Shown piece by piece: positions 1 through 64,000 of a stretch of 64,000 nucleotides of DNA (positions within the stretch are counted from its first letter, which is position 1; each line of letters starts with the position of its first letter). Position numbers and translations under genes: made by a program. Source of the DNA: Podospora anserina (Eukaryota); the NCBI GenBank assembly GCA_017654855.1, contig CM030336.1, positions 2,418,001 through 2,482,000 of the forward strand, given 5' to 3'. The notes below the pieces were generated by a model. The model saw only the letters and a program-made list of their open reading frames with translations, ran no database searches and had not been told where the DNA came from.

Positions 1-368
1 GTTGGGGCCCTCAGGTCTGTTGCGCAGCTGCAAGACATGGAGCCCCGCCCACCAAAAACGTCCCAGCCGGCAATCCCTGGCCGGTATCCCCTATCGACCG
101 CGGGGTAGCAGTCAAATTTACTGGAGCCCCTCCACCACCGCCCACCACCACGCCGTTCTGCTTCCCCGTCCCTTGTTCTCGTCTGAAGTTGCTCCCGGAC
201 CGTGACTCACGAATTGGCTGACAGGTCCCTTATTTCGGTTTCAGGGGACGCAAAATATTCCCATTTAGGCCACTACCATCGCCCTCGACCGAATCCCTTT
301 CCAAAGCCACCTACAGGCCAACACCAAACACACCCCGTCCACATCGACAGTCTCGGAGAATCGTCACC

Positions 369-2837
369 ATGGAGAAGGTCGAAAAGGTCACCGAAGCCCT
401 CAAGAAGGCCACAATCGGCGGCGATGAGAAGAAGAAGGCCAAGAAGGAGAAGAAGGCCGCCCCTGCCGCCGATGCCAGCGCCGGCCCCCTCGAGATGAAC
501 CCCCCTCCATCCTTCATCCAGGAGCGTATCGACCTGTTCGACCGCCTGTACAAGGAACAGCAGGAGGAAATCGCCAGTAGACCTCGCGAGGACATCACAA
601 TCACAATGCCAGATGGCACCATCAAGGTCGGCAAATCGTACGAGACCACCCCCGCCGAAATTGCCAAGGGCATCTCCAACAGCCTCTTCAAGCGCACTGT
701 TGTTGCGAGAATCGATGGCGAGACATTGTGGGATCTCGAGCGTCCCCTTGAGAAGAGCTGCAAGCTTGAGCTTCTGGACTTCAACGACGACCAGGGCAAG
801 TTTGTCTTCTGGCATTCCAGCGCACATATTCTTGGCGAGGCCTGCGAGCGGAGGTTCGGTTGCTCGCTGTGCATTGGTCCCCCAGTGGACAATGGTTTCT
901 ACTACGAAATGGCTCTGCCAGATGGTGCCGCTGTTCAGTCCACAGACTGGGCGCCACTTGAGAACATTGTCAGCAAGGTGGTCAAGGAGAAGCAGCCTTT
1001 CCAGAGACTCGAGATGAGCAAGGAGGACCTGCTCAAGATGTTTGCCTACAACAAGTACAAGCAGCACATCATCAAGGACAAGATTGAGGATGGCACCAAG
1101 ACCACAGTTTACAGGAACGGCCCCTTGATCGATTTGTGCAGAGGCCCCCACGTCCCCGACACTGGCAGAATCGAGGCTTTTGCCATCATGAAGAACTCGT
1201 CTTCTTACTTCCTCGGTGATGCGAACAACGACTCCCTTCAGAGAATCTACGGTGTATCTTTTCCCGACAAGAAGCAAATGGCTGCCCATAAGAAGTTTCT
1301 GGAGGAGGCCGCTAAGCGCGACCACCGCTTGATTGGCAAGCAGCAAGAGTTGTTCTATTTTGAGGAGTGCTCGCCCGGTTCGGCCATGTGGCTGCCCCAC
1401 GGTATGCGCATCCACAATGCGATTATGGATTACATCAAGGAGGAGTACTGGGCCCGTGGCTACGACGAGGTCATGACTCCCAATATGTTTAACGTGTCTC
1501 TTTGGGAGCAATCTGGCCACTTGGCGCATTACAAGGAGGACATGTTCCTTCTTGACGTGGACAAGGAGCAGTTCGGTCTCAAGCCCATGAACTGCCCGGC
1601 CCACGCCATGATGTTCCGTCACAGAGAGCGCAGTCACAAGGAACTTCCCCTCCGCCTTGCCGATTTCGGTGTCCTCCACCGTAACGAAGCCAGCGGTGCG
1701 CTCAGCGGTCTCACCAGAGTAAGAAGATTCCAGCAGGATGATGCCCACATCTTCTGTCGCGAGGACCAGATCAAGGAGGAAGTTGCCGATCTCTTCGACT
1801 TCATGCGCAAGTTCTACGGTATCCTCGGCCTCACATTCAAGCTCAAGCTTTCTACTCGCCCAGAAAAGTTCCTTGGTGAGATCGAGACATGGGACCGCGC
1901 CGAGTCTCGTCTTAAGGAGGCTCTTGACGAGTTTGCTGCCTCTGACAAGGATGGTGGTGTCTCTTGGGAGCTCAACCCTGGTGATGGTGCCTTCTACGGC
2001 CCCAAGATTGATATCGCTGTGCTGGACTGCCTCAACAGACCGTGGCAGTGCGCCACCATCCAGCTTGACTTCCAGCAGCCCCAGAACTTCTCCCTCGAGT
2101 ACCAGACTGGCGAGGCTGTGCACAAGGGTGAGACCAAGGCTGCTGTTGAGGAGCCTGCTCCTCCTGCTCCTGAGGCCGAGGCTGAGAAGGACAAGGATGG
2201 CAAGGAGAAGAAGAAGCCTCTTCTTATCAAGAAGGCTCTTTCTCCTGGCTGTGCCCGCCCTGTCATGATCCACCGTGCCATGGCTGGCAGTATCGAGCGC
2301 TTCACTGCCATTTTGGCTGAGCACTTTGCCGGCAAGTGGCCATTCTGGATGTCGCCTCGCCAGGTTATCGTTATCCCCGTTGGCATGGGCTTCTTGGATT
2401 ACGCTAAGGAGGTCGCTGCCCTGCTGAAGAAGGAGAAGTTTTATGCCGGTATGTTGTTCCTTCACACCCCTATTTTCGACATCAATTCTAACTGTGTGAT
2501 TCCAAGATGTCGACAGCTCCGGCAACACCCTCCAGAAGAAGATTCGCAACGGCCAGCTCGCCCAATGTAAGTTACAACAATCCAAGCGCATTTATTCTCG
2601 AAGAGAAACTAACATGGTCTTTTAGACAACTTCGTCTTCGTGGTCGGCGACGACGAGATGCGCAACCGCAAGGTCAACATCCGCTATCGCGACGACACCT
2701 CCACCCAGGCGAGAGATGTGCCTTTTGACTTGGACGAGGCCATCCAGAAGCTCAGGCAGCTCAAGTCTAACAGGGGCATGTACAACCCATTCCCTCATGT
2801 GGCCGAGGCGAAGAAGGAGGAGGAGGTCAAGGCTTAG
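369..2837 (+). CDS. THS1: Threonyl-tRNA synthetase, cytoplasmic (3 exons: 369-2448, 2507-2566, 2626-2837)
   Basis: TGS domain; editing-domain motifs [10 protein letters not shown] and DLCRGPHV; class II core [41 protein letters not shown] introns 2449-2506 and 2567-2625 restore the anticodon-binding domain ([28 protein letters not shown]). Confidence 0.97.
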
Positions 2838-3565
2838 ATGAATGAATGAAATGAAAAAATGAGGGTAGAAAAAGTAGAAGTCATTCCATCGAACCTGTTT
2901 CTTGCCTGCCGGTATACCATGAATCTGTAGCTTTTAGTGGTTTTTTGGTATTGCTTAAAGCAGGGGTTTGGGGGAGCACTGGTGTTGGTGGTGGTGATGG
3001 TGGTGTGGTGTTTGTAGCAGAAATACGAGGTAAAAAAACCCTTTCGACAAACAAACCAACTCGAGATATTGGTTGTCATGCAAGCCAAGCATGTTTACTA
3101 AGAATTCAGGGGTAGCTCGCAATACTGCCTGGAAGTTGGTCGGCTCAACAACGGACTAAAGAGAGCTGTCCAAAAAAGAAAAAAAAGGTATCATTCAAAA
3201 GCCAAAGCAAGGCACTCTACAAGATAACCCAACCAAACAACGCAAAAGCCGCAACAAAAAGCCAAAAAACAAAAACTAATCGTACTACTTCATCATGTTG
3301 AATTGCTATCCCCTTTCCCCCTTCCCATTTTGTTCCCCAATCTCTCTCCCTCCATCATGAGAAAAAAATGAAAAAGAGGACTCAGAGGTTTGTTACATAA
3401 AAGTTGAGTGTGCAATCATGCATAGCCTCATGCGTCCCGTGTGTGTTGCGTGTGTCGTCAGGTATCTTTTAACAAAAACCACCCCCTTTTTTATCATTTT
3501 TCTTTCCCCAACTAATAATCCCAGTTCCTATTTTGCCCCCTAAAAAGCCCTTTCCCATACAAAAC

Positions 3566-4491
3566 CTAAGGCTTAGGGATATGAATCGTCTTGCTGCACA
3601 TCAAACACCCATGAATAGCAAACATGAGCGCCACCGGGTGAAACTCTAGGAGGGTACCCGTGAACAAAGTGCCCAGAGGCAACGCCTCGTGAATCCAGCC
3701 CTTAGAGATCCAATACGCCATCACCGCGTCGGTAGCCAACGTTGTAGGGATGGGGGTTCCCTCAAAGTACTTTGCCTTTCCTGTGGCGTCCTTGGGGATG
3801 GCGGCGGCAGTGACGTTGAACCGGGCCAGTCTCGTCAGGCCGCACAAGACAAAGAAGCCGAGGAGGAGGTGGTCGACTGGTGTGCGGAGGCCCATAGCGA
3901 AGGCGGCTGAGGCTGGGGCTACGCCGAACGAGATCTTGCAAGACACAAAGCTTGTCAGTAAAAGAGAAAGGTGGGCTGCTGGGAGATGGGGGGAAGACAT
4001 ACAAGATCGGCAAGCGAATCCAGCTCCTGCCCCATCATGCTGCTCTTTTTCCTCCACCGCGCAACTTTACCGTCGAAAAAGTCAAAGAACAACCCCAGAG
4101 GCAGGAACCCCAGCGCCCAGTAGAGCGTCGAGTGGGCTTCCGTGTTCAGCGCCGAGGCGAGGGGGCCCGTGGTGATGCAGTACCGCAGAGAGGAAAAGAC
4201 GGAGAGGATGCCGCAGAGGCCGTTGAGCTCGGTGATGAGGTCGGCCAGGTGGAGGGCGCGAACGAGGGAGAAGTGGCCTACATCGGACGAGAGGAGGAGG
4301 TCTTGCTTGTTGTCTTTTACTGTTGGTGGGTGGGGCGTTAGTTTCACTGGGTGGTGGTTTGGGACAGAAAAGCTCAGAAAATAGCGGGGGAGGGGGAGAA
4401 TGAACATACGCGCTGGCGACTTGGAGACGGTGGCATCGTTGCTGGAGGAGGCGGCAGACCCGGAGGCCGCGACGCTTGTTCTCTTTGACAT
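3566..4491 (-). CDS. CHO1: CDP-diacylglycerol--serine O-phosphatidyltransferase (exons 4491-4410, 4319-4003, 3934-3566)
   Basis: CDP-alcohol phosphotransferase motif [34 protein letters not shown]; also RLARFNV and YFEGTPIP. Introns 4409-4320 and 4002-3935 have GTATGT donors. Confidence 0.95.
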
Positions 4492-5469
4492 GATGGTGTT
4501 GGTTTGAATATATGCGCTGTCGGCTTTGGTTCTGTGGGAGGAGAGCAGGGTAGGTATCGTAAAAAGAGAGAGGTTGGTATGTAGTATGTCTGTGATGAAG
4601 GTGTGCTGCTGCTCCAAACAAAAGCGCAATACAAACAAGGCCACGATGGATTGCGCAGCGCAGTGTATGTACTGGATCAAGGGAATTGCGTCAGGGTCGG
4701 CGGGTCGGAGGTAGGTTGTTTTGTTGGCTCTCTCTCACAAGCAACAAGCAGGAACGGCGCAGGCGGACGCTTGAGCGGGAGTTGGTTTTGGCACAGACAG
4801 TGGGGACTTTCCGCCCGAATGGTCTGAACCGTGAACGGTGCGCTTGACCGCCTGCCACATACGGTCTAGCATCTGCCAGAAGGTCTGGTTTTTATGCGCC
4901 CAGGACGGGATGCCGTCACTTTTCTGCTGGGCTAAAGTGTGTTGCATAATACGTCATGGAAACTATTCACATTCTGCTGGCACACACATCGTGGACTTTT
5001 TTTTTTCCTTTTTTTTCATTTACAACATTTATGTCTATATAAATTCTCGCTATCAAGACAGTTACTTTTTTTTTTTATTCTTTTTCTTGTTCTGCAAAAT
5101 ATCAAACCAATCAGTCACAGTCGGATTCTTGAGAAGGAAAGATGGAAGCTCAATCTCTCCCTGCGTCCCTGGCCTGAACTGATCCAGGGCAACGAACGTC
5201 GTATCCATATTCAGGTGTTGCCAAAGTTGATACAGAAGCGGCCTCAAGTCTCCGGTCAAGTCGGCCAACCATCTCCGCCTCTTCCGTCGTATTTCTTCGT
5301 CGTCAAGTCCCGGCGACCTGGCCCTCTTCTTGCTTGTATTGTTTTCTCCATTATCATCATCATCATCCCAACGATAACCGTCCTCGAATTCACAGCACTC
5401 GTCATCTTCATACTCCCCATCCTCATACTCCACATTTTCCGGGTATCTCTCCGCTTCCTGCAAGATCAA

Positions 5470-6747
5470 CTAATTCTCGACGAGCTCGTCAAGGGCACCA
5501 GACTCGCTCAACCTTTTTATCCACTCGTGAATGGCCAGTCCGAAATCGTTTTGGCGGCTGGCAGCCCTATTGTCGCTGTCGGTTTGGGTGTTCCCGCAGA
5601 GGGCCATGAGGTTGCACTCGGTTTCCCGCCCTCTCATGTACTCTTCCAGAGTCGACTGAATGTCTATTAACCAGTTGTCGGGATTCTCAATGTCGCAGAT
5701 GTATCCCGGTTCCGTGTCCAAGCCATCAAAAAGCCAGATGCCGTTACCGATGGGCACAAAAGCAACAAAATGATAGGCTGCACTAGAAGCACCACTACTG
5801 CGTCTTCTATTAGCAGATGCTGCCTTTCCCCTTGCCCTCTTGGCCGCCCGGGCCCGCTTGTTCCGCATGGCGTCTTGTTCAAGCTCCAGAACAGCATTTA
5901 GAAGGTCAAGGCGGCTGTTGTGCATATTGTGGGCAGCTCGTATAAAGGTGCTGGTGGCGACCTTGTTGCCTCGGAACGAGGGGCTCAAGTCCTTGGACTG
6001 CTCCTTGAACTCGCTCAGCTTTTCCCCGAGAGCAAGATCTTTGGCGTTCATGACAATGTTCAGGAGGGCAATGGTCCCGCACGCATTCGTAGCCGTCTGC
6101 CTGGAGAACCACAAATCTGATTTGTCGTCGGGCTGACGCGGGAGCCAAACCTGCCGCATACTTCTGTAACTTTGAAGGAATACCAACCCATAAACCGGAG
6201 ACCTGTTGGAGGGGCTGTTAGCAAGGTGAACCATCCGCAGGAGTTGAGAATCATACTCAAAAGTGGCAGCGAGCGTCTCGAGGTCCAGCGGTTCTCTTAT
6301 CTCTGCGTCCTCAACACCCAGCTTTCTTAAGATGTCGGTGAAGAGCTTGGGATCCGACACCACCTCTGCCCAACCATCCCACTCTTCCAATTCGTTTTCC
6401 TTCCATGGTTCGAGCGACGCCGCGATGATGTCTTTCGTCACGTGCTCGGGCAGTTCGGGCTCAGGTTCACTGTCAGGATCAGAGTCGGGCCCAGATTGCT
6501 GCCCCTCATCCTGCTCTGCCTCAGGCTCCGGCTCATCAAGTGCTGGGTTATTTGCCTTCCGCTTTCTAGTCTTCGCAGGCGCCTGCTCTTGTTCGGTATC
6601 ACCAGGATAGCTGGGCTTCTTAGTCGCGCGACCCGAGCGACGAGGAGCGAAATCCTTAATATCCTCTGCGTTGGTGACGTGTTTTAGAGAGGAGGAGTCC
6701 TCTGGTGCATAAAATGGATGCTTGTTCGGTGGTTTTCTCGGACCCAT
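5470..6747 (-). CDS. Ubiquitin C-terminal hydrolase, peptidase C12 family (UCH37/BAP1-like); exons 6747-6257, 6202-5470
   Basis: WAEVVSDPKLFTDILRKLGV, VYGLVFL, catalytic Q/C in FSRQTATNACGTIALLNIVMN, His in AYHFVAFVP, Asp in LFDGL. A 54-nt intron at 6256-6203 has GTATGA, GCTAAC and CAG signals. First ATG at 6747. Confidence 0.88.
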   Translation of the reverse strand: MGPRKPPNKHPFYAPEDSSSLKHVTNAEDIKDFAPRRSGRATKKPSYPGDTEQEQAPAKTRKRKANNPALDEPEPEAEQDEGQQSGPDSDPDSEPEPELPEHVTKDIIAASLEPWKENELEEWDGWAEVVSDPKLFTDILRKLGVEDAEIREPLDLETLAATFEYDSQLLRMVHLANSPSNRSPVYGLVFLQSYRSMRQVWLPRQPDDKSDLWFSRQTATNACGTIALLNIVMNAKDLALGEKLSEFKEQSKDLSPSFRGNKVATSTFIRAAHNMHNSRLDLLNAVLELEQDAMRNKRARAAKRARGKAASANRRRSSGASSAAYHFVAFVPIGNGIWLFDGLDTEPGYICDIENPDNWLIDIQSTLEEYMRGRETECNLMALCGNTQTDSDNRAASRQNDFGLAIHEWIKRLSESGALDELVEN

Positions 6748-7698
6748 GCTGGATTGATATGCCGTGTTGCGTTTGGGAAAGAGAGAAAGAATACCGATCA
6801 ACGCTGCTGAAACGAAGGAAGAGGTTGATGATAGTTGGCGCAAGCTGGCTGACTGACAGCAGTATGGGGTTGGTGCCTTGGCCTGCCTGGAATAGGAGGC
6901 ACGAGTAGGTCAGTTTTCTGGGAAGTTACCAGAGCCATGAGATGCCGTGGCTGAACTTTGGATGTTTGGCAGGTGCTGGTGACGGCCCGTTGCGCTTTGC
7001 TACCCATCCAAGTTATCCATTACCTTGGACGCTTCGTCTTGACAATACACTCATCAAAAATAACAATCAAAATATGTCTTAATCCGGTGCATGAGGTGGG
7101 TGTCTTTGAGTATCTTGGATATTCAAACAGACGGTTGGTGATAGGAGGTGGACGGATGGACTACCGTCCGTTTCATGAGGAGAAGAAATATACCTTGAGC
7201 AGGCTGTGGAAGTTGCCGATGAGGATTAATTTCAGGCTCACAGTCATATTGGTCTGCAGAGCATCTTGTTGGGTTCCTAGATCAACCAGGGCAGGGTATG
7301 GAGTTGAGAAATATCAAGCTCTGGAAGTTGTGATGAAAGTCAAGAGTGGAGACCTTAGCTTGAGCTTAAACCAATCAGCATCGGCTGTCGTTGGACCCTG
7401 CCAGCGCGGCCCAGATGGAAACTGGAGACCGCGTCTTGACGTGCCGCTAACAAAAGCAACAGGAATTTTTGGCAGCTTTCTATTCGCACTGCGCTGCCTG
7501 CATCACCTCCACGACGAACAGCCAGCCGAATCTTTCTCGAACGAGCGGCCGTCACAAAACACACGCCTGTCGCCAGATACTGTCGCCATTACAAAAGTAC
7601 CATCGTTGTTGCGCTTCCACCCATCGTCCATCCCTCATCACCCAAGCACAACAAACCGAGCATCGAGTTATTAGCTTCACCACCCAACCCGGCATGCC

Positions 7699-10600
7699 AT
7701 GACCGGCGTCGGTGCCTTTCCTCAGACCCCCGTGGCACCCCGAGTAGGGCGTGCCCGGCCAACTCCCTTCAACAACAATCTTCCGCCAACCCTCCAACAC
7801 CAGCCCCGACGACCACCGGCAAACCCCAATCCGCTGCCCGTGGCTCCCCAAGCAGGCGGCGCACCCCCCACTGCCAACCCTCCCGTCATTCCATTAAACA
7901 TCCTCGATGCCCCGACACAGCGTCTGTACGCGGTTGCCGTCTATGCTGGGCTCTTGGCATGGAAGCTCTACGACTGGGCCGGCGTGGTGGAGGAGGACAC
8001 CGAGTCCTTGTGGCTGTTTCTCAAATGGGTTGCCATAGATTGCGCCTTCTTGTTCGGCCTGCCAGAGCTTAGGATACCATGGCTGGAACTATCGCAGCCC
8101 TTCGTTATATCGGCCTTCTTTATTCACGCCTTCATTGACTGGTCCTTGATGTTCAACCTTGGGGTATGTTGTGTCCGTCCTCCAGGGAGGTGTTTTGGTA
8201 CTGACTTTGGGTCTTGAACAGTTTGGTTGGCAGGGATGGATCATCGGAATTGTCAAGATGTTTTATGATCGCGAACTGGCTATTTCTGAGCACAACGTCA
8301 AGCTTTCCAGCATTATTCACAACCACTCGCTCATCATGGGCAAGCAAATCATCAACATTCTCCCCGAGGGCTCAGCGGTGCTCAACCCCGAACGACACCC
8401 GCTCTGCTTGAGCAGTGACCAGAAGACCGCGCTCATCCCCATGTTTTTCAACGCTACCATTCCGGTCGAAGTCGAGCTGCTTCGCACCGATCTCGAAACG
8501 GGTCATCAAGAGTCCATCAAGCTCGGCAGAGTGCATCTTAGGGATATCGAACGAAAGGCCAAGAAGAATAGCGACCTTGATGATATGCAGTCTGTGGTCC
8601 ACTTTGAATATCCTGCCAAGAAGCCTGGCGCTTACCAACTCGGAAAAGTTCTGGACGAGTACAAGTTGGAGGTGCAGCGTCCTGGTCCCCCAACCTTTGT
8701 TGTGCCTTGCCCAAAGGCTTGGGTTGGGCCCACGACAACCCCCGGAAGGTGTCTCGCTGATCTCTCGGATCTGACTCTTCAGGTGGAAGGTACTCCGCCC
8801 CTCAAGATCACTTACAGCCGTGCCATCAATGGCAAGGATGTCAGCTTTCACTTTCAGAGCTTGCAGCCCGAGGGATTCATGAGTCCTCTCGGCGCCATAC
8901 GGCCCACGAGTCTGGTGCAGGATGACGATGAAGACATCTCCTGGGCCAGGCCCCAGCGCGTTCCTGTCAGTGTCAACGAGTCCATGTACGCCAGCGGAAA
9001 GTGGCAGTACTCTGTTGACGAGGTCCAGGACGGATTTGGGAACGTTGTTAAGTACATTTCCCCTTCGGAAGATCCAGAGGGCAAAGCCAAGCCCAAGGAA
9101 CTGGTCCAGGACTTCCTCGTCAAAGAACGCCCAATCCTTAAACTTGATGGGTGTGATCTGAGGAACCCGTTGAGGGCTGCCAGGGGTGACTCCAAGGAGC
9201 TGCCGGTCAAGTTTGGGATTGGCGGTACGCCTGATTCAACAGCGCACAGTCTGAGCTGGCTTTTCTCGCCCATAGACACCCTTACAGATACCGGAGATCA
9301 CGGAGATGTGGTTTCGGTTGGCACCTTCAATGCTAAAAACGCCAGGGACAAACCAAGGATCTCTGCTCCCGGTCTTTACACTCTCAAGTCTGTATCTTCC
9401 GGTGGATGTGAGGGTGAAGTGCGGGAGCCGTCCTCCTGCTTGCTTTTGAACCCTCTCGAACCAAAACTTTCATTGCGTTCAGAAGAAATTCCAGACACAT
9501 GTGCTGGCAACTCGATCGGTCTCCAGGTGGACCTTCACTTGATTGGCACCCCACCGTTCATCCTTCGATACGATATCATTGAAAACGGAAAAACGAGACA
9601 CGCGGACCCGGTTAAGATCCCTGGCCTGCGCCACCAGATGGAGTTGATCCCCAGCGTTTCCGGGCACCACAAGTACATCTTCACTCATATCAGTGACGAT
9701 GTCTACAAGGGAGTCAAACTTTCGGGCCCAGAATTCACCCTGGAGCAGGATGTCAAGCCGCAGGCGAGCGCTATTCTCCAGCAGACCATCGGTAAAAAGG
9801 CTTGCTTGGGAGACCACGTGACGGCGGACGTCATGCTCCTGGGAGACGCACCCTTCACTTTGGAATGGGAAATCATCCACGATGGAAAGAGAAAGGCCCA
9901 CAAGGCTACCAACATTGAAGGGAATGAGTACCAAATCTCGACGCCACCTTTGACCCAGGGTGGCGAGTACACTCTGGCATTGAGCAGCGTGCAGGACAAG
10001 AGAGGCTGCCGCAACTTTTTGAAGCAAGAGCTGAAGATCTCGGTACGTCGCCAAAGCCCAAGGGCTGCGTTTGGCCAGATTGAGCACAAGCGCAAGATCA
10101 CGGGCGTCGAGGGCTCGCCCCTTAGCCTGCCTTTGAGGCTCACTGGTGAGGGACCCTGGAAGGTCTCGTACATCAAGCTCAACGACGACGCGGCTACGCG
10201 CCAAGAGAGGACTGTCAGAAACGACAATGGTTATCTTTCGGTCCGGGAACGTGGTACCTACCAGCTTGTGGATGTTTGGGACAACCAATGCCATGGTGTT
10301 ATTGACCCCAAGACCTCCACATTTGAGGTCGACTGGTTCTCTCGCCCCGACATGTCTGTCCTGCTCTCTCACGGCGTTCAGCGAACGGAGACTGGATACC
10401 GCCTGGAAGATGTCTGCGAAGGTGATGTGTCTGGTTTCGAGGTGGGCATGAAGGGTGAGTCGATACTCCATCACTGTGGTAATTTGATCAACTGTTAACT
10501 TGTCATAGGAACTCCCCCATTCTCGATTGAGTACGAGATTCGCCACAAGCCCCCTCAAGGATCAGCGTCTACTGCCAAGAAGAAGTTTGATGTCGCCTTG

Positions 10601-11626
10601 AGAAAGGAATCAATCCAAGCCGACACATCCAAGGCCGGCACATACACGTACAAGTTCACGGCGTTGGAAGACCACCTGTACAACAGCGATCGCAACTTCA
10701 AGCCCGTGCTCGTAGAGCAGAAGGTGAACAGCAAGCCCACGGCGGCATTTGCCAAACCTGGACAAACCTTCAAGTATTGCAAATCCGAGCAGGGTGCGGA
10801 AGAAGGAATCCCTGTCGTTCTCTCAGGTGTGCCTCCATTTTCTCTGGAGGTCGAGATCAAGCACCAAAGCGCCGCCCTCCCCGAGATTTACCGGACCCCC
10901 GTCATCAACTCGGACACGTACGAAATCCAGATCCCTCGGCATCAGCTTCGCCTTGGTACCCAGAACATCCGCATCCGCGATGTCAAGGATGGCAGCGGCT
11001 GCCACTCGGCCACAGCCAACATTGGCGGTCCTTCGATCCAGGTGCAGCTCTTTGAGGCGCCCACCATCTACCCGCTCGAGACACGCACCGACTACTGCGT
11101 GGGTGAGCGTATCTCGTACACCTTGTCAGGCAGCCCACCATTCGACGTCTGGTATACCTTTGACGGCGTCGAGCGCAAAGCCAAGTCAACCACGACTAAC
11201 TTCCGTCGCGTGGCCGAGTCGCCTGGTGAGTTTGTCATCACGACCATTTCAGACAAGTCGTCCGAGTGCAAGGCGCCTGTCAATGTGGCCAAGACGATCC
11301 ACCCCATGCCGGCCGTCAAGATCAGCAGGGGCAAGAACGCTCGCGTTGATATCCACGAAGGTGGAGAGGTGGAGATTCTGTTCGAGTTCTGGGGCACGCC
11401 TCCCTTTGAGTTTACGTATACTCGTAGCACGAACGCGAAGAAGGGACAGAAGAGTGTTGTGTTGGAGACGAGGCACGATATTAGCCACGAGCACAGCAAG
11501 GTCATCCGGGCGAGCCAGGAGGGCACGTATGAGGTTGTGGCCATCAAGGATAAGTTTTGCGCTTTTTCGACGATGGGGGGAGATGAGAAGGGTGATAGGA
11601 AGGGACAGAAGAAGTTGGGGTATTGA
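7699..11626 (+). CDS. POM152: Nucleoporin Pom152 (exons 7699-8163, 8222-10454, 10509-11626)
   Basis: N-terminal [16 protein letters not shown] and [13 protein letters not shown], a TM segment, then repeated Ig-like units with GxPPF motifs. Canonical introns at 8164-8221 and 10455-10508. Confidence 0.93.
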
Positions 11627-12110
11627 TGGGAGGCGTGTAGGGGGGTGTGAATATGAATGGTGGGTGGACTGGTGGATGTAGGACTGGGTTTGGGAGGAAG
11701 CGCTTGACAAAAGAAATTGGCATTTTGTCTTGGGGGTTTTTGTCACATTTTTTTTATTTTCTGGGATTGTAACTAAATGAGGTAAACCATAGCACGGCGT
11801 TTTTGTGGGAAATTGAAATGGGTGATGTTGGTATTTATGGGGGTTGGGGGAGAATAGAACTTGGTGACTGGTGTTTGTTCAGATGAATCCGATGCTTGTT
11901 GTCTGTCAGTGGTTTGGGACACCTAGGCGGAAGTACCTACTAGCATGACGATGATAGCAGATGAAGATCGGGGCTCAGCAATTTGGAATAAGGTCTGAAG
12001 TCTTGATTTTGTTCCCCCACAGGATTTATGGGCCAGTTGTAGGATGAACTTTGATGATCGACTTTGAGCACTCGACCAACGCCTCGTTTACAAAAACCTG
12101 ACAAAAAACA

Positions 12111-12431
12111 ATGAGCCGCACCGACCCAAACAGACACCATCTCGATGGTCAAACCGCACCTGGAAATGTGAACCCCCAGCCCGACTCAGTGTTGTCAAAT
12201 ATGTCCGCACCATCAACACCATCGACACCACCTACTCCCTTTGACACCCCCTGGCCCATCTGCCTCCCATCTTCACTCCCGTCTTCTGGTTTTTTTCTTG
12301 TGGGCTGCTTTTCTCTGGGTGGGTTGTTGTTTACCTATCTTTGTGAGATCCGGGATTTGCTGCTGCCGGTCATTTTGAGGAGAGGGAGGTTGTCACTGTT
12401 TCTGGAAAGGGAGTTTGAGGATATGGGATAA
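12111..12431 (+). CDS. Possible small hypothetical protein with a hydrophobic segment
   Basis: ATG-initiated 106-aa ORF with a Pro/Ser-rich start and hydrophobic GFFLVGCFSLGGLLFTYL; no recognisable family. Confidence 0.25.
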   Translation: MSRTDPNRHHLDGQTAPGNVNPQPDSVLSNMSAPSTPSTPPTPFDTPWPICLPSSLPSSGFFLVGCFSLGGLLFTYLCEIRDLLLPVILRRGRLSLFLEREFEDMG

Positions 12432-12986
12432 TGGTGGGAGAAGGGGGTGTATGTGCGGTTGCCTGGTGTACGGTGGTTGTTTTTTTTTGGGGGGGGGGTC
12501 GGTGTATGATGTTGGGGGGTTGGGGTTTGGTTTTTGAGTGGGTGGTAGCTTTGGGGCTTGAGGGGGATTAGGTGGGTTGTTCAAGGGGGAAGGGGGAGGT
12601 AGTTGAAGAGGGGGAAGGGGAGGATGGGTATGTTCCTTTGGGGTTGGTGGTTTATTTGAGGTTGGGGGGGGGTGAGGGTGTTGTGGTTTTGGGTAAGTGA
12701 ACCAGGACCTTGTAAGAAATCGCAGAGCACAGACGAGGAAACAGTTTGTTCATCGTGATTTATTGTGTGTACTCTTCGTTCATGCCGCTGTCAACATGCT
12801 CAATTGTTCACTTCGCCCCCACCAACCAACCTTCAAAACACAATCTCATCTCTTGCTTCCCATCGACATCAGACACCCTATATTCGCCAGAGTAACCCAT
12901 CGAAAAGCCGTATGACAACTCAACGGGTAGACAGCCTCGGCGCACCCACCCATCAGATACTCCTTTATCTCAGGCCTCTTCATCAA

Positions 12987-13106
12987 AAACACCCTCCATC
13001 AAAACACCCTCCATCAAAACACCCTCCATCAAAACACCCTCCATCAAAACACCCTCCATCAAAACACCCTCCATCAAAACACCCTCCATCAAGACACCCT
13101 CCATCA
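12987..13106 (+). repeat. 15-bp minisatellite (AAACACCCTCCATCA) x8
   Basis: Seven identical copies plus one with an A>G change; read directly from the sequence. Confidence 0.95.
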
Positions 13107-14772
13107 AACAGCCGGTTTTCCAGAACCTCATCACAGACAACTGGCCTCATCGAAATTCCACCACCAAATACCCGTCATGGAACTCGCTCCCATCTGGGGA
13201 ATGTCTGCTTGTGGGAATGGCCGTGTCGTCTCACTATTCATACCAGAGTCGTTAATAAAGACACATCGAGATGATTCTGGCTGTCAGACATACCTGTAGT
13301 AAGCCCCAACGGCTTCCACTCGAGAGAACTATCCCGTAATCGAAGACCTTGTGATGTTAGCCAGCAAGGGACAAATGCACGTACCTTGTAGCTGATGATT
13401 TGACAACGATTTGATACAAAAAAAAGCTGTTCGCCCACCCACCCTGTCTAGCCGACCGACTACCCACCCCAATCCAGCGAGCCGAGTCCAGGTAAGTGTC
13501 CCGAGCCCGCAACTAGTGGTGGGCAGCCACGTCGTTTAGGAGTCGTAGAAGGTTCCACTTAAGGAGAGCTCTGCAACATCCGTGACGGTGAGGCCAGGAT
13601 GGAGTTTGCTGCAGCCGTGTAATGCTTCAGACACCACCCTTCCACGAAAGTACCAGGCGACATCGAAGTCTGGATATGTCGGTCATGAGGCATCAGTGTC
13701 ACCAATTCCAAAGCCACACCGAGGGAGGGGAGGACCAAGGTGGCCGCACCCCACACGATGAGCCAGTGGGCTGGGTCCTCCGCCGAGCCAGACGTTCATA
13801 GAGCCACACAACGATAGACCCCCGTAAAGGGCAAGGCAATGATACTGCTGGAAAGGAGGAACACAAGAAGGGCGTAGCAAACACGCTGCCCACGCGTGCC
13901 AGAAGAAGGGGAAGAGAAGGATGGCATTCTTGCTTTCGGTAGTTGGCAAAGAGAGAAAAGAGAAGAGAAAATGTGACAAGGCCGGAGACTTGGGTTTTGA
14001 AGCCGCTCTGGAAGCATGCTCGTTCTTGCTGTTTCCTATTACTGAGGTCATTTTGGTCCCCGCTTGCAGGCGTAGTTCCTTCCCCAGTACGTCGAACTTC
14101 GCTGGGAGTTCTCCGAATCGTCCGTTGGTGGGAAGAGATGGGGAATGGAAGTCACAAATCTGAAAATCCGTGAGGAAAGAACAGAGCAGGACACCGTGGT
14201 CTTTGGTCCCGAGGGTAAGTCCCATTGCATGTGTTGCCCTCCTGTCTGCGGAAAGCACCCCTGAGCTGTAATTGAAGCATGGCTTGGGACCACCAAATCC
14301 TGGGTTGGCCACATTTCTCCAGGCAGAAGATATGACCGCGTAAATGTTGAACTCCGTGATAGTTCAAGATAACCTAAAGAAAGTCACTACACACTCTGGA
14401 AGATGTCAAAGAAAATTGAAACCATATTCGGACCATCAGGTAGCAGCCAGACAGATTTGGGGATAGGTGCTAACCTCAATCTTGGGCAAACAATCATGGC
14501 ACTTTTGGTTATGCACGGATAGAGAAAGAGGGGATTCAAAGTTCGCTTTTCCAAAAATTTTGAGTTCACAGCTGGCGTCTTTGCAAGCTTTGGCACATTT
14601 TGCCAGGTGGGCTGAAAGCTTTTTTCACTACTCAATCGAATTCCCGACAATCTTTCCGAGGTTTAAAGGCGTTTCAAATTGCTGAGACAACCTCGGCCTT
14701 GAGAAAGCGACCGCAAACAAGGAGCGAGCCTCTGAAAAGCCGATCCGAGTTCAGAGCACAGAGAAGAACTCG

Positions 14773-15656
14773 ATGGTGACAACCTATCTCGACCTCACCT
14801 CGGATCATGATACTGCCACAATCAACAGCGGCATCACACACACCCCTCAAACAACAAAAGACAGTTCTCATCTCTTGCTTCGAGTAGTAATGGAAAAACT
14901 CGACACAAAGGCCCCGGGTGACACAACCAGTGACCTCCCCCAACCAAATACCCCATCATCACCACCACCGCCGCCCCCCGAATCAACACTACGACAACGA
15001 TGGAAAGCCTTGACCAAAGTCCTCCTCACACCCTACAAAATCCCCAGCCCGCCCCTTCCCCCCCCCTCGCCCCCCTCCACCCCCTCACACCCCCCAGCGA
15101 CAGACCCTCCTCACCATCCTCATCGCGCCCGTCTTCTGGTTCAACATATCGCTCATATTCTGTGGTCTACGCCTTCTCCTGCCCATGGATTTCGACAAAG
15201 ACACGGTCAGTCTTATGAAGCTGCACGGGCGGATTTTGTTGCAAGGTATTACAGGTGGGACAGTTCTCGACCTGGTGCTCTTGGGGGTGTGGTACCTGAC
15301 GGGGGGCTGGCAGATTTGGGGGGTGAGGTTTGCGAGGGAGCGGATGGCGGTGTGGAGGGGGTGGGAGGGGAAGGTTGGAATGGGGGAGGTGGAGAGGAGG
15401 TGTAGGGGGGGTGTATAGGCCTTTGGGGATTTTGTTGGAGGAGTTGTGGAGGGGGTGGTTGGGGGATCCTTGGGAGGGGGAGAGGGGAAAAGGGGGAGGG
15501 GGAGGGTTGGAAGTTGGGATGTGTTTGGCTGCTATTGGACTTTACTCTCTCTTTATTGTCGTTATGTGTCTATCGAGAAAAGGTGCTTCACGTCAAGATA
15601 GTCAACTGTCTTTCTCTTTTTCAAAAAAGGGTTTTGATCAGAGGATGGGAGAATAA
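14773..15656 (+). pseudogene. Hypothetical membrane protein split by two apparent +1 frameshifts at homopolymer runs (pseudogene or assembly error)
   Basis: Protein-like text moves frame at C9 (15058-15066) and G7 (15405-15411): ...LLTPYKIPSPPL / PPRPPPPPHTPQRQTLLTILIAPVFWFNISLIFCGLRLLLPMDF...LDLVLLGVWYLTGGW... / VYRPLGILLEELWRGWLG...MCLAAIGLYSLFIVVMCL. Confidence 0.45.
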
Positions 15657-16152
15657 GGCTCTCTGGAACATGACTGGAAAGCATGCTGTTGGAGGAGGTA
15701 CGAGTGCGGACAGACCGTGGGCGAGAGACAGGGCAGTGCCGACGTCAGTCTTTCGGCAAGGCTCTGTCTTGTCGTGCCGACTACCAGATTGGTGGGTAAG
15801 GCTGGACTGATGGGAGATGAAATCAGATTATCAGTTTCTCCATGTGCCGTCAGTCAGGCGTCCAAGAGATGGATTGGTCTGTGCTTCTGTGCATCGTATT
15901 CAGGGGGCGATGCGATTGGTTGTTGGAAGAGTGAGGCACTGGACGTGTGTGGCTTACCACCTTTGCTGCATGTGGACGCACGTCTTTGGGGATGGGAAAA
16001 TCGCGAGATACGATGAGGGTGTTGTTGCGGCTGAAATAGGATGAATATGGAAATGTATATATCTCGCTCATGACGCCCACTGCGGCATGGGATGAGGAGT
16101 AACGATTTGGTCATACTCAACCACCACTGAGCACCACAAGATCGAAACCACG

Positions 16153-17355
16153 ATGGAGTCAGGAGAATACGGTATGTTTTCTCTGGATGGAGTTTGTCCG
16201 TGCTTACTTACAACCAAGTCAATAGTCCCTGGCAGTGTGTACTTTTACGCCCCCAACAAGGGCGCTGCCATCTTCTTCGCCATAGCTTTTGCTTTCTCTG
16301 GCTTTTACCATATCTACCAGTGCATGTACGAACAGGATTCAACTATACTTGTCATCACTTACCAATACTGATCGTGAACACCAGCCACTACAAGAGCTGG
16401 CGCCTAACCGGCCTCTACGTCTTCTGCGCCGTCCTATTCGCCGGGGGCTTCGTCGTCCGCGCCTGGGGAGCCTTTGACTACACCAACCTCGTCAAGTACA
16501 TAGTCAGTGTTTGCCTCATCTACGGCGCACCGTACGTTGTTGATACCCCATCCTCTCTCCTCGCCCCCTCCCCCAAATCTACACATTCCGCTAACCTGCA
16601 CCACCACCCCCTTCAGACCCCTCCTGGAGCTCGCAAACTACAACATACTCGGCAGAATCCTCTACTATGCCCCCTACCACTCCCCCATCCACCCCGGCCG
16701 GGTAATCACCACCTTCGCCTTCATCTCCGCCGTCATCGAAGCCCTCAACGGCAACGGCGTCTCCCTAACAGCAAACCAATCCCTCGCCCCCTGGCGCCAA
16801 GACATCGGCCGCGCCCTCCTCAAAGCATCCCTCCTCATCCAAGTCTTCGTCATCACCCTCTTCATCCTCCTAGCAGCCATCTTCCACCACCGCTGTTATA
16901 AGTCAGGGATGCGCAACGCCAAACTCTACAACCCGCTCTACACGCTCTACATCTCCACCGCGTTGCTCTTCGCAAGGACAATCTTCCGGGTGGTGGAGTA
17001 CTGGTCCATCGCTGAGCATGATTACTGGAAGCCGGGGTTTGATCCCAAGAGTTTGAGCCCGGCGATCAGATATGAGAGTTTTTTTTATGTGTTTGAGGCG
17101 ATGCTGATGTTGATCAATCATGTGCTGCTGAATGTAAGGCATCCGAGGATGTGGCTGCCAAAGAGCACAAAGACGTACTTGTCTAGGGCGGATGGGGTGA
17201 CGGAGATTGACGGGCCGGGGTATAAGGACGGGAGGCCGTTTTGGGTGACGCTTGTTGATCCTTTTGATGTGCATGGGTTGTTGGGTGGGAGGAAGAAGGG
17301 TGGTGACTTTTGGGATGGGGATGGGGAACAACGGACGGGGAAGGATGGGTGTTGA
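16153..17355 (+). CDS. RTA1-like (lipid-translocating exporter family) 7-TM protein; exons 16153-16171, 16226-16325, 16385-16531, 16617-17355
   Basis: YFYAPNKGAAIFF, APPLLELANYNILGRIL, RTIFRVVEY and ESFFYVFEAMLM are typical RTA1 motifs; three canonical introns join the frames. Confidence 0.9.
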
Positions 17356-19705
17356 TGGTTTGGAATTGTTTTGGTCAGGACGAGCGGTGAAGGGAAGGAA
17401 GGCAAACACTTCTAATCGCTGGTGAGAGGTTCGGTCCGGTGTCTTGGGATTCTCCGTTGGCGTACGGCGTCAAGATGCTTGTTTGCCTGTTTCTTCAAGG
17501 GGAACCGAGATCCGATCGTATAATGCGGTGAGCGGTGAGGCGCCGACGGGGAAGAGGCGGTTTCAGAAGCCTCAAAGGAATCCGCCAGATGAGTGTGTAG
17601 TTTTCATGGCCTTTTTCTAGAAGCCGCTGCGGTCATAGGGTGGGGTTGAGGGCGGCTTGGTCCCTCGGAAGGATGTATAGACTTTTTCAACGTGCACAAG
17701 TCATCGTGTTGAGCATTGATTTCGAATTCTTGAAGTTGATCGCCCCAAATGCTGTTTCGATCTTGACAAGAACTCGGAGCCGGCTTGCTGTTGGCCATGA
17801 TACGAACGGACGAACAACGGGCGGAAGTCCTAACGACCAACCCCGGAGATGGCCTCAAAATGTCAAGGTCCATTTTCGTTGTTTTATGCGACCAGAGGCC
17901 AACACGAGAATGCCGCACGAGGATTTATTGTGCGACTTCAAGTGCCAAACTTTGGGGGTTTTGGACGTCTATGTGTGTTAGCCAAGCCTCAAAATTTAGG
18001 ACTTTGGGAGCCGATTGATATCAAGCGAAGTGGGACTGCAATTTTGTCAAGTATCTGAACAGCAGCTCTGTTTATCATTCATGACGAGGGAGAAACCGCC
18101 AGTTGGACCCTTGAGAATCCTTCATCCTTGATGGCCACTAAGCAAGCAAGCCGGGCTGGTGATGGCGGAAGACCATGTGGCGTCGGCAACTTCCACCGGG
18201 CGAAAAAAAAAAAGGATGCCAAGATGAAGAACTACCGGTCATTTCGGTCATAAAATTGATTCGACTTGAAGGACACGCGAAAATGTAGCTGGGAACGGGG
18301 TTCACCATGAGACTTCTAGACTGGAGGTTGATGAGGTTTGTGTGCCTGTCATTGTGGCTTGATGAAGAGCACTGTCCATACTAAGTGTGGCGTTTGTGGC
18401 ACACTTGTGTGGGTTTGCCTTTTGGCCTGGCGGGGCACGGTCGGTGGCTTGAACGCCGTTGATGTTCATTCTCACTCGGTTTGCTGTCGGTAGTCAGAAA
18501 CAGTGCCCGGAATAGCATCCGAAGGGTGCCTATCTTTTCTCTACTTTTGTCAATTGCCTTTGTGAGGCGAGTGATTTCTCCGCCTGACAACTCAGCCGGG
18601 CATTGAATCCTTCCGCTGTCATGTCCCCGCCCACGCGCGAGCTGCGAGTTGCTGACTGCTAGCTAACATCAACCCTCGCTCAACCCTCTCAGCACACGAT
18701 CACGATACACGATACACAACCGTGACGCGAGCCAAGGTGACATGCTCCTCAAAGGTCTGTTTCGTTTCTAGCATCTGCACCGTCTCAAACACACTACAGC
18801 CCGCCCCCGTCGCCCCTCGTCCCCTCGTCCCCTCATCCCCCCGTGCAATGAGACGCTGCTGCTTGTCACCTGCATGCCATGCCATGCTGCGGTAAATGCA
18901 TATTCGGGAGGCGGTTTTCTACGGGCACTATACCTGGAGCCTAGTGGCCTCGTTGGTTCAGGTGCACAATTGCAGCGTCTTGTAGGTAATACAAGATTAA
19001 TTTGTTTCTCAGTACCAACACAGCCTCGAGGATCAGCTTCCCAACTCGCCTCCTACTTTCGGCTCTTCCTTTTCCTCGGCCTCGGCCAACTCCCCAACAC
19101 TGAATTGCGAGTTGTGGATTGCGAAGTTGCGAGAGGATCGCTGCTAGTTTCAAACGGCAGAGGCCGAGATATCGTTTGTCCGAGGTAGTTCCTTGGTGAC
19201 AGTCAATCCCTCTGGCGCGGGGCTGCTTTGGTAACTTGGTACGGAGTAATTCGAAAGATTGATTGATTAATCCGCCTCTGCCCGCTGAACCCAGCGTGCC
19301 AGTGTCCCGGTGAGGTGAAAGAAGGGCCAAGGGATGCCAGCATTGCCAGGCTGCCGTTTTTCCAACACACCAACCCATCAATCCCAATCCCACCCCTGTC
19401 GGCGGCGGTGCACCGCCCGAACAGCAGCACGCGCATCGCAGCGGTCATCTTGGGCCGCCCGCCTTTTCCATCAACCCCCCCCCCTTGTGCCCTTGTGTGC
19501 CCCTGTGCCCCTGAACATTCCGTTTACCAAAACCTTATACTTCGGGTGTCGCCCACAAACCGCCGCATCAAACTACCGAGTCGAGAGTAGACATATCTTA
19601 GCGGCCTTCTCAGCTTATATCATCAGCCAGTGGTGCCTTCACCAACCTACCTATATGATCCTTTGGTAGCCACTTTTCTCCTTCCTTCCCAAGTGCTTCA
19701 CGGCC

Positions 19706-20857
19706 ATGGCAAACACAAGGGACACAACAATGGCCAACCCGTCAGCTTCAATGTCACAAGAACGGTCTGAGTGGAGGGGTCCCGAAATATATCTCCATCT
19801 CGAGTTTAGGGTCGCCTGGTCCAGGAAGCCACAGCCCGTCAAGAACCACCAAGTTACATACCGATCTCGCGCCAGTCGTGAGAGGGCCCCAGCATTTCCT
19901 CGTCAGGTTCATGCTCCCAACACCAACTACCTCGCCGCCATCCGTGACTTTGATCAGAGACAGGCAGTACGCCGGAGCTTACTTGCCGAAGGCCAGCAAA
20001 GAGCCCACCATCAGTTGCAGGAGTACTACCAGGAGGACACACGGGGGAGACCACAGCACCAGATTCCCATCATCCACGAGCCGGAGCAGGAGTCAGATCA
20101 ACGTCGATCTCGAGCCGAGTCGGTTTCCTCACATGAGCGAGGAAGCTCAGCGCCCCCACCCATTGGCGATAACCCGTGGGACGTGAGCGTCCCGAGAGGA
20201 CAACAGACAAAGGCTCTGCCCCCGGCGCCTTCCCAGTTCCGCTTGGGAGAGGGATCTGATCCATGGTCAACCTGGTCGCTGCCACCGGGCTTTGATCCGA
20301 CAATCTCTTTGCAGGATGAGCCCGAAGACTCGGCACAACGACCACAAGAATGGGTGGCATCCAACCCTACCGAGGTTTCTACCTTCTCACCCGAACCCGC
20401 CCAAGCCACCACCCACGCGCGCGATCATGTGGAATCTGGTTCCGTCATGACATCTCCTTTCAGTCCCGAACACTTTCCCGACCAACCTGACACTGGTCGC
20501 GTACGGGAACTGGAGGCGCTCTCGGCAGCTATGATGACGGTCGACAACGGGTTCGAGAATCAGTGGTGGTATCAAGGGCGGCGAGCCCAGGTCGCCGAGG
20601 ATGCCAACGAAACCAGAAGTCTGCATTCACCGAGGCCAGGAACACCGGAGCATGTCCAGCTGCACCGCTGGTCAACAGAGCCCATAGGCAGCCCCGAGAC
20701 GATGAGTGCCACCGTCAGCGGCCAGACTCCTTCCCTGGCCCAGACTGGCTTTGTCTCTCCGATCACGGAAGCTGCGAGCCCTGCTCTGGGTTTTGGCACA
20801 CTTCAACGGACGTTGTCGACGAGGTCGGAAGAGCTGTGGTTTTCTGAACGGGCATAA
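19706..20857 (+). CDS. Hypothetical protein (383 aa, largely disordered)
   Basis: Long ATG ORF with coding-like codon use and motif-like blocks ELEALSAAMMTVDNGFENQWWYQG and LQRTLSTRSEELWF; start codon uncertain. Confidence 0.7.
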   Translation: MANTRDTTMANPSASMSQERSEWRGPEIYLHLEFRVAWSRKPQPVKNHQVTYRSRASRERAPAFPRQVHAPNTNYLAAIRDFDQRQAVRRSLLAEGQQRAHHQLQEYYQEDTRGRPQHQIPIIHEPEQESDQRRSRAESVSSHERGSSAPPPIGDNPWDVSVPRGQQTKALPPAPSQFRLGEGSDPWSTWSLPPGFDPTISLQDEPEDSAQRPQEWVASNPTEVSTFSPEPAQATTHARDHVESGSVMTSPFSPEHFPDQPDTGRVRELEALSAAMMTVDNGFENQWWYQGRRAQVAEDANETRSLHSPRPGTPEHVQLHRWSTEPIGSPETMSATVSGQTPSLAQTGFVSPITEAASPALGFGTLQRTLSTRSEELWFSERA

Positions 20858-23800
20858 TAGTGTTCTGGAGGGTTTTCCATTTTTTTCTTGTTCGACTTTC
20901 TTGGTATTTATTAATGTGATCTAATGTACATGTATCTATGAATGGGACTCGCTCGGCTTTGTGACGTGAGTAATGTGTTTTTTGGAAGAAAAGCGTATTG
21001 TGGAATTATTGGGGAGTTTTGGGTCTTGATTTGGAGTTTTTGGGGGGGTTCTTTTTGGTAGTGACTTGTCTCTTTAGCTGAGCCGCCTGTATACAGCGTG
21101 GCTTTGTCATTGGCGATATCCAATGTTTAAGATGTATTCTGTTTCTGTCATTTTGTCTTAAGCTACTCCTGTGACAAGAAATGCTGGTTTCCAGCCGACC
21201 CCTCTGCAGATAGATACCGAAAATAGAGAACAGCATTCCTGATGTTGACGGATAGGCAATGTGTCTCGAATTTCACATGGGGAGTATAAATCTATATACG
21301 GAAAACAACATCTTTACTTGCTCAACAAAGAAACTTGGAATGTTGACGAACTGAAACTTCATTCTTTCGTTGTGCTAGAGTCGGCATGTCTGTAGCTTAG
21401 CAAGCGCAACTGGAGTGTGTGTGCAAATGGATGGTGGCCCCTCGCCCACCTCCTCCTTCCTTTGAGTCCTCACTGGAGACTCCAGGCACTCATCGGAGAG
21501 TCTAGACTGAAGTTAGTGAAGAGCCTCAGGGGTAGGTAAACTTGGGATGTTGGTATGTGGAGGCCTGGAACGCTTGACCGTGAGGTTAGGTAGGTAAGGT
21601 ATGAGAGATTTGTTCTGGACAGAGAGGAGCTGGTTCATGATAGGTACTTGCATGCGGCTTGGGAATCCCCGGACGACCGACAACCTGCAGCTCTCGGCGT
21701 TTGATCTTTGGGAGCTGCCTGGCCGTGGTGGGTGAGCCGGGCTGAAGTGGTTGAGGAGGGAGGGGTGTAGTCTGCTCTCTTCATGGCATGGCAAGGGGGG
21801 CTGCTCGAGTGGGGTGTATGGCAGTCCGCTTTCTTGTGGCCTGGCGAGAGGGGGTTTATTCTCCGTCTTGCATTCTTTGCCATGATGTTACAGTACGAAT
21901 ATGTGAGTGACGTCGAGAATACCGAGAGGTTTTTTCTCGTTTGCTTCATCAGAGATGGTCGTTTGTGAACCTAGCCCTACGCTAGATGATGGGGTAGATT
22001 CGGGCTTGTGATGGCCTGCCAGCCAAAGGGCCTGGTGAGTAAATTATTTCCCTTGCCGCTTGGTGATGTGGGTAACAGGCGGGAGGCCCCTTCTCGTTGC
22101 AGTGATTATCTTATCGTAACGGAGCTTCGGTGAAGCTATGGCTGTTTGATGCCACTTCAGGGATGTATTGTTGGAGCCTGTTGACGGCCCTTGCAGCGGG
22201 TAATGTGGTATCTGCGACTTGGGCAATCTTCACTGTCTTCAGTGGGTCTAGCTTGACGGTATCTACCGTGACCCTCGGGCTCGAGCAGGAAACGATGGGG
22301 GCCTAGCCTTCACAACGTTGCAGATGTATCTCAGCGGCGCCAGCTCGGCTCTGGTGGATGGCTTAGCGGGCCTGGCGGCTGCTCGATAGCCTCAGGGGAA
22401 AGGGTGAACTGCTGAGGTGGAGGTAGTTTGTGTAGGACTCGGCCCGTTTGTCTCTTGGGCAATGTAGGTGATACTACTCCGGGGTTGATCCATCGTGATC
22501 TTGAGGATGGTCTAGAGTGTAGCCGGCGGAAAGAATGATGAGCAAGGAGACATTTGAAGGTTGTGATTCAGGGGTCTGGACATGAGTGTTGAAGCCGTCA
22601 GATGTTCTAGCTTGAGAAGAATCATTCTTGCTACAAGACCATGCCCATGCCGAGTTCTCGGTCATGTCGCCAGAGCAGTCCTTGACTGATAGCCCACTCT
22701 GCCAGCCATGAAGGCGAGGGGCACTGCCGCCCCTCACTCCACAGGACTGGCTGGCAACTCATTGGTGGTAAGAGCCAGAGGAAGAATACCACGCGGGCCT
22801 TGTTGTTTGACCTGGTAGTTGGTGGAGGTTTGCGGGGAGCTTTACTCGGCTATTCATGGGGTGGAGATGGTCGTGGCCCAGCATGTTTGGCAGTAGCCAG
22901 TCTCTCAGGTGGCTACCATCCCCTGTCTAGACGAGGCTTGGGTATGAGAGGTAGCTAGGAGGCGACGCCCCGTGATTTCCCTCGAACCTTTGGCCTCATG
23001 AGCTTTGAATGATAAATGTCTTTTACCATGTCACTGTGTCCTTCGTCTGTGACGTTGCCATTGTGGGAACATCTGAAGCAGTCAGATCACAAAGAAGCCT
23101 GATCAAGAGGTAGAATGCCTCGTTATTGCCTTTACAGTTCCGATTATGCAGTGTGAATGTGGCTTTGTAGCCTCATGTAAAATGAGGAAGAAAAATAGTC
23201 GACGAGGTTGTACTGGGGGCGTCCTGAGAAAAGGCAGGGAACCTTAGGCTGCCAGATATCTTGCAGCAGCTGTAACATGGTTGAGCCCAGGTCATGTCGG
23301 CTTCTTGCTGCATCGCCTGAGACCCCAGACTTGATCTGGACCGCCACTGGCCGCTGGAACACAACTGAGTGGTTCTGGTAGCACCGCTCAGAAACAATGT
23401 CGTCAGTTGGATCATCCAAAAGGGGTTACTGGACTACCAGGATCTAAACGCATGAGTGGGAAGGATGTACCGAGTGACATGGCTGGCTCCTGAATAGTAA
23501 CGAAAGATCTGTCAGTCACTTGGCCAGCATGTGATAGACATGATGCTGGAAAATAGAATTAATTGTAAATTTACCTACCTTGATGGTGTCGATGTCCACC
23601 CTGCCAAATCCTTCCAATCTCGTTGGCCAGCGCTTGTCGTTCCTTCCCCGTGAAGGGGCGGAGGCGGAGTTGGGGACCCATTTCCAGCAGCTACATCCAT
23701 ATCTCTTAGCTAACGACCTGACACTTTCGCAGTTGTTCTTTTGGTGAGATGTGACTGCCGGCTTGATATCGGGCCTGGACTGACGGCGGTAAGCACCGAA

Positions 23801-26800
23801 GTCATCCTCTTTGCAGATCTAGCCTTCTGACAGCGACAGCCATCTCAACTATCCGCGAATCCTCAGCATCCACAGCATCGATTCGGAGTATCTTCCTTCG
23901 TTAAAGCCGTAACGATTGCAACTCGCTCCTACTCCCGGTTCACCAGAAGAACTCGGCATGGCTTGGCCCCAAGAGGTTTACACCTTCTCTCACTTCCCGC
24001 TGCAGCAGCCACCCAGGTCAAAGTCTTGGTAGCCGACTACTTCAACCCCCTTAGGGTGACTTTCATGGCAAAGGAGGCTACTCTGGACGGTTAAAGACCC
24101 GCAAAAGACGTGTCGTGCAGAAAGGGGGCCAACACCATCCGTCCGATGATCTTTGGATTCCCGCTCCGCTCCGCTCCAACAACTGCAACGGCACCATGGC
24201 CGCTAGGTACCCCTCCATCCGTCACAGCCTCTTCTACCGACATACCGTCCATCCCATGTGCCCATCAAGAGGCCATCACAAACACTCCTGCATGCAGCTG
24301 CGACCCCCTTCGACAGGTGTGCCCTGGTCCGCAGTCCCGAATGTTGACAACGCCAAAAAAAATTCTGTTGCCTAGCTGTATGTATCCGGTGTGCCCAATC
24401 AGGAACCAGGAACTTTTCCTTTTGGGTTGAAGGATTCGGGAAGAAAAGCTCACGCTCCGATACAAGCATGCTCATCGAATTATCGCAGTATCGAATATCA
24501 CTCAATCCAAAGCTAGGGGCAGTACCAAACCTTGGTATCCAATCGGCAAGCAGAGATATATGTTTGCCTGGTGAAGCCACATGCAGTCGAAGCTTGTGCA
24601 GATGATATTGTCTGTATCAGCACGGCGCGTGGAAAGTGTCTTTACAGGTCAGTTATTTTCCGATCAAAAACTCGAACTTCTCAAACATCTTGCTCATCAT
24701 TCAACAAGACCGGACGTCAACCGCTGATGGGTTCTACCGGGGCGTATCGCCAAAACCAGTGCAACGTCTTTGATCTCCCCGTTCCCATCCCCACCTGGCC
24801 TTCTCCACCAACTATCGCCAAATATGGCAACTTCCGGAGCGTTGTCAGTCAGAAACCGCTACTAACAAAGTTCCTCAAAGTTCCTTCTACCACGTTACCC
24901 CACGTTGGATCTCCAACGTTATCATCCAAGGGTTGTTGATGATAAAGGGGGTAATCAAATATTTGAGGCTGAGTTATGCAGCAAGCCCCCCCTGTTATCT
25001 CCGTTGCTGACCCCAGTTTTACATGCACATCTCACCAACATATATGCAGTTGTCCCGCGTTTTTTTATTTCCAAGACACAAGACACGGACGCGGGGAGAG
25101 AGAGAGAGAGATGTTTCATGTGTCCAGTTTCCCAAGATGTTGTGTTCATCCCAAGCCAGAAGCAGTCCCAAGTGGAGAGAGCACTGCCCCTCTCACGCGG
25201 TGAACCATGGTAGGGAAGAAATCCTTCCCGCTTCGTCCATCCACAACACTGCCGCGCTTTTCCCAATCTGGTGGGGAGGATGTGATTTGTTGGAGGGGTA
25301 GCTACTGAGTACTGATCAAAACATACAACTCTATGTGGGCATATGCACGATGAAGGAGATTAACGAAATTCCATGGCAAGTTTGGTTGCAAGAGAAGATG
25401 AGGATGAAGATACCATGGCATGATCCGAAATAGCTTCTTGAACGGCCAATGTTGTAATCACTGCCCGGGTAAGTCAACCTCGCCTTGCCGCATCGACACT
25501 TGTGAGAGTTTCTTGAAACGGATCCATCTCGTCATTGCCTAACTTCATGCTACTTACCATCACCTACTTACATAATGGAGGAATTAAAAAGAGAAGCGGG
25601 GATTCCGAAGTGAGACCCATGATGTCAGCGTCTTTCTTGTTACACTGTGAGGCGAAAACATCATCACCACATGTAAAAATAACGCGGTGACACTGAAAAC
25701 ATGTCTGCCCCTTTTTCAAGCGCCACAGGGGGACACAATTAGGTATTCAGCCATCATCAGGCCATCAAGCTTTTCTACCCAAAGTGTCGCTTGCACGACC
25801 AGGGAAAATATTCTTCCTTCGGGCCATCAACTACGTATCCCTTCAAGTCTGTCTTGAATGCCAGCAGTTGTTGAGCATTTCCTGTGTTTTCTACAGTCCA
25901 CCAGCCAAACTAAAAAAAAAAAAAAAAAAGGCCCGCCCACTGCAGCCCATCAAACAGCCTCTTTAGAGCTTCCAACTCTCATCAACACGACTCCCCGCCT
26001 ATAAAGTTCAAGGTACAGGGCTCGGACGTGAATGAACTTGCTATGCCCGCAGAAAACAAACACACCGGCTCAAACTTTACGGTCAAGATCACCAACGTCA
26101 TCACTCCCACTTGAACACACACACAAACTCAACTCAACTGCAATATTTTACATCATTTTTCTTCTTCTCTGCCTTCCTGGCCTAGGTAATTCCACATAGA
26201 TGTCCTCGAAAACACAAAAAGAGCTCTCAAGAAGTTTCTCTCTTTCCACCACAAAAAAAAAAAAGAAAAAAAGAAAAAAAATCCCTTTCGCCTCAATTCA
26301 TATCCCCCTAATCTTTCACATCCTCCAATTTGGGTTATGGCCTCTATGGCATCAACCCCCTTCCCACAATATATCGTACCCTATACCCCCTCCCGCCCTC
26401 CCCCCCTCCCGCGTGGGTATCAAAAGTCTTTGTGCGATCTAGTAATCCATCCGTCCCCCTACCCAACCCCCTCCCTGTCCCTTCCCGATGATGCCCAGTC
26501 CAACCAACCAACCCAACATACCGCTTTCATATTCCCAAATGATAAATCAACAACAACAACAATGTGTTTGTGCGTGCGTGCGTGTGATACCTAACAGTAA
26601 CCACCATGACGATAACAAAAATCCCATGTCCTCCCTATAAACAACAACAAAACGTACACCCCGCCTACTAGAAGAGAAAATAAACAAACAAACAAGATGG
26701 AAATGTTCCAAAGAGAATTTGGGTATCAGCCCATGGTAAAAAGAAAATCATGACAAACAGTGAGAATGTCGTGGTTGGAAAAAGAGTTGAGAGATTCTCT

Positions 26801-27093
26801 TCTTTACTCCTCAAGGCCGTGTCGAAAATAGCCCCCGACAAGACAAAAACAACCCCCTCCCCATAACGCAACCGCAACGCAATGATTCATGTCATGAGAA
26901 AAAAAAACCTGAGTTGTCAAATCTTTCGCAAAAAATGTAACACATTTTCCACCGGGCCATGCCAACCAAGCCAAAATATCGTGACAAAAAGATTGTTCAG
27001 CAACAGCAGACAAATCAAAGCCTGAAAATATAGATCGGGCTAATACTGCCAGTCTATCTCCCAAGGGTCAACAGCAGTAGGGACAACCGCGTC

Positions 27094-30000
27094 CTAAGCG
27101 CTCATCTCTCGCTCTTCCCGGATAGACGTCATTTCCATGCCGCTGCCACCAAGACCGCTGCCGCCCTCGAGCATCGGCTGGCTCTGCGGCGGTCCTCCTC
27201 CTCCGTTTTCGCTTTTGATGTCGGGGGAGGCGGATGAGGTGGCCCCGGTTTTGCTGCTGCCGTTTCCACCGGCCGTCGGGGTGGGAAACCCACTGCTGCC
27301 GTTGTCACTCGGGGTAAGCACGTTGGTGGGAGTCGCTGTCGTTGACTTGCTTCCAGGCTCGGTAGGCGGCGTGTCTGTCGTGGCTGGTTTGGTCGAGTTA
27401 CTGTTGACCTCCCGCTGCAGCGGAGAGGCATGGGAGGGGGAGTTGCTCTTCTTGCTCTGCGCGTCTCCGCCACGGTTTGAGTTGCGAGGGGAAACTCTGC
27501 CAGTCTGTGCATCACGCTTGTCAGTGGTTAGCAATTTGTTGAAGCTGGGCGCTTGGTCAGGGCTCGACATACCTGTTTGGCCCATCTTAGACCGCAGCTG
27601 TTGCAGAGATCTCTCTGCCCGCTCGGTCCTCTCCGCCACTCGGGCGTGTTGCGTGTGTGGCAATTGGCACAGTCTCTAACCATGTTGCCGCCGCCCTTTC
27701 TCCTCTTACGCTTCTTCCTGTTGGACAGCAGCTGAGCCAGCTCTTCGGCTAATAAGCGGTTGACCTTTTCCATTTGTCGCAGCTCGTACTGCCAGCTGGT
27801 ACATCTCGTGGTCTTGAGCTCATCAAAGATGTTGTCATCCGATGCAAGAGCGATATCTTGAGTTCCACCTATTAGCTGACCTGCAGGTTGAGAGATAAGG
27901 GCACCCTCAGTGCTGATCGTCTTGGTGTGACCCATCACGATGCCGGTCATTTGTTGTCCATCGTCGGATACGCTCGCCACCGACGCACCAGTCTTGCCAG
28001 CAGGAGCAATCGCGCGAGAAGAGGCCTTGAGTAGTTTCGTCTGAGCCAGCAAAAATGTAGGCTTCTGACCCTCTTCGGCATCCCCAGGGTAGAAGGTCGT
28101 GTGCGCTTGCAAAACCTGGCCTCGCTTGTTCTGAATCTCGTGCTTGCAGCTGGCGATTTTGCCTCTCCTCGACTTTTCAATAGTCCGACCAAACTCCACC
28201 CGAGACTCTTTCCGCATGAGATCTTGCATGCTGGTTCCTTCGAGATCTTTGCGCTCGAGATCCAACAACGAGCGCACATTTGACGCAACGTACAAGAACA
28301 TACCCGAGGTTGAGACCTTGGACCAGATCTCGCTGTCGCCGATACCTCCATGTTGATCCAGGTTCCGTTTTGATAGCGCAAAGATTGGACGCTTTCTGCC
28401 CACCAGAATGATACACTTGCGGCCCTTGCCCTGCTCGGAGAACAGAGTGCCGTGGCTCTCGAACCAGGTGTAGCCGCTATTTTTCCGTCGTATCCTGAAT
28501 ACGATGTTGACTGGTACATTTGCCTGTGCCTCCTTGAGCTCTCGCGTAACGGGAACAATGTCTGACGGGTGGCAGATGGATGCCAGCGAGTTTCCCATCA
28601 AGTCGTTGGTGTCGTACTCGAGAATCTTCTTGCACGACGGTGATAAGTAAAGGAACAGGCCCTTAAGTGAGAGCACATGCACAACGTCATCCGCATTCTC
28701 CAGCAACATCTTGTCCCATGACTGCCTGTGCCAATCTGACACGGCCCCCTTGGGGTTGAACTGCTGCAAAAGAGAAGATACGTCATCGATGGCCAGCGTC
28801 TGGCCGTTTTCGGGCTCCCATTGCGTCGAGCTTGGAGGAGTCCAGATGTATTGGCCAATATCGCTGTGGACGTAATTGACGTGCATGGCACCCCCTGACT
28901 CCTGTCCTGATATCGCATCGGGGCACTCGACCAGGTCGATCTGAAAGCCGATAAAGTACCGTATCGTGTTGGGGTCATCCCACGGGATGGGAATCATGGT
29001 GAGGAGGTTCAGGAAGGGCTTGCCGCCCTTCCGATAGTTGATAAGACTTTGCTGAATCTCGCGGCCTTCAGCAATGGCGTTCTTGAGCTTGAAGACGGCG
29101 TGGTTCTCGACAAACTCTCGCTTTGTGCCCGCCTCGACCTTACCAGTGGGACTTTGGAGGAAGCGGCAGTTTTGTCCCACAATCTCGTGGCGAACGTAGC
29201 CCGTCAGGTTCTGGAAGTTATCCGACACGTAAATGATAGGGCAGTCTTGTAACTCAACATCGCACACGACGAAAGCACAAGACATGTCCACAGCACCAAT
29301 TTGAAGCTGTGCGTTTTTCCGCGTTGCCACGTACCACAGGGCCCGGAGCATGTCAAATCCGCTCTTGGAATATATGCTCTTTTCTTTGGAAGCATGTAGG
29401 CTGTCTGGGAGTGCCGGACCAACCGTGGTGGCTGGTGTTTGAGGGGTCGACACTGTCGCTACAGCACTGGGTTGAGCAGCACCCATCCCGGACAAGGTGT
29501 GACTGGTTCCTGACGCTGGCGAGCGGTAGGCTGTAGTGCCTGAAATCTCGCGTGTTAATGGCGGTGGCATGCTAGGCTGGAATTGGTTCATCTGAGATTC
29601 CAACGTCAGATTATGCGGTCTCTGCTGAGGGCGATTGCCAAATGCGTCTTCCACGCCCGACATGTCGTCGCTCGTCAAAGTCAAAGGGGTGGTACCCATT
29701 CCCATGTCCATTGAAAAGTCAGGCGTAACCGAATCCATAGTCGTGGGAGGGTACTGGTGACCGAGGCCGGGCGAGTTAAAGAGGTTGAGTGAGGCAGGGT
29801 CGGTTCCCATCGCCTCCATGTTTAGACTTGAAAAGGCCATCATGTTGCCCATAATGTCGGGTGAAAGCGAAGCGAAGTCGTTTTGGTCCGACATGGCCAT
29901 GAGTCCAGGCTGTGAATAGGGGCCAGAGCTCCCTGGCATGCTCGTCGGCATAGCTCCGAACCCCGCCATTTGAGGCGAATTCATATTTCCAAACTGGAAG

Positions 30001-30278
30001 TCCTGGTAATGGTCCGGGCTCCCAAAATCCATCATGGACAGGCGGCGATCCGTATCGGTTGTGAGCATGGCGCCGCCCTGAAAGGACTGAGGTATGCTTC
30101 TCCTCCTCCGTTGAAGCTCATTATTGTTCTGACGGACAATCTCGTCCAGTGAGTCCGACACACCGGACAGGCCCGTCGTACTGATCATGCCCAGGTTCCG
30201 GCCGGCGTTTTGCTGCTGACCTCGGCGCTGAGCCTCCTCCTGGGCGAGCTGAGTCGTGTAAAAATTGTTGTTGTTCAT
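27094..30278 (-). CDS. wc-1: White collar-1 blue-light receptor / GATA transcription factor (exons 30278-27573, 27504-27094)
   Basis: LOV domain with photoactive Cys (GQNCRFLQ) and INYRKGGKPFLNLLTMIP; two further PAS domains; NLS RKKRKRRK; GATA finger CANCHTRNTPEWRRGPSGQRDLCNSCGLRWAKQ. Intron 27572-27505. Start MNNNNFY. Confidence 0.96.
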
Positions 30279-32326
30279 GGCGACCACGTTAGTATCGTTG
30301 CGCGCGCGATGGAGTGTGCGTATCTGAACGTGGTGCGGGTGGTGGTGCGTGTGTGTGCGTGTGTGTGACCGGGAAGCCAAGTCTGTCCCTCAACAATCAG
30401 GTAACCTAGCTATCATTGCCCCATCGAAGGACGGGGCGGCCTTGACGTCTCTCTATCGGACCAGATGGGCGGCGGCATCGAACTACTGCCAAGGGAGGGG
30501 GGGCGGGGGGGGCGGCGGCAGCTACCGGGGAGAGTGACCCGAGGCGGTCTGGATTTGGCGTAGGGCTCCGAAACGCAAGCAACGACGATAGAGAGAGAAA
30601 AATACGGTAGTGGCGGTCTATTTGTCAACTATCAGCTCCCGGACTCCCCGACGTTCTCATTGAGCCCAACGAGCATATGCCATCTGCGGCAGCACTATGA
30701 CAGAGGGGGAAGGGGAAAAGAAACAAAAAAGCAAAGTTGGCAGTGATGGTGGAGGAATATGCGGACGGTAGAGATCGAACGTTACACACCCGTTTTCGAG
30801 ATGCCCAAAGCAGGGTTTAGGTATAGAGACAGGGACAAGGAGAGGATGCGGACGAGAATGGGAAATGCTGGGTTAAGGTAAGGTAAGTCGACGTGGAGAC
30901 AGACAGGCAGAAGCAGATGGACGATGTCGTCCGAGGTTTGGCGCCGTTGTTGCTGCTGGTTGCGTGTGAAAGCGGTCCGCCGGGGCGTTGGTGCCAGGTC
31001 CCACGACACGCGAGGCGAGGCAGCTATTCGACGACGAGAGTGTGCGATGCAGATGGGCGGGCGGCGGCAGGCGGACGAGGACGTCGGACGTCGTCGGGAT
31101 GCGGTTGATGATAAAGGTGCAGTAGTGAGTGGAAAGTTGACTCTTTGCAGCGCACAACGGGGTTAGAGTCCCCGGATGTTCCTCCCCCCCGGTTCCCGTC
31201 CTTCCTTAAACCCACCCGCTGGCAGCATTCCTAAGCGGGCAGAGCGGGGCCACCCAGGGCACACCGGCGGCCGTGGGGATTCACAAGTCCCCGTCCGAGC
31301 CCAATCAGACCATTCAGATGCTGCCCAGAGAGAGGGGATAACTGGAGAACACGCCACTCAAACCCCCTTACGTAAGCCTGCCGGAGAGACACCCCACTCT
31401 TGTGTAGCCCGTCCGTCTCAAGGGCTTCATTGGCTGAATGAAACAATGGATGCGCTTTTCAGAGTTGCTGATGGAAGATGCTCAGCATTTCCATCCATCA
31501 TCCCATTCCCCGACATATGCAATGCCAGTCGCCCATAGGTCATAGGTCCCCATGCTCAGTCTCCGGCTCCCCGCGCCGCAGCAGACAATGCCATGCCGCT
31601 GTGGCAAATGCCATCCCAATGATCCCCATCCCAATCTGTCATCTCACATTTCTCCATCATCCCAAGCCACACGCCCATACCCATCCGGCCCATGGTCCGT
31701 CCATATGTCGACAGTTCGATTGATCTAGATCCATTGCCGCCACTCTTCAAAACTGTCTCTCTCGCTTTCTCTCGGCCGGGATGCAATCCGACCTACACAA
31801 TTCCCGTGTCAGCTTCCATGTCCGGCGTTGGCGAACCCCTATTGTGTCCGCTTTCGAGCCCGATGACGTGTGAAGTCATACAAAGCCGTTCGACCCTGCC
31901 AAGGCATTGCGGGCTGAGAAGGACCCTTCATCACTTGCTCTGCTGGGACTCTGCCTGTTGGCCGAGAGACATGTGCATATACGATTACGCCCAAAGGGAC
32001 CTAGGAATATATAACTGTTTTTTTTTGTTCGCTTCATGTTGATTCGCTCTGAGACATGTCGAAGCGGAAGCTTTACCTGGCTAATATGACATGTAACTCG
32101 TACACGCCAATGACCGATCGGACGAACAAACATGGTATCATGCCCGTGAACTCCAAAAAACTTCCTCCTCCGTCCCTGCCCCTTTTCTCAATCCCAACTA
32201 TCCGACCCTCTCCTTCAGGGTCCCAAACTCCTATCCGCGGCCTGCCCTTACACGCGTGTCTTTGCCAAAGGACAGCTTCACTCGCAGGTACTGAGGTATC
32301 GCGTCCATCACTACCGGGCTTGGGAA

Positions 32327-35300
32327 CTAACCGAAATGGGCGCGGATGGTTTGCTGAGCCTCGGGTGAGAACTGAGAGAGCAGTGGTGATGGGTCAGTGC
32401 CGGTGCCCTCCAAGAGAAGCTTGGTCGCTGCCACTACACGAGCCGCATTCTGCCCGCTCAGCGTCTCTCCCTCGAGAGCCTGTGCAACGTAGACGAAAAT
32501 CTGTGCGGCCCGCCCGGGCGCGGCGATGGAAGCATGTTGCCTACAGGAAGCTGTTAGTCCAGAGTACCTTGTGAATCACATGACTCATGGGAAAAGCGGT
32601 AACTTACTTGCTAATCAAGTCGGCGAGATAGAGATAGCCATATGGCGCTGCTTCCTCGTCGTTGCAGATGGGGAGGTAATTTATCCACTGATCAATGATT
32701 TGGTTGGCGTTTGGCACTGCCGAGGCGTTGTAGTGCAGGATCTTCGCAATGGCAGCGCATGCGTTCTCGGTGGCGTAGACATTGTCTTCGTTCCGCGCAT
32801 CAGGGACCTGCATGAGCTGGAACAAGTACTGCAGTGTTCCGGCCAGGAACGTGGCCCACTGCTCACCACCATGACGAGCAGCCACACCGATGCCATAAGC
32901 CGCAGCCTGGCGGATAGCCGGCGAGGGGTCCTGGCAACCACGCACGAGCGCCTCGCTAATCATAGGAGCATAGTTGCCACTGCGGGCACCGCAGTACTCA
33001 AGGACGTCGTCCATAATGCAAAGGCCCCATTGACGCTGCGTTGGGTCATCCGACTTGAGGAAACCTTGATATGTGTCGGCGAGACGCTCAAAGTAGGGGA
33101 GGAAGCTCTCGCCGTGGTGCTTGAAGACGCAGTGGAAGGCCTTGTTCATATCCGAGAGAAGAGTCTGGTCGTCCTCGATGGCCATCAAGAGTTCCTCAGC
33201 GTCATCCTCGGCATCGTCAGTACCACCAGCGCGGTGCTCCTCTTCGCGCTGAGCAACACGGTCCTTGTAGTCATCAAGGGTAGAAGTGACTGAATCGATA
33301 AACTTGCCCATGCGCTCAGGGCTAAGGCAGGGCCCACCGATAACCTCGACAGACTCGTAAAAGCACTGATACATCTCCGCCAAGGTATCGACAGCGGGCT
33401 CAGCGGAAAGAACTTCAAGGAGCTTGTCAATGGTCTTGTCCCACAAAAGCCTGAGCTGGTCCGAGGCGGGTCCATAGGCTTTCTGGACGCAGCTCAGAAG
33501 CTGTGGCACGAGCTTGGCAGAAACATATCTGACAGGATCATGGAAGAAGAATGCCAGGCCGGGGAGAGCGATCTTCTCCATGATCTGATCGGCATAGGGC
33601 GCAAACTCATCCTCAAGAACCTGGGCGTAAACAACCAGGAGCTCAATGGCCATATGTTTGTCCTCCATCGAGCTAGTTCTGATTCCAATCGTCTTTCCAC
33701 GAAGAGGCACCAGCTCCCAGCCCTCTTCTTGCTGGAACTTCTCAACCTGATCCTCGTCGTCGAGAAGCTGAATGTCAGCCTTGGCGCTGGCCATCTCGAG
33801 AAGAGGAGGCATGACCTTGGGCAGACAAGGGAGGAAATTTTTGCCCATGACGCGGCACATTCTACCCCAGCAGTGCATAAGATACTGGGCCTGAGGGTCA
33901 TCGGCCTCGGTAACATTGTCCTGGATGGATCCGAGAAGTTGGACAAGCATGGTGGCGTCGTTGCCCAAGCGCTGCTGGCCAACAGCGAGAGCAATGAGAG
34001 TCGCGCACTCCATAGCCTTTGCGCGAAGGAGGCGGTACTCCTTGTCGTTCTCGCGCTGCAATACGCTAACCAACATGGGCATCAGAGTATCGTAATATCT
34101 GGCAAACGCCTGCTCGGCCGCGTCGGCAATAGTGGCGATGGTCGAGAGTGCTTGCTCCTGCACGTACCGCTTCTCGTTCTGGAGGAGCTCATAGAGCTTG
34201 GTGAGGAGGCCGTCCAGGTACGGCTCCAAGACGCTCTTCTCGGCCTCTTCGCAAAAGTTGACCAAAGCGGCCGCAGCGTGCGACTTGACTCTAGCCTCGG
34301 GCGAGTCCAAGACTGGCACGATAGCGGTCAGAACAACATCGTAAAATTCCTGTTGCATCTTTGGCGCAAAGTCAGTGCTCATCTGGCCCAGAGCATTGCA
34401 CCCGGCCCATCGGACACGAGGATGGGGGTCCTTCAGGGCCGGAACAACGAGCTTCAAAACCTGCTCGAGTTCCCCAATCATCTGGTCGCGACAGCCTTCC
34501 GAGATGGCAGAAATGGCCATGAGAGCCGCGTGCCTGTCCCTCCAAGCAGGGGACTGCATCATGCGTGGGAGCCAGGCAAAGGTGGGCTGCAATACGACCA
34601 TGCCTCCCATCTTGTTCGCCAAGCGGTCCATGCAGTGCTCTCCAGCTACGTGGTTGTTGTCACTTTCCTGGTCTTCAAGATCGTCGGCCCCAAGCCAATC
34701 AGCAGCATCATCGTCATCCTCGCCAATGTCGGTCATCAAACTGAGGCACTGAGTGATCATATCCTCGGTGTACTTGGGATCTTTTCTGCACATGGATGGG
34801 GCGTAATCAGCGAAAGTAGCCATGAGCTCCAATGCATTCTGTCTGCAAAGGTCACTAAGCTCCTTGTCTTGGATCACGGCGATGGAGAACTGGACGAGTC
34901 CGCTGAAGTTTGGCTTGAACATCTTGGGCGAGCTTTCGGCGAGGTCGATGAGGGCCACCAAACCTTTGCTCAAGTCGTCGGAATCTTGAGCTTGCTTGAT
35001 TGGTGGCAGAATGTTGAGAATTTCGGGAAGGAGACCAAAGTACTTGGCCTGGTTCTTCCTGCTGAGGTTGCGGAAGAAGGAAGCGAAGGCCTCCATGGCG
35101 GCAAGGCGAACCTATTCATGTCAGTACAACAAACCCTCAACTATTTTCCAAACAGGACTTTCATACTGAAACTGATTCGTCCTTGAAGGCCTGGGCGAAC
35201 ACGCCAGCTACCTGCTCCTCATGCTGTCTCTCAATAATGCCGGGGGTAGTTGTGAACACTCGGAAGGCGGTTTCGCGCTTGCCAGCATCAGGGGCCTGGC

Positions 35301-35868
35301 TGAGCTGAAAGAGCACCTGCAGCAGGTCTGGCCAGGAATCGTCTACAAGCACGTTAGTGGTGGCGCAATTCAGGAGGAAAGGCAGGTCTAGACGAACTGC
35401 TATCGTAGTACTGTCTGGCAATCTCGGCAACCGCGTCACTGATCTTGTTCCGCACGTTCTTATCTGTCTCGGCAAGCAATGTCTTCAGAAGCTCGTTGCG
35501 GATGGCCTGGCAAGACACGGCTCCCAGGGAGATGAAGAGGTCAACATTTTCGGAGCTTGGTGTTTTGCGAGTTTTGGATGCTATGCGACGGAAGATGACA
35601 GCTGCAAATGTGCGAACCTAGGAAACAAGATATCAGCATGATGGCGTTGGTTCACAGGCAAACCAGAGAGGACGAGACGTACCGAGACATCAGGGGAGCT
35701 GCTGATCTGCTCGGCCAAGCCCATTAATAGGTATTCTGGCCGCTGGCTTGTCCACTGATTCTGCAGAACCTCCTCGGCTTGTGAGCGGACAATGTTGTCT
35801 GATGACTGAAGCTGCTGGAGTAGCTGGCCCAGTTGGGCGCTAACATCTGCGGGCAGAACAGAAGACAT
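32327..35868 (-). CDS. KAP121: Importin beta-3 / karyopherin Kap121 (exons 35868-35683, 35617-35398, 35342-35167, 35111-32608, 32540-32327)
   Basis: HEAT repeats with importin-5-type motifs WRDRHAALMAISAISEGC, DPHPRVRWAGCNALGQMSTDF, RVKSHAAAALVNFCE, LLRAKAMECATLI. Four GT-AG introns give a continuous frame. Confidence 0.94.
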
Positions 35869-37700
35869 GATGTTGTCTGAATCTAAGTTGTATGAGCTGA
35901 GAGGCGCTCAAGGGGCCTGCCGATGCCGTCGTGCTCCAAAGTGGACGTCGTCTGTTTTAGTCAGGACACAACCAAACTGAGACGTCGAGTGAGCTTTGGG
36001 CTCCGGGTATGGAAGGACGCGTCGGCGGGATCGTCGCTACCTGGGGAGGAGGGGGGGCGCTAGGCTGGTCGTCTGGAATGTCGAGGGCGAGATGCTCTGT
36101 GGGAGACGCGTCGGGAGTGAAAAAGCGCGGCGGCTTGTTTAAGTGGGTAAATGTTGTTGACTCTCTGGGCGAGTCGTCGTGAGAGGGGGGTTTTGGTCTG
36201 TGAAGTGGGAGGGAGAGGGGAGTGCGACGATGGACAATAATTTTTTGATTGGGTCAGGGCTGTTGAGGAGTGGGGGAGGGGCAGTCGAGACAGCTGGCGG
36301 AGGGGAAATTTGGTGTTCGTGCAGTGCCAGCGGGTCCCGCAGTTCTATTCAGACAGAATCTCCCAGGGTAGTCTAATCTGTCTTGACAAGAGAGGATGAC
36401 GGTCGAATGCAATATGTGAAGAGAGGGTTAATTTTGTGTTTGCAAAGCAAGGGAAAAAAGCACAAGCAACAGAGGGTTTTGAATGTTTACAAGCTTTAGT
36501 TCCGGGTGTGGCTCGTGTGTGTGGTTGTGGTAACCACCTTTGGTGTGGCTGAATGAAGGCGAAACTGAAATATGGTCGTCTGAGTGTGAACACGAGCAAA
36601 TGGCGTGAACGCCTATCTCTCAACAACTGATGCCTGGCCAGCAGGAAAGATAAACATCTCTCCCGACGTGGCTTGTGTGTAGAAATCTGAAAATTTCATT
36701 CATCTCACTTCCATGGCTTAAAGTATGATAGGGCTGAGATTATAGGCCGGCTAGGCAGGTTGGTCACTTGTCACTCACTGCCCTTGCTTGAACTTTATGG
36801 TTGGGTGACAACGCATCCAGCTCGTTCCTGACATCCAATTCCATGGATGCCAGCTGTCAGATTTTCCATTTGCAGTGCACGCCGCCCAAACCACCAACGC
36901 CCTCCGGTTGCTTTTAGTTTTCACCTCCAGCTTCACAAAGGAAACATTTCCCACAATGATATCGGGAGCTCTGTTAGGTGGTGTCATTGGTGGGTGGGGC
37001 ATATCTATCACCAACATAGTGTAGAGAGGAGTGTGCGATCTGCATGAGGTACAATCGGGACGATATGCCTGTATTTTGCATCCCAGACTTTGAACATGTT
37101 TACTCTCTCTGGAGATACTACAGCAACCGTTGCAGCGAGCCGGTGAACATGTCGATGGTACCGCCGGCGTCAAAGACAACCGTCAAGCTGGGCTGTTGGG
37201 CCAAGCGGCGATAACAGCGAAAGGTGATTCCGATAAGAAATATTGCGGGGTTGTAGGTTCATCAGGCCAGGGCTGGCCTGACATTCACAACAGGATATCT
37301 GGAACAGAGGAGGTGATGCCGGAATATACAGAAGCCCCAGCACAGCCTCCAAATATCGCCAGTTGTCTCTGAAAAGTATCCAGGTTGTCCAGCCAGGAGT
37401 CACCGTGTTGTTCCCCTCTGCTGCAGCATGGATCTGTGTATGATTCTGATGCTGACCCCGCATCGCCCTGGAGCTCCGTCATAGCACCCGTGCCACCCTT
37501 GTTCAAAGCGACCACCTCAACAGACAGTCAGAGACAACAACCACTCGTTGTTCCCCTCATTGACCACCCAACAGTGACCTGACCTGACCTACAGCTCTGA
37601 CACAACTCTGAATCCCAAACTTTGGCATCTCAAATGAGCCCACCGTCGAGTCTTACATAAACCGAATCCTATCGAGAACTATCATCAGCTACCACCCACC

Positions 37701-39375
37701 ATGGACATCCCTGGTGCTCAAGAGAGCGCTGCCAACAGCTCCAACAGCTCACTGGGCGCAACTCTCTCGACTTCCCAGACTGAGCGCAACAAATCTGGCC
37801 ATATTACTGCTCATAGACAGAGCTTTGCCGAGGACCAGAGACGCCCTCCTCCTTCCCCTCGCAGCCATCGACACCCATCTCTCACCCAACAAGCCGTCCA
37901 AGAGCTTATGAACCACCCCCCAATCAACCGACACGCCAATCCCCAGTATGCCGGTAGGAACTGGCAGGAAATTGCAGTCGGGGAATTGGCTGTGGCAGAT
38001 GATGTGAAGTGGACCGATCTTGACGAGAGTGTTCAGGATGCCACGCTGGTATGTTTCTTAGCTACTTACTCCAATGCGACCCAGCTACTCCATGCTGATC
38101 CCTCACCTCTCGGTAGACACTCCTCAAAAACCATCCCACCAATGCGGTCCTTGTACGAGAGACCCCCACATCAAAACGAGCCATCTCCACGTTTGACTAC
38201 AGCGATCTGAACGCCTACTTATTGGTGGTGGTCGGGCTTGCGAAACCTGAGGAGGAGCAGATCGAGCTATACGACCACATCGCGAAGAGTGCCCAGGCCC
38301 AGACACCTGTAGCGCTCCGGGAGATCCAGCCTATTCTGAAGAAGAGCGAACTGGTAGCTTTGCCGGCCGAGGCAACTTTGGACGCGGCTGTGGAGGCTTT
38401 CGGAAGCGGCATCCATCGGTTACTGATTACCAACAGCGCTGGAGAGGTTATTGGAATTCTGAGCCAGCTCCGTCTGCTCGAGTTCTTCTGGAAGGAAGCG
38501 GTCAATTTTCCTGTTATTGACCGTCTGTACGGGAGCGTGCTGCGAGATCTTCAGATTGGTAGCACTCAGATCATTGCTGTCAAGTAAGTCGTCGTGGCAT
38601 CACTTGCTAAGTTCCTGTTCCGGTTATCGGGCTAACTTGGGATCCTAGTGCCGATGGGCCTCTCGCTGATGCCCTTCTGTTGATGCACAACGAGGGCCTG
38701 ACTTCGGTTGCAGTGGTCGATCAAGGCCTCAACGTGCTCGGGAATATTTCAACAGCAGATCTGAGGCTTTTGACCAGTACGAACAACCTGCCCCTTCTCA
38801 AGCGCTCGTGCATGCACTTCATCAGCGTTATCCTCAACGAGCGTGGCGTCGAACATGGCCGTGATTCTTTCCCGGTTTTTTACGTCAATCCTTACTCCAC
38901 ACTTGCGCACACAGTGGCCAAGCTCGTTGCGACAAGATCTCACCGGATGTGGGTTGTCGAGACAGCTTCACCTTCCCCTAGTGCTCCCGCTACACCGTTG
39001 CTCCAGCCGGTTCAGCTGGGAGTTACGGCTGCAACGGCTCCTCCACCTACGTCAGTCACCGGTGTTGGGTCGTCATCAAGCCCTGGCCCACAACCAACTG
39101 TTCTTGTTTCTTCGCAAACCCCCTCAGCGCCCCAATCGCCGCTGCCAGGACAGTCATTCCCTTCGGTGCCTTCTGCCAGCTTGCCTGGGGCACATGTTTC
39201 TGGGAGGTTGTCCGGGGTTGTCTCGCTGACAGATGTGCTGAATCTCTTTGCCAAATCGAGCGGGCTTCGGCCTTCGGATCCCTCGGAACAGAGGGCTCGG
39301 AGAAGACGGAGCTCGAGTGCATCTGTCCGGCCAAGTTTGGATGCGGGGAGAGGAAGCGTTGACTTTAGGAGGTAG
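37701..39375 (+). CDS. SDS23: CBS-domain protein Sds23/Sds24 (exons 37701-38048, 38117-38583, 38649-39375)
   Basis: [78 protein letters not shown]; two canonical introns. Confidence 0.9.
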
Positions 39376-39717
39376 TACATCTTTTATGGTGAAGCACGGA
39401 AAATACTGTCATTACTCAGCACGAGCCGCTCTCCTGTATTGTTGCATTGTGTTGGGAGGGGAAGAGAGTGGCATTTGCCTTTTTTGGAGGAAGAAAGGAG
39501 GGCATCATGACAGAATTCCTAATTATGCGAATCACACAAGTTTCATACTGTTCCTGGTAACGATGGCGAAAACAGACAGACCTATGATGATGATGACGGC
39601 ATGGGCGGGACTCGTCTTGATAGCACAGAATCAATTGATATTAGAAGTTGGAAATAAAAAAACCTCATGAGTTTGGACTATACTAAAAACTTTGTGTCTC
39701 GAACCACTTTCGTCTCT

Positions 39718-41264
39718 CTACTCCTTATAATTCAACCCCCCACCAAAGCTAACCTCGCTGTTTTTGCCGGCGGTGGTGACCACCTCGCCTTCTGTCTTTC
39801 CGGTCTCAAAGGCGCAGCGTCCCATGTCTAGCTTTTTGACGGGGATGGCAGAGGGAGAGATGTCAAAGTCGAAGATGTCCATCGGCAGACCCAGGGTGGT
39901 GCAGGCGTTGGGGATGTCGACGATGCCGGCGACGTGGCCCTGGATGGGGGCGCAGGAGAGGAGGAGGTAGATTTGGTAGTCGGAGTAGCCGAAGCGGCGG
40001 AGGTATTCGATGCAGCGGAGGGTGGTCTGGCGATAGGCCACCGCCACGTCGAGGTAGTGTTGTTTGCCGTGTTGGTCAACGGAGAAGCCCTAGGTACCTA
40101 GGCGTTAGCAAGAGGGATGGGGAGGGGGAAAGGGGGGGGGTTACCTCAAAGTAAATGTACCTCCCTGGACCAAAATGGGGCTCTACCGGACCGGGGATGT
40201 AAATCGGGGATGTGAGAGAGAGCTGGGAAACGCCGGACTTGATGACGGAGAAGTTGATCGTGATTATCCCTGCCATCTCGATGGCGCCGCAAAAGGAGAT
40301 CTCGCCGTCGCCTTGGGAGAAGTGGAGGTCGCCTACGGAGAAGTTGGCGCCGGGGACGTGGACGGGGAGGTAGACTTTTGAGCCGCGGGAGAGGTTTTTG
40401 ATGTCGCAGTTGCCGCCGTGCTCGGGGCGGCCGGGGATTGTGCGGGCGCCTTGGAGGCCGACTTTTTCTTTTGTATTTGGGTCTGCGGAGCCGGCGTGGA
40501 CATTGAGGGGTTGGGGGCTGGGTGTTGGGTTAGTAGGGAAAGAAAAAGGGGGAAGGGGAGGCAAACGGCAGGGCGACGTCTCGGTCGAGCTTGTTGGCGA
40601 CGATGAGCTCGGCTTCGCGCTTGTTCCAGGTGTCGAGGACTTCTTGGGAGGGAGCACAGCCGAGGATGCCGGGGTGGATGAGGCCGGCGAACTTGACGTG
40701 GGGGATGTGGCGGGAGGTGCAGTAAATGCCTTCAAAGTCCCAGATGGCTTTGGCTGCGGAGGGGTAGAGCTCGTCAAGGAAGCCACCCTTTCGTTTTGTT
40801 GTCAGCATGAGATGGGGAGAGAACGGGAGGAAAGGGCAACATACACCATTGGACTTGTCAAAAATGCCCGTGAAGCCCCATGGCTGGTCCTCAAAAGGCT
40901 GGACGTCCATGATCTCTACCAGAAGGGCATCACCTGGCTCGGCGTTTTCAATGGCGAACGGGCCGGACAGGTAGTGAACACGGGTGAGGTCGACATTCTT
41001 GATGTCGTCCGCGGAGTCGTCGTTCTTGATTTGGCCGCCGGTCCAGTCCAGGCATTCAATCTTGACCGTCTCGCCATCTTTGATGGTGGCGGCTGGAGGG
41101 ATGTCTGGGTGCCACCTGTTCTGTAGGAGGGTTCCTGGGTGTTAGTCAACAGGTCCAAGATGAAGAAGGAGAGCCATGAGGAAAGTTACATGAAGGTATG
41201 GCTGCTCAGAAGCCGGCTTGTCAAAGTCAACCTTGCAAACGGTGCGGATAGCGGACTTGCCCAT
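39718..41264 (-). CDS. fmdS: Formamidase, acetamidase/formamidase family (exons 41264-41190, 41120-40845, 40787-40567, 40517-40145, 40089-39718)
   Basis: HNRWHPDIP, ECLDWTGGQIKN, IHPGILGCAPS, PEHGGNCDIKNLSRGS, VGDLHFSQGDGEISFCGAIEMAG, GIVDIPNACTTLGLP; four introns resolved. Confidence 0.94.
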
Positions 41265-41848
41265 GGCTACTAATGAGGTTAAGAAAGACACGGGAAAAAG
41301 GAAGGGGAAAGTATCAACTGTTTGGATATTAAGTATCATACGCCTCATGCAAGACAGGACCCAGCTCTATATATACAAATTTTATGCATCCCTCGTGAAG
41401 CTACCCCGCATCCCATGTGTTCCTCTCTTCACCTCGCAGGTCATGTAAACCAAAGAGAACGACGTAATGACATCCAGAAAAGCCACTATCATCGTCCTGC
41501 AGGAAGGCTATCAGTGAACGCCGAGACTCTCTTGCATCCCAGACCCACGCCGTTGGAGGAAGCTACTGCAGCATTCGCAGTGTTCTTGGACGGCCCCCGC
41601 ACGCTCCACCACGGCAGACGAGGTGGGAAGAGGGGCCGTGATAAGAAGGCTACTGCAAAGGTATCCATATACAAATAGGAATTGAGGCCGGAGATAACGC
41701 GGACTGCTGAGGTCCCAAGCATCATCCATTGGCCAATAACAAAACGTGAGAGCAATGGCCTTGAGAAAAGAGATAGGAAATGGCATTTCCAACTTGGATC
41801 CGTCAGTCATCCACATCTGTCAGAATCACTGATGCGAATACCGCCTCA

Positions 41849-43104
41849 TTACTCAGTTATCGGTCTTGCCTCTGGGTGTGGATCTGTCTCGGAGTAGGCA
41901 GGCGGCTTGTCGTGGAGTGTATCGAGTTTGTCGAGGCTCAGGCTTAGGAACTTTTGCTTGTTCTTCCACTCGACCTGACCGGCTGCAAACTCTTTGGCCT
42001 CGGCCGGGGCCGGAGGGGGGTCGGTGATCTTGGTAATGAGATAGGCAGTGCTCTGTTGGGTGTTAGTCATTACCCTCGTGGTTTCTTCGCCGGACAAAGG
42101 GAGAGAAGACTTACAGCTTCGGCAATGCCATAAATCAACACTCCCAACAATGGAGTCTTCAACAGCGTGTAAAATCCAATGCCGAATCCAAACAAGAGCC
42201 CCTCACGGCTCCGGAACCACTGTTTCTTCTGCTCCTTGGTAAACTTGATTCTCGCAAAGTAGGGCTCCAACAGCTCTCTGACCAGGCCTCTACTAGCAAA
42301 GTAGCTCTGCAAGAAGATAACCAGATACCTCCTAGGCAGCAGAATCCCCGTTCCGAAGATAATCCCGGCTGGTCCCAGCCCGACAGCCTTGTTAAACGTG
42401 TAGAAACTAGCAGCAGGCAGCACAAACCGCCCCACATACGGCAAGTAACTCAGCAAAAACACCCCCAAGCTAATCGCGCCCCGTCTCGCGAACCGAAACA
42501 GAAACATACTCACGTTCTCCGCCGTGCTCGTCGAGTTGGTGCTCCCATCGCTCTTCTTGTACAATCTCAGGCTGGGGTAGTACATAGCCCTCAGCTTGGA
42601 CGGGTCCTCGTCATGCTTATGTTTCTGAATATACGTCATATCCACCCACTGCAGGCTATCCATGAACAAGTCGTCGAGAGTAGGTGTGATGTAGCGGACC
42701 AGGCTCATGAAGAAGAGGGGAAATTGAAGGACATGCTCTTCGATGAAGGTGAAGAATGACTCGTCCCAGGGGATGTTGACGAAGAAGGAGAGCACCCAGA
42801 AGAGAATCCGAAGGAGGACGAGAGGGATGACGATGAGAAGACGAATGGCGATTCCGGCTCCGACGGCGATGGCAGCTTGCTTGTAGTGCTCAGAAGTGAA
42901 GAGGCCGGGGTTTTGCATCGCGCGGTGAGCTGATGGGTGTCAGAATCAAATCTCAAGTGTAGATAGGAGTGAAAACATACCACCAACCATGGTCAGTTGG
43001 GCGCCTCGGAGGATGGCGTTGAAGTCGAAGTGGGAGACATCGAGTTTCTGTTTGAGCTTGTCTTTGTCCAGCTGATCTATCAGCGGTTTTTTATTTGAAG
43101 CCAT
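41849..43104 (-). CDS. usgS: UsgS-like transmembrane protein (exons 43104-42981, 42929-42115, 42052-41849)
   Basis: NAILRGAQLTMVGAHRAMQNPGLFTSEHYKQAAIAV, PTLDDLFMDSLQWVD, RELLEPYFARI, YGIAEASTAYLITKITDPPP; several hydrophobic segments. Family recognised from memory. Confidence 0.8.
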
Positions 43105-43465
43105 CTTGGCTGCGGGATTTGGTGAATGTCTGCCTGTTTCTGTCTTTGACTCTTCTGCTGTATAGTGAATGGTGTTGCTTGAGCCCGAGGCAGCTTGATA
43201 TACAGGTATGGATGTTTTTTAAGCTTCAAGCTTCAAGCTTCGAGGCGGCATCTGAGATGTGCCCCTGCCGATGATGTCAACTGTCCCAAGTGGACTGCTA
43301 GTAAAACTCGGCTAAGCCGGAAATGGGTTGACGGGTCCTGGCCCCGCTCTCGAGGGTCGGATGGTAGCACAGGTGCATATTTGATAAGGAGCTACACTTA
43401 GATCAGGTCGACGTTGGTATTACGTCAAGTACCCCTCAAACAGAATCAATATCTGCGTCGCAACG

Positions 43466-44068
43466 GAGCCTGGCTACGCGTTGACATAGCTTTCTTTTAA
43501 AGGTCAGCATGCTAACTAAACTTGGCGATTGGGCCTAAAAGAGACTTTTAATATTAATTAAAGCTAAATATACTAGAAATATATACTTTTTCCTACAAAC
43601 TTACATTTTATAGATTCAAACGCTAATTTTTTCTACTACTATTACTACTATTATTTATTTTTTATATAACTTAACATTTCTAACAGCTCTCATACCTTTA
43701 ATAACTTTAACAGTTTTAACAGTTTTAACAATTTTAACAGTTTTAACAATTTTAACAGTTTTAACAACTAACTCTAACAGTTAGCTTTAACAGCTAGCTT
43801 TAGCAGCTTTAATAAATTTTGTTAGAGTCTTATATAAGTTAAATGTCAATAAGATATATAAAACTATTTATATATAAATTTTTATAGTTTTTACGTCTAT
43901 AAAAAAATCTGATGTATATAATAAAGACCTATTTTTACCTACATTTGTAGACTTTTTTACATTAGAAAACTTTAGCCCTAGTTCGAAGATATAGGGTGGG
44001 GACTTATTCTGGATGTGGTTAGCATGCCGACCTTCGGGAGAAAACCATGCCGGCGCGCAGCCGGGCTC
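43466..44068. mobile_element. Non-autonomous Mutator-like (MULE/MITE) DNA transposon, RIP-mutated, 603 bp
   Basis: 51-bp terminal inverted repeats at 43466-43516 and 44018-44068 (39/51 identical, all 12 differences transitions). Perfect 9-bp direct repeat GTCGCAACG at 43457-43465 and 44069-44077. Very AT- and TpA-rich interior. Confidence 0.88.
43696..43767 (+). repeat. 9-bp tandem repeat (YTTTAAYAR) x8 inside the transposon
   Basis: ctttaataa ctttaacag ttttaacag ttttaacaa ttttaacag ttttaacaa ttttaacag ttttaacaa. Confidence 0.9.
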
Positions 44069-44733
44069 GTCGCAACGGCCCACGGTGCCATAGTTCGCCG
44101 CAATGGACAGGAAACCCCGGCCCGTTGAAGGGGCTATGGGCGCTCTCCTGGGGATCCTGGACGTTGAATCAGACGTTGAATCAAATCTAAATTCTCGTCA
44201 GAAAGACCGGACAATTCCAGCTTCTCGAGAATTTTCAACGCCGTTTGTCCATCCTGTCCTGCCCTGCGTTTGCCGCGGCCGTTGCTGGAATCAAATCCGA
44301 CACGGCAGAACAAGGACGGGAGTGGGGCAGCTTTTCGCAGTTGCGCCCACAGCGGTTCGTTCGGCGTCAGCTTTGCTCCCTTTTGGCCACTGATTGTGAC
44401 GGAAGAGACGGTACTGTCTTCAACTTCATCCGTTTGCCAGCTTCTTTGCCCATTGTACTCGCTCTTTTCTTGTCGCATCCAGCGTCCAGCATTACTAGCC
44501 CGGCCCCCCTCTACAGTGCTGTCACGTAGCACCAGCAACCTCCCCGGCAAATCTGTCGATAGATCAGAATCATCGTCCCATTTCGAAACACATCTCTTTA
44601 TAACACCAGTTTCGCATCCGCATAGCCGCCGAGATCTCCGAGTCCAGTCTTCCTGTTGGCCTCCTATCTCTGCGTCATGCCCGCAGCTCTTCAACCCACG
44701 CGATCATGATTTACGACCTGAACTGAATGAACA

Positions 44734-46851
44734 ATGGACTCCTCGCGAACACGGGGAGCATCTTTCATGGCTCCGCGCCGCGTCTTTACGGCACCAGTCC
44801 ACCAGCCTGCGGTAGCGCCCCCGCGGCCATCTTCCTCCTCCGCTTCGCAACCCACCAGCGGTCTCGTCGATACTCTTTACGACCATCCTAATGTGAAAAT
44901 CGTTTCCTTCTCGGCAGGATCCCAGTTCCTTGCCATTGGCTCCAAAGGCACGGGTCCCGACATTGAGCCTGGCTCGCTATCTTGGTCCTCACAGTTAGAG
45001 CGGACCATTGCAGTCGGTACGCGAGACACAACATCTGCCGTGGCAACTGAACTCTAATTCCTCATGTTTACAGGACCTTTCCGCATTTACCGCGCCCCTG
45101 GATCAGTCGCATTCCTGAGCTGCGGCTCTGCATTACAACCCATTTTGAAGAAGAGTCAGGTCTGGTGCGTGGACGAAGAATCCAGCAAGTTCGTACTACA
45201 GATACGACGCCCCCAGTATTGGCGGATTGAAGTACCAGTGAAGGATCCCGAGGACCAGCGACGAGCCGAAGTGTTGCGAGAGGTCTTTGACCAGATTCTG
45301 CAGTTTGAAAAGACTCCATGTCCTTTCGCGAGGTCTTTCACCGTTGACCTTCCAGAAAGCGCTCCTGTCAAGTTGAAGCCATGGACACCAGCGCGGAGAT
45401 CCAGTGCCTGCCTCCCTGTGCGACCATCTACGCCAGTCGAGATTGCGCATATTCATCGGGGTCCACCACGAGGGTCGATTTGCCTTGGCGACCTGTCATT
45501 GAGTGAACAAGGCAAATACTTGGATTCGACACTGGGAGAAAACCCAAGAGAACACAAGGCAAAATCCCAGGCTCATGAGGGCTCGCCTGTAGGAGAGCCG
45601 AGCGGAAATGCGTTGCGCCCATCACCCCTTAAGATTAAGAAGACTGAAGAAAAGGGGCCTGTCACCCCTCCACAGCTCACAGTGGTCACGCCGCCCCCTT
45701 CAAATCCCAAAAAGACGAGGATTCCACGAGAAGTATCACCCAAGAGTGCCAGCTTTCAGTCACCAGAAAATTCTCAGGATTCCTTTCGCAGTCCGGATTC
45801 ATGGGCTTCAAACTCTCTACCTTTGTCCCCACCCCTGTCCAGCCCAGGGTCCCCTCGAAGCTCTCTACCCTTCAGAACTAGCCTCCAGAACTCATGCCTT
45901 GATACCCCTACAACACCCGTTGCAGCACCTAGCAACAACCTTGCCACAGCCGCCAAGGCATCACAGTCATGGAGTATCTCCACCTCCGAATCCGGAAGGA
46001 CGGAGAACAGCGAGGAAGCCACTCTATCCTCCTTCATCTCTGAATTGGAATGCTCCCCAAAGTCCAAGGCCCCAGCGCCAAGACAACAGTCTATTCCTTC
46101 CATTATCCACTCGGTCCCAGAAGAAGCCATCGAAGACGAGCCAGAGTACGAGTCCTTCCCCACAGCGTTCACCACACCAACTCCTACCATTTCCATCTCG
46201 CCATCTCCTTCCTCGACGACGATCACCACACCCACCCAACAGCAACGCCGTCCGGGTATCCGCCGGGCTACTACTTCATCTTCGCTATCCCCCGACCGTA
46301 GGGCGTTGTCTCCTCTCCCCCCTGCAGCGGACCTCTTCACCCCACGCAGCACACTCACATCTTCCCCACCTTCTAACCGCCAGATGCGCAGTCTGCCGAT
46401 GATGGTGGTGCAAAAGACGTGCGAGATTCTGATGTCACCTCCCTCTCACCTCATCAGTCTGATGCTGAAGATTGCGGCGAGGATCTTGGCAGGGGAGTGG
46501 AAGGGGTTGATATTTGGGTGGGGGGAGAAGGGGGAGAGGTTGGAAGTGGAGTGGGATTGGAGTGATGACGACATCAGTCCTCAGCAGCAGCAGAGAAAGA
46601 AGACGACGGGGACAAGGGCGAGGGGGTGGTCGACGCTTACGGTTAATAATAGTAATGGTAATAATGCGAATGAGAGGGTGGATGACTGGTGGTTGAAGAG
46701 GAAGAAGAGTAGGGATCGGATGGCGGGGACTTTCCCGGAGAGTGATGATGATGAGGAGGAGGGGGTTGATCCTCTCGAGGTTAAGAACAGGAGGGTGAAG
46801 GCGTTGAGTGGTGGGGAGGATGAGGATGCGATGAGCTCGGGGGTGGATTAG
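44734..46851 (+). CDS. INP1: Inheritance of peroxisomes protein 1 (exons 44734-45016, 45074-46851)
   Basis: Inp1-domain-like LYDHPNVKIVSF, ERTIAVGPFRIYRAPGSVAFLSCGSALQPILKKSQVWCVD, FVLQIRRPQYWRIE; long Ser/Pro-rich tail; intron 45017-45073. Confidence 0.82.
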
Positions 46852-47626
46852 AGGCTTTACCCCCGGTTTGTTGTTGGATCATCATCATCTCCTGAGCTGT
46901 CGTCGCCTATGAGGAGGAAGAGGAGGGGGTTTTTTGAGGCGTTGAGGGAGGCGGGGGTTTTACTTGGGACTGGGGGGGGTGCTGGTGGGGGGGTTTCTTT
47001 TTGATGGGTTGGTTTGGATTTTGTATGATTAGTTCCTTTTTTTGGGGGGGATGGGGATGGGGGGGGTAGGAAGAATCACAGGCTTCGTCAAGGTATTAAG
47101 GGGGTACGGATCATGAAATGATACCTGGACAATTGGGACAAGGGATATGATGGGGGTATGGGTGGATTGGGTTGATTGAGAGTACCATACATGCTATGAA
47201 GTACAAGCCGGACAGAGAGAGTTTGTTTGGTAATTTTGTGTATGAGATAATCAGAGAATGGTAGGGGGCGTTTGTCGGATAGGTGTGGTGCTTTTTGGAA
47301 TTTGTATATGTATACGTAGAGTGAATATCCCTTGTTTAAGTACGCTCCTGGGAGATGGATGGGTGGACTGGACGGGGTTTCCAGACACGGCGGGAGAGAG
47401 AGGCAGAGAATGCACCACAAGCATTTATTAAAATCATGATTTATTTTAAACCCAAGGTTCTTTTCATTGAATTCTTGGTTAATCTCTTTGAGCGACGCTA
47501 ATACCCTCCTCCTCCCATCCCCAGCCTGTTTGCTAATGCATGCGTGCTTGTGTACAAATATATAAAATTGTTACAACCCCCCCTCTTCTCCCTTAGGTAG
47601 GTCGTTTGATGCGAAAGAGGCACAAT

Positions 47627-48620
47627 CTACTGAATCGTCATCTCGCCAAACTCCTTGTGCCCCGTCTCCTTCTGGTGCACACCCGCCTCCTTCATCCCCT
47701 TGCCGATCCACTGGCACACTTCGCACTTGATGACGAAATCGGTTGTGTCAGTGTAGTAGTGCATCCTCTGGAGTTGCGCAGCGAGCTGTCTCGCCTTTGT
47801 GAGCACCTCCTCGTCTTGCGTGTCCCATTTTGTTACATCGCAGTCCACAGGGTAGGAGAGGTCAAGGGCAAAGGCGATGCGATCGTAGTGGATGCCGCTG
47901 TAGAGAATGATTATGCGGGTCTCTTTGCCTTCGCCAAAGCGGTCGACTCGGAGGGACTTGACATCGATGGAGGAAATCTCAATGTCGTAAATGTCGGAGA
48001 GGATGGAGAGCTCGATGGCGCCGCCCCAGGTGTCCTGTTCCATGAGGTGGGAGCAATACTTTTGTGGGGGCGAGCCCAGGATGGCAGCGGTGTATTTTTC
48101 TGGGTGGGTGAGGATGTACTCGGTGATTTGGGCGCGAAGGCGAGAGGATGGGTTGTCGATGGAGAGGGCGCCTCCTACTGCGGTGAACATGCAGCTGTTG
48201 TCGTCGGGCATTACTCTTAGGACTGTGGTGCGTTAGCAGAGTTGGGAAGGTGGAGGGAGAAAGAGGCGTACCTATGTAACCGCCTCGGGAGGCCCACTCG
48301 AGGGATGTCTCATCGGGTTCTATCCCTTTAGGGACAAACGCTGGCTTCGCTGGCTTGGCTGGCTCTGGAGCTGGAACAGGTGTGGTATCGATGGGTGCGA
48401 CGACGATTGTCTCCCCACGGAGCTTCAGGTCTTTTATACTTGAGCTTTGTGAAGAGAGACTGATGTCCAGGTTCTTGAGTGGGTAGCCGTATTTCAGGCT
48501 GAACCTCTCAAGCTCGGTCTTTGATTTGATGAGCGCCACAAGGTCGGAGAGGGTCGACTCGTCCTCAACCTGGATTCGAGATTGCCCATTAGGGGCTCGG
48601 AGGGCGATTTGAATCATCAT
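47627..48620 (-). CDS. OTU1: Ubiquitin thioesterase OTU1 (exons 48620-48272, 48222-47627)
   Basis: N-terminal UBX/Ubl-like domain (YGYP); OTU catalytic motifs VLRVMPDDNSCMF, WGGAIELSIL, YSGIHYD; C-terminal C2H2 finger CEVC...HQKETGH. Confidence 0.94.
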
Positions 48621-49682
48621 CTTGTGAGAGTGTGGTATAGGTTGAGGCCGAGGAAGGTATGAGTTGCCAGCTCTTGAGGAGGTTGTTGCTTGAGAAGGTT
48701 GAGAACGGAAATTATGCCAGACAAGTCAAATATATATACCGGTACCACGAGAGTAAGAGCCCCACAGTATCTGATTTGAAGTTAATGCCCCAAAGATAGA
48801 AGTGAGTTGTGAGGCTCTTATCGCAGATCGTCTGAACCTTTGCGAGGTGAAGAGATGAGCTGGGGGAACATGTTAGTCTAGGTTCTTATCTGCGTTCTTT
48901 GAAGAGATGACACAATATCAGACGAGGGGAGTGATGCACCTATCAAGCAAGCCAGGGGCAAATCAGGAGCAATGAGTCTTGTGCCGTCGATTTTTTTTGA
49001 CTTGGTAAACAAAAGCTTGCTATGAGTCTGATACCAAAGGAAAATGCCCGATTCGGAGCTCTCGTCTGGTTGGGCGTGAGATGTGAGCCGACGTCACAGC
49101 GGCAGTTGTTATCGATGCGGATGGGAGGTGGGTGTTAGCGATCGACTTGGGATGTCTTGTGAGCACTGTCTCAGAGCAAGAGATATAAGTGATAAAAAAA
49201 AGCTTCGAGAGCAGGTGAAGCCGCTGGGACTAGTAAAGACCGAAAGACAAACTTTTTAACAACGGCGCCTGTTGGAGTCTCTCGTGATCCAACCCTACAA
49301 GCTTGTGGATGGGCTTCCCAATGTCGTAAGCTACCAGCTGCCTCGGGCGTGTCACGGGCCAGGGGCACCTTGGTGGGCAATATGTTTATATCCGATATGG
49401 GAGAGAGCAGGGGTCCGTGCGCCAACCAAGAACAACGCGCTAGCTGCAAGGCCGGCCACAGCGACATTTCTGGGCTGGTGTCTCTCAGCTGTGGAGAAAG
49501 TCGCGACGGGACTTGACTCGGTTCAACACTGGCACACAGGCACATCTAGGCACAGAGCTCCCTCTCACTGGTCACTGGTCACTGGCACGGTCACTGGCAC
49601 TTGTGGCTCCAGCCGGTTGAGGTACCCCCATCGAAACAGTGTCTTGGAAACCCTGCTCCTCCAAGTTCGTGTACCGAGTACG

Positions 49683-52600
49683 ATGCCCACTTTGCGCGAA
49701 CGTCCCAGCAGAGGCGATATCTCGCCCGCCAAGAAGAGCTCCGGAAACAGCTCCCAATTCTCACCCAGCACAAGCAAATCCGCCAGATCCTCCCTCCGAG
49801 AGAGTGTTCCCAGGGACGCCATCGAAGTCCGAGAAACGATAGAAGCCAAGGGCGACCAGGAAGAAGACGTCGACATGGCCTACGCCGACGCGCCGACGCG
49901 CCCAAGCATCAAGGGAGGCCCCGATGCCGACACCGAAATGGTTGATGCCGGAGCTGCCAGCATTGACGCGAAACCAGATGTCGATGCAGATGGCGACGTA
50001 GATGCTGATGGGGAGCCTGATGCCGACGGCGAGCCAGACGAACAGGCGCAAGAAGACCAGGAAGAATCAGACGAAGAGAAGGATATGCTCCAGCTCATCA
50101 GAGAAACATCCGAATACTTGTGTGGTTACACAATCAAGGTTGATGGAGAGTAAGTCTTATATCACTTGTCATGCGATGCGCCGCGATGCTGATTGGATCG
50201 CAACCAAAAAACAGAGACCACGAGATTGCCTCGGGGTTTCAGCGCCTCGTCAACAAGCGCAGCCTCCCAGACTATTTTGAAGTCATCAAAGAGCCAATGG
50301 CTTTTAGTACCATAAGAGTGAGTTGCCGTGGCTTACCCTGCTCCATCCTCCCAACGAGAAAAACGAGGGGCGGCTTGCTGACCTAACCGCATGGCTGCAG
50401 GGCAAGCTTAACAAAAGAACCTATACCTCGTTCAAAGAGTTCGTGCATGACGTGACGCGCATATGCCACAATGCGCAGGTGTACAACAGGCCCTCTGCTC
50501 CCATCTTTTCCGATGCTGGCCGTCTGCTGGAAGTGTTCAAGGAGAAGCTTGCAGAGCTGGTCAAGGACGGTGATATTACTGCAGAGGAAGCTGTGCTGCC
50601 GGACCTTGGACCACTGCCAGAGTTTGAAGATTCCCCTCCCCCTGAAGACGACGAAGAGGAAGAGCAGGATGATGAGGAAGAGGAAGAAGATGAGGAAGAA
50701 GAGGATGACGATTCGGACGACGAAGGCAGGCGGCGTCGCTCAAGAAGAGGTGGGCGTCGGGCGAGGAGAGGCGCAGACAACGACGATGATCCTCACAAAA
50801 AGCGTGGCAGACCGCCCAAGGTCTTGACGCCTCTGGAGGCGCGAACCCAGTCGCTTCTGAAGGGACTGCGGAGGTTCAAGAGCGACGATGGCCAGCTGCG
50901 AATTTTGTCGTTCGAGAGGCTTCCTGACAAGGCTGACATGCCCGACTATTATGCCTCGATTCGAAACCCCATTGCGCTCGACACCATCAAGAAGAAGCAC
51001 AAGCGCAAAAAGTACACCACCATCGACCAGGTCCTGCAGGATCTAGAGTTGATGTTTGGCAACGCTATGCAGTTCAACGAGGAGGGGAGCCAGGTTCATG
51101 AAGACGCTACCGAGTTGCTGAAGCAGGCGCGTCTTCTTACTGAAGAAGAGAAGGCCAAGCCTGACGATGAGTTTCGTGATGAGGATGGAAAGCTACCACT
51201 ATCACATATCGAGCACAAAGGAGAGGTCTGGAGAGTTGGTAAGTTGCCCCCCTTGCCACCGCTGGGTGAAGGAAGACGCATAGATGCATACTGACTCCAA
51301 TTCGGTTGAAGGCGACTGGGTCCATATTCGTAATGCGAATGACTTGCAAAAACCAATCGTTGCCCAGCTCTACCGGCTCTGGTCTGACGCTTCTGGTCAA
51401 AAGTGGGTGAATGCGTGCTGGTACTACCGGCCGGAGCAGACAGTTCATCGCTTTGACAAGCATTTTTATGAGAACGAGGTAGTCAAGACGGGGCAGTACC
51501 GTGACCACCCCATTGAAGATGTCGAGGATCGCTGCTTCGTCATGTTCATCACGCGGTACCCCAGAGGTCGGCCGCGTGGGCTGCCTCGGGACAAGGCTGT
51601 GTATCTGTGTGAGGCGCGCTACAACGAGGAAAAGTTCAAGTTTAACAAGATCAAGACTTGGACCAGCTGTCTGCCAGACGAGGTGCGCGATCGGGACTAT
51701 GAAATGGACCTGTTTGAGCAGCCACGGGTGCTGAGAAAGGTTCCCAGTCCCATCAAGCACCTCTTGCAAGCTGATGCTAAAGAGACCGACGACCTTCCCA
51801 AGCCCACCTGGAGGAGCATGAACGCGCCTCCCCTAATTGGAGCCGTCCACCGCCGGCCGCGCGAGCCAAATGTAAGTCTGGCTCCCTGTTTCTTTCCTTC
51901 CCTGAGTGTTTGTCAGGCAAGTGTCTGTTCGCTGCAGCCGGCTTTTACGGTTTGCTGAATTTTTCAACCCCACACTCTTCTCTTACCTCAGGTCGCTCTG
52001 GACAACTTGCCTCCCTTCCTTCATTTTGCCCTTTGTTGCCTAAGGCACAGCAAGCACACACACACACACCACATCAGGCGCCTATCTCATCTCGTCTTCT
52101 CATAACCTCATCCACTCTTCCCTTCATTACCTACTCCATCCTGCCACAACCACAACCACAACCACAATCACAATCACAACCACGACCAACCCGCTTGTTC
52201 CTGTCCGACCATAAGCTGACATTTAGCCCAAAGGAGTCGCCTCCCCCCGCTCCGAATCCCTTGCTGCACACAGCGGTCGCACCTGTGCCGCTGGCCATCG
52301 GACCTCCTCGTGTCGCCATGAAGGTCGAACATGGTGTCGTGGGAGCACCGCCCTATCAGCACCATGCTGCCGTCGCGCCTGCGCCCATCCACTCGCCGGC
52401 TTCTCACTATCGCATGCAGCACTTTGTGCCACAACAGCCACCGCCCTCGGTCCCCAGTCCTCACCCGGCACCGCTCCATCTCCAACCCCAGCCCCAGCAG
52501 CCGATGCCAATGCACGTGCCGCCCCATCCTGGTATGGGACAGCAAATGCAGCCAAGCCCACACTACCCACCCCATGGGTACCCACAACAGTACGGCCCGC

Positions 52601-53421
52601 AGCAGCCACCGGCTCAGCCGCCGCAACCACTTCATTATCAGCAACACCCTCCACCACCCATTGCGCCCGCTTTCGAGCAACATCAACATCACCCCCAGCA
52701 CCACCGCCAAGTTCATCCCGCGCCCCCCGTCATGACACCCTCTCGCCCACCCATGGCTCCCGCCCCCAGCATCGCACCTCTCGCGCACCCCAACGGCCCA
52801 CCAGCCAATGTGTACAATCCGCCTAGGGCTCCCGAGGCGTATACTCTCGCTGAGCACGCCGACGCGGCCATCCCCAAGGAAGTCCGTGAGCAGTTTCAAC
52901 GCGACGAGAATGGTCGTGTCCTCTTTTTCACGGCCCCTCCGCTCAAGCGCGCCAACAATGGCGTCTCACAAGAATATGCCCACCTGGGTCACAGCGTGGA
53001 GCACTTGGCCAACATCAAACAGATCCGTGCAGAGCGCGCGCGTAAACGCAAGGAGCGGGACGAGGCTCTTGCCCGTGAGCAAGAGGCCAACAAGAAGCGA
53101 TCACCAAGCGAAGAGGCGTCCGCGCAGAAATCGATTGAGCAGGAGCAGCAAGCCCGAGCACAACTGATGGAGAGGGTCATTCTTGATTGGTGTGCGGAGC
53201 TCAACAAGGGCACCGAAGCTCTCGAGAAGGATCTTGGTGAAGGGTGGAAGGAGATGATGCAGCAGAGCCGGGAGGAGAACAAGGGCTTGACGGAAGAAGA
53301 GATCAAACAAAAGAATCTGCGGTGGTTTTACGAGGACCTCGAGAAGACAGGCAAGATCACGTCAGAGAAGCGAAAGGAGATGGAGAAGATGTTTCTGAAC
53401 AAGAAGCATTTGGAGGCTTGA
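49683..53421 (+). CDS. RSC1: RSC chromatin-remodelling subunit Rsc1/Rsc2 (exons 49683-50149, 50215-50317, 50401-51238, 51312-51871, 52234-53421)
   Basis: Two bromodomains (PDYFEVIKEPMA...NAQVYN; PDYYASIRNPIALD...NAMQFN), AT-hook KKRGRPPK, BAH domain (VNACWYYRPEQTVH, EVVKTGQYRDH), C-terminal FQRDENGRVLFFTAPP. Confidence 0.93.
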
Positions 53422-54116
53422 TTGGCTGGTTTTATTTCATTGTCTGGGTACTTGTGAGCTTTGGAGTTGGTGTTGGAAGGGAAATTTGATACTGGCAGGC
53501 AAGGCAGGGCGGAAAAAAAAAGCGAGAACAGGAATACCCTTTGCGCGGATTCCGGATATCAATGCGTAGCGTATACTGAGGGACTACTACTAAATGGGTT
53601 ATTGTTTGGTTTTGTATGATGTACTGAAGGACTAGAAATGCAGGATCTTGATCAATTGCGGTGGTGAGAAACAGCGGGCGGTGAAGCAGTGCGTGACACG
53701 TTGGCATGTTCAGAGCTTGTGGTTGGTTATCGAGAGCGCCTTGGTTGACTGCGCGTCCGCCGAGAGGATCTACAAGATGAGATGGGGCTCTCCAACATCT
53801 CTAGAACACTGATCTCCCTGGTCTTCTAGATAATTGCGGGAACTGTCTGCACAGCCTGCTGGAGATAAGATGCGTAAGCTTCTCTCTCTGAGCCTCGTCT
53901 TAAGTGAGGGCGCTGAGACATGGTATGTAATGATGACGTTTGGAGAGGGGTCCGCTGTTAATCACTCTGGTGATGAGAAGATAACAATCTGACAATGCTG
54001 GAAGTATAGATATAAAATCATTGTTCTTTCTATGTTCTAGATATGCGGCCTTGGATTATCCTCTCAAGTTCAACCTATCATTGTAACAAGTTAAGAATTT
54101 CCCTCTACAGTACCGC

Positions 54117-54542
54117 ATGAAGCGTAATCCACCCAGCACCACAACCATCACCAACAGCTCGGAGACGAACACAAGCACGACGAACATGCAGCCAGAGTTT
54201 GTACGGCAGAGACAAGACAGCGGCAGCGGCAGCAGCAGATTTTCGGGGCTGTTTGGCAGGGGTAACAACAATAATAATATGGGAAGTGGGAACGGGAACG
54301 AGTACGAGCGGCGGCAGACTCGGGCAGGGTCGGTTATTACGGATGTGAGCGTGGGTGGTGATGATTCTTCTTCGAGGAGGTCATCTGCTACGTCTGAGAG
54401 CTCGGAGGTGTTTGTTTCGCGACAGGTGGAAAGGCAGGCTCGGCCGTTGGAGGGGAGGAAGGAGGATAAGAGGGTGGGAAGTTGGAAGGGGGGGGAGGGG
54501 GCGTTCATCGGGGGTGCGTTGGAGATTGCGTTTGATATTTAG
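54117..54542 (+). CDS. Small hypothetical Ser-rich protein (141 aa)
   Basis: ATG ORF downstream of a TATAAA at about 54012; low complexity; no family recognised. Confidence 0.45.
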   Translation: MKRNPPSTTTITNSSETNTSTTNMQPEFVRQRQDSGSGSSRFSGLFGRGNNNNNMGSGNGNEYERRQTRAGSVITDVSVGGDDSSSRRSSATSESSEVFVSRQVERQARPLEGRKEDKRVGSWKGGEGAFIGGALEIAFDI

Positions 54543-54977
54543 GTTGTTTGTTTTGGGGGGAGGGGGTTGCTTGTTTGGATGTGATGTGATACAATGGGAG
54601 GAAGGCTTTGCTTTTGACTGGCGTTGATGTAGACAAGACTGGCAAATTCTGAGCTTCTTATTTTTGGCCAAAACCATGGTATCAGGGATGTCCAAAGGGA
54701 GAATCTTGAAGGGGAAAAAAGAGAGAGCATTTTAGGAGCTTCAAGGATATGTTAAAGTCAATTCATGTTTGCTTGCTAAATAAAGTCTTCTTGTCTCCTG
54801 ATGAGCTAGAGAAAATGGCTAGTAGGCTATGCAGAACGTCGTATCGACTTGGATGCTACTTTGACTGGGTGTAGAATTCTTTCATTAATGTTTGGAAAAG
54901 GAGATAGACGGGAAACAGGTCGGCATTCTTTTTTTAGCAAAAAGTCAAAATGGTAAGTAATGGCAACAGCCAAAAGA

Positions 54978-55048
54978 TGCATCAGCCGTGAATCGAACAC
55001 GGGGCCCATCGATGGCAACGATGGATTTTACCACTAAACCACTGATGC
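54978..55048 (-). tRNA. tRNA-Gly(GCC)
   Basis: Minus strand GCATCAGTGGTTTAGTGGTAAAATCCATCGTTGCCATCGATGGGCCCCGTGTTCGATTCACGGCTGATGCA: 7-bp acceptor stem, D-loop AGTGGTA, anticodon GCC, T-loop TTCGATT, T-run downstream. Confidence 0.97.
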
Positions 55049-56660
55049 TGGGAGATATCCTTGAAGGGATTGTGGAGGTGTCAGATAGAAAATCTGCTTT
55101 TGTCACGGAACTCCGTGCTTCCGTCGATGCAGAAAAAGCGTAGCTGTGGGTGAAGTTTTTCAGCTCCACAGCGAAGTGGAGTGGTGATACTTTCTTGGTG
55201 GGTTGCCCTGGCTAGACCTGCAGCAACAGCGACCCAGTGACCGTTGGGCCGGGTCTAAGTGGAATGGAGGCACCTTGATGGCCGCTTGGACATGCTATTG
55301 TTTCCTTGCAGATTGCGAAAGTCGCTGTTATCAGCTGGCATCAAACATCGAGAATGGGGGAACGCAAAGTCGGTCCTCGGCAAGCTCTAGTGTACCCCAG
55401 AAAACATGATTTTGTGCGACTGGTTGGAATTTCGGGATTGCCGGAAGATTTGTGTATCTTTGACGGGTATCATGCTGATGACGTCGAGTCTTGTGAGATT
55501 TCGTGGGGCCACGACAACGTGGTTCGCAGCGTGGCCGTTGGGTTGGGGTAGGGCGTACACGGGCAGGTGCCAACGCATCACCGCTGCTCGACCCCCCAGC
55601 CTCGGGATTTTGAGTAGCTTCAATTTGACGAGATTGGCTCCCAGGCAACGGTCTTGATAGCAATTTTGTTGGTGAGAATCTGCCAGGAAAATCAGGCAGG
55701 GCAGTGTGCAAGACAATAAGGATGCGCGCGTGCCTTCCTCAGGAGCAGCTTCCAGCTTTGAGTCACTGCCGACGTCAGTGGCAAGAAGCTGGCGACGGCT
55801 GGGGAGCAACTGTTTGGCGGGTACTCTGTCGTTTCAGGATGCAAATTGAGGCGGTTGGGAGAGCAATAGAAGTGAATAAAGACGGCAGGCACGGTTTTAT
55901 CCTATATACCCTTTTCTCATCTAGATTTATATCTTTAGGAAATAACGGAGGGCAGTTCTATGTGCCAGGGTGGTGCGGCTCTGCAGTCCTGAGCTTCTGA
56001 TTGGCCAATAGTGGGTTGACAACACTTGGGCATTGGCGGGGAAGGGCTCCACTTTCAACCCGAGTCATCGCCTCCCGTCCGTCTTCAACCCAAATAACAT
56101 AACACCATCCATTGCCTCTGGCATCGCTGCCACCCACCTCTCAGGGGCATCACAACAATAAGGTCCCGCGCCTGCGTAATTTGCTATTCTTCTGCCACTT
56201 TCCACCGCACACAATGGTGCCCTCTTTTTCTTGCTATTGACCGGCCCCCACGACAATTTCTGCCTTCCTCTTTCGCCGACCTCTTGCGCCCTAAATCCAA
56301 TCTCCCAACTATTTCTTGCCAAACCCAACTCCCTCCCACTTCCTCTTCCTCCTCACCCCGACGCAAGCAGACCGCACACAATACCGCCTCTTGCTTCCTG
56401 GCAGTGCCATACTTATCCCTCCTGCCCTCTCCTCTCCTCTCCTCACACATTCTTCCCGTCCTTCAATCAATCACGCTCAATACTGCTTACCACCACTTTG
56501 TTTTCTTCGCCTAACAAAGTATGTCCTCGCCTTTCCTGGCCCACGTTTCGAGATACTAATCGTTATAGGAAGTCGAAGCCCACGCCGTTCCGACCGATCG
56601 ACAACAATCAATCCCATTCGCGTTGTCATCTCACAAACCACAAGGTCAGAGTCCAACGAG

Positions 56661-59024
56661 ATGGCTTCATCCGCCGACATGGCGTCGACCTCCTACTTTG
56701 GTCGGCCCGTAGCCAAGCACCGGCTTGCCACCGACTTCGACCTGCTTGTCAAGTGGTCCCGGGTCCTTGGAGCACGCCCGGAGAACCCCTCCTGCATCCT
56801 GTCGCAGCTCTCCAAGGAAGACCAAGCTACCCTGTTCTCTCCATCATTCGAGCAGTTCCGCATCGTCGACGACGCGTCGGAGGGTCCCAAGATTGAGATC
56901 GTCCAGAACAAGCTGTACGAGCGACTTGGAGTCGCGCCTATGGATCCCGACCTGGCCGCCATGATGGTCTCTGACAACTACAAGCGTTCCGAGAAGTCTT
57001 TGTACGATGTCGCCTGCCACCTGCGTGACGCCGAGGAGGAGTCTGGCGTTCTCTACGACTTTTGCCTCCAGAAAGCCAAAAACGCGGGCTGGACTGACTA
57101 CGAAGCTCACCAGTACGCCAAGATGTACCGGTCCAGGCATTTCGTTCACATTGTGCGCCGCCGGCAACAGGAGATCAGAGACGAGAAGCGCAAGCTCACC
57201 ATTCCGGGCTATACCCCGATTGAGCGGGATTTGATCCCTGTGATTGAAGACCCTCTTGAAGCTGCCTCAACCGCTGGGCTGCGGTCGTACTTTGCTGGCC
57301 TTCCCGAGGCCACCTCGACCCTGGCATCTGTCCGTCTTGCAGAGAATGGCCCTCCCGCCTCAGCGTATGCCGGCCCGACTAACGACCTTCAACAAACACC
57401 AGTTTCTGCGCCTACCAGCAATGTGGGATACATGCAGGCCGCCCGTTACGAGTACCATCCATCATTTTCTCCTCACGTCACCACATCAGTTGTCGATCAG
57501 TTGCGACTTGAAGACATTCAGCTGTACCAGACGCCGTCGCCCGTTGGCGAGCACTCTCAGGCGAATGCCACCCCTTTCACCCCATCACCCGCTCCCATGA
57601 CCACGAAGACCTCCTACTCTGGTTATGTCTCGGGCGCCAGCGACACCTCCATGGAGGCTCAAGCATCTGACAACTCAGGCCAGTTCTCCGACGCATCTTC
57701 TGCTGTTACAGAGATGCCTGTGTATGCTGCAGATGACGACGATTATGATGACGCCGACGGCGGCGCCTTGTTGCCCAGAGACCTTGCTGAGTCGCTTGGA
57801 ATCCCCTCTCAGATCCCTTACTCCTCACATGTCACTCAACAACCTGTCTTTCAGACAATGCCCACAGTTCCGCAGGGAGGCCTCTTGGGTGCCGGTCTGA
57901 GCGGATACTGGCTTCCCGTGTACGCCGCTTCCGATGTCGCTGAGGACGGAAACCAAAACTCCTCTGCGTTTCAGTTCCCCCCTCTGAACGCTCCTGTTGC
58001 CAATACCGAGTGCAACAGCCCCGACCTTGTGCTCACCACCACTACTCAGTTTGGTGATACCCAGTTGACGACTTTTCAGACTCCTGCCAAGGGCCCGCGG
58101 AATTCCTTGTCTGAGAATGTCAAGGTGACCCAGTACCCTGAGTCTCGACAGCAGCTGTGGAACGGAATGACATGTTACGATGTCCCCTCATCTGCCCTGG
58201 GCTTTTTGAAAAAGCATCAGATTTTTCCGACGTACTGGACCACCAAGCTGGGCAAGGAGCGCTTTCTGCGCCACAAGTTCAGCGATTTGAAGCACGCAGA
58301 TGCCAAGGTCATGCGTGACAAAACCTTGGGCAAGGTTGCTCGCAATCCTGTCTACATTGTCGTCGACTTGTCCAATATCATTATTGGCTTCTACGACAAG
58401 ATGAAGGAGAAGCGTGGCATTCCCCTTGGCAGGCGCGTTATTGCCCCTGCCTTCAGCTTCAATAACTTCGACACGCTGCTTGCCCGCGATCGGAGTGTCA
58501 GGAAGCGTATTCTTGCCGGATCACTTGGAAGCGCCACCAAGTCTTTGCCAAGCCATGTCAAGCAAGCTAGCGCCATAGGCTATGATGTTAACCTTTTGCA
58601 TCGTGTGTCCAAGCCAGTTTCGCCGCGTAAGATGCGAGCGGATCTTCAGTCGGACACTTCTAACGATGACGACGACCTCTTTACCGGCCCCATGAAGCTG
58701 GGCGAGCAAGGTGTCGACGAGGTTCTCCATCTCAAGCTTCTTCAGCTTGATTTTGATCACAAGCCTGGCACCATTTGTCTGGGCACTGGCGATGCTGCGT
58801 CTGCCGAGTACTCTGACGGTTTTTTGAAGAACATTGAGCGTCTCCTTGAGCGCGGCTGGCGTGTCGAGTTGTACGGATGGGCTCATAACATTTCCTTTGC
58901 CTGGCGCGACGAGTTTGAGACCAAGTGGGCTGATTTCTTCAAGATCATTGAGCTGGACGAGTTCTGTGAGGAGCTTTTTGACATGACCGTTGAGTCCATC
59001 CCCGACTTCAAACCGGCCTTTTAA
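56661..59024 (+). CDS. Uncharacterised protein with C-terminal NYN/PIN (LabA/DUF88-like) nuclease domain
   Basis: C-terminal motifs VYIVVDLSNIIIG, EQGVDEVLHLK, TICLGTGD, YSDGF, GWRVELYGW carry the acidic residues of NYN/PIN folds. Probable 5'UTR intron at 56519-56568 (GTATGT, TACTAAT, TAG). Confidence 0.78.
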   Translation: MASSADMASTSYFGRPVAKHRLATDFDLLVKWSRVLGARPENPSCILSQLSKEDQATLFSPSFEQFRIVDDASEGPKIEIVQNKLYERLGVAPMDPDLAAMMVSDNYKRSEKSLYDVACHLRDAEEESGVLYDFCLQKAKNAGWTDYEAHQYAKMYRSRHFVHIVRRRQQEIRDEKRKLTIPGYTPIERDLIPVIEDPLEAASTAGLRSYFAGLPEATSTLASVRLAENGPPASAYAGPTNDLQQTPVSAPTSNVGYMQAARYEYHPSFSPHVTTSVVDQLRLEDIQLYQTPSPVGEHSQANATPFTPSPAPMTTKTSYSGYVSGASDTSMEAQASDNSGQFSDASSAVTEMPVYAADDDDYDDADGGALLPRDLAESLGIPSQIPYSSHVTQQPVFQTMPTVPQGGLLGAGLSGYWLPVYAASDVAEDGNQNSSAFQFPPLNAPVANTECNSPDLVLTTTTQFGDTQLTTFQTPAKGPRNSLSENVKVTQYPESRQQLWNGMTCYDVPSSALGFLKKHQIFPTYWTTKLGKERFLRHKFSDLKHADAKVMRDKTLGKVARNPVYIVVDLSNIIIGFYDKMKEKRGIPLGRRVIAPAFSFNNFDTLLARDRSVRKRILAGSLGSATKSLPSHVKQASAIGYDVNLLHRVSKPVSPRKMRADLQSDTSNDDDDLFTGPMKLGEQGVDEVLHLKLLQLDFDHKPGTICLGTGDAASAEYSDGFLKNIERLLERGWRVELYGWAHNISFAWRDEFETKWADFFKIIELDEFCEELFDMTVESIPDFKPAF

Positions 59025-60851
59025 CCTCCCCCACGAGAATCTTGTCAGCTCGACTGACTGAATGGTCTTACCGACCGGCATCGATTCTACAATCTTCAGC
59101 CTATTTTTTGGTCTCTGTTCGCATCTCCCGGCGTTCTGTACAACATCATTTCTTCGGCTCTCTTTTCTGCTAGATCTATTGTCCATGACTCGATCTGGTG
59201 GTCTTCTCTGCGGCCCTCTGCTATGTTGCGAATTTCCACTCAGCGACACTTTTGATTTCGCAGTCTTTTGTCTCCAGACTGCTAGCCCATGAGTACGGAA
59301 CACCACAACAGCAGCAATGGCTACCGCGACAACACAACCGCAGGCCAAACCATCATTTTGAGAGCATCCTCTCGCGCACATTCACACTTTTCGACTCGTC
59401 ATGAGTGCAACGATAACACGATAACAACAAAAAAAAACATCAAAACGACTGATGACTATATGATCTGGTTTCACGATGGAATGATGGATTTCGACGAGAA
59501 TAGGGTTTGCCTTCCAGACCAAGGCTTGCTTTCTGTTTCTGTCGACAACCTCCCACATCGAGTTCACCCTGCCTCAGCACACGGCCGGATATACGACACT
59601 TTGACCAGAATTGAGCCTTCTCAAACGGTACAATTCTGTGGCGCTGCCTAACCTTCCCGGTTTTCATTTTCTTTTTGGGGGGGAGGTATTTTGACGGCGC
59701 AACACGATAAACACCAAGAATAATGGTTGGGCATGGGTCATATGGGAAACATGGGAGTTTTCGCGGCATTTCATAAAGATACCCTGGCGTCTTCTTTTTC
59801 GGAAAGGATTCACCGCATTTCCACCTGGGCGCAGTTTTCCCTTCTTGGTGGTCTTCTGTTTCTTTCCATTGTTTCACGGATGGATGGCGCACCTGTTTTT
59901 CTTTCTCCTCTTGGCAGGCACCCTTGAGTTGCGGACGATAGATGGATCCCCTCATACACGGTCTTGATGATACCGGATTTTCACGATTGAAGGATTTTCA
60001 CGAGGTGGTGAAGGAGGACATCGGAAACGACTTTTTTTGAGGGCCCAAGGTCACACAGAGCGATGGAAGGCATTCTGGGCATTTTCACGGCATGAAGCGT
60101 ACTCGGAATTGCACATGCGGTATGCGACACACGATAACGGGTTTTATGGAGTTTTTATGGGCTTTTTATGGATTTTTATGGGTTCACGGACATCACGAGG
60201 AGGAAATGGTTATTATGAAGAAGGATTTCTCCGATAGTGTTTTTTATTGGCTGGTCCCTTGGGGTTATCGTCTTGTTATCCTTCGGATGATCTGATGGTA
60301 GCATTTGTTTCCCAACATGGATAGGAGAATTCTTCGGTTTTATTTTTATTTTTCTTTCTTGTTCTTTGTGTTATGGCACTATGGTTATGGCGCTTGGTCA
60401 ATGGTCAGCATGAGGAAGATTCATGACAGCGAGGTGGTTTGTTTGCTTTTTGAAGCACAGCGTATTGTGTATATGGATTATGAGCATGGCACTGGCTTGA
60501 CATGGCGTTGCGAGCATACACTTGTGATTGGAGGTGAAGAATAGCGTCGTGCTTCGTGAGGGTGGTGCTTGAGTGGTGAAGTAGTAGATATGGGATATCA
60601 ATATACATCATGGTTGGGGGACTTTTTGGTAGTCTTCATGGTCGTGATGGAGGTGATGTGTGGTGAAGCTGTTCTTTGGGTCTGGCCCGTGAGCTGATAT
60701 GTATGTGCCCTGTGATGTGGTATATACTTGCCATTCCTCCGTTGTCAATTCTTGACTTTTCAACATACATATCGTCCTGGGTATCTCCATCTCAACATAC
60801 AGTAGCCTGAAACCCCTCCCATCACGACAACAACAACACCCCTTCTTCTAA

Positions 60852-61862
60852 TCACCCAGCAAAGCCCTCCTGTAAAACCCCCACCTTTTCGTCCCTCCCC
60901 GTCAACCTAGCCATAGCCCCCTCATAAACGGCAAACTGCACGGCATTGACCACAAACGCCCTCAAACTGCAGACTCCTAGCCCCCGAAAGAAGGGTTTTA
61001 TCCCTTCTCTCGCGTAGATTTCCCTCCCCGTCTGCCACGCCCCTTTGCCTTTTCCTCCACTCCCCAACAAACCTTGTTGTTCCCCCGCCGTGTCCCGAGT
61101 TTGCATCCTGGTCTTGACGACATCCAAAGGGAAAATACTCGCCCAGGTCAACACCCCCGCCACCCCACCGCAGAGGAGCGCCCTCCCTATTGTTTCCTCT
61201 GTTGTGGTGCCGAAGAAGGAGTTGTACCATCCGGAGGAGAGCTCGTACCCCCAGAAATAAAACCCGTACCCTATGCTATCTCTCAGAACGGTCACCCCCC
61301 CGGCTTGGTAGAGACCTTTTACGCCATTCTGCCGTAGGATTTGGGTTGTTACATTCCAGGAGGAGGTCGAGGAGGTTTGCGAACGGACTTTGATGATCTC
61401 GGTTGGGCAAGACACCAAAAAGGTGGCGAGGCCGGAGAGGCAGCCTGCTAGGAAGGTGGTTGTGAGGTTTGATCCTTTTCCTCCTTGCTGGCCGGGTTGG
61501 GAGGGGGAAGGAAACAAAGAGTTGAGGTAGGACTCTGAGCGGTTATACGACACAAAAAGCAGGGCGTTCAAGGCGCCGTAGGTGAGGATGGGGGCTGCTG
61601 TGCCGAGGAGGAGGTTGCGGGGGGTGGTCAGGATTCTTGGGTTGGTGGTGGTTGTGGTGGTGGAAGGGGAAGAGGAAGAGGAAGAGGAAGAGGAAGAGGA
61701 AGAGGAAGAGGAAGAGGAAGAGGAAGAGGAAGAGGAAGAGGAAGAGGAAGAGGAAGAGGAAGAGGAACTGGCTTGGAGTCGGACTTTGAGGACGTCGAGG
61801 GGGTTGCCGATTATGATGGAGGCTGCGCCCGAGAGGTAGCCGGCCCAGAAGTCGGCTGACAT
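60852..61862 (-). CDS. Mitochondrial carrier (SLC25 family; carnitine/basic amino-acid carrier-like)
   Basis: Three Px[DE]xx[KR] signatures (PLDVLKVRLQ, PTEIIKVRSQ, PLDVVKTRMQ); substrate contact motifs LRDSIGYG and LRAFVVNA. Confidence 0.93.
   Translation of the reverse strand: MSADFWAGYLSGAASIIIGNPLDVLKVRLQASSSSSSSSSSSSSSSSSSSSSSSSSSSSSSSSSSPSTTTTTTNPRILTTPRNLLLGTAAPILTYGALNALLFVSYNRSESYLNSLFPSPSQPGQQGGKGSNLTTTFLAGCLSGLATFLVSCPTEIIKVRSQTSSTSSWNVTTQILRQNGVKGLYQAGGVTVLRDSIGYGFYFWGYELSSGWYNSFFGTTTEETIGRALLCGGVAGVLTWASIFPLDVVKTRMQTRDTAGEQQGLLGSGGKGKGAWQTGREIYAREGIKPFFRGLGVCSLRAFVVNAVQFAVYEGAMARLTGRDEKVGVLQEGFAG
61669..61767 (+). repeat. (GAAGAG)16 microsatellite, encoding poly-Ser in the carrier gene
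   Basis: 16 perfect hexamer units plus GAA; the minus strand reads 34 consecutive Ser codons (61769-61668). Confidence 0.97.
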
Positions 61863-62609
61863 TGTTGTTGGGGTAAAAAAAAAAAAGAAATATGCTTCTC
61901 CTTTGGTTGGGAGTTACCCTCTTGTGAGAGTGAGTGTGTTGTCTGGTTTATGAGCTGGTATGGCTTATCGTCCTTGAGATGTGGTTGGTGGTGGTGGTGG
62001 TGATGGTGAGGGGGAGACTTGAGAGACTTGGTAAAACTGATATCCCAATCTATGGATCCTGGCAAGTCACCTGAAGAACTGTAAACTGTAAAAAGCAGTA
62101 AATGTTATCTCCTTGAATAGACGCCTCAAACTGAGCCTCTTTGTTTATCCCGCCATAATGATGACCGCGGGGTTAGTTAGATTCGGGTTAGCGGGGCGCA
62201 ATGGACCCTGCCAAGGCTCACCTTCCCGCCTCTGCCGGCATGTGAAGATGACCACATGACGGAGGTTTGTAAGTATCACCACATGACAGTCTGATAAACC
62301 ATAAATAATATCCTCCTGAACTCAGCAATGCTCCCGACTAAAAATGGGTATAAAACCGCCTTCTCAACCGTACTCAACCACGGTTTAGTACCTTCGCAAG
62401 AAAATGATTACAAGTACACATATCGTGATAAACTGAAACCCTTTAACCTTTCAACCTTTCCACCCGAAAAATAAATCAATGAAATCCGCTTATGCCATGG
62501 CCCAACCCACCAACAATGCTTGCTCTCATCGGAGTCAAAACAGAATATTCCGCTAACGTATACCCTCATCCCCACCTCTCCCTCTATTCTTTCCCCGTCT
62601 TCCCCAACA

Positions 62610-64000
62610 TCACACAGCCACCTCAACCCCCTCCTCCTTCTTCTTCTCCTCCTCCCCATCCCCGTCCAAATCAACCTCCTCCCCCCTCGCCGCCCGCTTC
62701 GCAATATCCCTCTCCTTGTAAATCTCCCCCCTCCTCACCGTCGCCATCTCCAAATTCTCGGCATACGTCCTAAACTTGACAATCTCATGCAGCAAATACT
62801 CGCTCTTCCTCTCCCAATTCGCCATGGCCCTCACCGCGTTCGTGCTCCTCGGCGTGAACGCAAGCAGCATCGGGCTCCTAAGCGCGTTGTGGCTCTGCAG
62901 TTCCGCCTCGATACTCTTGATGTACCCCTGCAGATACCCCAGCTGGTCCTTCTCGGACAGGTTGCTGGGGCGGGTGGACTGCTGCGGCGGTGTCCAGTCG
63001 GCAATGTGGATGCGATCACCGGGCAGCTTAGCCGAGTGACGCATAGGAAGGGAGCCGACCAGGCCGGCGTGGTTGCCGAGGACGCCTGAGGAGCCCGAGC
63101 CAGGGCGGTTGAGAGAGCCGCCAAAGTCAAAGGACGAAGAGCGGATGGAGCGGCCGGATTGCATGGAGGAGCGGGTGAGGGTGGGTACTATCCCTGTGCC
63201 GGTGTTGGCAGCGGCCGCGCTGCCGGAGCGGGTGTGGCCTCGGGCGCTGCTGCCGGATGTTGGGGGGCGGTTGGGGAGGTTGGTTGTGCTTTCGTTAATG
63301 GCGGCTACGAGCGCGTTGTCGATAACCGCGTCGCTCCAGCCGTACTCGATGTTGGAGATACCACCAATCAGTGGTACTGTGCTGAGTCGGGCGCTCCAGT
63401 AGTTGGCCGTGCTGACGAACTCGGCGCTGATCTCGGGTGTGCCGACGTGGAAGAAGTGAACGGCGCCGGTGGGCAGGTTCAGGATCCAGACGTGCCTGCG
63501 GGAATTGCTGTACCCCCCAGGAGGGAAAGCAGTGGCGAGAGTATGCCTGAGCGAGAAAGTACCCAGGTTGGTAGCATGGTCTTGCCAGTTGCCCCCACCC
63601 ACCACGGCACCCTTGGGAAGAGTCCCGCCAGGACCCCGTCTGTTCTTCTGTCTCATCGACTTGTTCGGCGAAAAGGAGAAGAGGCTCAGCTGCCCCTTTT
63701 GGATGACCGCAAACACTTCGGTCCAATTGTGGTTCTTGGGCTTCTTATTGTTCCCATCCTTGAAGTGTTTGTGGCTCACAATTCCTTCCTTGATCCATGG
63801 AGGACCGGCAAGCTCAAGAGACTCATCATCCAACAACTCATCAGGATGAACCTCCCCGTCGTCGTCGGCATTGTCCTCCCGGATAATCGCCTGGCTCAGA
63901 GCGCTGGCAAATCCAATCGACTGCTGGTAGTCGCCACGGGGATACGCCGAGCCGAACGAGTCCATCGACATGGAGGTGTGGGTCCTACCCAGCGACACCT
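62610..64000 (-). CDS. 3' part of a Sec7/PH-domain Arf guanine-nucleotide exchange factor (Syt1-like), truncated by the window edge
   Basis: PH-like region LELAGPPWIKEG...WTEVFAVIQKGQLSLFSF...EFVSTANYWSARLS...SNIEYGW and C-terminal coiled coil AMANWERKSEYLLHEIVKF. The Sec7 domain itself is not in the window. Confidence 0.8.
   Translation of the reverse strand, partial: VSLGRTHTSMSMDSFGSAYPRGDYQQSIGFASALSQAIIREDNADDDGEVHPDELLDDESLELAGPPWIKEGIVSHKHFKDGNNKKPKNHNWTEVFAVIQKGQLSLFSFSPNKSMRQKNRRGPGGTLPKGAVVGGGNWQDHATNLGTFSLRHTLATAFPPGGYSNSRRHVWILNLPTGAVHFFHVGTPEISAEFVSTANYWSARLSTVPLIGGISNIEYGWSDAVIDNALVAAINESTTNLPNRPPTSGSSARGHTRSGSAAAANTGTGIVPTLTRSSMQSGRSIRSSSFDFGGSLNRPGSGSSGVLGNHAGLVGSLPMRHSAKLPGDRIHIADWTPPQQSTRPSNLSEKDQLGYLQGYIKSIEAELQSHNALRSPMLLAFTPRSTNAVRAMANWERKSEYLLHEIVKFRTYAENLEMATVRRGEIYKERDIAKRAARGEEVDLDGDGEEEKKKEEGVEVAV

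Follow-up and report, generated by a model that had tools for sequence, protein, structure and literature searches.

A coding-like 135-codon frame behind the UAG stop of a Podospora anserina deubiquitinase gene, a candidate for stop-loss editing

What does a long open frame directly behind a stop codon represent? A UCH (Peptidase_C12) deubiquitinase gene was located on the minus strand of the 64-kb stretch of DNA that was analyzed (the window). It ends ...DELVEN-TAG, and the same frame then remains open for 135 sense codons up to a TAA (Table 1). The sole ATG of this extension frame is codon 87. The original prediction described 135 in-frame codons behind a single TAG with no ATG at their start, and the sequence and its translation bear this out. 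The peptide stretches that it quoted and the AAT-TAG-TTG context were all found in the sequence. It proposed that the stop is recoded by A-to-I editing of the mRNA during sexual development.

Gene and transcript

The gene contains a 54-nt in-frame intron that was spliced in all four RNA-type runs. Because of this splicing, the mature protein has 407 aa (not 425) if the TAG is a stop and would have 543 aa (not 561) if it is decoded as Trp. The coordinates of the gene, the extension, and the next gene on the same strand are given in Table 1.

Table 1. Features of the deubiquitinase locus and of the downstream gene (positions in the window)
Feature	Position	Strand	Evidence
UCH exon 1, with start ATG at 6747-6745	6255..6747	-	Translation; orthologues start MGPK...; RNA contig cover
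UCH intron, 54 nt, GT..AG, in frame, stop-free	6201..6254	-	Joint in 4/4 runs; its 18 residues are absent from orthologues
UCH exon 2, coding portion, with the catalytic core and the C-terminal helix ...HEWIKRLSESGALDELVEN	5473..6200	-	PF01088 match
TAG stop in the context AAU-UAG-UUG; candidate editing site at A 5471	5470..5472	-	Sequence; same letters in the contigs of all 4 RNA-type runs
135-codon open frame: acidic tract, basic KKRAR...RRKRRR, helix-prone tail, lysine run	5065..5469	-	Translation
15-nt tandem repeat, 2.2 copies, encoding EYEDG EYEDD; unit is a multiple of three	5403..5435	-	Repeat search
GAT trinucleotide run, 6.3 copies (D5 tract)	5349..5367	-	Repeat search
AATAAA hexamer within lysine-run codons, 10 nt upstream of TAA	5074..5079	-	Read from sequence
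TAA closing the extension frame (5064-5062), then in frame CTG TCT TGA TAG	5050..5064	-	Sequence
Remaining 3'UTR, with RNA contig ends at 5047, 5033, 4970, and 4948	4948..5061	-	RNA contigs; ends do not prove transcript ends
CDP-alcohol phosphatidyltransferase gene, ATG near 4491, intron 4409-4320	3955..4781	-	PF01066, E 1.7e-17

Four runs from three studies were classed as RNA by guess and by their spliced joints; their tissue and stage are not on record. Spliced contigs from all four pass unbroken through the TAG and the entire extension frame (5472 to 5062). They terminate 15 to 114 nt beyond the TAA. Apart from the 54-nt intron, they are collinear with the genome from at least 7000 (6882 in run X2) down to 4948-5047 in each run. 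The original prediction was to be dropped if the transcript ended before the extension, and the contigs of all four runs cover the whole frame. The extension belongs to the mature, spliced mRNA. Its 135 codons fill nearly the entire 3'UTR of the deubiquitinase mRNA. The AATAAA hexamer near its end is a putative poly(A) signal. Every sampled word of the stretch was also present in six DNA-type runs from two studies, which perhaps all represent one strain.

The phosphatidyltransferase gene is the next gene on the same strand. In none of the four runs did its RNA contigs join the deubiquitinase contig. They extend to 4771-4781 in two runs and to 4690-4698 in the other two, and positions 4782-4947 had no RNA contig cover in the four runs. 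Gene models in two relatives fuse the deubiquitinase and phosphatidyltransferase genes.

Coding statistics of the extension

Under an independent-base model, the probability of an open frame of at least 135 codons lies between 0.00015 and 0.003 for the base compositions used. The earlier estimate of about 0.002 falls within this range. Among all stop-to-stop frames of the window, 97/3948 reach at least 135 codons, with real exons counted in. The open frame exceeds what chance readily yields for one gene. The genome has an estimated ~10,000 genes, by our assumption. At ~0.0002-0.003 per gene, a few such frames per genome are therefore expected by chance.

A codon model was trained on nine Pfam-backed ORFs of the window. 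In frame, the codon log-odds of the extension is 0.204. The other two sense frames give -0.12 and -0.16, and the antisense shadow frame gives 0.111. The deubiquitinase exons score 0.154 and 0.264 in sense and 0.08 and 0.07 in antisense. The extension thus matches the gene's own exons in codon score. It lies at the 28th percentile among 36 true coding windows. Noncoding sequences simulated to be open by chance had a mean of -0.109 (sd 0.072), and 0/5000 attained 0.204 (z = 4.35). Two further noncoding nulls conditioned on an open frame gave 0/3000 each at the observed score. In the noncoding-like DNA of the window, 2 of 504 frame-windows attained the extension score with an earlier training set.

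In sliding windows of 20 codons, the signal was present at both ends of the frame and was weak or negative only over codons 51-90. For the complex, nonrepetitive codons 67-127, the score is 0.232 in frame and -0.11 and -0.04 in the two shifted frames. Synonymous usage is at the bottom of the coding range, with a score of -0.066 (training mean, 0.115; minimum, -0.071); that of deubiquitinase exon 1 is similar (-0.039). The GC content by codon position is.53/.33/.56 in the extension and.58/.44/.61 in the deubiquitinase gene. The two tandem repeats of the extension have unit lengths of 15 and 3 nt. Stops are absent from the antisense codon-complement frame as well, as they were in only 26/5000 of the simulated sequences. 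The extension is statistically coding-like in exactly this frame.

An ordinary, untranslated 3'UTR is a strong rival, although on balance we think it somewhat unlikely. The open frame and codon look would then come from chance and from biased, purine-rich, repeat-prone sequence. The 15-nt repeat, the GAT run, and the A-rich end with AATAAA are of low complexity and naturally stop-poor. The weak synonymous usage fits this reading, as do the handful of frames expected by chance in such a genome, from which this case was chosen for being unusual. So do the orthologues that end at the TAG column, the lack of homologues of the extension, and the absence of an edited base from the RNA contigs, all described below. 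Against it, the codon score lies far beyond the open-frame nulls and is equaled in few real noncoding-like windows. The score is also high where the frame is not repetitive, and a stop-free antisense frame was rare in the null. If the frame is untranslated, it is a caution that codon-usage statistics can mark a 3'UTR as coding.

The frame could instead be expressed as a small ORF of its own or through a rare alternative splice that skips the TAG. Its coding-like character would fit either route. The small ORF would have no ATG before codon 87. For splicing, we required a consensus-like donor, a branch site, a YAG acceptor, and more than 9 codons left. None of the 114 TAG-spanning, in-frame GT..AG candidates (0/114) satisfied all of these. 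No joint removing the TAG was found in the RNA contigs of the four runs, which cannot exclude rare isoforms, and removal of the TAG by splicing was rejected. The only other long frame is on the plus strand, antisense to the gene (4936-5670, 244 codons). It contains no Met, its translation is hydrophobic and of low complexity, and its codon score is lower; we read it as a shadow of the sense frame. We give these other routes very little credence.

Relatives of the enzyme and of the extension

The deubiquitinase matches the catalytic profile PF01088 with an E value of 8.2e-38 and 130.8 bits (cut-off, 27) over profile positions 1-210 of 211. Among proteins of solved structure, it is most closely related to UCHL5 (E 1.6e-18), Calypso (E 3.5e-17), and BAP1 (E 6.8e-13). 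Residues Q217, C223, H326, and D341, which we take to be the catalytic Gln, Cys, His, and Asp, are invariant in 15/15 aligned sequences (numbering of the unspliced translation, P0002). A last helix, HEW..L....L, is conserved after the core, with H407, E408, W409, L413, and L419 invariant. No C-terminal UCH domain of Pfam was found at E values up to 1. The catalytic domain is shared with UCH37/UCHL5 and BAP1/Calypso, and the conserved helix after it may be. In members of the Podosporaceae, a stretch of ~100 residues is missing from the region that joins the core to this helix. Among named relatives, the closest belong to the Sordariales (Cercophora, Triangularia, and Apiosordaria), with 54-59% identity.

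A long N-terminal region with the conserved basic motifs RRSGR and KRKA sets the fungal family apart from UCHL5 and BAP1. In the two motifs, R36, R37, S38, R40, and R63 are invariant and K62 is nearly so. This N-terminus is common to every isoform, which weakens the earlier idea of a specifically nucleus-targeted long form. The bipartite NLS in the extension is a pattern read by eye only.

In four related genera (Podosporaceae orthologues), the protein ends 0-2 residues from the TAG column. Most of the more distant aligned Sordariales end 4-7 residues past it, and two have longer, unrelated tails. Because orthologues end at or near this column, the short form is the ancestral complete protein. 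C-terminal tails vary between genera, and one relative (P0016) has its own tail of ~70 aa.

No fused form of deubiquitinase and extension was found among database proteins of 308-982 aa. A search of 1.84 billion protein representatives for relatives of the extension returned two matches, neither genuine. The first (P0045; 55 aa, 87% identity) is, letter for letter, the translation of the window's own strand with every C as T. It has a GTG start, and a CGA is turned to TGA. It is an artefact of C-to-T-converted data on this DNA and not a relative. The second (P0046) is an unrelated repeat protein that matches over 28 residues. Metagenome contigs gave 371 pattern matches to the extension, of which 0 were confirmed. 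The ESM Atlas gave no usable match, with a recognition score of 1313; a score of 2300 is attained by 91/100 known-family proteins and by 9/100 shuffled or reversed ones. Pfam gave only a sub-threshold PBP1_TM match to the extension (E 0.066). The AlphaFold model of the tail is of low confidence (pLDDT 31-63).

The extension may also be a fossil tail, left when a recent nonsense mutation turned a sense codon of a longer protein into the TAG. The sequence would not yet have decayed, and no recoding would take place. This would explain the coding-like statistics without editing, and the variation of tails by genus, with P0016 as an example, agrees with it. Since four related genera end at the same column, it needs a stop that was lost and then regained at one codon. 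The missing fused forms also speak against it, as do the six DNA-type runs (perhaps one strain), which gave no sign of a sense-codon allele. We consider it improbable.

Candidate recoding of the UAG

At the UAG, positions -1 and -2 are both U and position +1 is G, as the original prediction noted. These are fungal A-to-I editing preferences reported in the excerpted text of PMC4817773. Positions -3, +2, and +3 differ from weaker reported preferences. No A>G change at 5471 was present in the four RNA-type contig sets. This speaks only weakly against editing, since contigs drop rare variants and the runs are of unspecified tissue and stage.

The A at 5471 is in a hairpin loop with a probability of 0.055 (+-30 nt) and 0.19 (+-50 nt) among sampled structures. 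In the minimum-energy fold this A is base-paired. The stability of the local fold does not exceed that of shuffles (z = 0.04). In the excerpt of PMC4817773, 62.4% of known fungal editing sites are in hairpin loops. The modeled folds suggest that 5471 does not share this feature, which is a preference and not an absolute requirement.

Excerpts of PMC4817773 and PMC13123824 give editing of almost 9% of UAG/UAA triplets and 323-403 genes with stop-loss editing in Fusarium graminearum. A-to-I editing is documented in the Sordariales Sordaria, Neurospora, and Chaetomium (PMC13123824 and PMC5381528, in excerpt). For Podospora, no editing-site catalogue was found in the titles and abstract openings of the papers retrieved. 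The excerpt of one Podospora study (bioRxiv 10.1101/2024.12.09.627484) describes microarray-based work.

The prediction of sexual-stage A-to-I stop-loss is supported in part. The continuity of the mRNA, the coding statistics, the UAG context, and the editing in Sordariales relatives agree with it, as does the lack of a splicing route around the TAG. The contigs without A>G, the poor fit to the hairpin preference, the orthologues that end at the TAG column, the lack of homologues of the extension, its weak synonymous usage, and the low-confidence model of the tail count against it. Our preferred reading, which is tentative, is that the extension is translated only after the UAG is recoded, most plausibly by sexual-stage A-to-I stop-loss editing. 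The 135 codons would be genuine coding-type sequence. The ADAT-type editing of the Sordariomycetes would turn UAG into UIG, which would be decoded as Trp, like UGG. In vegetative cells the product would be the 407-aa enzyme, with the same end as its orthologues. The 543-aa isoform would come from edited transcripts and would add an acidic linker, a basic stretch, and a tail prone to form helices. The frame, its place on the spliced mRNA, its coding-like statistics, and the ancestral stop position are shown; we infer the translation, its route, and any role of the tail. By analogy with stop-loss tails in the literature, the tail could change stability or partners rather than simply give nuclear import.

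A near-cognate tRNA may also read through the UAG without RNA editing and produce the long isoform as a minor form at every stage. The anatomy that this route requires is that of the editing model, and fungi are known to have readthrough extensions. No stable structure was predicted downstream of the UAG, and we know of no readthrough-promoting motif that the UAG-UUG-AUC context matches. Judged from the sequence and the motifs known to us, this stop appears to have neither a promoting context nor a promoting structure. Basal readthrough would usually be too low to sustain 135 codons. We find this route very unlikely.

In its recoding by editing, the preferred reading resembles two known groups of genes. 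The first contains FgDBF2, FgMOB1, FgCDC14, and hundreds of other stop-loss genes of F. graminearum and Neurospora crassa (PMC13123824, PMC4817773, and PMC11156358, in excerpt). These likewise have a UAG with U at -1 and an in-frame continuation on the mRNA, and the host here is a member of the Sordariales. The tail here has 135 codons, against 24, 11, and 27 aa for the three studied genes in the excerpt of PMC13123824. Unlike in the cited genes, editing at 5471 is only a candidate, the tail is coding-like, and the A is outside a predicted hairpin loop. The studied tails and the predicted tail here are both partly disordered. The second group consists of the premature-stop-correction (PSC) genes, PUK1 among them, whose full-length protein is encoded only after UAG-to-UGG editing. 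They likewise have a TAG followed by a long, coding-like, unspliced frame. Whereas the stop of a PSC gene falls inside a conserved protein, the TAG here follows the complete ancestral protein, and the sequence behind it is without homologue. By sequence comparison, the post-stop part does not appear to be homologous to the C terminus of the orthologues, as it is in PSC genes.

Hundreds of fungal genes are known to undergo stop-loss editing, and in the excerpted literature function was tested for only a few short tails of 11-27 residues. If the preferred reading is true, this coding-like tail differs from those, with an ancestral protein that is complete without it and no counterpart in the other organisms searched. 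For these same reasons, it would be a clean test case of whether editing-gated translation can turn 3'UTRs into new protein segments. It would also raise the question of whether a UCH37/BAP1-type deubiquitinase has a stage-specific form in fruiting bodies. A stronger version is that a new protein segment is arising de novo behind an editable stop. Sexual-stage UAG-to-UGG editing would open the 3'UTR of this conserved deubiquitinase to translation. The result would be a lineage-specific tail of 135 residues, containing helices, a basic stretch, and an acidic linker, that is shaped by selection, gated wholly at the RNA level, and present only in a fruiting-body isoform. We consider this version unlikely.

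Human UCH37/UCHL5 and BAP1 have a basic tail after the C-terminal helix. In the extension, KKRAR...RRKRRR occupies a similar place. Unlike in UCHL5 and BAP1, the basic stretch here sits behind a stop codon.

Deubiquitinase gene and transcript

The gene encodes a protein of the Peptidase_C12/UCH family (PF01088, E = 8e-38). Among solved structures, its best relatives are those of UCHL5, Calypso, and BAP1. Q217, C223, H326, and D341 do not vary across 15 aligned sequences. The open frame that had been described behind the TAG is present in the sequence, and all of the peptide stretches cited for it were found in the translation.

Coordinates of the deubiquitinase locus and of other genes assigned by Pfam
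Feature	Position	Strand	Basis
Deubiquitinase start ATG	6747-6745	minus	translation
Intron, 54 nt, in frame, GT..AG	6254-6201	minus	spliced in 4/4 runs
Deubiquitinase stop TAG after ...DELVEN	5472-5470	minus	sequence
Extension, 135 sense codons in the deubiquitinase frame	5469-5065	minus	sequence
Extension terminal TAA, then in-frame CTG TCT TGA TAG	5064-5062 (TAA)	minus	sequence
Threonyl-tRNA synthetase	222-2567		Pfam
Importin-beta-family protein	32607-35111		Pfam
Inp1 (peroxisome inheritance)	45058-46848		Pfam
Bromodomain protein	50308-51291		Pfam
Mitochondrial carrier	60855-61913		Pfam
PH-domain protein	62613-63998		Pfam

The run search gave 17 runs presumed to be RNA and 6 DNA-type runs with all sampled words. 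Four presumed-RNA runs from three studies were mapped to the locus as contigs. The intron is spliced in each, in minus-strand orientation, so the contigs represent minus-strand mRNA. Its removal sets the mature deubiquitinase at 407 aa, and translation of the extension would raise this to 543 aa. One contig per run was collinear with the genome across the TAG and all 135 codons. These contigs reached upstream to 7000 or beyond, to 6882 in run X2, and to 6313 in run X5, where a second contig continues upstream. They ended at 4948, 5047, 5033, and 4970, which places the extension TAA 15 to 114 nt upstream of contig ends that do not themselves prove RNA ends. The next gene downstream, also on the minus strand, encodes a CDP-alcohol phosphatidyltransferase (PF01066). 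It was retrieved on separate contigs beginning at 4771-4781 or 4690-4698. The contig ends and the separate downstream contigs indicate that the extension fills nearly the whole 3' untranslated region (UTR). It sits on the mRNA and extends a protein that is already complete without it.

Splicing over the TAG is unsupported. None of 114 candidates was plausible, and no joint removing the TAG was found in the RNA contigs of the four runs. The X5 transcript contigs are broken at 6284-6318, and two contigs have loose ends matching nothing in the stretch. Either an alternative 5' structure or a chimeric contig could account for this.

Coding character and history of the extension

The extension is coding-like. 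Codon scores (codon log-odds) came from a table whose training set was nine ORFs of the window with Pfam support. In frame, the extension scored 0.204. Its other two sense frames gave -0.12 and -0.16 and its antisense shadow frame gave 0.111, a pattern that mirrors that of the deubiquitinase exons (sense, 0.154 and 0.264; antisense, 0.08 and 0.07). Its score was at the 28th percentile among 36 true coding windows. Noncoding sequences simulated with the frame kept open scored -0.109 ± 0.072, and none of 5,000 reached the extension; neither did any of 3,000 under each of two further nulls. With an earlier training set, only 2 of 504 noncoding-like frame-windows of the window reached its score. 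The tandem repeats within the extension have units of 15 nt and 3 nt, and the nonrepetitive part (codons 67-127) scored 0.232. The antisense frame is likewise stop-free, as in 26 of 5,000 null sequences. Synonymous codon choice alone is weak (-0.066, the bottom of the coding range; deubiquitinase exon 1, -0.039). The extension ends in an A-rich run containing AATAAA.

The main rival is an untranslated 3' UTR whose frame is open by chance or composition, to which we give somewhat less weight than to recoding of the UAG. An open run of 135 codons has a probability of 0.00015 to 0.003 under independent-base models, and 97 of 3,948 stop-to-stop frames in the window reach that length, real exons counted in. 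Such a frame agrees with the absence of homologues and with the ancestral position of the stop, but the codon statistics must then be explained away.

No homologue of the extension was found among proteins of 308 to 982 aa or in metagenome contigs, and an ESM Atlas search gave nothing usable. Scanning 1.84 billion representatives with HMMER yielded two matches. One of them, P0046, is a repeat protein and unrelated. The other, P0045, which is 55 aa long and 87% identical, is no relative either. It is the window's minus strand at 5290-5451 translated with every C as T, which supplies a GTG start and turns CGA into TGA. The exact match after conversion marks it as an artifact of converted data. 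Public protein collections thus contain ORFs called on C-to-T-converted assemblies, which can mimic diverged homologues at about 87% identity.

The nearest named proteins are from Cercophora samala, Triangularia setosa, T. verruculosa, and Apiosordaria backusii (54 to 59% identity), followed by further Sordariales at about 35 to 45%. In the alignment, the four closest orthologues terminate 0 to 2 residues from the TAG column (...IES, ...VDS, ...VRD, and ...VHTYV). Among the more distant Sordariales in the alignment, most terminate 4 to 7 residues past it, and two have longer unrelated tails. These ends identify the short deubiquitinase as the ancestral complete form, and the TAG does not interrupt a conserved protein as a premature stop. 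Gene models in two relatives fuse the deubiquitinase to the CDP-alcohol phosphatidyltransferase, so nothing lies between the two genes there.

The remaining probability is shared by a fossil tail, plain readthrough, and other modes of expression. A fossil tail would need a recent nonsense mutation at the exact codon where four related genera stop. Plain readthrough lacks a supporting context, and a separate ORF would have no start before codon 87.

The window's deubiquitinase, like those of its four nearest relatives, lacks about 100 residues (alignment columns ~540-690) that separate the catalytic core from the last helix. Most other aligned Sordariales orthologues keep them, and P0009, a more distant orthologue, is also without them. 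This amounts to a shortening of the UCH37-like C-terminal domain specific to the clade.

Recoding of the stop and role of the tail

Our tentative preference is that the extension is translated dependent on UAG recoding, with sexual-stage A-to-I editing as the most plausible route. Editing would turn UAG into UGG and open the extension to translation. It would then be an unusually long new case of fungal stop-loss editing. PMC4817773 and PMC13123824 state that nearly 9% of UAG/UAA triplets are edited. PMC4817773 gives U at -1 in 85.7% of sites, A or G favored at +1, and hairpin loops holding 62.4%. DBF2 editing is reported in PMC13123824 from eight Sordariomycetes, among them Chaetomium, Sordaria, and Neurospora. 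No editing catalogue for Podospora was found in literature searched under the genus name.

The favorable context claimed for the TAG is present (U at -1 and -2, G at +1). However, the share of sampled structures that place A 5471 in a hairpin loop was only 5% (±30 nt) or 19% (±50 nt), one of the lowest values for nine UAGs of the transcript. No letter other than A was seen at 5471 in the four runs' contigs; this says little on editing, since contigs lose rare variants and the tissues were unspecified. UAGs at 5784, 5796, 5808, and 6567 (minus strand, coding region) have predicted loop probabilities of 0.91 to 1.0. In sequence and predicted structure these are stronger candidates for A-to-I editing than the stop codon, and each would alter an amino acid if edited.

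A nucleus-targeted long isoform had also been proposed. The basic pattern KKRA-(10)-RRKRRR is present, but a specific nuclear role is weakened by conserved RRSGR and KRKA motifs in the N terminus common to all isoforms, so nuclear import need not be the tail's contribution. The tail may equally well alter stability or partners, as other stop-loss tails have been shown to do. Published stop-loss tails that have been tested (24, 11, and 27 aa in PMC13123824, and six others) are disordered and destabilize the protein. AlphaFold modeled residues 435-480 (numbered with the intron translated) as disordered and five helices between 483 and 560, the longest at 542-560, with ten-residue blocks averaging pLDDT 44 to 63.

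Other genes in the window

A 953-codon ORF (27531-30389, minus strand) encodes PAS, PAS_3, and GATA zinc-finger domains and resembles a white-collar-1-type photoreceptor. Past its TAA, 132 more codons stay open in frame; these may represent either a downstream exon after an intron or one more long frame behind a stop codon. Three long ORFs run antisense to real genes and are their shadows: 276-2591 (minus), 9482-10561 (minus), and 33294-35183 (plus). A Pom152-type nucleoporin (8150-11623, plus strand) comprises two in-frame ORFs of 782 and 375 codons parted by a single TAA at 10496-10498, which probably lies within an intron.
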